A stretch of DNA of 64,000 nt from Leucoraja erinacea. Its lineage: Eukaryota. Within the stretch, counting starts at the first letter, position 1, and each line of letters begins with the position of its first letter. The position numbers were made by a program, and so were the translations under genes. The DNA is taken from positions 49,042,001 to 49,106,000 of the forward strand of contig NC_073389.1 of the NCBI RefSeq assembly GCF_028641065.1, given 5' to 3'. The notes under the pieces were generated by a model. The model was given only the letters and a program-made list of their open reading frames with translations. It was not told the origin of the DNA and ran no database searches. Shown in pieces: positions 1-64,000 of this stretch.

Positions 1-267
1 CCTTCTGTTCTACAGCGAGTATAACTAAATGACCAAATGAGTAACTAAATGGTGCCTGTATATGAAACAGAGGTATATTTTAAAAGATAACTTAATTTAA
101 AGATAAAAGATAACTTAACAAAAACTTCAAATGAATTTCCAACCATATTAGTCGGCCCTCATAGGGCATCGACAAGGATATCAAGAACATAGGAACACAG
201 GAAAATAGAAGCACAAATAGGCCATTTAGTGTACTATTTCAGTTTTATCAATACATTTCGAGATTGA

Positions 268-600
268 GGGCAGCACAGTGGCACAGCTGATAGAGCTGCT
301 GCCTCACAGCGCCAGAGACACAGGTTCAATTCTGACATTGGGTAACATCTATAGTAGGTAGAGTTAGCATGTTCTCACTGGGAGTGCGTGGGTTTCCTCT
401 GGGTGCTCTGGTTTCCCCCCACATCCCAAAAATGTACGTTTTGGGTTTGTTGGTTAATTGGCCCTCTGTAACTTGCCCCTGATACATAGGGAATGGGTGC
501 AAAAGTGGGATAACATGGAACTCATATTAATGGGTGATCGAAGGTCGGCATGGACTTGGTGGGCTGAAGGGCCTGTTTCCATCCTGCATCTCCATAATTA
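268..600 (+). mobile_element. tRNA-derived V-SINE (HE1-like)
   Basis: A/B-box-like head (gtggcacagctg..ggttcaattc), V-domain (gggtttcctctgggtgctctggtttcc), CR1-type tail. Confidence 0.8.
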
Positions 601-1836
601 ACAACTAAATTAGCTGTTATTCAACCAATATGCAGATTCACATCAACTCTGTGTGACACGAAAGTGGCTTGTGCGATTACACAAACAAAAATCTTTTAGG
701 TACTATATTGCATCGTTTAGAGGACATGTTTATAGTATATGAGCGAACCACAGGTAGATGGGACTAGTAGATGGGGCATGTTAGTTAGCGTGGGCAGGTT
801 GGGCCGAAGGGCCTGTTTCCACGCTGTATGACTCTATGACTATGACTCTAATATAAAGCAACCCAAACTGTCTGTACAGCATTAAGCAGAGTTCAAGGTG
901 GGATTAAGTAATTGTGTTAATGAGTTGATTAGCATGGAATATTAATCTCAGATCTGCATTGTTTTAATGGGATGAAAACCTTAAGTGTAAAATGATTAAA
1001 ATATCAATTGGAAAGCCATGGGTCGCTCCAAGATCCTCAATGTGTAAATCCCCACTCACAGAAACAGTCAATGATCCCAACACTAATCATTTCCATCATC
1101 TGTTGCTTTCCTGATTTGTTCTGGCCTTTCCCCATCTCCAGTTTATTCTCTCCACCTCCACCCCCCCACACCCCACCCCTCCACTTCACTTTCAGTCTTA
1201 AGAGGGGTCTCGACCAGAATCGTCACCTATTCCTTTTCTCCAGAGATGCTCACTGACACCCCCCGAGTTACTCCAACATTGTTTGTGCACCTTTACTGTA
1301 AACCAGCATCTGCTGTTCCTTCCTACACAAGGGTAATACATCGGTTAAATAACAAGCAGGCACCAATGCACAACATTTCCTGGATACCTTACTGTTAGGC
1401 ATTTCTCTAAATATGTTAATGAGTGGCAAAAATTGTCGACTTTTTCTCGATGGAGGTGGAGAAATGACATGACACAATGACATAATATGTGGTGCTGCAC
1501 GGCATCGCTCTTGATACCCTTGAGAATTTTCTGCACATATAAAACTTACAATTAATTGGCATACTGTAATGACAGCAAACACGAATAGCCTCACTGCCAT
1601 TACGCCCACACACAATTGTCCATTACAATAATCCCTTCCTATCCTCACTTTGCTTTCTAAATTCCTGTTGTCAAAAATAAATTGCAAAGCTTCAAGAAGA
1701 CAGCAAGAAATAGGAGCAGGTAGAGTGCCTAAAAATACTTAAAATCCTCTTCACGTATCATAATAATTCCGTGGTTTAAAGAAGGTTGAAACTGAGCAAG
1801 TGTAACTGATGCTGCAGGAAAAGATACTTGATGTTG

Positions 1837-1876
<40 letters not shown>

Positions 1877-2091
1877 GAAATAACACTGGAATGATCTAAT
1901 GAGTTTGATCAGTGACATTACTGAATCTACTTTAGTCAAATTCTCTGTTGCCAAAGGACAGATGGTGATCGTAAAATAATTTTTTTAAACGTCGAAAGGG
2001 TAACAGGACATTTGTCTGCCTGCAATGCGGTGGAATTGGACTGTGTTTACTCTGTGTCTTTCAGGGGTGCATGATTTATAATTGATATCAA

Positions 2092-2810
2092 AAGTCAATA
2101 GTCAAGAGAGTTTATTGTCGTGTGTTCCAGATAGGACAATGAAACTCTTGCTTGCTGCGGCACTACAGAATATTGTACAGATCCGATCAGTTTGTCCATA
2201 TACCATAGAATATATATATACACACACACACACATAAATAAACAGAGAAAGTGCAATAGGCTGTTATAGTTCAGAATTTGTTTGAAGTTGCGTTTAATAG
2301 TCTGATGGCTGTGGGGAAGTAGCTGTTCCTGAACCTGGATGTTGCAGATTTCAGGCTCCCGTACCTTCTACCTGATGGCAGCAGTGTGTGTAGCCAGGAT
2401 GGTGTGGGTCCTTGATGATGCTGCCAGCCTTTTTGAGGCAGCGAATGCGATAGGTCTCCTCAATGGTCGGGAAGTCAGAGCCGATGATGGACTGGGCAGT
2501 GTTTAAAACTTTTTGCAGTCTTTTCCACTCCTAGACACTCAGGTTGCCGAACCAAGCCACGATGCAACCGGTCAGCTTGCTCTCTACTGTGCACCTGTAG
2601 AAGTTCGAGAGAGTCCTCCTTGACATACTGACTCTCCGTAATCTTCTCAGGAAGTAGAGGCGCTGATGTGCTTTCTTTATGATTGCATCAGTGTTCTGGG
2701 ACCAGGAGAGATCTTCGGAAATATGCACGTCCAGGAATTTGGAGTTCTTGACCTTTTCCACCATCGACCCGTTGATATAAATGGGACTTTGGGTCCCCAT
2801 CCTACCGACT
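2092..2810 (-). mobile_element. Rex1/Babar-type LINE 3' fragment
   Basis: KFLDVHISEDLSWS..QRLYFLRRLR..FYRCTVES..WFGN; short-repeat tail. Confidence 0.8.
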
Positions 2811-3530
2811 TCCGAAGTTCATTCGTGGAAGAAGGAAAAATGCATCAGTGCCTGCTACAGTAAACATCACATCAAAGGAAATTCCGGTATACAAGGAGTA
2901 GGTGAATCTTTGCATTTCAAGCTGAAGAAGGGTCTCAGCCCGAAACGTCACCCATCCCTTCACTCCAGAGATGCTGCCTGTTCCGTTGAGTTACTCCAGC
3001 TTTTTTGTGTCTATCTTCGGTAGATTAATCTTTGTTCGTTGAGCATTGCTCCCAGTGATCACTGTAATTGGCGCTCTTCTTCTTCTTCTTGCGTATGGCG
3101 TGCACAGCCTAAAGTTATAGAACAACTTGTTCTATTTGATCTTATTTGATTGTGCATGCCGGTTTGATTGCATTCGTCAAAACAGGGCGGACCAAGTCTT
3201 GTTCGTCTTACACGATTTTTGTGTTGTGTCTTTAAGTTTTCTTTAACACGGTCCTGTGTTCACAGCCGTTAGCTCTGTATCAATGATCGGTGAATATGCA
3301 TTTAAATTCTTTGGGGTCTCTGTTAGTTGATCTCTGGTACATTTTTGTGACTACATGTGTTCCAATTCACATTTGTGAACATTTGGTCAAATTGTCTGTG
3401 ACAATGCACATTATTATAAACTAGCTTTGTAATCCCGATTGTGAATGTTGAGAATGACTTTGCTTCCTGAGGGTGGTCAGTGGCAGTATTGAAGGCTTCA
3501 TGCTCCTTCAAATACACTAATAAAAGATAA

Positions 3531-3992
3531 AGGGCCTGTCCCACGAGCATGCGACTGCATGCGGCGAGCGCGACCAAACCGGAAGCGGGGGCCGCGCGAG
3601 GGTCGAGTGATTCCCATACAGGTTCCGGTCCCACCAGCATGCGACTGCACGCGGCGAGCGTGACCAAACCGGAAGCGGGGGCTGCGCGGAGGTCGAGTGA
3701 GTGGCGTGATGTTCGAGCGAAGTCCGTGGGAAGTTCGCGCGTGACGTACGGCATCAAGACGCTGGGTATGCCCGTCGAGGCATACGGCGTCGAGGCGGCT
3801 GCGGTCCGGCAGGCCGTTGCCGCGCGGAATTTTTGGACAGTGTCAGTTTTTCAGAGCCCCGCGCGATGTCGGGACCAGCTCCATGCGACTCCGGCGATCG
3901 AAGTGGGACCGGCCCCACGAGGCCGTACGGCTCAAGCGACCATGTTAGGTCGCGCTTGCCGCATGCATTTGCATGCTCGTGGGACAGGCCCT
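3531..3992. mobile_element. MITE with long terminal inverted repeats (possibly PIF/Harbinger-like)
   Basis: agggcctgtcccacgagcatgc ... gcatgctcgtgggacaggccct; flanks TAA/TTA; internal duplication of the left arm. Confidence 0.85.
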
Positions 3993-4234
3993 TTATGCAG
4001 TAACCGAGTACGTAGAGGAAGGAACTGCAGCTGCTGGTTTACATGGAAGATAGACACAAAAAGCTGGAGTTGGCTCAGCAGGTCAGGCATTTCAGATTGG
4101 AACCTTCCCCAGAGCTGCTGCCTTACCCATGATTAGTCTTGAAAATCATATTAATGAGAATTGCAATTCCTTGAAATATTTCAAAAATGTAGCCTTGTGG
4201 ACCTTACCACAAAAAACCCCCTGCAATAACAGGT

Positions 4235-4812
4235 TCACAAGTTATAGTAGTAGAATTAGGCCATCCAGCCCATCGAGTCTACTCTGCCATTCAAGCCTGG
4301 CTGATCTCTGACTCCTAATCCCATTTTCCTGCCTTCTCCCCATAACCCTTGACACCCATTCCAATCAAGAATTTGCTATATCTGCCTTAAAAATATCTAC
4401 TGACTTGGCCTCCACAGCTCCCTGTGGAAATGAGTTCCATGGATTAACTACCCTCTGACTAAAGAAGTTCCACCTCATCTCCTTTTCTAAAAGAGCACCC
4501 TTTAATTTTGAAGCTATGATCTCTGGCCTTGAACTCTCCCACCAGTGGAAACATCCTTTCCACATCCACTCTATCTATGCCTTTCATTATTCTGTAAGTT
4601 TCAATGGGGTCCCCCCTCAACCTTCGAAACTCCAGAGGCCCAGTGCTGTCAAACGCTCATCATATGCTAACCCACTCATTCCTGAAATCATTCTTGTAAA
4701 GCTCCTCTGGACCCTCTCCAGAGCCTGCACATCCCTCCTCAGATATGGGGCCCAAAGTTGCTCACAGTACTCCATATGTGGCCTGACCAGCGCCTTGTAG
4801 CGCCTCAGCATT
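4235..4812 (-). mobile_element. CR1 LINE 3' fragment
   Basis: YKALVRPHMEYC..W, ERVQRSFTRMI; FFSQRVVN; CR1-type tail. Confidence 0.85.
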
Positions 4813-5429
4813 ACATCTCTGCTTTTGAATTCCAGTGATATAACGCATCATTGAATCAAAAAATGCAGATGCTGAACATGTGAAATTAAAACAGCAACAT
4901 TCAGGGCAGGCAGATCTGGGGAGGAAAAAATGGTTCAAAAACAGTTCCGAGAATGAGATGCCAACCCAAAATATTGAGTTTGAAGAAGGGTCTCGACTCC
5001 AAACGTCACCTATCCCTTTTCTCCAGAGATACTGCCTGACCCGCTGAGTTCCTCCAGCATTTTGCGTCTATTTTTGTGTAAACCAGCATCCCTCCCTGCT
5101 CTATTGATGGTTCTTTTGATGACTATTTCACTCTGAAGTTGCCACCCAAGCTTTTTTTGGGGGGGGCATTTTTTATTTTCTTTATTTGTAGTAATATTTT
5201 TTTCGATATTCCAAACTACCTTTACATCTTGATATTGTTTTTATTTTAATTGGGAAAATAAATAGTGCTCTGGTGGTTCAATGGTTCTTGGTTGTCACCC
5301 ATGCACTGCACAGAGGAATTCTTTCTGCATTGTTCACATATGCGCAAGTGCCTATATTTTGGTGCAGTTTACAAAAAGAAAAAGGCCAAGGTTTGGTCCA
5401 CATGCTGAATGTACTGGAGTGCCCCCGTT

Positions 5430-5850
5430 CCAGGCGAGTCCCAGGCTTCTGCAGGGCCTCCTCCGTTGCCCACGACCAACTCGGCCCGCCAACAAACGTC
5501 CCTCTCCTCGCCCGACCACCTCTATGTCTCGGGGGCGCCTCCTGCAGCTGACCTTGAAGGCGTTGGAGGCAATAACCCAGTCCCTCTCCTACCCCAGTCC
5601 AGTCTTCATGTCCGTCAGCACCAGCGACTCCCTCCTCCTCAGCTCTCCAGTCTTCGGGGGCCGAGCTCGGCGGTTTCCGAGCTTCCCCCCGCTCCCCGCA
5701 GGCCGCAGCCCGCCCGATCCTTCTTCGCGAAGGCGATCCAGGCCAGCCGCCACACGTGACCGCGGACGATACACCGTGTCCGGCTTCCTTCGCGGCGGCA
5801 CGTGTGTTTGATATCCGTGAAGGTTATTTCACGCGATTGGCTTTTCAGCC
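5430..5850 (-). promoter_or_regulatory. CpG-rich promoter / candidate first exon of a minus-strand gene running off the left end
   Basis: CpG-dense; two CACGTG E-boxes (5753-5758 within GTCACGTG, and 5799-5804), CCAAT(-) 5836-5840, CTTCGCGAAG palindrome; candidate donor GGG|GTAGGA at 5593/5592. Confidence 0.5.
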
Positions 5851-7089
5851 AACTTGTCAGGCTGCATACCATGGATTCTTCATAACTGATGCCCGATATC
5901 ATCACAAGCAAGGAGAACCAGAAGTCTACACAAGAGACATCACCAGCCTGTACAAGTGCTGACATTACACTATCAACCCGAGATCCAAGACGTCAGATGC
6001 GCGGCAGGGTGGCGCAGCGGTAGAGTTGGTGCAATACCACACCAGAAACCCCGGTTCAATCCGACCACGGATGTTGCCTAAAAGAAGCTCGTAGGTTCTC
6101 CCCATGACCTTGTGGGTTTTCCCCGGGTCATAGTCATAGAGTGATACAGTGTGGAATCACTGTATGTCCCAGCTACACTAGTCTCACCTGCCTGCGTTTG
6201 GTCCATATTCCTTCAAACATGTCCAACCATGTTTCTTAAATTTAGGGATAGTCCCTGCTCAACTACCTGCTCTGGCAGCTCGTTCCATACACCCACCACC
6301 CTTTGTGTGAAAAAGTTACACCTCAGATTCCTATTAATACTTTTCTCCTTCACCTTGAACCTATGACCTCTGGTCCTCAATTCCCTTGCTCCGGGCTCCG
6401 GGCTCCGGTTTCCTCTCACACTCCAATGACGCAAGGTTTGTAGGTTAATTGGCTCTGGTAAAGATTGTAATTTGTCCCTGGTGTGTACGATTGTGCTAGT
6501 GCATGCCCTTCACTGGTCGGTGTGGACTCGTTGGGCTGAAGAGCCCGTTTCCGCGCTGTATCTCTAAACTAAAGATGGTTAGGCTGCACTTAGAAATATA
6601 GAAAATAGGTGCAGGAGTAGGCCCTTCGAGCCAGCACCGCCATTCAATGTGATCATGGCTGATCATCCACAATCAATACCCCGTTCCTCCCTTCTCCCCA
6701 GATCCCTGGATTCCGCTAGCCCTAAGAGCTCTATCCAACTCTCTTTTGAATGCATCCAGTGAATCGGCCTCCACAGAGGCTGGTGGGAATATGGAACAAG
6801 CTGCCAGAGGAAGTGGTGGCGGCAGGTACAATAATATTTAAAAGACATTTGGATAGGTACATGGACAGGAAGGGACTAATGTGATATGGGGCAAACACAG
6901 ACAAATGGAACTAGCTTAGATGGGGCATTTTGGTCAGCATGGAAGAGTTGGGCTGAATGGCCTGTTTCTGTACTATCAGTGTACAAGGCAACTTTGTGTG
7001 GAATGTCAGAAACAAAACCATGCACTAAAACCTTATCACAATAGATGACACGAACTGTCTTATGAACAAGGATGTATTAAATTGGGTCA

Positions 7090-8520
7090 CTGAGTAATAG
7101 TACCCAATTGTAATCTTTGTCTTAAGCAATTGGGTACTATTACTCTGTGCCCCAATTTAATACATCCTTGTTCATATGACAGTTCATCCACAGTGGACAC
7201 ACAGGTATTGTTGGAATGAAGTCTACAGCCAGAGGTTGCATGTATTGGCCAGGGTTGGACAATGACATAGAAGCAATGGCAAGCAAATGTAGCACCTGTC
7301 AGAGTTGTAGAAGTAGGCCTGCCGAAACCCCTTTGCAAACATGGTCTTGGCCTACTAGACCGGTTCATGTGGATTTTTGTGAACATGGGAACAATACTTT
7401 TCTTGTTTTGGTAGATAGCCACTCAAAGTGGAATGAGGTGGTACCTATGGGTACAAACACAACAACAGAAAGAACAATACACACATTGCGGTCTATCTTG
7501 GTGTGTCATGGATTACCTGAAGAGCTGGTCTCTGACAACGGCCCCCAATTTCGTGCTGCACTGTTCCAAACGTTCATGAAGCTGGATGGCATCAAACCAC
7601 TCAGGATAGTCAAAGGAGCTCTCAAGAAACAAGCTCTTGAAGGGAATTCAAAATTCAGTATGTCACAGCGGCTAGCGAGATTCTTACTGAAATATTGTAC
7701 CTCACCACAATCTACCCCACAGGTTTATGCCAGCTGAACTTCTCATGAAAAGAAGGCTCAGAACTAGACTGAGTTTGGTTCTACCTAACTTATCGCCCAA
7801 GGATGAAAGCAAACAATCTGTTCAGAAACGTCATTACGGTGGAAGTCAAAAAGAGCGTAGGTTCAAGACACATGATCAGGTTTGTGTTCTCTGCCCCCCC
7901 CCCCCTCCCCCCCCCCCCCCCCCCCTTACAAAGCAAACAACCAGGAGGTGGGAACAGTAGTTGATGTGTGTGGTACCAGGTGATACTTGGTAGAAATTGG
8001 ACGTGTTAGTAGTGTGCACATAAACCACATGATGCCAGCAAGGGATGAACCGTGACAAGAGCAAAGCATAGACGAAGAAGCAGATCTGTCAGACTTTGTT
8101 ATTATTCCAAGTTCAAATGCAAGATCAGAATCTCCAAGGAAAACCGAGACAAAGGTCCTGAACTTGAGTCTCCTCTAGAACCACAACCTGACACTCTAAT
8201 CTGACGTAAACCAGTCGTCAGATTAAATTTATAAAAACTATTCTTGTTTGTCTAATTAACAAGTTTTTTTTTCTTTCTAAGGGGAGAGCAGTGTAGTGTA
8301 TATAATAGTGTATATAATGGTAACTGTAACTTTAAGAACTGAGTACTAGAATGGTATGATTTGCGCCATGTGAAATATTCAATATCTTATCAGTCTCGTG
8401 AATATGTGAGTATGCGCGGTGTACTTTCGTAAAATAAAGGAGACCCACACTGACGACAGCCGTTCTCCCATTTCCTCTAATCCTGGTTAATGTACTGGTT
8501 ACTGAAAATTGAATCTAACA
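7090..8520 (+). mobile_element. Gypsy LTR retrotransposon relic: integrase, PPT and 3' LTR (8292-8520)
   Basis: YWPGLDNDIE..CSTCQ, HVDF..LVDSHSKW, HGLPEELVSDNGPQF; purine tract aaggggagag then TG...AATAAA...CA. Confidence 0.85.
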
Positions 8521-11500
8521 TACGAGGGCAGTCAGATGATGGGGGCTTGAAAGAGAACAGGTTACGAAGGAATTTGGGGAATTAGATTAAATGAATGGTT
8601 GAGAACAGCACAGACCCGATGGGCTGAATGACATCCAATGTCACGAGGAGAACAGTTGCTCCATTCTTTTAGACCATAATACTCACGAAAGACGCTCCAT
8701 CTCGAAAGAACGAAGAATGAGAGAACGAAGAGAGGACCTGATGGGGGGCCGCTGTGATTGAAGGGGGGTGGGGTGGGGGGGGGGGGGGGGGGAGCAACAA
8801 CGTCTGGGGGGGGCCGAATGCTGCGAGCTGAAGATAAAACTGTTTGACAAACTTTCCGTAACTTCGTTGGTGCCAGAAGCATGGCGACTTGTGCACTGCC
8901 TAGGTGAGGCCTGCTGTATGATTTAAACGGGCTGTTTGCCAAACAAAGCATTTCACTGTACACGCATGTCAATAAAGTAGCACTGAATCTCTGGGACAAT
9001 ACTACAAGTGCCACATATTTAAAACTCCTCACAATATTCCACCTGCTACAGACACATCCCATCTTGAAAGGAGGGAAAGAATATTCACAGAACCCAATGC
9101 ACAGTTGAGAAAAAAAGGAACTGCAGATGCTGGGATACAAAAAAAAAGACAAAGTGCTGGAGTAGCTCAGCAGGTCAGGCAGCACCTCTGTAGTACGTGG
9201 GTAGGTGACATTTCGGGTCAGGACCCTTCTTCAGACCGAGGAAGGGTTCCAACCCAAAAGGTCACCTGTCCGTGTTTTCCAGAGATGCTGCCTGATCTGC
9301 CGAGTTACTCCAGCACTTTGTGTCTAACGCGTACTACTCTCATTTCGATATACCCAAAATTGGATAGGGTCCCAACCTGCAACATCACCTACCCACGCTC
9401 TCCAGAGATGCTGTGGGACCTGCTGAGTTCCTCCAACACTCTGTCTCTCATGCATAATACTGTCATTTCCATATACCCAAACATGGAAGCTCGAAAAGCA
9501 GACACTGTTCTTGTAAGCTGGTCATTGAATCTGAACACATGCCATAAGAAAACAGGTTTTGCAAACTTGGATGGCTAATACCGAGGCGTGACACTCCACT
9601 TAACGATCAAGATCACAATCTACAACTTAAATTACTACCAAAACTTCAGTGATGTTAGCTATATGTAAAGGCAATTCTGAAGCTGAAGAGCAAATCACTG
9701 TGATACTTCCAGTGTGCAACAAAGTTAGAATGGAGGGTTTGGACCTGTAGAAGATCTCGGACCCGAAATATTTCTCTTCTCACAGATGCTGCCTGACATG
9801 TATTCAGTATATACATATATATTTTTTTAAATCTCAGATTGCTAGCATCTGCAGGTTTTTTTTCCATTTACAGTATAAACATCCTTATCATTATGGGTGC
9901 ACGCCCAAAGAGAAACTGCAGGTAAACAAATATCAGAATGAAAATGGATAAAAAGTCAAGCAAAGGGCAGCACAAATGTGTGGCTAATAAAGCTGCTCCA
10001 TCACAGTGCCAGCGACCCAGGTTTGATCCAGATCTCAGGTGCAGTCTGTGTGCAGTTTGCATATTCTCCCTGTGACCGCGTGGGTTTTCTCCAGGTGCTC
10101 CGGTTTCCTCCTACATCCCAAAGACGTGCAAACTTTAAATGGCCTCTAGATTGTTCCTAGTGCGTTGGGAGTGGGTGCGAAGGTGGGATAGCAGAACTAC
10201 TATGAGCAGGCGATCGATGGTCGGCGTGGACTCGGTGAGTCAGAGGGCCTGATTCCATGCTGTATTTTTCCCCAATCAATTCCAATACTGCAGACACTGC
10301 TGCGAGCAAGTGCACCAAACTTTGACTATTCAAATTAGAAATCATTACATGTACAAGTTTAGTCTTGCAAGTATTTCCGAGTCAGATTTTATTGCGAAAC
10401 GTCTTTAGTTTGATTCCGGAATAACCATTTGCAATAATCATGCAGTGTACTCTGGAATTGCACGAATAAACCCCTCATTCATCAAGGAGCAACCATTGTC
10501 ACACAGAAATAAGTGCTGTCCAGCAGAAATGGATGGTTAAAACTCTCACCTGCAGATTTTGATCACCAATAAAACCATCTATTAGAAAAAATCTTGTCAA
10601 ATTTCAAAGTCTTAACAAGTTATCTTTGCTGGAATTGTATTGACAGCTCAGCAGAGCAATATAGTGCAGACCAGTCAATGCACTTATAGGTTGTTGCCTG
10701 ACACCATCTTAATAAGTCTGAAGAAGGAACTCGATCTGAAACGTCACCCATTCCTTCTCTCCAGAGATGCTGCCCGTCCCGCTGAGTTACTCCAGCTTTT
10801 TGTGTCTATCTTTTAGAAGTCATTATTCCATATGGAGGGCGTGGGGAAATCGACTGTTAAGGGTGAAAATATACTGGCTTATTGACTCTACATGCATCTA
10901 CACTTTAATTTATTACCCTGCAGTAGAATAGAATTAATTGGAAAAGAAAATAGTCGCAAAATGCTGGTGTAACTCAGCAGGTCAGGCAGCATTCTTCAGA
11001 CAGTCGGATAGAAAGATCGCCTATTCCTTTTCTCCAGAGATGCTGCCTGACCCACTGAGTTGCATTTTTGTGTCTATCTTCAGTGTAAACCAGCATCTGC
11101 AGTTCCTTCTTACGCAAGAAAATAGTCGCACTGGAAAGTTGATGGAAGTTTATAAAATGATGACACACAGAGATAGGGGATTCAGTTGAAATCTTCTTCC
11201 CACGGTGGAAATGTTAAAGATTAGTGGGCAGAGGTTTAAGGGGGAAAGGGGCAAAGTTTAAAGGAAATACGAGAGGCCTTTTCTTTCCGACGAAGCAGAT
11301 AAAATAGTGGCATTGAAGAGGCTTTTAGGTAAGCAATGAAGATGGGCACGATGTGCTGAAGTAACTCAACAGTTGTGAATCTGTGGAATTCTCTGCCACA
11401 GAAGGTAGTTGAGGCCAGTTCATTGTGGCTGGGATGGGATACTGAGTTGGATACAAAGGGATCAGGGGGTATGGAGAGAAGGTAGGGATGGGATACTGAG

Positions 11501-12109
11501 TTGGATGATCAGCCATGATCATATCGAATGGCGGTGCAGGCTCGAAGGGCCGAATGGCCTACTCCTACACCTATTTTCTATGTTTCTAACAAGTCAAGCA
11601 AGATCTCTCGAGAAAAGGAATAGATGGCGTTTCGGGTCGAGACCCGTTTCAGACCCATTAGATGGGCAGCAATGGAGGGATATTATTCAAGTTCTAGGTT
11701 AATTGGCCTCTGTAAATTACACCTCTTGTGTGGAGAGTGGGAAAGTGGGATAAGGTTGAACGAGTGAACGATGGTTGGCATGGACTCAGTGGGCTGAAAG
11801 GCCTGTTTCCATGCTGTATCTCTAAACTAGGCTTCACATTCACACAAGCATTGTGGGCCAAAGGGCCTGGTCCCGTACTGTTACGAAACGATAGAACTTG
11901 ATTTATTCCAGGAAGGAAATTGATCTGCCAAAAGTCATAAAAACACAAAATATATAAAAGTGGCAAGTGGAAAGGTTTGGAGGTGTACAGAGATTGGAGA
12001 GGGGGTGGGGAGGGGTGTTAGTCTCAGTCTACCGCACAACAGAAGGGGGAGGAGTTGAACAGTTTGATAGCCACAGGGAAGAATGATTTCCGGTGGTGTT
12101 CTGTCCATA

Positions 12110-12520
12110 TAACCATATAACAATTACAGCACGGAAACAGGCCATCTCGGCCCTTCAAGTCCATGCCGAACACTTTCCCCCCCTGCACTCAGACCATAAC
12201 CCTCCATTCCTTTCCCGTCCATATACCTATCCAATTTATTTTTAAATGATAAAATTAAACCTGCCTCCACCACTTCCACTGGAAGCTCATTCCACACAGC
12301 TACCACTCTCTGAGTAAAGAAGTTCCCCCTAATGTTACCCCTAAACTTCTGTCCCTTAATTCTCAAGTCATGTCCTCTTGTTTGAATCTTCCCTACTCTC
12401 AATGGGAAAAGCTTATCCACATCAACTCTGTCTATCCCTCTCATCATTTTAAAGACCTCCATCAAGTCCCCCCTTAACCTTCCGCGCTCCAAAGAATAAA
12501 GACCCAACTTGTTCAACCTG
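12110..12520 (-). mobile_element. CR1 LINE 3' fragment (related fragment at 31530-31800)
   Basis: LGLYSLE..LRGDL..TRGH..FFTQRVV. Confidence 0.85.
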
Positions 12521-12869
12521 TCCTGAAGATTGTCCTGAATCTTGGTGGAACCAGTCCGTTGCACAAGGTACTATGTTCAATGGATAGATAGTATCATTTC
12601 TTTATTTAGAATAGGGAAATGAGAATACGTTTAGGGAATGAATGATCCAAGAGGTGAGAGAAATAATAGGAACCTCCCTTAATCATGTAATAACAAGGCA
12701 TCAGGAAACTCAATGGTAAAGTTGTCACCACAGATTAGACAGGGGTCATGTTTAGCTAGCCTGATTCATTTAACAAAAGTTAGACAAACACTAGCCCGGG
12801 GGAATAGTTTAGCATTAATAAATTAGTATTAGTCATTGGCAGTGGATCACAGTAGTGAATCACATTATC

Positions 12870-13330
12870 AATTAAATTATCAAACCGGCTACAACAGTGG
12901 AGAGAAAATTGAGGTTGCTACACAGACCGAGTAGCTCACGCCACCTCGGCAAAGCCAACAGCATAATCAAAGACGAGTCACACCCTGGCCACTCCCTCTG
13001 CTCCCCTCTCCCATCAGGCGAAGGTATAGAAGTGTGAAAGCACACACCTCCAGATTCAGTGGCAGTTTCTTCCCAGCTGTTATCAGGTAACTGAATCATC
13101 CTACCACAACCAGAGAGCAGTGTTGAACTACTATTTACCTCTTTGGTAACCTCCACACTATTCTTGATTGGACTTTGCTGGCTTTATCTTGCACTAAACG
13201 TTATTCCCTTATCATGTATCTATGTAAATGGCTCAATCGTAATAACGTATTGTCTTTCCGCTGATTGGATAACATGCAACAAAAGCTTTTCACTGCACCT
13301 CGGTACACGTGACAATAGACTAAACCAAAC
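12870..13330 (+). mobile_element. Rex/Babar-type 3' fragment (related copies 18580-18880 +, 29390-29800 -, 45130-45360 -)
   Basis: HPGHSL..LPSG..SFFPAVIR-like terminal region; cttttcactgYacctc..gacaata tail. Confidence 0.7.
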
Positions 13331-15087
13331 TAACACTTTTGAGACTGCAGTGGGAAAAAAATGAAGGAATCAGAGACATTGCAAAAGGATACACAATAAA
13401 AATACTTGAGCTCAACAAAAGGCCAGGGGTAAACGGAGTGAGAGATGCTGAAGTTATTCAGAACAACCATTCCCCAGAAAATGTATTTATTCTCTTGCTG
13501 TTACATTGAGAATTGTGTAGGCACCACCAAAACACAACTGTGGTCTAACTAGAATCTTATGAGAATAAAATTAAACATACATTTCAGAAGCTAATGCCAT
13601 TAACTACTTGGATCATGCAATTAATTCGTTCCCCTGGGAATGGTGCGGAAAATTGAATTAATACTTTTAAGATATTTTTTCTTTGAAACTCCAATCCAAG
13701 TGACATGCAGCTTCACTTTTCACAGGGTTACATTTGTGCTCAAGTTAATGCAGCCTCAGTGAAGAATCAGGGTTGGATCAGATCCCACTCATCATTTCGA
13801 GTGCGGTCCTGATTTTACAGATACTGCTCAGAAACAGGCCCTTCTGCCCACCAAGACCACAGCGACCAGCGGTCACCCCGTACACCCGCACTATCCTATA
13901 CACGAGGGACAATTTTACAATGTTACCAAAGCTATTTAACCTACAAACCTGCACGTCTTTGGAGTGTGGGAGGAAACAGGAGAACACCGTACAGACATCA
14001 CCCATAATCAGGATCGAACCCGGGTCTCTGTCGCGATGAGGCAACAACTCTACCACTGCGCCACTGTGCTAGCCAACAGTTACCTCATTGAGCCATCATT
14101 CATCGCAGTTTACCTTGCACTAAATGGCATACCCTTTATCCGAACACCATCGACGGCTTGATTATATTCATGTGTAGCTTTTTCGCTGACTGGATAGCCC
14201 ACAAATCAAAGGCTTTTCACTGTACCTCAGTCCTTATGACAGCAATATATTAAACTAAAACAAACCCTTGGAGTGAAGTAGTGGAAAAATTCAAGCAAAG
14301 GAGGTCTGCAACAGCTTTAGTTTGATTTCACATGGCTTAGAAACATAGAAAATAGGTGCAGGAGGAGGCCATTCGGCCCTTCGAGTCAGCACCGCCATTC
14401 ATTGTGATCATGGCTGATTGTCCCCTATCAATAACCCATGCCTGCCTTCTCCCCATATCCCTTGACTCCACTAGCCCTATCTAACTCTCTCTTAAAACCA
14501 TCCAGTAACTTGGCCTCCACTGCCCTCTGTGGCAGGGAATTCCATAAACTCACAACTCTCTGGGTGAAAACGTTTTTTCTCGCCTCAGTCTTAAATGACC
14601 TCCCCTTTATTCTAAGACTGTGGCCCCTGGTTCTGGACTCGTCCAACATTGGGAACATTTTTCCTGCAAAATAAATTCACCAAATGATTGTATTAAGAAG
14701 AGGGATCTTGCTCCCAGTATCAGCAAAGGAATGGTGTTGTCAAAAACAAAGATGAAATAAAAACACACTCATCGTGTCACTTGCCAAATAGAAGTATATG
14801 TGTTAGTTATCCCCCAACAAAATTATGCATGGAGCAGAAATGTTCCCAATCAAAAAAGTAATGTTAAAATGTTTTTAAAGGAACTGAAAAAAATGGTTTT
14901 TAAATTGAGCAATACACAGTCATGTGTGCTAATGCAATGGAATTTATTTCATTTAAAAAGGTTACACAATACCTTTGGTTGTCCCAACTTAGGGAAGTAA
15001 CATTACACCACAACCAAGAACTGAAATAACTTTGTGTAGAAAGGATATGCAGATGCTGGTTTATACCAAAAAGACACCGAAGATACA

Positions 15088-16215
15088 GTAAGGCATTCGA
15101 CAAGGTTCCGCATGGTAGGCTGCTCTGGAAGGTTATATCGCATGGGATCCAAGGAGAGATAGCTGAATGGATAGCAAATTGGCTCCAAGGAAGGAAGCAA
15201 GGAAGGAAGCAGAGGGTGATGGTGGAAGGCTGCTTCTCGGACTGGAGGCCTGTGACTAGTTGTGTGCCTCAGGGTTTGGTGCTGGGCCTGTTAGTGTTTG
15301 TCATCTACATCAATGATTTGGATGAGAACATAAAGGGCAAGATTAGCAAGTTTGCTGATGATACAAAAGCGAGTTGTTTTGCTGATAGTGAAGATGGTTG
15401 TGGAAGACTGCGGCAGGATCAGGATTGATTGGCCACGTGGGTAGAGGAAAAATGTGAGGTGTTGCATTTTGGGATGTTGAACAAGGGCAGGACCTACACA
15501 GTAAATTGTAGGCCTCTGGGAGGTGGTGTGGAGCAGGGGGATCTACGAGTACAGGTGCATGGTTCCTTGAAAGTCGAGTCACAGGTAGATAAAGTGGTCA
15601 AAAAGGCTTTTGGCATTTTGGCCTTCATCAGTCAGAGCATTGGGAGGTCATATTGCAGTTGTATAAGACGTTGGTGAGACCGCATTTAGAATATTGTGTT
15701 CAGTTCTGAGCACGGTTATAGGAAAGATATTGTCACGCTTGAAAGGGTTCAGAAAAGATTTACGAGGATGTTGCCTGGACTAGAGGGTGTGAGCTATAGG
15801 GAAAGGTTGAGTAGTCCGAGTCTCTATTTCATGGAGCACAGGAGGATGAGGGAGGGGGTCTTATAGAGGTGTCAAAATCATAAGAGGAATAGATCGGGTA
15901 GATGCACAGAGTCTCTTGCCCAAAGTAGGGGAATCGAGAACCAGAGGACATAGGTTCAAGGTGAAGGGGAAAATATTTAATAGGAATCCGAGGGGTAACT
16001 TTTTCAAAAAAAGGGTGGTGAGTGTATGGAACAAGCTGCCAGAGGAGGTAGTTGAGGCTGGGACTATCCCATCGTTTAAGAGACAGTTAGACAGGTACAT
16101 GGATAGGACAGGTTTGGAGGGATATAGACCAAGCACAGGCAAGTGGGACTATTGTAGCTGGGACATTGCCCGGTGTGGGCAAGTTGGGCCTAAGGCCCTG
16201 TTTCCACATTCTACC
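15088..16215 (+). mobile_element. Degenerate CR1 LINE 3' fragment
   Basis: VPQGLVLG, SKFADDTK, TRGHRFKV broken across frames. Confidence 0.85.
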
Positions 16216-17409
16216 ACCATGACTCCAAGATAGACAAAGTGCTGGAGTAACTCAGCAGGTCAGGCAGCATCTCTGGAGAAAAAGGATGGTGACATTTCAG
16301 TTCAGGACCCTTCTTTAGACTGAATAATATTGCCCAGTAACCCACGATACCCCAAGCATAGATTTCAGCAGCCAACAAACAGATGAACAACATCTTCAAA
16401 ACAAGAATTTAAATGTTGTGCTTTAATTAATTTGGCTGGGAGGCAACAGAAGTCCCATTTACATGCATAATGTTTTTACTAAATAAATTGTCAACATAGA
16501 ATGAAAATGTGCAACATAAATACAATTTTACAAGGCTAATTGTGTCAGTTTCCAAGGCTAATTGCGTAAGTTTCCAAGGCTAGGCTGTAGCAAATATGCA
16601 CAAACATCTATAATGTACTAACGAAAATGCGTCTAAAACACAAATTATTCCTTGACGTGTAAAGAATAGATTGAAGATTCAAGAGAGTTTATTGTCATGT
16701 GTCCCTGATAGGACAATGAAATTCGTGCTTTGCTTCAGCACGACAGAATATAGTAGGCATGAATAATACAGAACAGATCAGTGTTGGGACAGAACAATAC
16801 CCTGTAAAACTTAAAAGTCAAAGTCGCAATCCCAATGCAGCACTTGAAGGGCGGGTGTATCATTCGTGCAGGGCATCTTAGATATCCTTACTGCAAAAAT
16901 CAATAATGTAGTTACAAGCTTAAAAATACACAAAGTACTAATGTAACTCAGCAGGCAGCACCAAAGATTATACAGGAGCGGGCAGCACCTCTGGAGAACA
17001 TGGATGTGACGTTTCGGGTCGGTACACGCAGAGTTACTCCAGAACTTTGTGTCTTTTTTTTGTTGTAAACCAGCATCTGCAGTTCCTTATTTCTCCATGT
17101 AAGTATTTGCAATGCGTGTAATATTCTACGGTTGCCCGCATGTTCTTAACTACGCGAAAGACGGTTATATGTCATTTCAGCATGAATCTTGGACAACAGA
17201 TCAAACTATTTGTTAACGCGTTGGGTAGGAATCACGTAATAATATTACGAGGCGAGAGAGAGTGTTGTGCAAAGTCGGACATGATTACGCCGCCCTTAAT
17301 CATGGGGGCAGTAAGCGTTGTGCACCCACCATACGACAAAAGACATGCAAAACAAACAACAAAGGGGGATGGGGGAGGAAATAAGAAGAGTTAAAGATAG
17401 GGGTGATGG

Positions 17410-17900
17410 AACGTAGCTACTCACCAGCCCCGCAGTGACAGCCGCAGCCGGAGACGGACTGGACGTGGAGGGGAGGTATCCGGACTCAGGCTGGGAGGGA
17501 GGGAGGGAGGGGACTTGCGTCAAGAGCTCGTAGGCGGACGAAATGAACGCGGTGACATTTCCGCGTGTATCGACGTTCCAATGGAACGCGGCGACACCTC
17601 TCCGCTAGTATCAACGTTCCAATGGAACGCGGTGACATCTCCGCGTGTTCCAATGGATCACGGTACTCCCGCATCCGGGGGAGGGGGATGCCCCCTGATG
17701 TAACACTGTCACCAGCTGCTCGCACCTCACGGGATTCCCCCCCACCGCTTGCAACTTTCATCTGTGCGATATGATCGACCCCAAAGCCGAAGCCTCCGGA
17801 ACTCGCGGTTTAACGACTGTTTCACAGGAAAGCTCCCGTCTTAGTTCCCTGGAACGTGGCGGAGTCCAATTCTGCGGCGGAGGCGATTTCGAGGTAGATA
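17410..17900. promoter_or_regulatory. CpG-rich promoter-like region with candidate minus-strand first exon
   Basis: CpG-dense; strong donor CTG|GTGAGT at 17425/17424 (-); ~40-bp tandem repeat containing GTTCCAATGGAAC. Confidence 0.45.
17542..17660. repeat. Imperfect ~40-bp tandem repeat x3
   Basis: Unit approx. aatggaacgcggYgacaYYtccgcNNgtatcRacgttcc. Confidence 0.8.
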
Positions 17901-18885
17901 TTTTATATCTTGTTTACAGTAGGGTTTTCACTGTCACCACAGACTTATTGTAGAAGTTTATATCGCGTTGGTCGTTCCGCTTGTTCGGTAATTCTTGTAC
18001 AATGAGATAAAATATTTGGAAACACTCGAGGCGGAAGAGACTGCAGTTGCGGTGAAATCTTCTGTAATAAACGAAACGCTGGAGGGATTCAGCAGGCTAG
18101 TCATAGACGTGTAGAAAGGAACTGCAGATGCTGGTTTATGGAAATGCTGCTTAAGATCTCCTCCACAGTTGCTGCCTGACCATCTGAGTCTTTACTCGGC
18201 TGTTTGGGTTGCAGTTGTGATGCTGTTTTTCACAGATGTTATCTCTGATAAGGGTCTCTGAGGAAGGATCCCAAAACGTCGCCTGTCATTCCCTCCACAG
18301 ATGCTGCCAGACCCACTGAGTTCCCCATGCACTTTGTGTTTATTATCTGACCTATTGATTATTTCGGACATTTTTCTCTTTATCCAGAGAATGAAGATCT
18401 CGGGATTGTTTTACTTTTTTTTTCCTGACAGAATATTGGCAGAATTGTCACCACGAGATATTTAATCCTACTATATTTGTATCATCAGGCACATTGCACC
18501 CTCTGTCCATGGAGTCATACAGCGTGGGAACAGGCCCTTCGGCCCAACTTGCCCACATCGACCAACATGTATGCCCACAATGTATAGAAGTGTGAAAATG
18601 CACACCTCACGATTCAAGGACAGTTTCTTCCCAGCTGCTATCAGACAACTGAATCATCCCCTATCATAATCAGAGAGCAGTCCTGAACTACTATCTATCT
18701 CATTGGTGAACCTCTGACTATCTTTGTTAGGACTTTGCTGGCTTTACCTTGCACTAAACCTTATTCCCTTATCGTGTATCTAAACGCAGTAAATGGCTCG
18801 ATCGTAATCATGGGTTGTCTTTCCGCTGACTGGATACCACGCAACAAAAGCTTTTCACTGTACCTCAGTACACGGTCAATAAATG

Positions 18886-19425
18886 GGCGGCACTGTGGCG
18901 CAACGGTAAAGATGCTGCCTTGCAGCGCCAGAGAAAAGGATTCGATCCTGACTTGTCTACGGAGTTTGTACCTTCTCCCCGTGACCTGCGTGGGTTTTCT
19001 CCAAGATCTTCAGTTTCCTCCCACACTCCAAAGACGTACATGTATTTTGGTTAATTGGCTTGGTAAATGTAAAAATTGGTCCTACTGGTTGTAGGATAGT
19101 GTTAATAACCGGGGATCGCTGGTCGGCGCGGACCCGGTGGGCCGAAGGGCCTGTTTCCACGCTGTATCTAAATTAAAACTAAAGGTGCTGTCTGTACGGA
19201 GTTTGCACGTTCTCCACGTGACCGCGTGGGTTTTCTCCGATATCGTCAGTTTCCTCCCACACTCCAAAGATGTACAATTCTGTAGGTTAATTGGCTTGGT
19301 ATGATTGTAAATTATCCTTAGTGTGTGTAGGATGGTGTTAATGTGCAGGGATCGCTGGTTGGTGCCGACTCGGTGGGCCAAAGGGCATGTTTCCGCACTG
19401 TATCTCTAAAACTAAACTAAACTAA
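18886..19425 (+). mobile_element. Tandem pair of HE1-like V-SINEs
   Basis: Head + V-domain + tail, followed by a second V-domain + (ctaaa)n tail. Confidence 0.8.
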
Positions 19426-22400
19426 TCTGAACTGAACAGAACATGTTTCTGTTGCATTTCGTTGTCTCTGTACTGTACACTGACAATGACAATTAATTTC
19501 GTTGACAATGCTTTTCGTTGTCTCTGTACTGTACACTGACAATGACAATTAAAATTGAATCTGAATCTGAATGTTTCCATCTACACTAGTCCCACCTGTG
19601 TGGGTTTGGTCCATCTCCCTCTAAACCTGTCCTATCCATGTATGTCAAAATGTTTCTTAAAATGTAGCAATAGTACCAGCTAAACGTAGCAATAGAACCT
19701 GCAAACGTGCCTAGCACCTATGTTACATCTTAAAACCAATTCATCTTTGTTACCTGTACCTGGAATATTATTCCCAGTTCGTCTGATATTTTCCAGTTCC
19801 GATGAACCTTTATAGAATAAGTCTATGGGTATTTTGTCTTGCTTTGTTCTTGTATATGTTATCTTAGGAGGATGTGGAATATACTGCCCAAAGGTCTAAT
19901 ATCCAAATATTCTGACATGACTAAACAGAATCAATATTGGTTTATCATGGCGTAGACGGGATCCATTGGGCCCATTGGCTTCTTGCCAGCTTCCAGCAGA
20001 GCAGTTCCATCTGTCCCCTCCCACCTCTTGTTTCCCTGCGGCTCTGCAACCTTATTTTTTGCTCACCCGCTCCTCGCTTCCCTTTGATTCTTTTCCCACC
20101 TGCATGCACTAAGGAGCAACTTGTGTACGCCCAATGTTAGAGTTGCACTGATTTTGAAATGGAGAAAAGAAGAACAGTACCAGTTGGAAATTAGAATATT
20201 TGATATTATTTGTTATGGCAGCAAAGATTTATACAAGTATTTAAAATTATGAGGGGGATAGGTAGGGGAGGCAGTCAGGACCTAGTTCCCAGGGTGAAAA
20301 TGTCCAACGCCAGAGCATGTAGCTATGTTGAAAGTGGAAAAGTTTAATGGAGGTGTGCAGGGCAAGTTTTTTACTCAGTGTTTGGGTGCAACGTATTACC
20401 AGGGAGGCAGATATGATAGTGGTGTTTAAGAGGCACTTCGATAGGCACATGGAGGGCCAAGGAATAGAGGGATATGGATCATGTGCAGGCAGGTAAGGTC
20501 AGTTTAACTTGGCATCTTGTTAAGTTTAAAAATGTACAGATTATATTTTATCTGGAACCACTAACATACAGCTGACCATGGGAAAAGCAGCGAGTTTTGA
20601 GATTAAAGCAACTTTTAGTGATTGGCCTTAGGCCTTGTTCTCTCAAAAGGAAGTTGAACAGGGAACCAAAGTTGTTTGAACTGAAAAGATCAGATTGTTA
20701 TCCGATGGGTGAAGGCATTCCCTCCCCCCCCCCTCCCCCACCCCCCCACAGCATTGCCAGTCTTTGGACTTTAGAGATACAGTGCGGAAACAGGCCCTTC
20801 AGCCCATTGAGTCCGGACCGACCAGCATTCACCCCATATACTAACCAACCAGGGATAATGTTACAACGTACCAAAGCCAATTAACCTACAGTCATGCACG
20901 TCTTTGGAGTGTGGGAGGAAACCAAAGCACTCGCAGAAAACCCATGTGGTCACAGGGAGAACGTACAAACTCCATACAGAAAGCACCCGGGTCCCTGACG
21001 CTGTAAGGCAGCAACTCTACTGCTGCGTCACTCAGTCATTATTGTAGCCTCAATTACATGTGGGAATTATTTCTGGCACAGATAACCTTGTGCCATTGCC
21101 GAGCATTGATGGATCCAAATTCCCGAATAGCGTGATTGAAGCTTTCGGTCGGAATTATATTGGACACTAGGTGGTGCCAGAGTTGGTAAAATTCAAGAGT
21201 GAAATGTACAGCCCCACTGATGACTGTCAATAGATTGAAATCGTGTAGGTTGTCTGAGAAGCTTTGAAATGAGGTCTTTATTCATGGCCTGCATGATGTT
21301 TGATTTTTAGCGCATTGGTTATTCAAATAATGTTGAATAATAATTGGGTAAAACTGCTTGCATCAGATCATGAAGTGATGTAAAAATTTGGCTCCAAGTT
21401 TTTCGTAGAACATAGAAAAAAGTACAGCACAGGAACAAGCCCTTCAGCCCACGCCGATCATGATGCCAAGAAAAATTAACCTCATCTGCCTGCGTGTGAT
21501 CCATGTCCCTCCATTCCCTGCATAACATGTACCTATCTAAAATCGTATCCACCACCCCCAGCAGCGTGGTCCAGGTACCCACCACCGTCTTTGTACCATC
21601 TGCACATCTCCTTTAATCTTTGCCCCTCTCACCTTAAAACTATGTTACCTCTAGTCTTTGGCAGACTTATGAACATTTCCACCTTGGGGGGGGAAAAAGG
21701 TTGCACACCGGGGGGGGGGGGGGGGGGGGGGGGGGCGCAATTTACAGCCGATAATTAACTTACAAACACTTCTCTGGGATGTGGGGGGGAACCCAAGCAC
21801 CCGGAGGAAACCCACGCGGTCACAAGGAGAACGTGCAATCGCCACAGAAAGGTCAGGATCAAACCCAGGTCTCTGGCACTGTGAGGCAGCGGCTAGATCA
21901 GCCACACCACTGTACCACCAACATAAGATTGCAGACTGAGGAGAAAAACAGACAAAACACAGGTGGGGTGAGATTGGAAGTTTTTACGGAGTTTGTACGT
22001 TCTCCCTTAGACCGCGTGGGTTTTCTCCGGGTGCACCGGTTTCCTCCCACATTCCAAAAACGTACAAATTTAGGATAGTGCTAGTGTCGTTGGGCGGCGC
22101 GGACTCAGTGGACCAAAGGGCCTGTTTCTGCGCTGTATCTCTAAAGTAAAAGGTTTTGAAGCAATATGGAAAATCACAACCAAAATGAGGGCATAGCTTC
22201 TTCCCGATATCATGTGCCACGTACTAAATCACTGCCCACTTTTCTGCCATTTCTTCAGCACCCTGTTCAGGATGTAAACGGACTCACTTGTGCCCACTGT
22301 ACCCATTGGGGAATCCTGGCGGCCAATCCATTCTGCTGCTCTCCTCTTTGTTCCAGGTTAAATACAAAAAACACCAAAATGTTTGTACAATGTAACTAAT

Positions 22401-22646
22401 CTTTATTGCGGGGGAGAAAAGGGTAACAAATCCATTATAGAGCAACAAATCATCAAGAATCACAATCTGAGCAGTCTGAAGAAAGATCTCAACCTGAAAC
22501 GTCACCTATTCCTTCTCAACAGAGATGCTGCCTTTCCTGCTGAGTTACACCAGCATTTTGTGTCTATCTTAAGAATCACAATATTTGTAGCCGTCGACTT
22601 AAACCAACTTCTGCAGTTCTTTCCTACACAAAGGAGGACCCGGCGT

Positions 22647-22684
<38 letters not shown>

Positions 22685-22876
22685 ACCGTCGTGAAGGAAT
22701 GATGAGGGGGGGGGGGAAGAACAAAGGGGGACCTGGCACGGAGGGAGAATTTGTAATCTTGTAAGTGCCCTTTCTGGGTGACTACATGGGCATGCAAGCA
22801 AGGAACTGTGACAATAAAGTATTAAATTCAATTAAATGGATTGTATTTGGAGCAATAAGTGTCTAATTCCTCATGT

Positions 22877-23313
22877 TTACCATGGCTGAACAGTTTTATC
22901 GCTTACATACTGTCCATGTGGACCTTCCGCACCTTCTGGTAGAAGGGCCAAGTAGACCGGGGTCACGGCACCTTCTTCTGCCGTGCCCGGTGCATTAGGA
23001 CCAGCCATGTCGGTTTTCACCCAACCGGGACAACAGGCATTCAGCAGGATCTTGTCCGCTGCTCTCTCCTTACTCAGTCTTCGGGCATGGATCATGGAGA
23101 GGACTGTGACGCCCAGCTTGGTAACCCCGTAGGCCGAGGAAGGCCACCCCTGTTGGGTGTGAGCGCCGTTCTTGGCGTCGTCGACGAACTGCTGCATCAG
23201 CTTCACCAGCTCGTCCTCAGTGATGGATGTACTGCGGAATTTCTTCTGCAGTTCCGGGCTGCACTGATGCAATGCACTGGCTCCACACATGCTGGACACG
23301 TTCACCACTCGCC
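22877..23313 (-). CDS. CBR1: Carbonyl reductase 1-like, copy A, coding exon 2 (437 nt incl. stop)
   Basis: cctgcag|GG acceptor; RVVNVSS, catalytic YGVTK, NACCPGWVKTDMAG; TAA at 22877-22879; AATAAA(-) at 22402-22407 followed by a GT-rich tract. Confidence 0.95.
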
Positions 23314-23390
23314 CTGCAGGTTTAAGAGGACAATTAAAATTGGTTTAACAAACAAAGGGCACCGCAGAGCACGCCACAGCAGTTTTCACC

Positions 23391-23900
23391 TCAAGTCAAG
23401 TCAAGTCAAGTCAAGTTTATTTGTCACATACACATACGAGATGTGCAGTGAAATGAAAGTGGCAATGCTCGCGGAACAACAAAACAACCAAACAAATTCT
23501 AAACACAATCACACATATTATTTTACGTAATAAATAATAGAAGGAAAAACGTTCTGTACAGTTAGTCCCTGGTGAGAAAGGCGTTTACAGTCCGAATTGC
23601 CTCTGGGAAGAAACTCCTTCTCAACCTCTCCGTTCTCACTGCATGGCAACGGAGGCGTTTGCCTGACCACAGCAGCTGGAACAGTCTGTTGCAGGGGTGG
23701 AAGAGGTCTCTCATGATTTTATTTGCTCTGGAGTTGCACCTCTTGTTGTATAGTTCCTGCAGGGGGGTGAGTGAAGTTCCCATAGTGCGTTCGGCCGAAC
23801 GCACTACTCTCTGCAGAGCCTTCTTGTCCTTGGCAGAGCAATTCCCGAACCAGATTGTAATGTTCCCGGACAAGATGCTTTCCACCGCTGCTGCGTAGAA
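23391..23900 (-). mobile_element. Rex1/Babar-type LINE 3' fragment in CBR-A intron
   Basis: ESILSGNITIWFGN..LQRVVRSAE..RLRRSFFPEAIR; (CTTGA)n tail. Confidence 0.8.
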
Positions 23901-24754
23901 GCACTATTCATGTTATGCTCCCTTCCCTTTTCCTGAAAACCATTTCTGCATCGGAGGCATAATTTCAAGTTTACTGTCAAATTCCAGCCATTATGTCTGC
24001 TGATGAACATTAAAAAATCATGTGAAATTTATGGGGCAGACTTTGTTTAGTTTAGTTTAGAGACACAGCGTGGAAATAGGCTCTCGGCCCACCGAGTCCG
24101 CACCGACTAGCGATCCCCATACTCTAACACTATCGCATGCTAACATTATCCCACACACTGGGGTTAATTTACATTTATACCAAGCCAATTAACCTACAAT
24201 CCTGTACGTCTTTGAGATGTGGAAGAAAACTGAAGATATCGGAGTAAAAAAAACCCACGCAAGTCAAGGAGAGAACGTACAAAAAGCCGTGGAGACAAGC
24301 ACCCGTAGTCAGGATCGAACACGGGTCTTTGGCGCCGTAAGTGTATTTCGTTGTCTCTGTACTGTATACTGACAATGACAATTAAAATTGAATCTGAATC
24401 TGTAAGGCAGCAACTCTACCGCTGTACCACCCACTGTGCCTGGGAGACTGAAAATAAATCTTCATCACATCGATTACTTCCAGCAATGTCCACAGCCTGT
24501 AGATCATAGTTCTTCAAGTACAGACCCATGTCCTACCCATGTGAGTTCCATGGTCAGAAAAATGTTTTCTTCACCTCCCCACTAACTCTTCTCCCAATTA
24601 GCGCTCTATCTCTAAACTAAACTAAACCTACCCAAGTGAAATATGAGGGGCTGTTCCTCCAATTTGCACTGGGCCTCACTCTGACAATGGAGGAGGCCCA
24701 GGTCAGAAAGGTCAGATTAAGAATTGGAGGGGGAGTTAAAGTGCTGAGCAATAT

Positions 24755-25230
24755 TCTTAAAGTTCCTGGCGATGTAGATAAAGACATACCAGGAAAATGT
24801 GAGAGAGTGATTTTAGCTAACAAAGATCGCGAAGAAATGGAAAACATAGCTAAAGTTCTCAAAGGTAGTTGTAATGCACAAGATATCGACATGAATATAG
24901 AGTCTGTAGCTTGATTTCGGTATGCACCAGTGACTTCAGCTGAGGTAGAAAGACATTTCTCACAACTGAAGCATATTCTGTCTGACAGGTGGCATAGTTT
25001 AACTGCAGATAATGTGAAAATAGCTAGTAATTATGCGAAACCAGGCAACTTTGGTTATTTAATGTAATATACCTTTATATTATAATTTTTATACATATTT
25101 TGATGGTGGAAATAATTGCCTTTTATGCCTTTTTTGTCAATAAATAACTTTTTCGTGCCTTTTTTGTAATTTTATTATGCCTTTTTGCCTGCCTATTTCA
25201 GACTTTTTTAGTGCCTAAACATCCTGGCTC
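24755..25230 (+). mobile_element. hAT transposase C-terminal relic in CBR-A intron
   Basis: Read-through of a stop gives YAPVTSAEVERHFSQLKHILSDRWHSL (hAT dimerisation-domain signature). Confidence 0.75.
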
Positions 25231-25649
25231 TAGTGATGATCATTTGTGTTCCTGGCCTTTGATCTAACACAATTATGTTGGAGGCTATTGTGAGATTGTA
25301 TTGTATTGTATTGTATATCTTTATTGTCATTTCCTGAGTATTCACATACCCAGAGGAAACAAAAAAACGTTGCTCAACCAGTGTCCATTCAGTGTGCATT
25401 AAAAATAAATAGAAATAAAAATACATATATCATGAACAAATTTAACACTCTACTAAACATCCAAGAGGCGTTCCGATCGGCAGCGGCTCGACAGTGGCTC
25501 TGCTGCAGTGTGTCCAGGTTGGTGGTTAGTGCGCGATACTTTTGGCAGGGGGCAAAGTCCGTTTAGCAGATCTCTGGAGATTAGTGGATATCAACGAAAC
25601 ATAGACTGACTTTTTATATATATTTGAAGGCAGATGTAGATAGATTCTT

Positions 25650-25810
25650 AGGTACACATAAATGCTGGAGAAACTCAGCGGGTGCAGCAGCATCTATGGA
25701 GCGATGGGGATATCTCCTTCGCTCCATAGATGCTGCTGCACCCGCTGAGTTTCTCCAGCATTTTTGTGTACCTTCGATTTTCCAGCATCTGCAGTTCCTA
25801 CTTAAACATA
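25650..25810. mobile_element. Penelope-derived fold-back element (hammerhead core absent)
   Basis: Inverted arms ggtacac..ggagcga / tcgctcc..gtgtacc; near-TSD tagatagattctt / tagatagattatt. Confidence 0.75.
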
Positions 25811-26237
25811 TAGATAGATTATTGATGAGTACAGGTGCCAGGGGTTATGGGGAGAAGGCAGGAAAATGGGGTTAAGAGGGAGAGATAGATCAGCCATGAT
25901 CGAATGGCAGAGTAGTTAGATGGGCCGAATGGCCTACCTCTGCTCCTATTACTTATGAACATGACCGACTGCCCTTCACATGCCATATTAAAAACTCAAT
26001 CCCAGAGCAATCCTGGCCTCAACCTATCAAGGTGTGGACTTTGATCTATCGATTGCTGAACCCAAACTCCCTTCAACTTAAAACCAACTTATTTTTTAAT
26101 TTCCTTCCCAGTACTGATCAAAGGTTTTCGACATGAAACGCTGTCTCTGTTTATCTTTGTACGTATGCCGATGATCTGATGGATGTTTCCAGCGTTTTCT
26201 GTTTTTGTTTCGGATCAGAGCCGCGCTCTCCACTCAC

Positions 26238-26628
26238 CGTGAGGTTTGATGACGGTGAGGAGTTCCGTGCACATATCCCTGGTCGCAAAGAAGTTGGTCG
26301 CCATGGTCACTTCAGCTTGGGTGCCGAACGGGGTGGTGTCGGCATCTTTAAAGGCGATGCCGGCGTTGTTGACGAGGACATCGATGCCTTCGTATTTCTG
26401 CAGCATGAACGCTCGCAGTTTCCGGATACTCTCAAGTTCATCGATGTCGAGCTGGTGGAAGAGCGGCTTCAGCTGCTCCTCTTGCAGCTTCTGCAGCGCC
26501 TGTTGCCCGCGGCCCGCGTTCCGGGCGGTGAGGAACACGTCGCCGTCGAAGTGCCGGCACAGAGCCCGCACCACCTCCAGGCCGATGCCCTTGTTGGAGC
26601 CGCTCACCACCGCCACTCGCTTCGCCAT
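26238..26628 (-). CDS. CBR1: Carbonyl reductase [NADPH] 1-like, copy A, coding exon 1 (391 nt)
   Basis: MAKRVAVVSGSNKGIG (SDR GxxxGxG), NNAG motif, TNFF...IKPHG; ends at G|GTGAGT donor; splices in frame to 22877-23313 to give 275 aa. Confidence 0.95.
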
Positions 26629-26629
26629 G

Positions 26630-26740
26630 TGTGTCCCACTCCGCACTGAGCGGCCGCAAACACCAGCCTTGGAACTTGGAACGCTGCGCATTGGATACAC
26701 TTGGCGGCCAGTGCGCAGGCGCCGCCGCCCACTGTGTCCC
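26630..26740 (-). promoter_or_regulatory. CBR copy A proximal promoter (homologous blocks at 35560-35670 and 42220-42280)
   Basis: cagccttggaac shared by all three copies and ggcggccagtgcgcaggcgccgc by A and B; CCAAT and NRF1-like TGCGCAGGCGC; ETS-like CCGGAAG in B and C. Confidence 0.55.
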
Positions 26741-27299
26741 CGGCTCCCAACGCTGTCCCACGTTTCCAAACACAGGATCTTTGCGCAGGACCACAGTGTA
26801 AGGCCCTCCTGTTGTGGATATCATGGGACAGCTTACGATGGAGACAACCCTCAAACAAGTGACGGGATATTGTGAAAAGAAAGCTTCAAGCTGCCCCAGG
26901 CCACCAGCCTCCTTTCATAGAAACATAGAAAATAGATGCAGGAGTAGGCTATTCGGCCTGCCATTCAATATGATCATGGCTGATCATCCAACTCAGTATC
27001 CTGTACCTGCCCTCTCCATACCCCCTGATCCCTTTAGCCACAAGGGCTACATCTAACTCCCTCTTAAATATAGCCAATGAACTGGCCTCAACTACCTTCT
27101 GTGGCAGAGAATTCCAGAAATTCACCACTTTCATTTTGTCCTATCGAGTCATAGAGTTATATATACAGCGTGGAAGCAGGCCGAAGTTCGGTCCAACTTG
27201 CCCACACCGGCCAAGTTGGGCCAACCATGTCCCAGCTACACCAGTCCCACCTGCCTGCGCTTGGTCCATATCCTTCCAAACCTGTCCTATCCATGGTGT

Positions 27300-28150
27300 A
27301 CAATGGACTTATCCCCAAACTCTATCTCCGTTCCATTGATGACTGCATCAGTGCTACCTCCAGCATCCATGCAGAACTCATGGACTTCATCAACTTCACC
27401 ACCAATTTTGATCCTGCATTCAAATTTACTTGGACCATCTACAACACCTACCGCCCCTTTCTTGATCTCACAGTCACCATCACAGAGAATATTGATCGAT
27501 GTTCTATTACAGACCCACTGACTCCCACACCTTTCTCGACTACACTTCTTCCCACCCTGCTACCTGCAAAGACTCTATCCCCTACTCCCAATTCCTCCGT
27601 CTATGCCACATCGGTACCCAAGATCAGGCATATTAGAACATCCGAGATGTCCTCATTCTTTAGAGAATGGGGGTTCCCCTCAAACATCATAGATGAGGCC
27701 CTCACTCATGTCTCCTCGGCATGCCGCAGCTCTGCCCTTGCTCCCCATAGTCGCAACAGAGACAGAGTCCCCCTAGTCTTTATCTTCCACCCCATCAGCC
27801 GTCGCATACAACACATAATGCCCTGAAATTTCCGCCACCTCCAACGGGATCCCACCACTAGCCACACTTTACCGTCTCCACCCCTTTCCGCCTTCCGCAG
27901 AGACTGTTCCCTCCGCAACTCCCTGGTTAACTCATCCCTTCCCACCCAAACCACCAACTGCCCAGGTACCTTCCACTGCAATACAACACCTGTCTCTAAG
28001 CCTCCTCCCTTGACTCTGTCCAGGGACCGTGACAGTCCTTTCACATTAGGCAGAGATTCACTTGCACCTCCTCCAATCTCATCTACCGTATCCTTTGTAC
28101 AAGATGTGGTCTCTTATACATCGGCGAGACCCAACGCAGACTGGGCGACA
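27300..28150 (+). mobile_element. Penelope-like element relic (RT C-terminal part plus GIY-YIG endonuclease)
   Basis: YLRSIDDC..FTWTI..PFLDL; downstream QRFTCTSSNLIY..C..CGLLYIGET (GIY-YIG); frameshifted. Confidence 0.85.
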
Positions 28151-28950
28151 GTACCTGTCTTAAACGTGGGGATAGTCCCAGCCTCAATTCCTCATACACA
28201 CACCACCTTTTGTGTGAAAAGGTTACCCCTCAGATTCCTATTAAATCTTTTCACCCTCACCTTGAACTTATGTCCTCTGGTTCTTGATTTCCATACTCTG
28301 GGCAAGAGACTCTGTGCATCTACCCAATCTATTCCTCTCATGATTGTGTATACCTTTATCAGATCACCCCTCGTCCTCCTGTGCTCCAAGGAATAGAGAC
28401 CCAGCCGAACCAACCTCTCCCTATAGCTCACACCCTCTAGTCCCGGCAACATCCTCGTAAATCTTCTCTGAACTCTTTCAAGCTTGACAATATCTCCCCT
28501 ATAACTGTGCCCAGAATTGAACACAATATTCTAAATGCAGTCGCATCAGCATCTTATACAACTGCAACATGACCTCCCAACTTCTATACTCTGACTGATG
28601 AAGGCCAATGTGCCAAAACCTTATTTAACTGCGACTCGACCTTCAAGGAACCATGCACCTGTACTCCTAGATCCCTCTGCTCCACAACACCCCCCAGAGG
28701 CCTACCATTCATTCAGTAGGTCCTGCCTTTGTTAGACGTTCCAAAATGCACCACCTCACATTTCTCTGTATTAAATTCCATCAACCATTCCTTAGCCCAC
28801 TTGGCCAATAGATCCAGATCCAGCTGCAATATTTCACAACCATCTTCACTATCTGCAAAACCACCCACTTTTGTGTCATCAGCAAACTTGCTAACCTTGC
28901 CCTGTATGTTCTGATCCACATCATTGATGTAGATGGCAAGCAGTAATGGG
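28150..28950 (-). mobile_element. Degenerate CR1 LINE 3' fragment
   Basis: IYINDVD..SKFADDTK, LERVQRRFTRM, TRGHKFKV. Confidence 0.85.
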
Positions 28951-30228
28951 CCCAGAGTGTTTTTGTTCTTGGATACATTTGGCCCTTCGAGCCAGCACCA
29001 CCATTCAATGCGATCATGGCTGATCAACCACAATCAATATCCCATGTACTGTATCTGTGTGTGACTATATGATTACAATCGAGCCTTTTACAGTGTATAG
29101 ATACCTTCTCAGTTCTCCGACCAGTCTGACTGTCCCTGATTACATTTTATCTGTTTGCTTTATTACCATCTCCGAGCAAACAATGATCTATTCTCATTTT
29201 CCTTGATTGCCACCCCCTTTGGCGTCTCGTTCACACACCTCACACTTCCTTATCTCCTCTCCCCCCTCCCCTCAGTCTGAAGAAGGGTCTCGACCTGAAA
29301 CGTCATCCATTCCTTCTCTCCAGATTGGTTCAAACCAGCATCTGTAGTTCCTTCCTGCACATGATAAGGGAATAATGTTTAGTGCAAGGTAAAGGCAGCA
29401 AAGTCGAATCACCGAGGGTCTCCAATGAGTTAGATAGTAGGTCAGGACTGCTCTCTGGTTGTGGTGGGATGATTCAGTTGCCTGATAACAGCTGGGGAGA
29501 AACTGTTCCTGAATCTGGAGGTGTGCGTTTTCACACTTCTATACCTTTAGCCTGATGGGAGAGGGGAGAATAGGGAGTGGCCAGGGTGCGACTCACACTT
29601 GGTCATGTTGCTGGCCTTGCCGAGGCAGTGTGAGGTGCAAATGGAGTTGGAAGGGAGGTTGGTTTGTGTGATGGTCTGGGCTGTGTCCACAACTCGCTGC
29701 AATTTCTTGCGGTCCTGGATGGAGCTGTTCTCAAACCAAGCTGTGATGCTTCCTGTTAAAATGCTTTCGGTGGTGCATCTACAGAAGTTGGTGAGAGTTG
29801 TAACTTAACACTATATTCTGCAATATTTACTTTCTCTTTTACTGTCATGGTTGTGAATGTTTTGATTGTCCTCATCTACAGTATAATTTACTTCGACACC
29901 ACACAAAATGTTTTTTTCCACTATATCTCAGTACACAGGTCCACACCACAAAGACTGCTCATCAAATAATGAAGGCAGCATTCCCCTGGTCCTCTCCGTC
30001 TAGTGCCCACGAGCACCAATTGATCGCCTCATGCTCTTTTCTCCAGGAAAAACACAAAACGTGGGATCAAGTGATGATCTTTATTGAAAATATTTAAAAT
30101 TCATTACAATTGTTAGATGGAAAAATAACCACAAATTTGCAACATTCAGCATGTCCGAATTAGTACATCAAGAAAAATCTTCTGAAATTTGAACGGGTAT
30201 TTTTAAGGCAGATAGAGATATATTCTTG

Positions 30229-30487
30229 TGTTTAAGAGGGAACTGCAGATGCTGGAGAATCGAAGGTTACACAAAAAAAGCTGGAGAAGCTCAGCGGGTG
30301 CAGCAGCATCTATGGAGCGAAGGAAATAGGCAACGTTTCGGGCCGAAACCCTTCTTCAGACTGATCGGGGGCGCACCCGCCCCCGATCAGTCTGAAGAAG
30401 GGTTTCGGCCCGAAACGTTGCCTATTTCCTTCGCTCCATAGATGCTGCTGCGCCCGCTGAGTTTCTCCAGCTTTTTTTGTGTAACCC
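30229..30487. mobile_element. Penelope-derived fold-back element with hammerhead motifs, 16-bp TSD
   Basis: 109-bp inverted arms 30265-30373 / 30378-30486; TSD tagagatatattcttg at 30213-30228 and 30488-30503; absent from the paralogous site in copy C. Confidence 0.85.
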
Positions 30488-30662
30488 TAGAGATATATTC
30501 TTGATTAGTACGGGTGTCAAGGGTTAGGTGGTGAAGGCAGGTGAATGGGGTTAGGAGGGAAGGATAGATCAGCCATGATGGGCCAAATGGCCCAATTCTG
30601 CTCCTATCACTTATGAACTTTGCTCTTTCCGTTTTGTTACCAATGCCTTGTGCTCTTCCAGC

Positions 30663-31099
30663 TTACCATTCCTGAACAGTTTTTTTGCTCACAAGCTCTC
30701 CATGTGGACCTTCCGCACCTTCTGGTAGAAGAGCCAAGTAGACCGGGGTCACGGCACCTTCTTCTACTGTGCCTGGTGCATTAGGACCAGCCATGTCGGT
30801 TTTCACCCAACCGGGACAACAGGCATTCAGCAGGATCTTGTCCGCAGCTCTCTCCTTACTCAGTCTTCGGGCATGGATCATGGAGAGGACTGTGACGCCG
30901 ATCTTTGAGACCCCGTAGGCCGTGGAAGGCCACCCTTGTTTGGGGTGAACCTCGTTCTTGGCGTCATCGACAAACTTCCTCATCAGCTCCACCAGCTCGT
31001 CCTCGGTGAGTGTAGGACTGCGGAATTTATTTTGGAGTTCCGGGCTGCATTTGAGTAGTGCTACCTTGCTCATGAGGCTGGACACATTCACTACTCTCC
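30663..31099 (-). CDS. CBR1: Carbonyl reductase 1-like, copy B, coding exon 2 (437 nt)
   Basis: ttttgcag|GG acceptor; YGVSK; CCPGWVKTDMAG; AATAAA(-) at 30080-30085 with downstream GT-rich element. Confidence 0.95.
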
Positions 31100-34000
31100 C
31101 TGCAAAAGTAAAAACTAAAACGTTAGGAACAAGAAACGTACACAGAAGTGCATGGGTCATAGAAACAAGGAACTGCTGATGAAAGAAAGAATGAACGATA
31201 CTTCATTGCCACATGTGACAAGTCACCGTGATATTCTTTGTTTTGCGTAACCAAGGTATGCAAAGAGTCGCCACATAAAGGGCACCGACAAAGTTACAAA
31301 GTATTCCAGGCCAGGTCACCCTTTGTTCTCCCACCCCCTCCCCACACAGCAGTTCTCCCACGCCATGTCCCCCTTTTTTCTCCCTTCCCCCCCCCCCCCG
31401 CCATATCTGGAGAAAAGGAATGGGTGAAGAAGGGTCTCAACCCGAAACATCACCCATTCCTTTTCTCTAGAGATGCTATCTGTCCCACTGAGTTACTCCA
31501 GTTTTTTGTACCTATCTTCAGTTTAATAACCATATAACAATTACAGCACGGAAACAGGCCATCTCGGCCCTTCAAGTCCGTGCCGAACACTTATTTTCCC
31601 CTAGTCCCATCTACCTGCACTCAGATCATAACCTTCCATTCCTTTGCCGTCCATATATTTATCCAATTTATTTTTAAATGATAAAATCGAACCTGCCTCC
31701 ACCACTTCCACTGGAAGCTCATTCCACACGGCTACCAATCTCTGAGTAAAGAAGTTCCCCCTCATGTTACCCCTAAACTTCTGTCCCTTAATTCTCAATT
31801 TAAACATTTAAACCAGCATCTGCTTCTTACACAGTATCACACCTCCCTCGGCATCAAAATTCTTGAGATGTTTCTTCAAACGTGGGTGTATTATTGGTAT
31901 TCCATACCACAGTGGCACTGTGTCCCAGCAGGGTTGGTATATTGGAACAAAACGATCAAGGACACCCAAGTGCTAGAGTAACTCAGCGGGTCAGGCAACA
32001 TCTCTGGAGAATGTACATGTGGTGTGCTGAGATGGGTCCCAATCTCCAGATACTGGGACAGTTTCTTCCCGGCTATTGTCAGGCAACTGAATCATCCGAC
32101 ACAACGAGATAGCAGTCCTGAACTACTATCTACCTCATTGGTGACCCTTGGACTATCCTTAATCAGACTTTGCTGGCTTTAACGTTATTCCCTTATCATG
32201 TGTCTCGTGGACAGCGCCTCATGCGAGTGTGGGGACCCAACACAGACAGTGGAGCACATAGTCACCAGTTGCCCCAAACACCAGCCACCGAATGGTGAAC
32301 GAGGTCTGATTGACCTGGGCGATGACACGTTTTCCTGGCTCTCCTCAACGGAGCTGCAGGTCTAAAAGACATACGACAGAAGAAGATGTATTGTCTTTCT
32401 GCTGACTGGTTAGCTCGCAACAAAAGCTTTTCACTGTATCTTGGTACAGGTGACAATAAACTAAACTGAATGAATCACAAACATCACCTATCCATGTTCT
32501 CCAGAGATGCTACCTACGAAGTTTGAAGAAGGGTTTCGACCCAAAACATTGCCTTCGCTCTATAGATTCTGCCTCACCCGCTGAGTTTCGCCAGCATTAT
32601 TGTCTACCTTCAATTTTCCAGCATCTGCAGTTCTTTCTTAAACATGCTACCCTAAGCCAGTAAGTTACGCCAGCACTCTGTGTCCTTCATTTAAACCAGC
32701 ATCTTCAGTTTCTTGATGCTACAAAAATGGTCAATTATTTCCAGGCTTATTTTCCTCAGAAGGCCAGGATCCTTCCCATCAGTTACAAGAAATCTCCATA
32801 GGAGTCAGATAAAATCACAAGTAAAACATTACGTGTGCTGATCCTGGACAAAGCATCGTGATCTCAATACACAGCTCTTCACACAGTTTGCTAAAGGACT
32901 CATCCAGTTTCAACATATCTTCTTCCAAGCAATGCTAGCACAGCACACGATAGTCTCAGTACATTGTGCAACAACTATACATCTGCGTCACATTGCAGTG
33001 CTTGAGAGAAGGCAAGAACTAAATCCAAAACTTAACGACCCTGTTAGTTTAAAATCAGTGGTAAATCACGGATTAGAATTTATAATGAAGCATAAAGTGA
33101 CTGAGCACAAAGGGAAATTTCATCTGATTTAAGAGAGGCAACATGGTTTAGTCTTTGGCGTATGTGAGCTTGCAGAAGGTATTTAATAAGATTCCAAACT
33201 AACAAATACAATCTAAAATGAAAGGACCATGAAATTGAAGGCAAATTATTACACTGCTTGCCATTTGTTATTAGGTTGACGTTTAGGGTAATAGGGTAAT
33301 TGCCTTACTTTCTATCTTGTTTTTTGCCTGAAAATTTAGGTCGCTGTGCTTCACGGTCACCCCGACTAGCACAGAAAATTTCAGCTCAAAAATCAGCCGT
33401 TTTCCATGTTTTTAACGGGCGGGAAAGTGCGCGTTTCCCTAACATGTACCATTCACTAACATGTACCGAAGTGAGATATGTCCTCCAGTTAAAATTTTCG
33501 GTCATGTGAGGAGGGGATCTACGCTCATTTGACATTTGGTGAAATCACCCTATACGTTATCCTGCAGTTTAGTTCAGCTTATTATTAGTACAGTGAAAAG
33601 CTTTTGTTTGTGTGCTATCTAGTCAAAGAAGACTGCAGCACAATGGCAAGTTGCTGTACAGCGTCAGAGACCCGGGTTCGATCCTGACCATGGGTGTTGT
33701 CGGTACGGAGTTTGTACATTCTCCCCGTGACCTTTGTGCGTTTACTCCGGGATCTCCGGTTTCCTCCCACATTCCAAAAACTTACCCCGACTTCCACAAT
33801 TTTTTACAGCGCAAAAATTCATCATTTTGGCGGTTTTTAACGGGTACTCGTTTCGTGTATTAACAACATATACCGGAAGCTGCTATGTCCTCCAGATGGA
33901 TTGAGCGGCTCCGTGCGTCAAGCCCTATAACCCGGTGACCTTACATAGAAACATAGAAATTAGGTGCAGGAGTAGGCCATTCGGCCCTTCGAGCCTGCAC

Positions 34001-35048
34001 CGCCATTCAATATGATCATGGCTGATCATCCAACTCAGTATCCCGTACCTGCCTTCTCTCCATACCCCCTGATCCCCTTAGCCACATCTAACTCCCTTTT
34101 AAATATAGCCAATGAACTGGCCTCAACTACCCTCTGTGGCAGAGAGTTCCAGAGATTCACCACTCTCTGTGTGAAAAAAGTTCTTCTCATCTCGGTTTTA
34201 AAGGATTTCCCCCTTATCCTTAAGCTGTGACCCCTTACGTTCAACCCCCCCCCCCCCCCCCCCCCCCCCATAATGCCAAGTCTCCGCTCTTAATAACTCC
34301 TTGTGCAGCTGTCCTTTTCGAGTTATTGCCATGTTTCCTTCAGCTAGGCAGCGAGAACTGCGCACGGAACTCCCAAAGTGTAGGAAGGAACTGCAGATAC
34401 TGGTTTAAAACGAAGATAGACGCAAATAGCTAGAGTGACTCAGCATCTCGGGAGAAAGGGAACATGTGACATTTCGGTCAGAGCCAGGGAAGAGGGAAAC
34501 GAGAGATATAGACGGTGATACATCTCTCTACCCCTTGACTCAGTCTGAAGAAGGGTCTCGACCCGAAACATGATACGCGGAGTGTGGTCTCACCAACATA
34601 ATGTGCCAAACACCTTCGTCCCTCCTCGTTTACCCGTGTTGCTACAGTCAGCGATCGACACACCTGCCCTCTTACATGTTAATTCAATAACATTCCCCAG
34701 TGCTCTGCCAATTCCCGTGTATATATATTCAATCTCCCAAAATGTAGCACTTCGGATTTGTTACATTCCATCGGCCGCTCCTTTGGCCCACTTTCCAGCT
34801 TGAACTAGATCCGATTGTTATCTTACATAACCTTTCTTCACTGCTCACTTCACCGCCAATGTCGGTGTCATCGACAAGTCTACGACCCAACAAAATTAAT
34901 CATCTAGACTGGAGGCAGAAGTTTGGAGGAAAATGCATAAAATGGCCAAGGGAACGAAAGTATCCTGAAGGGTTCCTAAGGCTCAAAGTAAACCGAGTGC
35001 CTTACAGGGGCAATTAGGGGTTATACGAACGTGCCGCACTCCACTCAC

Positions 35049-35439
35049 CGTGAGGTTTGATGATGGTGAGGAGTTCCGTGCACATATCCCTGGTCGCAAA
35101 GAAGTTGGTCGCCATGGTCACTTCAGCTTGGGTGCCGAACGGGGTGGTGTCGGCATTTTTAAAGGCGATGCCGGCGTTGTTGACCAGAACATCGATGCCT
35201 TCGTATTTCTGCAGCATGAACGCTCGCAGTTCCCGGATACTCTCAAGGTCGTCGATGTCGAGCTGGTGGAAGAGCGGCTTCAGCTGCTCCTCTTGCAGCT
35301 TCAGCAGCGCCTGTTGCCCGCGGCTCGCGTCCCGGGCGGTGAGGAACACGTCGCCGTCGAAATGCCGGCACAGAGACCGCACCACCTCCAGGCCGATGCC
35401 CTTGTTGGAGCCGCTCACGACCGCCACTCGCTTCGCCAT
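35049..35439 (-). CDS. CBR1: Carbonyl reductase 1-like, copy B, coding exon 1 (391 nt)
   Basis: Same SDR N-terminus, exon length and G|GTGAGT donor as copy A. Confidence 0.95.
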
Positions 35440-35704
35440 GTGTAAGAAGGAACTGCAGATGCTGGTTTAAACCGAAGATATACACAAAATGCTGGAGTAC
35501 CTCAACGGGACAGGCTCGCTATAGGATCTATTGGCAGCATCTCTGGAGAGAAGGAATCTCTGCCCCACGCCGCTTCCGGGTACCCGCCGCCCTGCGCTGA
35601 TTGGCTGCAGACAACAGCCTTGGAACGCTGCGCTTTGGATACATTTGGCGGCCAGTGCGCAGGCGCCGCAGTGTAAATATTGACTTCTCTAACTTCAAGC
35701 AACC

Positions 35705-37400
35705 TAGAAACATAGAACATAGAAATTAGGTGCAGGAGTAGGCCATTCGGCCCTTCGAGCCTGCACCGCCATTCAATATGATCATGGCTGATCATCCAAC
35801 TCAGTATCCCGTACCTGCCTTCTCTCCCTGATCCCCTTAGCCACTACCCCCTGATCCCCTTAGCCACAAGGGCCACATCTAACTCCCTCTTAAATATAGC
35901 CAATGAACTGGCCTCAACTACCCTCTGTGGCAGAGAGTTCCAGAGATTCACCACTCTCTGTGTGAAAAAAGTTCTTCTCATCTCGGTTTTAAAGGATTTT
36001 CCCCTTATCCTTAAGCTGTGACCCCTTGTCCTGGACTTCCCTAACATCGGGAACAATCTTCCTGCATCTAGCCTGTCCAACCCCTTAAGAATTTTGTAAG
36101 TTTCTATAAGATCCCCTCTCAATCTTCTAAATTCTAGAGAGTATAAACCAAGTCTATCCAGTCTTTCTTCATAAGACAGTCCTGACATCCCAGGAATCAG
36201 TCTGGTGAACCGTCTCTGCACTCCCTCTATGGCAATAATGTCCTTCCTCAGATTTGGAGACCAAAACTGTACGCAATACTCCAGGTGTGGTCTCACCAAG
36301 ACCCTGTACAACTGCAGTAGAACCTCCCTGCTCCTATACTCAAATCCTTTTGCAATGAAAGCTAACATACCATTCGCTTTCTTTACTGCCTGCTGCACCT
36401 GCATGCCTACCTTCAATGACTGGTGTACCATGACACCCAGGTCTCGCTGCATCTCCCCCTTTCCCAATCGGCCACCATTTAGATAATAGTCTACATTCCC
36501 GTTTTTGCCACCAAAATGGATAACCACACATTTATCCACATTATACTGCATCTGCCAAACATTTGCCCACTCACCCAGCCTATCCAAGTCACCTTGCAGT
36601 CTCCTAGCATCCTCCTCACAGCTAACACTGCCCCCCAGCTTAGTGTCATCCGCAAACTTGGAGATATTGCCTTCAATTCCTTCATCCAGATCATTAATAT
36701 ATATTGTAAATAGCTGGGGTCCCAGTACTGAGCCTTGGGGTACCCCACTAGTCACTGCCTGCCATTGTGAAAAGGACCCGTTTACTCCTACTCTTTGCTT
36801 CCTGTTTGCCAGCCAGTTCTCTATCCACATCAATACTGAACCCCCAATGCCTTGTGCTTTAAGTTTGTATACTAATCTCTTATGTGCGACCTTGTCGAAA
36901 GCCTTCTGGAAGTCCAGATACACCACATCCACTGGTTCTCCCCTATCCACGCTACTAGTTACATCCTCGAAAAATTCTATAAGATTCGTCAGACATGATT
37001 TACCTTTTGTAAATTCATGCTGACTTTGTCCAATGATTTCACCACTTTCCAAATGTGCTGCTATCCCATCTTTAATAACTGACTCTAGCAGTTTCCCCAC
37101 TACCGATGTTATACTAACTGGTCTGTAATTCCCCATTTTCTCTCTCCCTCCCTTCTTAAAAAGTGGGGTTACGTTTGCTACCCGCCAAACTTCAGGAACT
37201 ACTCCAGAATCTAAAGAGTTTTGAAAGATTATTACTAATGCATCCACTATTTCTGGAGCTACTTCCTTAAGTACTCTGGGATGCAACCTATCTGGCCCTG
37301 GTGATTTATCGGCCTTTAATCCATTCAATTTACCCAACACCACTTCCCGGCTAACCTGGATTTCACTCAATTCCTTCAACTCCTTTGACCTGCGGTCCCC
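35705..37400 (-). mobile_element. CR1-clade LINE, 5'-truncated, uninterrupted RT reading frame
   Basis: KSPGPD, NYRPVS, YLDFQKAFD, GVPQGSVLGP, KFADDTK, TRGHSLRI; 3' tail ttctatgtttct. Confidence 0.95.
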
Positions 37401-39200
37401 TGCTCTCTCCTTCCCTCCCCTTCCTACTTCTCCAATCAGTCTGACTGTCCCCTTGATTAAACCTTTGTTGTCATGGAAACAGCAGTCCGAAGAAGGGTCT
37501 CGACCTGAAACGTCACCCATTCCTTCTCTCCAAAGATGCTGCCTGTCCCACTGAGTTATTCCAGCATTTTGTGTCTGCTTCGTTGTCACCCTCTTCTGGC
37601 TAACCATGATCTATTCTTGCCACCACCTCTCCGACCATTCCCGGGCGAACCCAGGCCCGGACCACCGAAAATGCCGCGGCTTCCGACTCTCACTGCCTCA
37701 CTGGGGTCACCATTGTTGTTGCCGACCTTCACAGCCTCCCCAGGGCCTCTACTCCAGCCCCCCACGGGCCTCCACCAACGACTCTGCCGACCCTCACCTC
37801 TCCACCGCCCACCAGCGGGCCAGATCCGTCGCCTCATCTGAGTTCCAGGCTCAGCACCAAACCCACAACCTCCACGAGGCAGACTCCAACACCACGTAGC
37901 CTGACTCTGCTGGGTCCTACTGCTACGCCCCCTCCTAAAGGGAACCTCAGTAGTGATGGATCTTCCCCTTCCCCCTCTTTTAACCAGGTTACCCCGACCA
38001 CACCCCACCCATACAATAGTCCTCATGCCCCCCTCTCTGAACACCCGCCATCCCTCCCCACCAGATTTGGCCTTTGTCGACTCCCCTGACCCCAACCCCC
38101 ACCCTTGTTGTGGCTTCACCATCCCCCCCTGACCTCTCCCCTTCTGATAGGGAACGGTTTGTCCTCAACAGAAGCCTCACCTTCGTTCCCCTCCGCCCCC
38201 ACCTTGACGAGTTCCATGTCCACCACATCATAGAGCTTTTCTTCCTTTGCCCCTGCCTCCGTGCCTTTTTCTACGGGAAGGAGCCCTCACCACCTAGTGA
38301 TGACCTTTTCTCCCGTCTCCACCGATACCCCCCCTCTTGGACTTCCCAGAACGGCCTTCTACCCTCTCTAGACCTCTTTATTTCCAACTGCTGGCGTGAC
38401 ATCAACCGTCTCAACTTTTACACTCCCCTTACCTACTCCAACCTCACCCCCTCTGAACGTACAGCCATCCGCTCACACTGCAGCAACCCTGACATTATAA
38501 TCAAACCCGCCGACAAGGCAGGTGCCGTGGTAGTCTGGTGCGCTGGCCTCTACCGGCAAAGATCTTATAGCGAAGCTATAAGATCTTTGATCTTCGCTAT
38601 AAGATCTTTGTCTACCGGGCCAGGTGACAACTCTCAGGCCAGCACCAGGCCTTAATCTCAAACACCTTTACTGATTTCATCTCTTCTGGCTGTCTGCCTT
38701 CCACAGCCTCCAACCTTACCGTTTCCCGGCCCTGCACAGCCCGTTTTTACCTTCTCCCCAAAATGCACAAACACAACTGCCCTGACAGACTCATTGTTTC
38801 TGCCTGCTCCTGTCCCACAAAAATGATTTCCACATACCTCGACTCCATCCTATCCTCCCTCTCCCGACCTATGTCCAAGATACCTCATATGCCCTTCGTC
38901 TCTTTAATGACTTCTGCTTTCCGAACCCCCACTCCCTCATCTTTACTATGGACGTTCACTCACTCTACACCTCCATCCCCCAACAGGAAATCCTTAAATC
39001 CCTCCGTTTCTTCCTCGACCGCAAAAACCATCCAATTTCCCTCTACTAACACTCTACTCCACCTAGTGGAGCTGGTCCTCACCCACAACAACTTCTCCTT
39101 TGACTTCTCCCACTTCCTCCCAGTCCAAGTCGTAACTATGGGCACTCGCGTGGGCCCCAGCTATGCCTGCCTCTTTGTAGGGTGCTTTGAACAATCCCTG
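37400..39200 (+). mobile_element. Penelope-like element relic (pLTR-like end plus N-terminal RT region)
   Basis: ERFVLNRSLTFVP, SNLTPSERTAI..IIIKPADKAGAVVV, PKMHK..RLIVSACSCPT, ELVLTHNNFSF..MGTRVGPSYACLFVG; frameshifted. Confidence 0.85.
38557..38610. mobile_element. 54-bp micro-MITE with 8-bp TSD
   Basis: TIR caaagatcttatagcgaag/cttcgctataagatctttg; TSD tctaccgg at 38549-38556 and 38611-38618. Confidence 0.8.
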
Positions 39201-40043
39201 TTCCTATTAAATCTTTTCCCTTTCACCTTGAACACATGTCCTCTGATCCTCGACTACGCTACTCTGGACAAGAGTAGACACAGTATGTACGCTGAGAATG
39301 CCGGAAGAGTTTTGCACTGTCCCTTGTTTTGTATATGTGTAAGAAGGAACTGCAGATGCTGGTTTAAATCGAAGATAGACCCGAAAAGCTGGAGTAACTC
39401 AGTGGGACAGCCAGCATATCTGGCGAGAAGGAATGGGGATGACATTTCGGGTCGAGACCCGTCTTCATCCCGCTGAGTTACTCCAGCTTTTTGTGTCTTA
39501 TCTCAGTTTAAACCAGCATCTGCTGTTCCTTCTTACATACTATCCATGTACCCATCTTAAATGTGGAGATAGTCCCAGCCTCAACTACCTCATACACCCA
39601 AGTGAAAAAGTTACCCCTCAGATTTATATAATATCTTTTCTCCTTCATCTTGAACTTATGTCCTCTGGTCTTATCTACAGGAAAAAACACAAAACGTGGG
39701 ATAAAGTGATGATTTTTATTGAAAATATTTAATCTCATCCCAACTGTTAGGTTGAACAATAACCACAAATCTGTAACAATCAGAATGTCTGAGTTAGTAC
39801 ATCAAGAATATTCTTCTGAACTTTGAACGGATACTTTTAAGGCAGAGATAGATAGATTCTTGATTAGTACGGGTGTCAAGGGTTAGGTGGTGAAGGCAGG
39901 AGAATGGGGTTAGGAGGGAAGGATAGATCAGCCATGGTTGAATGGCGGTGAGGACTTGATGAGCCAAATGGCCCAATTCTGCTCATATCATTTATGATCT
40001 TTGGTCTCTCCCTTTTGTTACCAATGCTTTGTGCTCTTCCAGC

Positions 40044-40480
40044 TTACCATTCCTGAACAGTTTTTTTGCTCACAAGCTCTCCATGTGGACCTTCCGCACC
40101 TTCTGGTAGAAGGGCCAAGTAGACCGGGGTCACGGCACCTTCTTCTGCCGTGCCCGGTGCATTAGGACCAGCCATGTCGGTTTTCACCCAACCGGGACAA
40201 CAGGCATTCAGCAGGATCTTGTCCGCCGCTCTCTCCTTACTCAGTTTTCGGGCATGGATCATGGAGAGGACTGTGACGCCGATCTTTGAGACCCCGTAGG
40301 CCGTGGAAGGCCACCCTTGTTTGGGGTGAACCTCGTTCTTGGCGTCATCGACAAACTTCCTCATCAGCACCACCAGCTCGTCCTCAGTGAGTGTAGGACT
40401 GCGGAATTTCTTTTGGAGTTCCAGGCTGCATTTGAGTAGTGCTGCCTTGCTCAAGGTGCTGGACACATTCACCACTCTCC
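40044..40480 (-). CDS. CBR1: Carbonyl reductase 1-like, copy C, coding exon 2 (437 nt)
   Basis: ttttgcag|GG acceptor; YGVSK; CCPGWVKTDMAG; AATAAA(-) at 39715-39720. Confidence 0.95.
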
Positions 40481-41654
40481 CTGCAAAAGTAAAAACAAAT
40501 CAAAACGTTAGGATCAAGAAACGCACACAGAAGTGCATGGGTCATAGAAACAAGGAACTGCTGATGAAAGAATGAATGAACGATACTTCATTGCCACATG
40601 TGACATGTCACCGTGATATTCTTTGTTTTGCTTACTCAAGGTATGCAAAGAGTCGCCACATAAAGGGCACCGATATAGTTACAATGTATCCCAGGCCAGG
40701 TCACCCTTTGTCAAGTTTCAACATATCTTCTTCCAAGCAATGCTAGCACAGCACATGATAGTCTCGGTATATTGTGCAACAACTATACAGCACTGCTTGA
40801 GAATAGGCAAGAGCAAAATCCAAAACTTAACGATCCTGTTAGTTTAAAATCAGTTGTAAATCACTACCGCTCTCTACCCCTTGACTCTGAAGAAGGGTCT
40901 CCACCCGAAACATGATACGCGACGTGTGGTCTCACCAACCTAATGTGCCCAACACCTTCGTCCCCCCTCGTTTACACGTGTTGCTACAATCAGAGATCGA
41001 TACACCTGCCCTCTTACATATTAATACTATAACATTCCCCAGTGCACTGCCAATTCCCGTGTATATCTGTTCAATCTCCCAAAATGTAGCACTTCGCATT
41101 TGTTACATTCCATCGGCCGCTCCTTTGGCCCACCTTCCAGCTTGAACTAGATCCGATTGTTATCTTCACTGTCCATGAAATGGCCAAGGAAACGAAAGAA
41201 GCCGTTAAAACCCGCTGAAATTGTCAATTTTTGCGCTGTAAATAATTATGGAAATCGGGATAAGCGTGAGAGACCTTTAGCCTACTTCAGAATTCCGAAA
41301 GTGAGGAGAAATGACGGTAGATAAAAACGAGAGCTGAAGGGGCAACAACAGCCAGAGTGCTTGGCGAACATCGGCCGTTTGCTCACTGCATTTCATCAAC
41401 AGTAAGGCATTTTTTGTGTTTTTTCTTGATTCCTTTGGCATCAAAAAAGTTTCAGAAGTGATAAATCTGGCTGTAATTTAAAAAAAAAACGAAAACGCAT
41501 CTGAAGAAAAATTTACAGCCAGATCTATCACTTCTGAGAATTTTTAGATACCGAAGGAATCAAGAAAAAGCACAAATAATGCCTTACTTGATGAAATGCA
41601 GTGAGCAAACGTGATAATTCCTAATTAAAAATCAGTGCCGCGCTCTCCACTCAC

Positions 41655-42045
41655 CGTGAGGTTTGATGATGGTGAGGAGTTCCGTGCACATATCCCTGGT
41701 CGCAAAGAAGTTGGTCGCCATGGTCACTTGAACTTGGGTGGCGAACGGGGTGGTGTCGGCATCTTTAAAGGCGATGCCGGCATTGTTGACGAGGACATCG
41801 ATGCCTTCGTATTTCTGCAGCATGAACGCCCGCAGTTTCCGGATACTCTCAAGGTCGTCGATGTCGAGCTGGTGGAAGAGCGGCTTCAGCTGCTCCTCTT
41901 GCAGCTTCTGCAGCGCCTGTTGCCCGCGGCCCGCGTTCCGGGCGGTGAGGAACACGTCGCCGTCGAAGTGCCGGCACAGAGACCGCACCACCTCCAGGCC
42001 GATGCCCTTGTTGGAGCCGCTCACCACCGCCACTCGCTTCGCCAT
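41655..42045 (-). CDS. CBR1: Carbonyl reductase 1-like, copy C, coding exon 1 (391 nt)
   Basis: Same SDR N-terminus, exon length and donor as copies A and B. Confidence 0.95.
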
Positions 42046-42563
42046 GTATAAGAAGGATCTGCAGTTGCTGGTTTAAACCGAAGATATACACAAAATGCTG
42101 GAGTACCTCAACGGGACAGGCTCGCTATAGGGTCTATGGGCAGTATCTCTGGAGAGAAGGAACGTCTCTGCTGCCAAAGATCCTATAGCGGAGTTTGTAT
42201 ATAGGATCGTTGGCCCCTGTCCGCTTCCGGGTTCCTGCCGCCCTGCGCTAATTGGCTGCAAACAACAGCCTTGGAACCAACGATACTAGAGGAGCCAAAA
42301 AAGTGGAGTAACTCAGTGGGACAGGCAGCATCTCTGGAGACAAGGAATGGGTGACATTTCGGGTCGAGACCCTTCTTCATCCCGCTGAGTTACTCCAGCT
42401 CTTTGTGTCTTATCTTGTTTTGGATAGGTCTTGTACGTAATTTTAATTCTGAACTAGACCAAGTGCAGACCCGTTGGGTCTGTTCCCCCAACGTGCGGTT
42501 GTTGGTGGGGGGGTGGGGGGAGTCGGCATGCAGCATCACACACTAACTACCCTCCCGGAGGGG

Positions 42564-42700
42564 NNNNNNNNNNNNNNNNNNNNNNNNNNNNNNNNNNNNN
42601 NNNNNNNNNNNNNNNNNNNNNNNNNNNNNNNNNNNNNNNNNNNNNNNNNNNNNNNNNNNNNNNNNNNNNNNNNNNNNNNNNNNNNNNNNNNNNNNNNNNN
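42564..42700. other. Assembly gap (137 N) followed by G-rich low-complexity sequence
   Basis: Run of N in the sequence. Confidence 1.
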
Positions 42701-42953
42701 GGATGAGGGGCGGGGGGGGAGAGAGGTGGGGAGCAGGGAGGGGGTAGGGTGTGTGGAGGGGAGGGGGGTTTAGGGGAGGGACGGTGGGGGGGGGGTTTAG
42801 GGGAGGGACGGTGGGTGGGGGAGGGGAGGGAGGGGGGGAGGAGGAGGGGAAGGGGGAGGAGGAGAGGAGGCGAGAGGAGGGAGGGGGGGAGAGGAGAGGG
42901 GGGGGGGAGAGGAGAGGGGGGGGGGAGGAGAGGGAGGGGGGGGAGAGGAGAGG

Positions 42954-43651
42954 GTCCAATGAAGGCTGGGCTCACAGAAAAATCCCAGATTAGAAGCACA
43001 AATATATATTTTTTTGCCAACTTTTTAATTTCCAAGATTAAATATTAATAATATTTAAAAAAAAACGTTTCTACAAACAAAAACTATGCAAAATGCTTAA
43101 TGTTATTTGTGGCTATGCATTCAATATTGCTAGTCAAGTCATCTTTATTTGTCACATACACATACAAGATGTACAGTGACATGAAAGTGGCAACGCCTGC
43201 GGGATTGTGCAAAACAACAGAACAGAACACCAGTATTTACATTAAAAAAAAAAACACAACCGTAATTACTTCCTGGGGAGATCACAGTTTATAGTCCTGA
43301 TGGCCTGTGAAAAGAAATGCCATCTCATCCTCTCTGTTTTCGCGGCGTGACAGCGGAGACGCTTGCCTGACTGTAGCAGCTGGGAACAGTCCGTTGCTGG
43401 GGTGGTAGGGGTCAAAAACATTTTTTTTTTAGTCAAAATACGTTTATTGTCATTGCACAATAACTGTACAACAAAATTCCATTGCATCTCCTTCGGTGTG
43501 TACATAGAAGACACAGGATAAAAGATTAAAAAAGAACAAAACACAACAGCCATTGACACGCATATACACAAGATCAGTAAAGATAATAATAAATAGGTAT
43601 TAAAAATATTTTAAAAGAATATTGCGCATTATCCTTCACCCCAAATTATAT
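42954..43651 (+). repeat. ~700-bp direct duplication of 44299-44994
   Basis: Both run gtccaatgaaggctggg...ccccaaattatat, with scattered substitutions and indels. Confidence 0.9.
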
Positions 43652-45364
43652 TGGGAGGGGGGGGGGAGGGGAGGAGAGGAGAGGAGAGGAGAGGAGAGAG
43701 GAGGGGGGGGGGGGGGGGGGGGGGGGAGGGGAGAGGAGAGGGGAGGGGGGGGGGAGGGGAGAGGGGGGGGGGGGGAGAGAGATTGCCTTTTTAGCTCAAC
43801 CCAAACAACCATTTGCAGGCAGTACTTTTTTACCTCTAACCATATTTTCATTTTCAAACGAAATTAAGGGTACTCACAATGCTGTAGACATTTGTCAGTG
43901 TCATTCAAAGCTCTGATGGAGGCAGAGGGGGGCTCTGAGCGAGGTGGCCAAAAATGACGGCCGTAGGTGGCGGCGTACTCTTGGAAACCGCAGCATAGAA
44001 AGCCAAAACCGGTCAAGAACAGAGTTTTAGTAATATAGAAGATAAGATTTATTAAATCAGTTTTCTTTGATAATTTCCTGTAATATAAGTTTTGCTAGAT
44101 TATCTTTATTCCCACTAAAGGGAACCACAAACCAAATCAGGTTTCCCTGATTAAACTAGGATTTCTGAATGGATGTGTGTGTGTTGTCTATGTCACTTGT
44201 TTGGTTTTGAAACCACTTTGATTTTTGTGGCCTTATCCCAACCACAATCTAGAGTCAAAGTAACAAAGTATTTCGAAATACCAGAGTTAATGAGCCGTGT
44301 CCAATGAAGGCTGGGCTCACAGAAAAATCCCAGATTAGAAGCACAAATACATATTGTTTTGCCAACTTTTTAATTTCCAAGATTAAAGTCTATTAATAAT
44401 ATTTAAAAAATACCGTTTCTACAAACAAAAACTATGCAAAATGCTTAATAAGTTCTTTGTGGCTATGCATTCAATATTGCTAGTCAAGTCATCTTTATTT
44501 GTCACATACACATACAAGATGTACAGTGACATGAAAGTGGCAACGCCTGCGGGATTGTGCAAAACAACAGAACAGAACACCAGTATTTACATTAAAAAAA
44601 AACACAACCGTAATTACTTCCTGGTGAGATCACAGTTTATAGTCCTGATGGCCTGTGAAAAGAAATGCCATCTCATCCTCTCTGTTTTCGCATCGTGACA
44701 GCGGAGACGCTTGCCTGACTGTAGCAGCTGGGAACAGTCCGTTGCTGGGGTGGTAGGGGTCAAAGTTTTTTTAAATCAAAATACGGTTATTATCATTGCA
44801 CAATAACTGTACAACGAAATTCCATTGCATCTCCTTTGGTGTGTACATAGAAGACACAGGATAAAAGATTAAAAAAGAACAAAACACAACAGCCATTGAC
44901 TCACATATACACAAGATCAGTAAAGAAAATAATAAATAGGTATTAAAAATATTTTTAAAGAATATTGCGCATTATCCTTCACCCCAAATTATATCGCGCT
45001 CCCCCTCCAGTGTTCTCTGTTAGAGTTAAGTTATTTTATTGCACATGGGTAGAAACTATTTTTTAGTCTACCGGTGCGAGCCTTTCATTATGCTTTTCAT
45101 AATATCTTTCATTATCTTGCTGGTTCTGGATCTGCACCTCCAGTTGTATTGGTCCTGCAGGGGGGTGAGTGTAGTTCCTATGGGTGCGTTCGGCCGAACG
45201 CACTACTCTTTGCAGCACCTTCCTGTCCTGGGCAGAGCTGTTTCAAAACCAGATCGAGATGTTGCTGGTCAGGATACTTTCTACAGCACCAGAGTAGAAG
45301 GAATGAAGGATTCTCAGAGTGACTCTGAATTTCCTCAGCTGCCTGAGTTGGTAAAGGCTCTGCT

Positions 45365-46087
45365 TGTATTTAGGTATACGCAATGCCCCAAAGGCGGAAC
45401 TGGCATCTTCCTCGGCCGAGCTGGTGTATGGCGCCCCGCTTGCGGTCCCAGGGGACTTCATCCCGGTGGCGGGTGGACATCAAGAACCACCCACGACCAT
45501 GCTGACGCACCTCTGTGAGAAGGTGGGCACGCTATCTTCAGTCCCAACGTCCCGACAAGGTCTCACAACCACGTACGTCCCACCCGACCTCCAGGACTGA
45601 CAGTACGTCTTGCTTCGCCTGGATTCCCACCGTACAAAACTGCAAAAGTCTTACGAGGGACACTGCAAAATGACGCCATGTCTTACATCATCGACATGGG
45701 CGGCAGACACGAGAATGTCTCCGTGGACCGTCTTAAGCCAGCGCACTTAGACATTGACCAACCAGCGCAATGGGCACATCCCCGCCGCAGAGGGCATCCA
45801 CCGTCACGACCAAACCCGCCCTCAACTCAAGCAGCTGCAACCCCAAACACAGGAGACACGTACACAAGATCAGGCCGCCTCACTCGACAGCCTAACCTGC
45901 CTCCAATAGTCCGGTTCTGGGGGTGGGAGGGTCATGTGGCGGGACGAGCCACTTTGGTCTCTAACCGTTGAGTTCAAGCAACCATGTGGACCTGGCATGA
46001 TCTGGGCCGACCAATCAATGCCCACCTGGGTGAACAGCTGGTCGGGTGCAGGATGTTGGAGCTAGTCTTCACTTCACAGTCAACACG

Positions 46088-46130
<43 letters not shown>

Positions 46131-46205
46131 TGCCCTTTTGTACTAATTGTTGAGCTGTATCATTTAAATATTAAACTGAGTGTTTGTACAACACCTCTTC
46201 ACGCA
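45365..46205 (+). mobile_element. Gypsy relic: integrase C-terminus, PPT and probable 3' LTR from 45935
   Basis: LGIRNAPK..SSAELVYG..VPGDF; VSVDRLKPAH; purine tract gggggtgggaggg then TGTGG. Confidence 0.75.
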
Positions 46206-48542
46206 TATATTAACATTGTGCTTTGCAAACAGTCTGTATATTTAATCCCAAATTAAACAGTTAACTCAGGACTCATGAAGAAAGATTAGGCATTACAGGC
46301 CTGTACTCAAGCAAGCAAGGCAAGGCAAGGCAAGTTTATTTGTATAGCACCTTTCAATGACAAGGTAATTCAAAGTGCTTTACATAAAACATTAAAAGCA
46401 TTGGAAAGAAACACATATAAAATAACATTTAGATGTAAAACGATTATTAGATTATTCAAATAAAATTTTAATTACAAAATTAAAAGCAATCAAATAAAAT
46501 ATTTAAAATAGAATAAAACCAGGAATAGAAGTTACAGTGCAGTATAGGTAATTAATAAATTGTATTGTTTACTGAAAGGCGGTGGCAAACAGAAAAGTCT
46601 TCAGTCTAGATTTAAAAGAGCTGAGAGTTGCAGCAGACCTGCAGTTTTCTGGGAGTTTGTTCCAGATATGTGGTGCATAAAAACTAAATGCTGCCTCTCC
46701 ATGTTTAGTTCTGACTAGAGCCTAGAAGTTACGTATGTATGCATTATGTATGTTTATGTATGTATTGTTAGGTCTGATTACCATTGTATGTATCAAATTA
46801 GTACCTGTACTGTTGTGAAGTGCTTTGGTCAACGTGAGTTGTTTTTAAATGTGCTATACAAATAAATGTATTATATTAATATTATTATTACGAGAGATGA
46901 TCTCATTGAAATATAAGATTGGAGGTATGACAGATGATGTGTTTCATGGTTGGGAATTCTGAAATGGGGATACAAATCCTGGATAAAGGGATGAACAACT
47001 TGAGATTAAGACGGGGAGGAAATTGCAAAAGGAAACCCAGGTTGGCGAATCAGTTGGAGGTCTTTGATAATGTGGCAGGTAGAAAGGGGAACAAGGGGAT
47101 GGGATGCATTTGGATTTTCAGAAGGCTTTTGATAAAGTGGGACAAGATCCTGACTTTGGGTGGTCTCCATGAGGAGTTTGGACGCTATCCCCATAACCAC
47201 GTGGGTTTTCTCCGGTTGCTCCAGTTTCTTCCCACAATCCAAAGACATGCAGGTTTGGGGGTTAAGTGTCCCTAATGTGCAGGATAGGAATAGTATACGT
47301 GTGATACTCGGTTGATGCAGACTCGTTGGGCCAAAGGGTCTGTTTCCATGTTGTATCTCTAAACTAAACAAAAAAAATCCCCCACAAAAAAAATCAGCAT
47401 GGGATTGGCTCAAAGTGCTGGAGTAACTCAGTGGGTCTGGCAGCATCTCTGGGGAAAAGGGATGTGTGGCATTTCGGGTCAAAATCCTTCTTCAGAGTGA
47501 TGTCATGAGAGATTATCTTACCATCACCCATTCCTTTTCTCCAGAGATGCTGCCTGACCCGCTGAGTTACTCCAGCACTTTGTGTCTATCTTCGGTATAA
47601 GCCAGCACCTTCAGTTCCTTCCTATAGAAGATCAGCATGGGTATTTTTAAAACAGGGATTGATAGGTTATTGATTAATGTGATGGCAAAGTTCCGACTTT
47701 TCCAGTGAACTTTTTTCCAGTTGCCATCACTACACAGGTAGTTGTACAAACAAAGAGATGAACGTACCAGGCTTTCCTTATTCTGCATGCAAGTTCAGAA
47801 GCGCAATCTACGACCGCTGTACAATCTACACCAACCTGAAGCCGCGATCTCCGGTGGGGAAGAGCCGATTCTCGACTTACCTGGACTTTTTACCTTGTCC
47901 TTTTACCATCTGGACGCCCGCAGCGACGACTGCGGAGGGTTGAGGTCCCGACCACGGGGGAAAATGGAGGAGGACTGGCCAAATTGTGTGCCTTCCACCA
48001 CAGTGATGAATGCTGTGGTGGATGTTTGTGTTATATTTTTAGTGTGTGTTCTTTATCATTGTACCGCTGCTGGCAAATTCATTTCACTTGTACTTTACGT
48101 GCAATGTGACGAATAAAACCGTATTGTTGTATTTGTAGCTGGCTACTCGGTCCCTGGTCTGGTGGGAACTGTATGCCTCCCTGTGCCTGCCACTTCCTTC
48201 CACTATGCCCTTATATATATATATACACCACCCTGTGCATCTAATGACCGGCCCCAAGTGTCCAAAATAATACTGCAAGATATATCTAGACAAAATAATA
48301 TAACATGCCAACAGTAGCTAGCCTAAACATAAATGGCTCCTACAATTGGGAAGGGTGAAGCAGGCAGGTCACAAGTGTTAGGAGCAGAAATAGGCCATTC
48401 GCCCCATTAAGTCTACTCCACCATTCAATCATGGCTGATCTATCTCTTCCTCCTAACTCCCGTCTTCTCCCCATAACCCCTGACACCCGTGCTAATCAGG
48501 CCAGGGGGAACATGTATTGCCTGTTTGTTGCCACGGGTTTAT

Positions 48543-49185
48543 TTCAAGAGTATCAAGAGTATCAAGAGTATATTTAATTGTCATTTGGACCCCTGGAGGT
48601 CCAAATGAAATGCCGTTTCTGCAGCATTGATTTCTACACACAAATAGACCCCAGACATCCCCTAATTACATTTTCCCCATAAACATCCATCACATAGCTG
48701 TGATGGAAGGCCAAATAACCTTATCTCTCCACTGCCCCCTCCCCTCCCCGATGTCAGAGTCAAAGTCAAAGCCCCCGGCTGGCGATGGCGATTGTCCCGC
48801 AGCCATTAAAGCCATGCCGGGTGGTGCGAGGTCGCACACCGGGTCTTGATGTTGGAGCCCCCAGTGTGCGCTCGCAAAGTCCCGCATTCCAAGCCGCGCG
48901 GGGCAGTGGTGCTAAGCCCCGCTCCAGGAGCTCTTCGACCCCGCAACTCGGGCGGGAGAAGTCGCCGTTGCAGGAGCCCCGAAAAGCGGTCTCCCTCCAG
49001 GGAGCCGCGGGCTCCCCCGGTGCCGCCGTCCGCAGACCCGCAGCAGCAGCCTCCCCTCAGCAGCAGCAGCAGCAGCGGCAGCGGCAACCCCCCCCCACCG
49101 CTCCAGTAACCCTCTCGGCCAGCTCCGCGACGGTGAGGTGAGTCGGCACCTCGAGTCCCCGGCTTCTTCCTGTTGGAGGCTGCTC
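48543..49185 (-). mobile_element. GC-rich non-coding retroposon with (tactcttga)n tail
   Basis: Same 3' architecture as 54015-54815 and 47850-48135 (+). Confidence 0.55.
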
Positions 49186-50700
49186 ACCCGTTGAGTTACT
49201 CCAGCAATGTCTACCTTGATTTTTCCAGCATCTGCAGTTTCTTTCTTAAACCAGGGATTGCAGCATTCAAAAGTCTGCCTTGTGCGCAAACCCCATCTGC
49301 AGTTCCTCTCTACACATCAGCACCATGATGAGCATAATAACAAAGAGTCATAAAAAGAAGGGTCTCGATATAAAAAACGTATCCCAGGCTGCCTTCTCTG
49401 CTGACAGAGAGTTGCCTGTCCCGCTGTTTAACTCCATTCTATAATGCAGAAAGGGACCTGTTCACTTGGGGAGCTTACAACCCAGCGGTTTGAACATTGC
49501 GCTCTCTGCCGGCTACAAGTAACACTGCACCCCTCTCTCTCTGTCCTGGAGGTTGCCACGTCGTTATTACAGGCCGGAGCCGTTTGTTGAAAGTTGTCTG
49601 GACTTCAATTCACTTACACAGACTGGTTCCTTTGATGAAAGTTAAGAAGGTTTGATTCAGGGTTTCTGCCCGAAACGTCGCCTATTTCCTTCGCTATCCA
49701 TAGATCCCTGCTGCCCCCCCCCCCCCCCTCCAGCATTTCTGAAGAAACCTACACCTACTTTGCTTCTCAAAAGTTGAAGAGGGGTTTCGGGTCAAATGCC
49801 TAGCCATTCACTCCAGTTGCTGCTGCACCCATACAGGCTTCGAATATATATTTATATTTTTTATCGTTTTGCATTTCTTCCCCTTCTCCCCGTTGAAACA
49901 ATACCTGCCCCCCCACACACCCCCACCCACTGAGTAACCCTGAGTCTGAAAGGGTCTCGACCCGAAGCATCGCCTATTCCTTTCTCCAAGGTGCTGCCTG
50001 CTGAGTTACTCCTGCATTTATGTCTACCAGCGATTTTTCCAGCATCTGAAAGGTCGGGCTCAAACCAGGAGTTATTGCAGCATTTTATGCTGTCGGTGCG
50101 CAAACCAGCACTGCAGTTCCTCTCAGGTAAAGCACCATGATGGGCATAAGGATTGATAGCCTGAAGAAGGGTCTCTTCCCCCCCCCGGGGATCACTGGCC
50201 CTCTCTCCAGATTGCTGCCTGTTGCACTGAACAACTCAAAGTCTATAATAGCAGAGAGGATCTGTTCACTGTGGAGACACCTCACCTTTAACTTGGGCTG
50301 CGCTCACGCCGGCAGGAGCGACATGCATGGAAACGTCTCGGTCTTCAGGTGCGCCGTGCCCTACCTCTCTCTAGCATTTGTGAAAGTTGCTGGATCAATT
50401 CCCACACAGACTTTCTGAAGAAAGAAGAGATGCTGCCTGCCCCGCTGAGTTACGGCCCAGCTTTTCGCTATTTCCTTCGCAGTAAACCTGCTGCTGCCGT
50501 GAGTTTTCCTGCACATACTAGTTCCGTTGTAGTCCTGGTGAGTTCCATTGGCTGGAGAACACATTTTCGCCTAGCCCACAGCCACAATGGACTGTTTCCT
50601 TGTTCACCATTACCTCTTTGTATATCTTTCATTTCTTTGTTCTTTGTCTCACAAAATCAACGTCTATATCTCTCGCTTCCCTTTCCCCGAGACCCTCGGT

Positions 50701-50730
50701 CTGAAGAAGGGTCTCGACCCGAAACGTTGC
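50701..50730 (+). ncRNA. Minimal hammerhead ribozyme motif (representative of many copies)
   Basis: CTGAAGA-A-GGGT(CTCG)ACCC-GAAACGTT: CUGANGA core, stem II, GAAA and palindromic ACGT; similar at 2922, 29277, 30392, 34545, 60019 (+) and 30332-30359 (-). Confidence 0.65.
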
Positions 50731-52647
50731 CTATTTCCTTCGCTCCATAGATGCTGCCTCACCAGAGTTTTGTCCAGCATTTTTGTCCACCTTCGATGTT
50801 CCAGCATCTGCATCTCCAAAGACAATAGCAACGCAGGTAAAGCCCTGCTCTGGACGGATTGATAGCCTTCACCACCAGAGAGCTTCCTCATGGCTGGCTT
50901 CACTGGCCCTGAGATTGCTGCACCATTGCACTAACACCCAAATGTCCTATCCTATAGCTATAGGATCTTTACACAGCAGAACACATTTCGCTTTGAGTAA
51001 CGCAGCAGGTCAGGTTGACTTCTCGGGTCTTCATGGACCAGGTGCCCGTTTCGGAGCGATCCCCTCCCCTTTTCTCCCATTGGACATTCCTTCAGTCCAG
51101 AAGATGCTGGAAGCCCCTGAGATGCAGCACAAAGCTTTTTGCGTCACCTTTTACTTGTCAGCATTGGATACTTTGCCATACTATTCCTCTGTAGTCCTGA
51201 GAGGGCTTGATGGAGAACACATTAAGATAGCCCACAGCCAACAATGGGATATTCCTTGAAGGCACCAAAGGGGTTCTGGTATATACTTCATTTCTTTCCT
51301 TCTTTGGCCCACAAAATCCGTCGGCTCTCTGGAGCGCTTCAAGCCCGGCGGCTTCTGAAGAGGCTCCCGACCCCCCCCCCCCCCCCTTCGCTCCATAGAT
51401 GGGCCCACCAGAGTCCTTCATCTGGCATCTTTGTTCCACCTTCGATGCACAGCCATAATCATTGTGAAGTAGAGTCCTGACCCAGGACATCACCCATCCA
51501 CGTTCTCCAGAGATGCTGCCTGACTGCTGTGTCCTTTCATGTATCTGCAGTCCAGTGTTTCTACTACGTAAAGATACTGAAGAACGTCACCCAGGCCCAC
51601 TTGCATCGTATTCAGCCCACATCCTAAATATTCCCTCCCTTCACCCTTGTGGCACAGTGACCATGGTGACCATCCATAAAATACACAGCTCATAGTCACC
51701 AGGGTCACTCCACAGTTAACCACCAAGGAGACGGGCAATATGGGCATGGAGACACCACTGTCCCCAGATTTCCTTCAAATCATACACCATTTCGCTGTTC
51801 CCTCGTTGCTGCCGGCTCGATGGTCTGTAGTTCCCAAGGTAACATCTCTACTTGACTGCAGCAATTCAAGAGAATGATTACTATCACTTTGGCAACTAGG
51901 GATGGCCAATACATGTCGTTCTTTAAGGTGTATAGTTACGAGGTGTATAGTTAAACAGCACTGAAATAGGCCCTTTGGCCCCACTTGTCCATGCCGACCA
52001 TAACTCCTGATCACCACCCCACAACCAACAATGGACCATTGTGGGCTCCATCTTTCCTTGATCATCGTCGCTCTTTGCATATCTTTCATTCATTCGTTCT
52101 ATGTGCCTTCGATATCCCTCGTTTCTCTTTTCCCCCGAATCTCAGTCTGAAGAAGCATATCGACCCCAAATGTCACCTATTCCTTCTCTCCAGAGACGCT
52201 GCCTGACCCTGCTGAGCTACTCCAGCTTTTTGTGCGTGTCCTCTTGCCCCATTTTCATAGTCCCACTAGTCCGAGTTTGGCCAATATCCCTCTGATCCTT
52301 TCCTACACATGTCCCTACCCAAAAGTAGTTGTAAAAAGTTTGCTCAAACCCCTTTCACTCAAGGAGGGAAATTGAAATGATGTCAGTGTTTTTTAGTTCA
52401 TGACTTTGAAATTTTCAAAGCAGCCACATTCCAGCCTGCCCGAACATTGCAATCTAATAGCTGATCTGTGCTGCCTAATCCCAGAGTGAGTTACTGCCAA
52501 CAAGAGATAATCTTCAATGCTTGGCATGGAATGTGCATTTGTCTTTGATGTTAACCTCAACTAGATTGTTTAGCTGGGCCAGAAGATAAAATTTATAGAC
52601 TAATAAATTCACAACAAATGTAATGAAATGTGTCAACTTTTTTACAG

Positions 52648-52743
52648 TCAACATCAGTCAAGAGTCTGTGTATGTGCAACTGAGAAAATGGTTGAAAGGA
52701 AAAGACTTCACCGACTTCCACTTGGTGCCAGCAAGTTTCCCAG
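52648..52743 (+). CDS. SETD4: SET domain-containing protein 4, internal exon (96 nt)
   Basis: tttacag|...|gttggt; VNISQESVYVQLRKWLKGKDFTDFHLVPASFP resembles human SETD4 VNESHKSEFIELRKWLKARKFQDSNLAPACFP (recalled). Confidence 0.88.
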
Positions 52744-54014
52744 GTTGGTATTTGTCACATGTACCGAGTGTAAGCATCACTGCGCACAAGCACTTGGACA
52801 CATATTAGATAAGCATCTCAGATACAGTACAAGTGTGTAGCAATAGATGGACACTAAAAGCTGGAGTAACTCAGCAGGGCAGGCGGCATCTCTGGAGAGA
52901 AGGAGTGGGTGACGTTTGGGTCATTCTGAAGAAGGGTCTCGTCCGGTCCACGCGCTTGGCCTCTTGGAGCGGCGCCCAGTCCAGCTAGAGTGAGCAGGGG
53001 CGGAAATCCTGGGGCGGACGGGGAGGGACAATCCCCCATGTTTTGTAATCCGGACTTTATCAGACGCTTTCTAAGGGCTGAATTGGCCCGTTCGCTGGGC
53101 CTTTCATCGCCCGGCACGGCTTAAAATCAAACTGATGCGTCGAAGCGGTCAAGGCTCCCGATGTTGAAGCCGATGAAAGCCCTCGCGAACGGGCCGATTC
53201 AAGCTCCACGATTCGGGGCGGAAGAAGCTGCAGTTGCTGGAGTTCGGAGTCAGTCAGCAACCAGGTCAGTTTCCGATGTTACTGTCCACAGACCCCACGG
53301 CCAAAGCCGCACGTGTGCGCGCATGCTTGCATACGACCGCCAATAAATCGTGACCCCCCCCCCCTCCATGTTTTGATAGCGATTTCCGTGCTTGAGAGCG
53401 AGCGGGTGGTTCATGGCGTAGACTCGCTGGGCCGAAGAGTCTGTTTCCAAGCTGTTCTCTAAACTAAAAGAAGACTGAGCTAGGAGTAGGCTGCCAGTTA
53501 CGGGAATCTGGTATCAGATATGGGATCGCCATGGCTCGTATCGTGTTGCTGACTGCGTGGAACTAGGGTCTCCGATTGGGGATGTTGGTCTTGGACGTGG
53601 ATTTGCTCACCCTACCACTACACGGCTGTTCAAGTGAAGTCAAGTTTACAGTCAGATGCACAAGTGCGGGCAGGAGCAGGTACAATGAAAAATTGTCACA
53701 AGTTCACAGGTTACAGGAGTAGAATTAGGCCATTCGGCCCATCGAGTCTACTTCACCATACAATCATAGCTGATCTCTGCCTCCTAATCCCATTTTCCCT
53801 GCCTTCACACCATAATCTTTGACACCCGTTTTAATCAAGAATTTGTCCATCTCTGCCTTAAAAACATTCACTGACTTGGCCTCCACAGCCCTCTGTGGCA
53901 ATGAGTTCCACGGATTAACTACCCTCTGCCAAAATAAAGTACCTCCTTTCTAAAAGAGCGCCCTCTGAGGCTATGACCTCTGGCCCAAGACTCTCCCACC
54001 AGTGGAAACATCCT

Positions 54015-54815
54015 TTCAAAGGTATCAAAGGTATTTTATTGGTCACATTCACATGCACCTAGGTGTAGTGAAGTGAAATGCTTCTTGCCATTTTGCAGCA
54101 CATAAAGAAGGAATCCAGACATAACATTAATAAGAGTTTTAAACATAAAGAACATCCCCCCACAATGGTTCCCATTATGAGGGAAGGCACAAAGTCCAGT
54201 CCCCAACCCCAGTTCACCCATAGTCGGGCCTATTGAGGCCTCCACAGTTGCCTCTACGGAGGCCCGATGTTCCAGGCCGTTCTCGCCGGGTGATGTTGCT
54301 CCGGCGTCGGGAGAGTCCTCTCAGCGGCTTGGGAACCCTGGAACGGCCGCTTCCGTACTGGAGGCCGCGGCTTCGAAGCCAACAAGGCCGCGCCGGTTGG
54401 AGCTCCACAACTGGCGATCTCATCTAGAGATCCCAGGCTCCCGGTGTAAAGTTCAGCGCCGCCGCCCGCAGCTGGTCGCTCCACAGTCCCGCAGCTCCGC
54501 GATGTTTTCCTCAGCGATCTTCAGCTCACCGGAGCTCCAGCGCGGCGACCCGGGCAAGGCATCGCCCGCTCCGCGATAGCGCTCCAGCGCTGTGCCGCCG
54601 CCGAAGCGTTTCCTGTCGGGCGGTCCCCGACAGGAAACGCCGCTCCAGGCCCGCTGGTAGGCCGCGAGGACGGGTCGTAGCTGCAGCCCGGAGAAAAGCT
54701 GCCTCTCCGACCAGGTAGGGACCCTGAAAGGTAGTTTCCCCCTCCCCACATAAAAAAGTCTAGACCTCCAAACAAAACACTTAACTAACTAAAATAAAAA
54801 ATAAAAAGATGAAAA
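54015..54815 (-). mobile_element. GC-rich non-coding retroposon with short-repeat tail, nested in a CR1 fragment
   Basis: 3' end gccttcc..gatgt..catttca..tgaccaataaaa(tacctttga)2; CR1 sequence resumes on both sides. Confidence 0.6.
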
Positions 54816-56096
54816 GATGCCTTTCATTATTCTGTTAGTTTCAATGAGGTCCCCCCCACCCCTTCCCTCCACAAAACCTTCCAAACTCCAGAGGCCCAGT
54901 GATGTCAAGCGCACCACATATGCTAACCCACTCATTCCTGAGATCATTCTTGTAAACCTCCTCTGGACCCTCTCCAGAGCCAGCACGTCCTTCCTCAGTT
55001 ATCCTTGCTTGTAGCAGCATCACAGACAGGGTTGGGTGCAAAACAAATTAATGTTATCTAACCGAAAGATTGGATTTGTGTGTTGGGATTTGGTTTCAAT
55101 CCATTCTTCGTTGGCACTCAGCCTGGCTGTGGAGAGATAAGAGAGGTTAATCGAGTGCTTTCTACACAATGCCTTGAGACGTCAGCTTGTCACTGGGCGA
55201 AATGGATTTTATAATTAAATGTTCATCCCTCTGTCTGTCAGGCCGTTTTGTTTTGTACCCAGCTCTGCTTGTAATGCTGCGGCAAGCAGGATTTTTCCTT
55301 GTACCTGCAACTCACCACACTTGTGCATCTGACTTTAAACTTGACTTGAACAGTTCTGAGACTCTCGAAGCAATTGTTGCAAGCTGTCTCTTGTACCATT
55401 ATCCAAATGGGCTGATTAATTATGGATCCATCTCCAAAATCCTACAAGGCGCCACAGTGGCACAGTTTGTAGAGTCTTGTTTAGTCTTGTTTAGTCTAGT
55501 CTAGTCTAGTCTAGAGATATGGTGTGGAAACAAGCCTTTTGTCCCACCAAGTCTGCACCAACCAGCGATCCCTGCACACTAACACGACACACACTCGGGA
55601 TAATGTACAATGAATCCAAGCCAATTAACCTGTACGTCTTTGTAATGTGGGAGGAAACCAGAGATCCCTGGAGAAAACCCACGCTGGTCAAGGGAGAACG
55701 ATAAACTCCAGACAGACAGCACCCGTAGTCAGGATCGAACCAACGCCAAAGACCCGAGTTCGATCATGACTCTAGAATATCTTTAGAGCTATACAGATAC
55801 AGCCCGGAAACAGGCTCTTCGGCCCACTGTGTCCATGCCAGCCAGCAATCACCCCTACACTAACAATATCCAACACACAAGGGACAATTTACAATTTTTT
55901 TCCAGTAGGTATTTTTTAGGCGCAGATTTACAGATTCTTGATTAGTACGGTTGTCATGGGTGACGGGGAGAAGGCTGGAGAATAGGGTTGAGAGGGAAAG
56001 ATAGATCAGCCATGATTGAATGGCGGAGTAGACTTGATGGGCCAATTGGCCTAATTTTGCTCCTGTCACTTATCAACTTATGAATTTCTTGTTCAG

Positions 56097-56134
56097 GTAT
56101 TGGCAGAGGACTAATGACCACCAAAGCTCTCCAG
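56097..56134 (+). CDS. SETD4: SETD4 internal exon (38 nt)
   Basis: ttgttcag|...CAG|gttagt; GIGRGLMTTKALQ contains the SET-domain GRGL motif; phases fit the flanking exons. Confidence 0.88.
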
Positions 56135-56792
56135 GTTAGTGATTATTTCTTCTCCTCCTTCCCTCTCCTTTATTCTTCGAATGCCCTGGTCGGTTACTGT
56201 GATGATGGGCTGCTCAGTTTGATTGTCCTAATGGTTTGAAGTGTCCTCCCATTCCCACATGGACCTTTCTGTACTGATCCTCCTCTACTGTCAGGATCGA
56301 ACCGGAGTCTTTGGCACTGTCTGGCAGCAACTCTACCGCTGTGCCACCATGCTGGATTTGGCAGATGATATGGGAAAATAAATGTAGTGGTTTGCTTTTT
56401 TCTGCCACGGATTTAATCCAATGGTTTGAAGAAATATCAAGTGTGAGTAACTCAACCTAGGTTTTAGTTTTGGTGCATGGTCCTTGAGTAGAAACATAGA
56501 AACATAGAAATTAGGTGCAGGAGTAGGCCATTCGGCCCTTCGAGCCTGCACCGCCATTCAATATGATCATGGCTGATCATCCAACTCAGTATCCCGTACC
56601 TGCCTTCTCTCCATACCCTCTGATCCCCTTAGCCACAAGGGCCACATCTAACTCCCTCTTGCTTCTTTCCCTGCATACGGACTCCGCGCCGCCTCCAAAA
56701 AGTTTCCAACATCCTCTGTTTTTGTTTCGGACTTTCGGCATCTGCAGTTTATTTTAATGCTCCAACCTACTTTTTTTTCTGTTTCCGTTCAG

Positions 56793-56881
56793 CCTGGAGA
56801 ACTTATTATTGCTCTACCGGAGCAATGTCTGCTCACCACCACAACAGTCCTCGGGAGTTATTTGGGTGAATACATCGAGAG
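56793..56881 (+). CDS. SETD4: SETD4 internal exon (89 nt)
   Basis: ccgttcag|PGELIIALPEQCLLTTTTVLGSYLGEYIER|gtacgt; phase-compatible with neighbours. Confidence 0.9.
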
Positions 56882-57681
56882 GTACGTTGACCCTGGACGA
56901 GGCAGAACTTGTTCTCATAGAAACATAGAAACAAAGAAAATAGGTGCAGGAGTAGGCCGTTCGGCCCTTCGAGCCTGCACCGCCATTCAATATGATCATG
57001 GCTGATCATTCAACTCGGTATCCTGTACCTGCCTTCTCTCCATACCCCTTTAGCCACAATGGCCACATCTAACTCCCTCTTAAATATAGCCAATGAACAG
57101 GCCTCGACTACCTTCTGTGGCAGAGAATTCCAGAGATTCACCACTCTCTGTGTGAAAAATGTTTTTCTCATCTTGGTCCTAAAAGATTTCCCCTTATCCT
57201 TAAACTGTGACCCCTTGTTCTGGACTTTCCCAACATCGGGAACAATCTTCCTGCATTTAGCCTGTCCAACCCCTTAAGAATTTTGTAAGTTTCTATAAGA
57301 TCCCCCCTCAATCTTCTAAATTCTAGCGAGTACAAGCCGAGTCTATTGGAACCAACTTTGGACATTTTTGGAAGGAACTGCAGATGCTGGTTTAAACACA
57401 AAGATAGACACAAAAAGCTGGAGTAACTCAGCAGGACGGGCAGCATTCCCGGAGAGAAGGCTTGGGTGATGTTTCAGGTCGAGACCCGAAACGTCACCCA
57501 CGCCTTCTCTCCGTTGATGTAAGGTTTCCATGGAGACCGGCTGGCAAAATGCCTCTCCGCAAGGAGGAATGTACACCAGGTCTCGACCCGAAAGGTCCCC
57601 CATTCCTTCTCTCCATGATGCTGCCTGTCCCGCTGAGTCACTCCAGCTTTTTGTGTCTATCTTTGATTTGATCTTTTCCAG

Positions 57682-58111
57682 ATGGAAGCCCCGTTTGTCT
57701 CCACTCCAGGCCTTGTGTGCATTCCTCGTCGCCGAGAGACATTTTGGGCGCCGGTCTCCGTGGAAACCTTACATCGACGTCTTGCCAAATTCGTACACCT
57801 GCCCGGCTTATTTTGCAGAGGAATTAATAAGACTGCTTCCCAGCCCTTTGATGAAGAAGTTTCGGGAGAAAAGGAACACAGTACAAGGGCTCCACCTGGA
57901 CTCCGAGCGCTTCTTCAAATCTTTGCAGCCGTTGTTTTCTGAAAGCGTTGAGAATATTTTTACATACGATGCCTTGCGTTGGGCCTGGTGCAGTGTCAAC
58001 ACCAGGACTGTTTACATGGAGCACAAGAAGAGCGAGTTCTTATCCAGAGAGCCTGATGTCTACGCTTTAGCACCATATTTAGACCTGCTGAACCACTCAC
58101 CAGCTGCTCAG
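57682..58111 (+). CDS. SETD4: SETD4 large internal exon (430 nt)
   Basis: WKPRLSPLQALCAFLVAE...WKPYIDVLP...WAWCSVNTR...LAPYLDLLNHS (SET NHS motif); CAG|gtgaga donor. Confidence 0.93.
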
Positions 58112-60996
58112 GTGAGAAGGCAATCCAGTGCTTGTTTAGTTGTTTAGTTTCATGATACAGCGCGGAAACAGGCCCTTCGGCCCACGGAGTCCGCACCGAC
58201 CCAGCGATCCCCACACTACCCAACACACACACACACACACACACACACCAGGGCCAATTTACAATTGCACCGAGCCAATTAGCCTACAAACTGGTGCGTC
58301 TTTGGAGAGGAGTGGGTGGCAACCGAAGATCTCGGAGAAAACCCACACAGGTCATGGGGAGAACATATGAACACAGTACAGGTCATAAGGACAGATGCCA
58401 TAAATGATAGGAGCAGAATTAGGCCAGTCAGCCCATCATGGCTACTCCGCCATTGATTCATGGTTGATCTATCTCTCCCTCCTAACCCTATTAATAATAA
58501 TAATAATAATAATACAATTTATTTGCGGGCGCCTTTCAAAGTCTCAAGGACACCTTACAGAAATTAACAAGAGTAAAAAAACATATAATCGGAGTAAAAT
58601 AAATAATAAAGACATCACCAATACAAAAAATTAAAGACAGAATTCGATCCAAAGACACAAAATCAAAAACACAATGTGAAGAGAGAGCAGCGGCAGCTAA
58701 ACCGCGCCTGCGTACACTCTCCCTTCCGACAGCCATTCTCCTGCCTTCTCCCCATAACCCCTGACACACGTACTAATCAAGAATCTATCTACCTCTGCCT
58801 TAAAAATATCCATTGACTGGGCCTCTACAACCTTCTGTGGCAAAGAATTCCACAAATTCACCACCCTCTGATGAAAGAAATTCCTCCTTATCCCCTTCCT
58901 AAAGGAATGTCCTTTAATTCTGAGGCTATGAGGCACAGACAGGCACCTGTAGTCAGGATCGAACACCAGTCATTGGCACCGTAAGGCAGCAATTTTACCG
59001 CTGCGCCACCGTGTCTTGCCGCACGCTTAAAACGTTCTGAAGAAGGGTCCCGACTCAAAACGTCGCCTATCCATTCCCTCCACAGATGCTGCCTGTTCCG
59101 TTGCATTATCCCAGCACTTGGTGCTGTGCTTAAAATAGATTGTCACACATGGGGCTGAGCAAAGGTCCCTGGTGTATTAAATATTGATGACTGCTATTGA
59201 TAGCTTTCGAATTAAGATCAATGAAAAACACTTTAAAATTGATCTGTCTCTGTAACCTATGGCCCCTTTTATTATTCGGTTCCAGATTTGTGGTTTATAT
59301 TTTCTGCGCATGATACCATGTTAATCCCTCTCTAGTGTATCTGTACACGGTGGACGACTCGAATGTAATCATGTGTTGCCTTTCCACTGAAGATAGATGC
59401 AAAGTACTGGAGTAACTCGGCGGGATAGGCAGCATTTCTGGTGCGAAGGAAAGGGTGACCTTTTGGGTCGAGAGCCTTCTTCAGACTGTGAAAAGCTTTT
59501 ACAATTATACCAAGCCACTTAACCTACAAACTTGTCAGGTCAGGGGAAAGGGAAAACAGAGATAAAGATGGTGATATATAGAGAGAAATATAGAGCAAAG
59601 AAATTAGGGCATTTTGTGTATATCTACGGTGAACACCAGCTCACCTCAAAATCTGCAGTTCCTTCCGACACATTGTCTTTCCACTGATTGGTTAGCATGC
59701 AACAAAAGCTTTTCACTATACTTTGGTACACATAACGATAAACATAGAAACATAGAAAATAGGTGCAGGAGTAGGCCATTCGGCCCTTCGAGCCTGCACC
59801 GCCATACAATATGATCATGGCTGATCATCCAACTCAGTATCCCAATCCCTGCCTTCTCTCCATACCCCCTGATCCCTTAAGCCACAAGGGCCACACCTAA
59901 CTCCCTCTTAAATATAGCCAATGAACTGGCCTCAACTACCTTCTGTGGCAGAGAATTCCACAGATTCAAAGTAAACTAAACTAAACTTATGGGAATAGGC
60001 AACGTTTTGGGTCTTCGGTCTGAAGAAGGTTCTCGACTCGAAACGTCGCCTATTTCCTTCGCTCCATAGATGCTGCCTCACTGGCTGAGTTCCTCCAGCA
60101 ATTTTGTGTACCTTCGATTTTCCAGCAACTGCAGTTCCTTCTTAAACTAAACTTATATTCACTGTTGTGTGTGGCTTCCCCGAGTGGTGTCTAGGAGCGA
60201 AGTTCTTTGAGAGGGGATTTGGCAGTGGTGTATAAAATTGTCCCTTTCTCACATCTGTCCTGATGATGGGGCTTCCACCCCAGTGCCTTTTAAGATGCTG
60301 TGGCGCCATCTGGTGGCCGGGCCACTGGTTAACCGAACCCTCGTTCATCATGTGGTAAGAGACACGTGACTGTTAGATAGGAAGTCGAGGGTGTGTCCTG
60401 CTGCAGCGACATGCAGTAATTCTGGGCTCAGCAACACTGCTATTGTTTCGGAATTATTTTTGTTTAATAAAGCTTGTCCTTGAGTTCACAATGTGTGACT
60501 CGCTTTATTGTGCTTGAATTTTTAATTCATCTTTAGTCAGAGGGTGGTGAATCTGTGGATATCCTTGCCCCAGAACAGGCTGTGGAGGCCAAGTCAGTGG
60601 ATATTTTTTAAGGCAGAGAAAGATAGATTCTTGATTAGTACGGGTGTCAGGAGTTATGGGGAGAAGGCAGGAGAATGGGGTCAGGAGGGAGAGATAGATC
60701 AGCCATGATTGAATGGCAGAGTAGACTTGATGGGCGGAGTGGCCTAATTCTACTATCACTTATGACCTTATGACCTTAATTAATCATGGCTACAGGTTGT
60801 CATGGTTTTCCACTGGTTGTCAGTGCTCTCGACTCTGTTTTCTGTACATTGTTCTCACTTTCTTCTCTTCCCCAGGCGGATTGGTTTCCCGTAATCCTTG
60901 CCATCCAATGTCTGTGATATTTTACATTTCTCTGCACCCCAAACTGTTTACAGATCAGGTTTAACAAACTTGTGTCTTTATTTTTAATGCTTTAAG

Positions 60997-61171
60997 GTGT
61001 CCGCTGCCTTCAACCGGCAAAGCAGATGTTATGAGATCAGAACGTCCACCAGGTGCAGGAGACACGAGCAGGTTTTTATCTGCTATGGTGCTCACGATAA
61101 CCAGCGGCTCCTCTTGGAGTACGGGTTTGTGGCGACCACTAACCTCCACAGTGCGGTGTATGTTGACAAAG
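60997..61171 (+). CDS. SETD4: SETD4 internal exon (175 nt); no further exons recognised in the window
   Basis: tttaag|VSAAFN...EQVFICYGAHDNQRLLLEYGF...|gtgagg; SET C-terminal YG...LLEYGF motif. Confidence 0.92.
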
Positions 61172-61181
61172 GTGAGGCTCT

Positions 61182-62748
61182 TACTTAAGGAAGTAGCTCC
61201 TTAGTAGATACTTAAGGAAGTAGCTCCAGAAATAGTGGATGCATTAGTAATAATCTTTCAAAACTCTTTAGATTCTGGAGTAGTTCCTGAAGATTGGCGG
61301 GTAGCAAACGTAACCCCACTTTTTAAGAAGGGAGGGAGAGAGAAAATGGGGAATTACAGACCAGTTAGTCTAACATCGGTAGTAGGGAAACTGCTAGAGT
61401 CAGTTATTAAAGATGGGATAGCAGCACATTTGGAAAGTGGTGAAATCATTGGACAAAGTCAGCATGGATTTACGAAAGGTAAATCAAGTCTGATGAATCT
61501 TATAGAATTTTTCGAGGATGTAACTAGTAGCATGGATAGGGGAGAACCAGTGGATGTGGTGTATCTGGACTTCCAGAAGGCTTTCGACAAGGTCCCACAT
61601 AAGAGATTAGTATACAAACTTAAAGCACAAGGCATTGGGGGTTCAGTATTGATGTGGATAGAGAACTGCTGGCAAACAGGAAGCAAAGAGTAGGAGTAAA
61701 CGGGGCCTTTTCACAATGGCAGGCAGTGACTAGGGGGGTACCGCAAGGCTCAGTGCTGGGACCCCAGCTATTTACAATATATATTAATGATCTGGATGAG
61801 GGAATTGAAGGCAATATCTCCAAGTTTGCGGATGACACTAAGCTGGGGGGCAGTGTTAGCTGTGAGGAGGATGCTAGGAGACTGCAAGGTGACTTGGGTA
61901 GGCTGGGTGAGTGGGCAAATGTTTGGCAGATGCAGTATAATGTGGATAAATGTGAGGTTATCCATTTTGGTGGCAAAAACGGGAATGCAGACTATTATCT
62001 AAATGGTGGCCGATTGGGAAAGGGGGAGATGCAGCGAGACCTGGGTGTCATGGTACACCAGTCATTGAAGGTAGGCATGCAGGTGCAGCAGGTAGTAAAG
62101 AAAGCGAATGGTATGTTAGCTTTCATTGCAAAAGGATTTGAGTATAGGAGCAGGGAGGTTCAACTGCAGTTGTACAGGGTCTTGGTGAGACCACACCTGG
62201 AGTATTGCGTACAGTTTTGGTCTCCAAATCTGAGGAAGGACATTATTGCCATAGAAGGAGTGCAGAGACGGTTCACCAGACTGATTCCTGGGATGTCAGG
62301 ACTGTCTTATGAAGAAAGACTGGATAGACTTGGTTTATACTCTCTAGAATTTAGAAGATTGAGAGGGGATCTTATAGAAACTTACAAAATTCTTAAGGGG
62401 TTGGACAGGCTAGATGCAGGAAGATTGTTCCCGATGTTGGGGAAGTCCAGGACAAGGGGTCACAGCTTAAGGATAAGGGGGAAATCCTTTAAAACCGAGA
62501 TGAGAAGAACTTTTTTCACACAGAGAATGGTGAATCTATGGAACTCTCTGCCACAGAGGGTAGTTGAGGCCAGTTCATTGGCTATATTTAAGAGGGAGTT
62601 AGATCCTTGTGGCTAAGGGGATCAGGGGGTATGGAGAGAAGGCAGGTACGGGATACTGAGTTGGATGATCAGCCATGACATATTGAATGGCGGTGCAGGC
62701 TCGAAGGGCCGAATGGCCTACTCCTGACTAATTTCTATGTTTCTATGT
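61182..62748 (+). mobile_element. CR1-clade LINE, 5'-truncated, one frameshift near 61670, in a SETD4 intron
   Basis: Same RT motifs; nearly identical to the 35705-37400 copy; tail tttctatgtttctatg. Confidence 0.95.
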
Positions 62749-62768
62749 TTACACCTGAGCAGGGGCAA

Positions 62769-63080
62769 GGGGCGGAGCGATGGAGCTGCAGCCTCACGGA
62801 GCTTACAGCGCCAGAGACCCGGGTTTGACCCTGACGACGGGTGCTTGTCTGTACGGAGTTTGTACGTTCTCCCCACGACCTGCGCGGGTTTTCTCCGAAG
62901 ACTTCGGTTTCCTCCCGCACTCTAAAGATGTACGCGTTTGTAGGTTAATTGGCTGGGTATAAATGTGAATATTGTCGCTAGTGTGTGTAGGATTGTGTTA
63001 ATGTGCAGGGATCGCTGGTCAGTACGGACTCGGTGGGCCAAAGGGCCTGTTTCCTAGCTGTATCTCTAAATTAAACTAAA
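62769..63080 (+). mobile_element. HE1-like V-SINE (further copies near 6000, 9965, 13820, 20770, 21770, 24045, 33640, 47145, 55500, 58145, 63770)
   Basis: cagcgccagagacccggg head, ggagtttgtacgttctcccc V-domain, gggcctgtttcc..ctaaa tail. Confidence 0.8.
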
Positions 63081-64000
63081 CACGTCCCCCCCCTTTTCTA
63101 GAGATCCTCCCCTTTATTCAGACTCCCAACAAATAACTAAAGCAGAGAGGTTTGGAAAACTGCTCCATGTATAAACATTGAGCTCAAGTCAAAAGTCTGG
63201 ATATATTTAAGGCAGAGATGGATAGATTCTTGATTAGTACGGGTGTCGAGGGTTATGGGGAGAAGGCAGGAGAATGGGGTTGATAGGGAGAGATGGATCA
63301 GCCAATGGCAGAGTAGACTTGATGGGCCGAATAGCCTAATTCTGCTCTTATAACTTATGAACTTGTGATTGTTTCATTGTCATTGATACCAACAGGGTGG
63401 GAGATTGCAACCTTCACGTGGTCCACCCTGTTTCGATTAATGCAATTAACCCGACGTGCACAAACAAATAGAACAAGTTGACCTACAACTTTAGGCTGTG
63501 CACGCCATACGCATGAAGTAGAAGATTTATACCAATAATGGAACAATGCAATTCTTACTTGCAGCAGCATAACAGGCCTGTAAACATAATATTCATGGAA
63601 AGCATATAATAAAACAAAAAAAAAATTAAATAAATTAATAACCCTAACCCTAGTGCAAAAAAGCTCAAAGTCCTTCCTGTAATCGAAGACAGTCCATACT
63701 GTAGTTCAGCACTTCCTGTAGAGCTTGTGTTGGTGGGGAGGTCAGTACCCGTGATGGACCGAGTTTTGACTTTAGTTTAGCGATACTGCGCGGAAACAGG
63801 CCCTTCGACCCACCGAGCCCACACCGACCAGTGATCCCCACACACTAAAGCCATCCTACACGCACCAGGGTCAATTTTTACATTTTTACCAAGCCAATTA
63901 ACCGACAAACCTGTACGTCTTTGGAGTGCGGGAGGAAAAATAGAGATCTCGGAGAAAACCCATGGGGAGAACGTACAAACTCGGTACAGACAAGCACCCG

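Follow-up and report, generated by a model that had tools for sequence, protein, structure and literature searches.

Why do two fold-back insertions in one short stretch of a genome interrupt the same point of the same kind of repeat? The question arises in a 64-kb stretch of the 2.19-Gb genome of Leucoraja erinacea (contig NC_073389.1, 49,042,001-49,106,000), referred to here as the window. The first-pass annotation attributed the pair to a nonautonomous element that is mobilized by Penelope and preferentially targets another repeat family.

Two fold-back inserts in CR1-type 3′ ends

Insert 1 (25650-25808) is a fold-back with its tail at the right and arms that are 95% complementary. The inverted, tail-less arm (25650..25711, minus strand) begins 34 and ends 91 bases from the 3′ end of the element and is followed by the direct arm with a tail of ~35 bases ending in TTAAACA (25712..25808, plus strand), of which the arm proper lies within 25712-25773 and the remainder, up to 25808, is tail. 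The target duplication comprises a 13-bp left copy within the CR1-type 3′ end (25637..25649, plus strand) and a right copy with 1 mismatch (25811..25823, plus strand) that is preceded by 2 extra bases (25809-25810); alternatively, it can be read as 16 bp with 2 mismatches. What remains of the host CR1-type 3′ end is found at 25810..25958 (plus strand; 81% to an empty copy by BLAST).

Insert 2 (30229-30487) is a fold-back in the opposite orientation, with its tail at the left. Its tail-bearing arm (30229..30373, element sense on the minus strand) and its tail-less arm (30378..30487, plus strand, beginning 33 bases from the element 3′ end) each contain a hammerhead-like core, at 30332-30359 and 30392-30419, respectively; such a core is absent from insert 1, the arm of which is too short to contain one. 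The 16-bp target duplication is exact (left copy, 30213..30228; right copy, 30488..30503; both on the plus strand), and the right edge of its left copy is the hot bond, TTG|ATTAG, analyzed below.

The arms are 95-96% complementary across the two inserts, which are 91-93% identical over their overlapping part. Because the arms end at different distances from the element 3′ end, 91-96 bases in insert 1 and 141-143 bases in insert 2, the inserts have different centers. The fold-back arms, tail sides, and arm ends thus bear out what had been read from the sequence in the first pass, namely, one family, opposite orientations, and different centers, and the reported duplications (13 bp with 1 mismatch and 16 bp) also stand, with the 2 extra bases of insert 1 to be added. 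The claim that both duplications begin at one TAG does not hold: relative to AAGGCAGA, the duplication of insert 1 starts at +2 and that of insert 2 at 0, an offset of the two starting TAGs by 2 bases that results from divergence of the host copy of insert 2. The edge common to both duplications is instead the right one, with TT or TTG before ATTAG.

Host motif and gene context

At ≤3 mismatches, the interrupted motif has 7 matches in the window, compared to 0/100 in shuffled sequences. Besides the two filled sites, these are empty CR1-type motifs at 39839..39870, 60610..60633, and 63209..63232 on the plus strand and at 58778..58801 on the minus strand, as well as a further match at 53836 (minus strand) that had escaped the earlier list. 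The four empty copies had been listed in the first pass together with one at about 55921, which is a more diverged CR1-type 3′ end detected by BLAST only (55910..56079, plus strand, 82%). The motif encodes the final codons of a CR1-type open reading frame (ORF), KAEIDRFLISTGVRGYGEKAGEW, and its frame is 50% identical to the terminal part of a LINE ORF with an endonuclease domain (Exo_endo_phos; E = 5e-18); the frame through the empty copy at 58778..58801 likewise reads as the end of a LINE ORF. Both inserts do interrupt the motif, which is the coding end of an ORF rather than an untranslated 3′ tail. Following the first-pass annotation, we provisionally call the host repeat CR1 as opposed to one of its sister clades.

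The region 22880-42045 on the minus strand contains a tandem array of three carbonyl-reductase-like genes, each with two coding exons; their first exons share 94-95% protein identity. Insert 1 sits in the intron of the first of these short-chain dehydrogenase (carbonyl-reductase-like) genes, where it had originally been placed, with exons on either side on the minus strand: the first coding exon at 26239..26628 (Pfam adh_short, E = 1.4e-19) and the other at about 22880-23320. The last exon of the second gene is closely followed by insert 2. The position that corresponds to it behind the third gene, at 39839, is empty, as seen in the alignment with the third gene copy (862-bp block, 92.7%); this paralogous empty site proves the target duplication of insert 2 and shows that insert 2 postdates the gene duplication.

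Several other repeats were observed in the window. An older Penelope-like 3′ end adjoins the start codons of the second and third genes (35439-35560 and 42045-42150, both on the minus strand), where it is now part of the 5′ untranslated or promoter region, and is missing from the first gene (26628). Degenerate coding pieces of other Penelope-like families, with open frames similar to the reverse transcriptase (RT) and linker, occur at 27155-28393 and 37610-39473 (plus strand). A young LINE fragment is present in two 1.57-kb copies in opposite orientation (35708-37273 and 61209-62750, 96.7% identical), and the intron of the third gene contains an AT-rich 79-bp inverted repeat (41401-41588, 89%), possibly a MITE, with weak hairpin matches only in Rfam.

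The inserts are truncated copies of a Penelope-like element

The 18-base 3′ end of the element occurs 25,785 times in the genome as an exact match, in copies that range from ~30 bases to several kilobases. The long copies that terminate in this sequence code for an RT containing the YIDD motif, a CX4CxxC linker (CNRKRCNTC and variants), and a GIY-YIG-like domain. In one of them (L194), a single 417-amino-acid frame runs from the RT motifs, including YIDD, through the nuclease; in another (L261), both domains are present in two frames. The Pfam matches are weak, all below the curated cutoffs (RVT_1, E = 5e-4; GIY-YIG, E = 1.3e-3 and 3.7e-3), and a sequence search of the PDB with the RT-nuclease frame yielded 0 hits at E = 0.1. 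The linker, of the CX2-5CxxC type that Neptune and Nematis both have, is the single feature from which we tentatively label the element Neptune-like.

A sample of 170 distinct 3′ ends was taken with two exact patterns; these were the first listed on contig C1 and thus not randomly drawn from the genome. Of the 170 ends, 88 have a called duplication, 76 of them together with an element-like 5′ end, and the remaining 82/170 have no callable duplication. Fold-backs make up 50 of the 72 sampled inserts that exceed 60 bases, and the inverted arm begins 33-39 bases from the 3′ end in 40 of the 50. Inserts 1 and 2 are therefore ordinary short products of this family; they are copies of an abundant Neptune-like Penelope element that are 5′ truncated and have inverted ends. 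The Penelope origin suggested in the first pass is thereby supported by the coding copies. A separate nonautonomous family is not: lengths and centers differ between copies, the sequence runs without a break into that of the coding copies, and the peaks near 117-132 bases from the 3′ end mark arm ends and not one fixed unit.

The terminal repeat shows the pattern CTGAAGA, hairpin, GAAAC, palindromic ACGT, which is hammerhead-like and fits the description in the accessible text of PMC4209133. An Rfam scan of the window returned generic hairpin matches only, all below the gathering scores, and no hammerhead. Hammerhead cleavage is not supported as the source of the short arms: the arm ends at 117-132 bases lie upstream of or inside the core, and the cut, as placed from the motif, would be expected ~100 bases from the end.

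Two unusual arrangements were also observed. In a complex insertion (L149, G000:C1:9704200-9706400), tandem terminal repeats run past the usual 3′ end, from which it follows that the template continues as CACT after the terminal AAA. At G000:C1:48174358-48174485, the 33-base tail region is present in four tandem copies.

A single-bond hotspot in CR1 ends

To estimate enrichment, the number of junctions expected by chance at each position was calculated by multiplying the number of element ends by the number of anchor copies and dividing the product by two genome lengths. For the antisense anchor, which corresponds to the orientation of insert 2 (16,157 copies), this expectation is 0.095 per position. 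In the antisense window of 31 positions, 22 of the 30 junctions were found at gaps of 8 or 10, which we interpret as a single bond, the two gaps differing in whether 2 bases overlap with the terminal CA of the element; the resulting enrichment is ~230-fold, or ~115-fold if the two gaps are counted as separate bonds. Three more junctions are indel variants (25 in total), and the other 5 are spread over 28 positions, compared to 2.7 expected. For the sense anchor, in the orientation of insert 1 (11,416 copies), 13 of the 19 junctions, including one near-identical pair, fall at gaps of 12-15 (~45-fold). The duplications in both orientations cover the same 13-15 bases. Insertions in either orientation use the same pair of bonds in the CR1 end.

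The 23 inserts for which a duplication was called at the CR1 site all differ from each other (23/23), with lengths of 53-494 bases and two subfamilies represented, and therefore stem from independent events. The two insertions in the window were rightly regarded as independent. The first-pass annotation further held that the preference would fall if genome-wide insertion sites showed no enrichment beyond the abundance of the motif; the genome-wide count gives ~230-fold enrichment beyond that abundance.

CR1 as a family and a hotspot in a SINE

Within CR1 ends, a window ~30-60 bases downstream contains 4 junctions, compared to 7.3 by chance, and a sense window contains 4, compared to 6.5; these two colder windows amount to 0.55-0.6 times chance. 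A third window, downstream and antisense, has 12 junctions, compared to 6.5 by chance. Among the 170 sampled ends, 2 (L056 and L253; 95% interval, 0.14-4.2%) are at the CR1 bond and 4 at the SINE site described below, and ~99% are away from the CR1 bond. The proposed preference for another repeat family is hence valid for a single CR1 position and fails for CR1 as a whole, in which neighboring windows are at or below chance and which is surpassed by a SINE. CR1 is not targeted family-wide.

A secondary hotspot was noticed ~70 bases downstream within the CR1 end (loci L269-L279), where one bond with a poor half-site match accounts for 6 of 12 junctions (~29-fold); the duplications there are 15-16 bp long and start with CA.

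The SINE (L267) contains a hotspot that is used in two orientations (67 + 57 junctions) and is stronger than that of the CR1 end. In the first orientation, 51 of the 67 junctions are at gaps of 8 or 10, compared to 0.176 expected per position (~290-fold); the gaps were counted by hand from the listed coordinates. Nine of the 67 loci were fetched, 8 of which have a called duplication; the insert lengths are 48-773 bases, and two loci form a near-identical pair. In L265-L267, motifs resembling A and B boxes were spotted by eye in the head of the SINE, which accordingly appears tRNA-like. We presume that this SINE is V-SINE/HE1, a label for which no confirmation was found in the literature. Two candidate explanations for the use of both repeats were rejected. 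A long motif common to the CR1 and SINE sites does not exist, with ≤5 bases shared; and RNA-guided or self-homology targeting is contradicted by the longest matches between site and element, 8 and 11 bases, compared to a shuffle mean of ~9.

A short, roughly symmetric site at both nicks

In the unselected sites, each edge of the duplication is flanked on its outer side by the half-site (TG)|NTT(G/T)(G/T), and the two half-sites are 14-15 bases apart. On the nicked strand, the nick is directly followed by NTT(G/T)(G/T) in 16/71 sites at the tail end and in 12/71 at the other end, compared to 1.7 expected. The duplications were called at maximal length, which can make them one base too long; 47/76 measure 14-15 bp, and 27/76 begin with CA. 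A plain matrix was trained on the 71 sites, among which there are none of the six hotspot loci and no duplications shorter than 12 or longer than 17 bp; the first 78 Mb of one contig supplied most of them. Non-hotspot fold-backs found with a flank-bearing query of the genome were included, and the CR1-site match (L017) and repeat-site matches (L002, L007, and L015) from that query were excluded from both the training and the unselected count.

Although trained without the hotspots, the matrix places held-out true sites at the median 97.7th percentile, and its peak coincides with the observed bond in three hot windows: CR1 antisense (56-fold), CR1 sense (17-fold), and SINE (93-fold). A control window scored 0.41 of chance. 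A pooled half-site model with shifts was dropped in favor of the plain matrix: it drifted, with its peak one base off, and ranked worse, with the marked bond 3rd to 13th.

Three predictions of the matrix were fixed before searching. For the opposite orientation of the SINE, 49 junctions were predicted and 9.6 expected by chance, and 57 were seen, 47 of them at gaps of 16-20, around the predicted bonds; this prediction was not fully blind, with three such insertions known beforehand, and the counts and arithmetic were done by hand. For the CR1 downstream antisense window, 8.7 junctions were predicted and 12 seen, but the predicted peaks received 2, 1, 0, and about 1, and 6 of the 12 fell on a bond that the matrix scored at 1.1-fold. 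For the CR1 window predicted to be coldest, 0.9 junctions were predicted and 4 seen, compared to 6.5 by chance. The matrix also underpredicts the hot windows ~3- to 6-fold (9.1 versus 30, 2.9 versus 18, and 25.7 versus 67), and the left half of the CR1 site is a poor fit to the motif. Sequence preference near the nick accounts for the positions of the hotspots but not for all of their size, to which other determinants contribute. In searches of the open literature at the level of listings and abstract openings, neither a symmetric extended site nor hotspots of Penelope in CR1 or SINEs came up.

Proposed mechanism and alternative explanations

The inserts are truncated, inverted-end copies of a Neptune-like element, and the CR1 bond is a true base-level hotspot, which likely reflects a preference of the GIY-YIG nuclease for a short, roughly symmetric site. 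The observations behind this reading are the half-sites at both edges, the narrow stagger, the use of one site in either orientation, the even more frequent use of a SINE position that also has a matching half-site, and the fixed start of the inverted arm. The CR1 bond and the SINE spot would match the preferred site by happenstance, without any seeking of CR1, and would become visible as hotspots because CR1 ends and the SINE are each present in tens of thousands of copies, with one good site apiece. At such a site, the protein, probably a dimer, would nick both strands 14-15 bases apart, leaving two 3′ overhangs. One overhang would prime reverse transcription at the end of the RNA tail, often with TG or G pairing with CA or CAC of the template, and the other would prime at a second site on the RNA, 33-39 bases upstream. 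Joining of the two cDNAs head to head would then produce a fold-back with a one-sided tail, a target duplication, and a center specific to each copy.

It is an evenly balanced question whether this scheme extends to Neptune-type proteins at large, which may be sequence-selective dimeric cutters that recognize paired inverted half-sites, make a concerted break of 14-15 bases, and prime from both ends on one RNA. If so, one step would explain the inverted ends, the one-sided tail, and the duplication of the whole class, and Penelope elements would be double-primed integrators with predictable hotspots in other high-copy repeats.

The lengths of the two arms are correlated: they agree within 5 bases in 19 of the 50 fold-backs, compared to 7.7 expected, an excess inflated by 6 fold-backs centered on a natural hairpin, and 5 long arm pairs agree within 40 bases, compared to 0.3 in permutations. 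Even when long, both arms of one insert were often seen to stop near the same template position, for example, at 414/412, 190/192, and 494/478. This correlation counts against two independent cDNAs unless the template end is common to both. It follows that either both ends copy one RNA or a rival explanation stays in play, in which the nuclease prefers the same site but only one of the nicked ends serves as a primer; the cDNA, or else an antisense template, would fold back on itself to prime the inverted arm (snap-back), and the other strand would be cut later. We regard snap-back as unlikely. The correlation, long arms included, speaks for it, as do the 6/50 fold-backs whose center is the natural hairpin at 117 bases; moreover, in the accessible text of PMC3846280, palindromes at inverted junctions are read as self-priming, and that of PMC8557442 places second-strand cleavage after reverse transcription. 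However, snap-back is hard to reconcile with an inverted arm that has a fixed internal start and no copy of the tail (40/50), with the many inserts that are strongly asymmetric in both directions (-303 to +266 bases), and with a second nick that has the same half-site at narrow spacing, and the Anolis protein extends both strands according to the accessible text of PMC11167929.

Compared with double priming at a short symmetric site, it appears improbable that an extended sequence or structure of CR1 ends and, separately, of the SINE is recognized, as in target-specific LINEs, with the short motif being part of it. Such recognition could explain why the enrichment (~230- and 290-fold) exceeds that given by the matrix (56- and 93-fold) and why there is one unpredicted peak within the CR1 end. 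Nevertheless, few sampled ends are at these sites (2/170 at the CR1 bond and 4/170 at the SINE), the two sites share no run of >5 bases, their similarity to the element is no greater than that of shuffles, and insertions in the other windows of CR1 do not exceed chance.

Later copying of filled CR1 ends, by CR1 retrotransposition, gene conversion, or segmental duplication, is very improbable as the source of the hotspot. It could account for a few near-identical pairs (L048/L049 and L285/L286), but the 23/23 different inserts span 53-494 bases, both orientations, two subfamilies, and different centers, and insert 2 has an empty paralogue; the spread of one filled CR1 copy was rejected on the grounds of this diversity. 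Finally, chance coincidence without preference, conceivable for two repeats that are each present in tens of thousands of copies and whose genomic regions could overlap, is refuted to near certainty by 22 junctions on one bond, compared to 0.19 expected for the two spellings (Poisson P of about 1e-37), with neighboring positions in the same copies near expectation.

Comparison with known systems

The element and its layout are already known in kind, whereas the target rule was not found in the literature searched. As described in the accessible text of PMC8557442, the Neptune and Nematis clades have a CX2-5CxxC linker between the RT and GIY-YIG, and Penelope-like elements (PLEs) show an inverted truncated copy with a 30- to 40-bp tail; that of PMC3846280 gives the same layout with duplications of 8-10 bp. 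The element analyzed here shares with the EN+ Neptune and Nematis PLEs covered there the RT followed by a C-terminal GIY-YIG, the CX2-5CxxC linker, and frequent 5′ truncation; the inverted 5′-truncated copy, the one-sided 30- to 40-bp tail, and the duplication around the whole unit; and possibly, judging by its sequence pattern, the hammerhead-like motif in the terminal repeat. For EN+ PLEs, the accessible parts of both papers describe a moderate preference or one for microsatellite or AT-rich sequence and variable duplication lengths that result from a late second nick. By contrast, the element here makes narrow 14- to 15-bp duplications, has the same half-site at both nicks, and shows 200- to 300-fold enrichment at single bonds.

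The closest experimental counterpart is PAc, a Poseidon-clade element of Anolis carolinensis, which, per the accessible text of PMC11167929, cuts and extends both strands in vitro with a preference for 5′-ATT-3′, has two internal RT start sites that delimit the tail, and is predicted to form a dimer. At both hot sites here, ATT likewise stands directly after one nick. PAc was assayed on its own junction, and the accessible text reports no primer-template homology, whereas pairings of 1-2 bases (TG with CA) are frequent for the element here; the main text of PMC11167929 gives no nick spacing, extended symmetric site, or hotspots in other repeats. In their accessible portions, both PMC8557442 and PMC11167929 name the origin of Penelope inverted ends and tails as open. 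The animal non-LTR retrozymes, as far as described in the accessible text of bioRxiv 10.64898/2026.07.22.740005, resemble the inserts in being short, noncoding, and Penelope related; they have a type I hammerhead, to which the hammerhead-like pattern of the element may correspond. However, those retrozymes form discrete families, often in tandem arrays, whereas the inserts here form a continuum of lengths, have a head-to-head arrangement, and end in the same 3′ sequence as the coding copies, and insert 1 has no hammerhead core.

Tens of thousands of copies thus provide a cut-site rule in vivo, with a half-site at both nicks and a fixed stagger, together with two natural best targets, and the rule and targets are usable directly in the published in vitro assay. 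Insertions of these elements at the same position of CR1 or SINE copies are no evidence of common ancestry or of family-specific targeting.

Target-specific retroelements such as R2 insert time and again, in independent events, at a single bond of a multicopy sequence, as is the case here. So do the rDNA-targeting spike-moss PLE-X families (accessible text of PMC8557442). These elements insert almost only at their target, whereas ~1% of the sampled copies of the element here are at the CR1 bond, and instead of most copies lying at one target, as in the target-specific class, 2/170 ends were found at the CR1 site and 4/170 at the SINE. Furthermore, unlike R2 and PLE-X, the element here uses both orientations and unrelated sequences by the same rule.

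What the first reader, a model, noticed from the sequence alone, without database searches (positions are those of the whole stretch)
30213..30503. Fold-back double-hammerhead element inserted in the 3' UTR of only one CBR paralog
Seen: a 259-bp insert bounded by a perfect 16-bp TSD. It contains a 109-bp-arm palindrome (2 mismatches, 4-nt loop) with a CUGAAGA-stem II-GAAACGUU motif on each strand. It lies between the copy B stop (30663) and its AATAAA (30080-30085). The paralogous 3' UTR of copy C (about 39840-39870) has the empty site. Established: Penelope-like elements carry minimal hammerheads with a palindromic stem III, and long dsRNA in 3' UTRs is an ADAR/Staufen substrate. Inference: copy B mRNA carries a ~109-bp hairpin that would mask a potential self-cleaving motif, giving paralog-specific control of stability or editing.
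Basis: partly seen in the sequence, partly recalled or inferred. Interest (0 to 1): 0.8.

Follow-up and report, generated by a model that had tools for sequence, protein, structure and literature searches.

The report
Ordinary fold-back Penelope retroelement stub
The palindrome in this carbonyl-reductase gene's 3' UTR is a short, mirror-image insertion of a very common jumping gene (a Penelope-like retroelement that carries a small ribozyme motif), one of probably thousands like it in this genome, with no sign that the gene uses it for regulation.

Summary
Observation confirmed: 259-bp insert, perfect 16-bp TSD, 109-bp arms with 2 mismatches, empty site in copy C. The arms are the hammerhead-bearing 3' end (pLTR) of a Penelope/Poseidon-type retroelement; sister copies run into an RT + GIY-YIG ORF, and one full-length 4-kb copy was found. 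It is not special: a 47-mer of the arm occurs 32,509 times, intact hammerhead cores 64,890 times, and 13 of 69 insertions sampled in order on one contig are palindromes of this build. All 16 inverted insertions pair one 'tail' end with one tail-less end, matching published Penelope structure and two-site priming. Reads indicate copy B is expressed (not below C in the few reads) and polyadenylates beyond the insert, so the mRNA probably carries the hairpin; insert genotype of those animals is unknown. Only one hammerhead is in sense, with a 2-bp helix I, and forming it costs about 68 kcal/mol, so self-cleavage is unlikely. Editing could not be assessed; other copies swamp the reads. No evidence for paralog-specific regulation. 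This scan noted the same element type earlier in other genomes.

The parts
30213..30228 (.). Target-site duplication, left copy (16 bp)
   Evidence: identical to 30488-30503
30488..30503 (.). Target-site duplication, right copy
30229..30487 (.). Whole insertion: head-to-head pair of 5'-truncated Penelope pLTR ends (259 bp)
30229..30264 (-). 36-nt Penelope 'tail', present on one arm only; in full-length copies it runs on into the ORF start
   Evidence: Craig 2021 fig. 2 legend; Frangieh 2024
30265..30373 (-). Long (tail-bearing) arm; hammerhead-sense on the - strand, i.e. in the CBR mRNA
30330..30361 (-). Minimal type I hammerhead in mRNA sense: CUGAAGA, extra A, stem II GGGU-UUCG-GCCC, GAAA-CG-UU, 2-bp helix I; predicted cut after 30332
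30374..30377 (.). Junction of the two copies (hairpin loop); lies in the G/C run upstream of the hammerhead, element position 145-149
30378..30487 (+). Short (tail-less) arm, ending at the second 3' terminus of the family
30390..30421 (+). Second hammerhead, antisense to the CBR mRNA
30504..30625 (.). Older multi-copy repeat in the proximal 3' UTR into whose edge the element inserted; weakly similar (72%) to the 3' end of a LINE RT element in the window (35708-37610); CR1-like by recall
30663..31099 (-). CBR1-like copy B, coding exon 2 (stop 30663-30665); short-chain dehydrogenase, intact frame
35049..35439 (-). CBR1-like copy B, coding exon 1 (intact, GT donor)
30080..30085 (-). Poly(A) signal AATAAA of copy B; sense reads end just beyond it
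39847..39862 (.). Empty site in copy C 3' UTR

Best explanation
A young, neutral passenger insertion of an endonuclease-positive Penelope/Poseidon-type retroelement. Shown: the arms are the element's pLTR end; insertions have two fixed 3' termini about 36-40 nt apart; every inverted insertion has one of each. Inferred mechanism: the element's GIY-YIG nuclease cut both target strands 16 nt apart, each nick primed reverse transcription of the element RNA at one of its two internal start sites (with and without tail), both cDNAs stopped just upstream of the hammerhead, and their ends were joined, giving a head-to-head palindrome between TSDs. It landed in copy B's 3' UTR after the B/C duplication. 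The mRNA probably folds a 109-bp hairpin that may be A-to-I edited as a bystander (inferred from general ADAR biology), but the single sense hammerhead stays buried and does not cut; no host function is needed to explain anything seen.
For: Sister copies continue into an RT + GIY-YIG frame (Pfam GIY-YIG E 2.5e-4 and RVT_1 E 9e-4, both under the curated cut-offs; Atlas top clusters 0.97-0.98 RT/GIY-YIG/HTH_animal). Full-length pLTR-ORF-pLTR copy of 4.0 kb, with frameshifts (L108). 32,509 exact 47-mers and 64,890 intact cores, reversed controls 0; 34 clusters in this window. Of 69 insertions taken in order along contig C1: 16 have an inverted second piece (15 by script, L043 by eye), 16 of 16 pair a tail end with a tail-less end, 13 have arms of 50 bp or more; 37 of 70 rows show a flanking direct repeat of 10-17 nt, no shuffle control. 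Arms truncate independently and some centres hold filler (L050, L061, L091); in L035 and L056 the tail piece stops where the other arm starts, as twin priming on one RNA predicts. Arms of one insertion differ 12/310 against 381/3704 between insertions. Same build in print: Craig 2021, Arkhipova 2013, Cervera 2014 ('dual min-HHRs ~100-700 bp in opposite strands'), Frangieh 2024. Hammerhead fold costs +68 kcal/mol in the insert, +6 in one arm. B-type reads 16 of 20 at 30988 in X24; at 30766 the non-B letter is in 1 of 9 reads in X22.
Against: The double-priming step is inferred from genomic footprints plus an in-vitro study of a lizard element, not shown here. Within-locus arm similarity also fits self-priming or later gene conversion. 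Read numbers at the gene are small, the animals' insert genotype is unknown, and B and C have different promoters, so an effect on stability is not excluded. RNA contigs of X1 held B-type exon sequence at 30958-31100 but only non-B letters at 30732-30774 and no B distal UTR (contigs show presence, not absence). The left junction is present in one other DNA run (contig 29724-30246, only 18 letters into the insert, under the tool's 31-letter bridging rule), so the insert is probably not private to one haplotype. The sample of 69 comes from the first 6.7 Mb of one contig and favours copies with intact arms.
Confidence: 0.86

Rival explanations
1. Same element and neutral status, but the palindrome arose by self-priming (fold-back) on one strand, as proposed for rotifer Penelope inverted repeats, not by two primers.
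For: Arkhipova 2013 interprets junction palindromes as self-priming on an antisense template. Arms within an insertion share subfamily variants. Several centres fall on short self-complementary words in the hammerhead (L011, L019, L030, L078, L082).
Against: The short arm ends at the same place as 43 of 70 main hits, most of them solo copies; either arm can be the shorter at the centre; some centres hold filler; L035 and L056 have almost no overlap.
Confidence: 0.25
2. Exapted regulator: the hairpin recruits ADAR/Staufen or gates hammerhead cleavage and sets copy B's stability or localisation apart from C.
For: Hairpin is real and very stable; B-type reads reach the distal poly(A) site; long 3' UTR duplexes are known ADAR/Staufen substrates (recalled).
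Against: Young, 96-98% identical to many scattered copies; build is routine; one sense motif, GUU triplet, 2-bp helix I; metazoan minimal motifs are inactive as monomers in Cervera 2014 and needed the element's protein in Frangieh 2024; B reads not fewer than C reads.
Confidence: 0.07
3. A self-contained palindromic non-autonomous element (MITE- or retrozyme-like) that moves as a unit.
For: Compact, TSD-bounded, palindromic.
Against: No second palindrome with this centre among the 30 best genomic hits; centres and arm lengths differ at every locus, from about 50 bp to 1.7 kb; no tandem array as in retrozymes.
Confidence: 0.03

Closest known systems
Penelope/Poseidon EN+ Penelope-like elements: 5'-truncated insertions with inverted pLTR and tail (Arkhipova 2013 PMC3846280; Craig 2021 PMC8557442; passages read)
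   Same: RT then C-terminal GIY-YIG, pLTRs, head-to-head inverted truncated copy, 30-40 bp tail at one end, short TSD
   Different: Here both halves are cut down to about 110-145 bp, TSDs run longer (mostly 10-17 nt against 8-10 quoted for rotifer), copy number is in the tens of thousands
PAc (Poseidon of Anolis carolinensis; Frangieh 2024 PMC11167929; main text parts 1-2 of 4 read)
   Same: Hammerhead at the pLTR/ORF-start junction, two internal 3' termini defining the tail, no copies ending at the ribozyme cut site
   Different: No ATG at stem II in L108; activity of this element's protein or ribozyme untested
Minimal type I hammerheads of metazoan PLEs (Cervera and de la Pena 2014 PMC4209133; parts 1-2 of 4 read)
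   Same: Core boxes, extra base 9/10.1, G10.1-C11.1, palindromic 15.2-16.2, pairs on opposite strands
   Different: Helix I only 2 bp (as in D. virilis) and helix II 4-5 bp; GUU triplet in this subfamily; 64,890 cores against about 4,000 and 9,000 reported for coelacanth and Xenopus (different search patterns, not strictly comparable)
Inverted Alu pairs in mammalian 3' UTRs (recalled)
   Same: Retroelement-derived long duplex in an mRNA 3' UTR, likely ADAR substrate
   Different: Made in one insertion event, unrelated sequence, editing not shown here

Membership tests
EN+ Penelope-like element (Penelope/Poseidon type) | Single ORF with RT followed by C-terminal GIY-YIG endonuclease | tested here: met
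   In sister copies, not in the stub itself: L006 468-aa open frame, Pfam RVT_1 then GIY-YIG below cut-off, Atlas 0.98, DKG motif and C-terminal EN in L108
EN+ Penelope-like element (Penelope/Poseidon type) | pLTR direct repeats flanking the ORF and overlapping its start | tested here: met
   L108: the arm sequence occurs at both ends 3.9 kb apart and the 5' copy runs into the N-terminal frame
EN+ Penelope-like element (Penelope/Poseidon type) | Optional 30-40 bp tail at one end; inverted 5'-truncated copy; TSD | tested here: met
   36-nt tail on one arm, 16-bp TSD; 16 of 16 inverted insertions asymmetric
EN+ Penelope-like element (Penelope/Poseidon type) | RT phylogeny within the Penelope/Poseidon clade | not tested
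   No tree built; the clade name rests on domain order and likeness to PAc
Minimal type I hammerhead (PLE type) | CUGANGA and GAAA-N-N-U-H core, extra base 9/10.1, G10.1-C11.1, palindromic 15.2-16.2 | tested here: met
   All present in both arms; in 124 copies extra A 119, G-C 100, CG at 15.2/16.2 in the majority
Minimal type I hammerhead (PLE type) | Helix II with pairing kept across variants | tested here: met
   Pairs 1-5 kept in 111-118 of 124; one-sided subfamily changes U-A/U-G and C-G/U-G keep pairing; no two-sided change
Minimal type I hammerhead (PLE type) | Helix I of 4-5 bp (2 bp in the D. virilis variant) | tested here: inconclusive
   Only 2 bp (106 and 101 of 124); third and fourth pairs fail (15 and 28 of 124)
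Minimal type I hammerhead (PLE type) | Self-cleavage as dimer or with protein | not testable with these tools
   0 of 70 genomic 5' ends near the cut site (position 104); no pile of read ends (table 6)
Non-LTR retrozyme | Tandem head-to-tail repeats each with a hammerhead | tested here: not met
   Head-to-head, single event; definition from bioRxiv 10.64898/2026.07.22.740005 (part 1 and passages read)
Edited 3' UTR inverted repeat | A-to-I changes in RNA absent from DNA | tested here: inconclusive
   T>C places 13 and 12 in RNA runs against 11 in DNA contigs, but 91-97% of laid reads come from other copies

The most novel reading that the evidence does not exclude
Family-level, not locus-level: this lineage carries at least 65,000 intact minimal hammerheads and several thousand single-event fold-back stubs, which could be its main source of long double-stranded RNA (the role inverted Alus play in primates); and the footprints (16 of 16 tail/tail-less pairing, 46 of 70 5' ends at element positions 120-138 around an initiator-like TCAGTCT, none at the ribozyme cut site) record in vivo double priming on an uncleaved RNA that starts at the hammerhead's 5' edge. 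Exaptation by CBR copy B itself I put at about 0.07.
Probability: 0.3. Interest if true: 0.5.

Novelty: new member of a known kind. Interest (0 to 1): 0.17.

Why it matters
At this locus little: it is a textbook Penelope insertion product that happens to sit in a UTR, with a paralogous empty site that makes a clean with/without comparison possible. The family statistics matter more: thousands of young insertions with TSDs give an in-vivo test set for how Penelope elements prime and join their cDNAs, an unresolved point (self-priming against two-site priming), and suggest a large pool of hairpin RNAs in this lineage.

Tried and rejected
Rfam scan: no hammerhead family reached E 10; only hairpin look-alikes. 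Site-specific targeting: a second insertion at 25653-25808 and loci L043, L055 lie at or next to the same spot of the host repeat, but only 1 of the first 100 tail ends does; exact junction 19 against 1 for a single control position 5 nt away, among 29,102 tail ends: at most a weak hot spot. Ribozyme-made template ends: no 5' ends at positions 99-119 in 70 rows (ends below 98 are invisible by design). Editing and hairpin-skipping joints in reads: swamped by other copies; 639 joints and 62 variant rows were not shown, so an empty-allele joint is not excluded. Run search listed no holder on record as RNA; raw RNA runs were added by species label and laid. A direct genome-wide count of fold-backs was not obtained; the figure is extrapolated from 69 insertions. 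Literature: six searches answered; none returned a paper on this family in cartilaginous fish or on Penelope plus 'twin priming', but most subscription papers and repeat databases are not covered, so this does not show it is unpublished. Lunse et al. (dimer cleavage) was not held; seen only as a reference-list title. No supplements were read; the alignments in Cervera 2014 supplements may include this family.

Full report
1. Observation. The gene is a short-chain dehydrogenase, CBR1-like by recall; three copies, each with two intact coding exons, lie in the window, and B and C are 96-97% identical in coding sequence.

2. What the arms are. The arm matches 34 clusters in this window. Among the 30 best genomic hits many continue, beyond the point where this copy stops, into a frame for an RT followed by a GIY-YIG nuclease; Pfam finds both domains weakly, under its cut-offs, and the Atlas places the protein with RT/GIY-YIG clusters at 0.97-0.98. 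Of ten longer stretches fetched, one (L108) is a full-length 4.0-kb copy with the arm sequence at both ends; its 5' copy runs through the tail into the N-terminal frame; it has frameshifts. So the arms are the pLTR end of an endonuclease-positive Penelope-like element. The host looks like a cartilaginous fish (recalled from the repeats, not tested).

3. How common. A 47-mer of the arm occurs 32,509 times and the intact minimal core 64,890 times in the 2.19-Gb genome; reversed controls 0. I examined the first 73 of those 32,509 hits, in order along contig C1: 70 loci, 69 insertions. Sixteen have an inverted second piece (15 called by script, L043 by eye); 13 have arms of 50 bp or more. Extrapolated, several thousand such palindromes exist; the sample is from one contig end and favours intact arms. 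3' termini are bimodal: 27 of 70 rows end at element positions 1-6 (tail), 43 at 27-52 (tail-less). All 16 inverted insertions join one of each, as the window's element does (36-nt tail on the left arm only). A flanking direct repeat of 10-17 nt was found in 37 of 70 rows, 7-9 nt in 13, none in 20 (no shuffle control). Arm length ranges up to 380 bp (L046/47) and 1.7 kb (L103).

4. Mechanism. Shown: two fixed termini, strict pairing, independent truncation of the two arms, filler at some centres, two cases where the tail piece stops where the other arm begins, and arms more alike within than between insertions (12/310 against 381/3704). Inferred: both target strands are nicked about 16 nt apart, each primes reverse transcription of the element RNA at one of two internal sites, and the cDNAs are joined head to head. 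Frangieh 2024 showed in vitro that a lizard Poseidon protein cuts and extends both strands and starts at two sites that define the tail, using uncleaved RNA. Arkhipova 2013 prefers self-priming on an antisense template for rotifer elements; I keep it as the main rival. 46 of 70 5' ends fall at positions 120-138, the 5' edge of the hammerhead, none at 99-119 (cut site 104) and none at 139-243; L108 also begins there. The motif there, TCAGTCT, fits the initiator consensus and also follows a polypyrimidine-YAG acceptor-like run (both recalled); a transcript start is my reading, untested. The window's copy ends at 145-149, slightly further up, so it probably came from the downstream pLTR of a longer RNA.

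5. The hammerhead. Core, extra base 9/10.1, G10.1-C11.1 and palindromic 15.2-16.2 fit the minimal motif of Cervera 2014. In 124 copies helix II pairs are kept in 111-118, with one-sided subfamily changes; helix I is only 2 bp; the triplet here is GUU. In the mRNA only the left arm is in sense and it is transcribed after its complement; forcing the ribozyme helices costs 68 kcal/mol (6 in a lone arm). Cervera found monomers inactive and Frangieh found activity only with the element's protein. Self-cleavage of the CBR mRNA is therefore unlikely.

6. Reads (4 of 24 listed runs laid; diagnostic sites). In the stranded run X22 sense reads with B sequence (18 of 18 differ only at 30159, a letter also in DNA contigs) pile at 30032-30193 and there is none beyond 30031: the distal poly(A) site is used. 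X24 also covers the distal UTR thinly (depth 4-5). In exon 2, B-type letters are in 16 of 20 reads at 30988 (X24) and 8 of 9 at 30766 (X22); at 30766-30774 in X24, 13 of 23 reads carry the letter shared by A and C. So B is not visibly depleted, on small numbers. One DNA contig (X15) runs from 29724 to 18 letters inside the insert, which suggests the insert exists in another haplotype. Against a clean picture: the insert genotype of the RNA animals is unknown, X1 contigs show no B distal UTR, and 91-97% of laid reads come from other copies, so editing and hairpin skipping cannot be read.

7. Context. Copy A's 3' UTR holds an older antisense copy of the repeat (22469-22566), the 5' UTRs of B and C end in a Penelope tail at the start codon, and an old fold-back lies just beyond C's poly(A) signal. 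Hits by this family are the background of this locus.

8. Comparison and verdict. Works like, and by the features tested is, a 5'-truncated inverted Penelope insertion with tail and TSD as drawn in Craig 2021 and Arkhipova 2013 and noted as opposite-strand hammerhead pairs in Cervera 2014. Clade placement by tree and ribozyme activity were not tested. Two earlier notes of this scan describe the same palindromic stubs and the same 5'-end cluster in other genomes (unchecked AI notes, seen after my own counts; one supplied the Arkhipova paper); a sequence look-up found nothing. New member of a known kind; interest 0.17. The bolder family-level reading is given in the section on the most novel reading.

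Noticed in passing
window 35439-35556 and 42045-42115: In CBR copies B and C the sequence directly upstream of the start codon is a Penelope tail end in sense; copy A lacks it. The insertion predates the B/C split and replaced the native 5' UTR context up to the ATG.
   Followed up: partly
window 22469-22566: Copy A's 3' UTR carries an older copy of the hammerhead repeat, antisense to the mRNA, upstream of its AATAAA.
   Followed up: no
window 25653-25808: Second fold-back of the same young subfamily, in the intron of copy A, inserted at nearly the same spot of the same host repeat; centre lacks the hammerhead.
   Followed up: partly
window 39336-39535, 9117-9435, 42297-42416, 47417-47624, 57371-57668: Older, decayed inverted pairs of the same family.
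   Followed up: no
L031-L100 (contig C1): 46 of 70 5' ends cluster at element positions 120-138, at the 5' edge of the hammerhead around TCAGTCT; none at the ribozyme cut site.
   Followed up: partly
genome-wide: Weak insertion hot spot in a LINE-like 3' repeat: 19 exact junctions against 1 at one control position 5 nt away.
   Followed up: partly
L108:rev 1533-5545 (G000:C10): Full-length 4.0-kb copy with frameshifts; the N-terminal frame is open from the hammerhead's stem II onward, about 60 codons before the first ATG, and contains short tandem repeats.
   Followed up: partly
window 30229-30264, run X22: Stranded reads from the family are biased antisense to the element (675 against 281 at 30238); could reflect orientation bias of intronic copies or internal priming.
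   Followed up: no
window 30680-30895, run X22: A second pile of B-type sense reads, separated from the poly(A) pile by a near-empty bin at 30626-30679; might reflect priming at the A7 run in the insert (30474-30480) or RT skipping of the hairpin.
   Followed up: no
window 35708-37610 and 61209-62750: Two 97% identical LINE RT fragments in opposite orientation (588-aa open frame, Pfam RVT_1 E 3e-31).
   Followed up: partly
window CBR exons: Exon 1 is closer between A and C (97.8%) while exon 2 is closer between B and C (96.6%; A 88%), suggesting gene conversion among the paralogs.
   Followed up: no
L025: An insertion whose centre has expanded into a tandem array of a 34-bp hammerhead fragment.
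   Followed up: no
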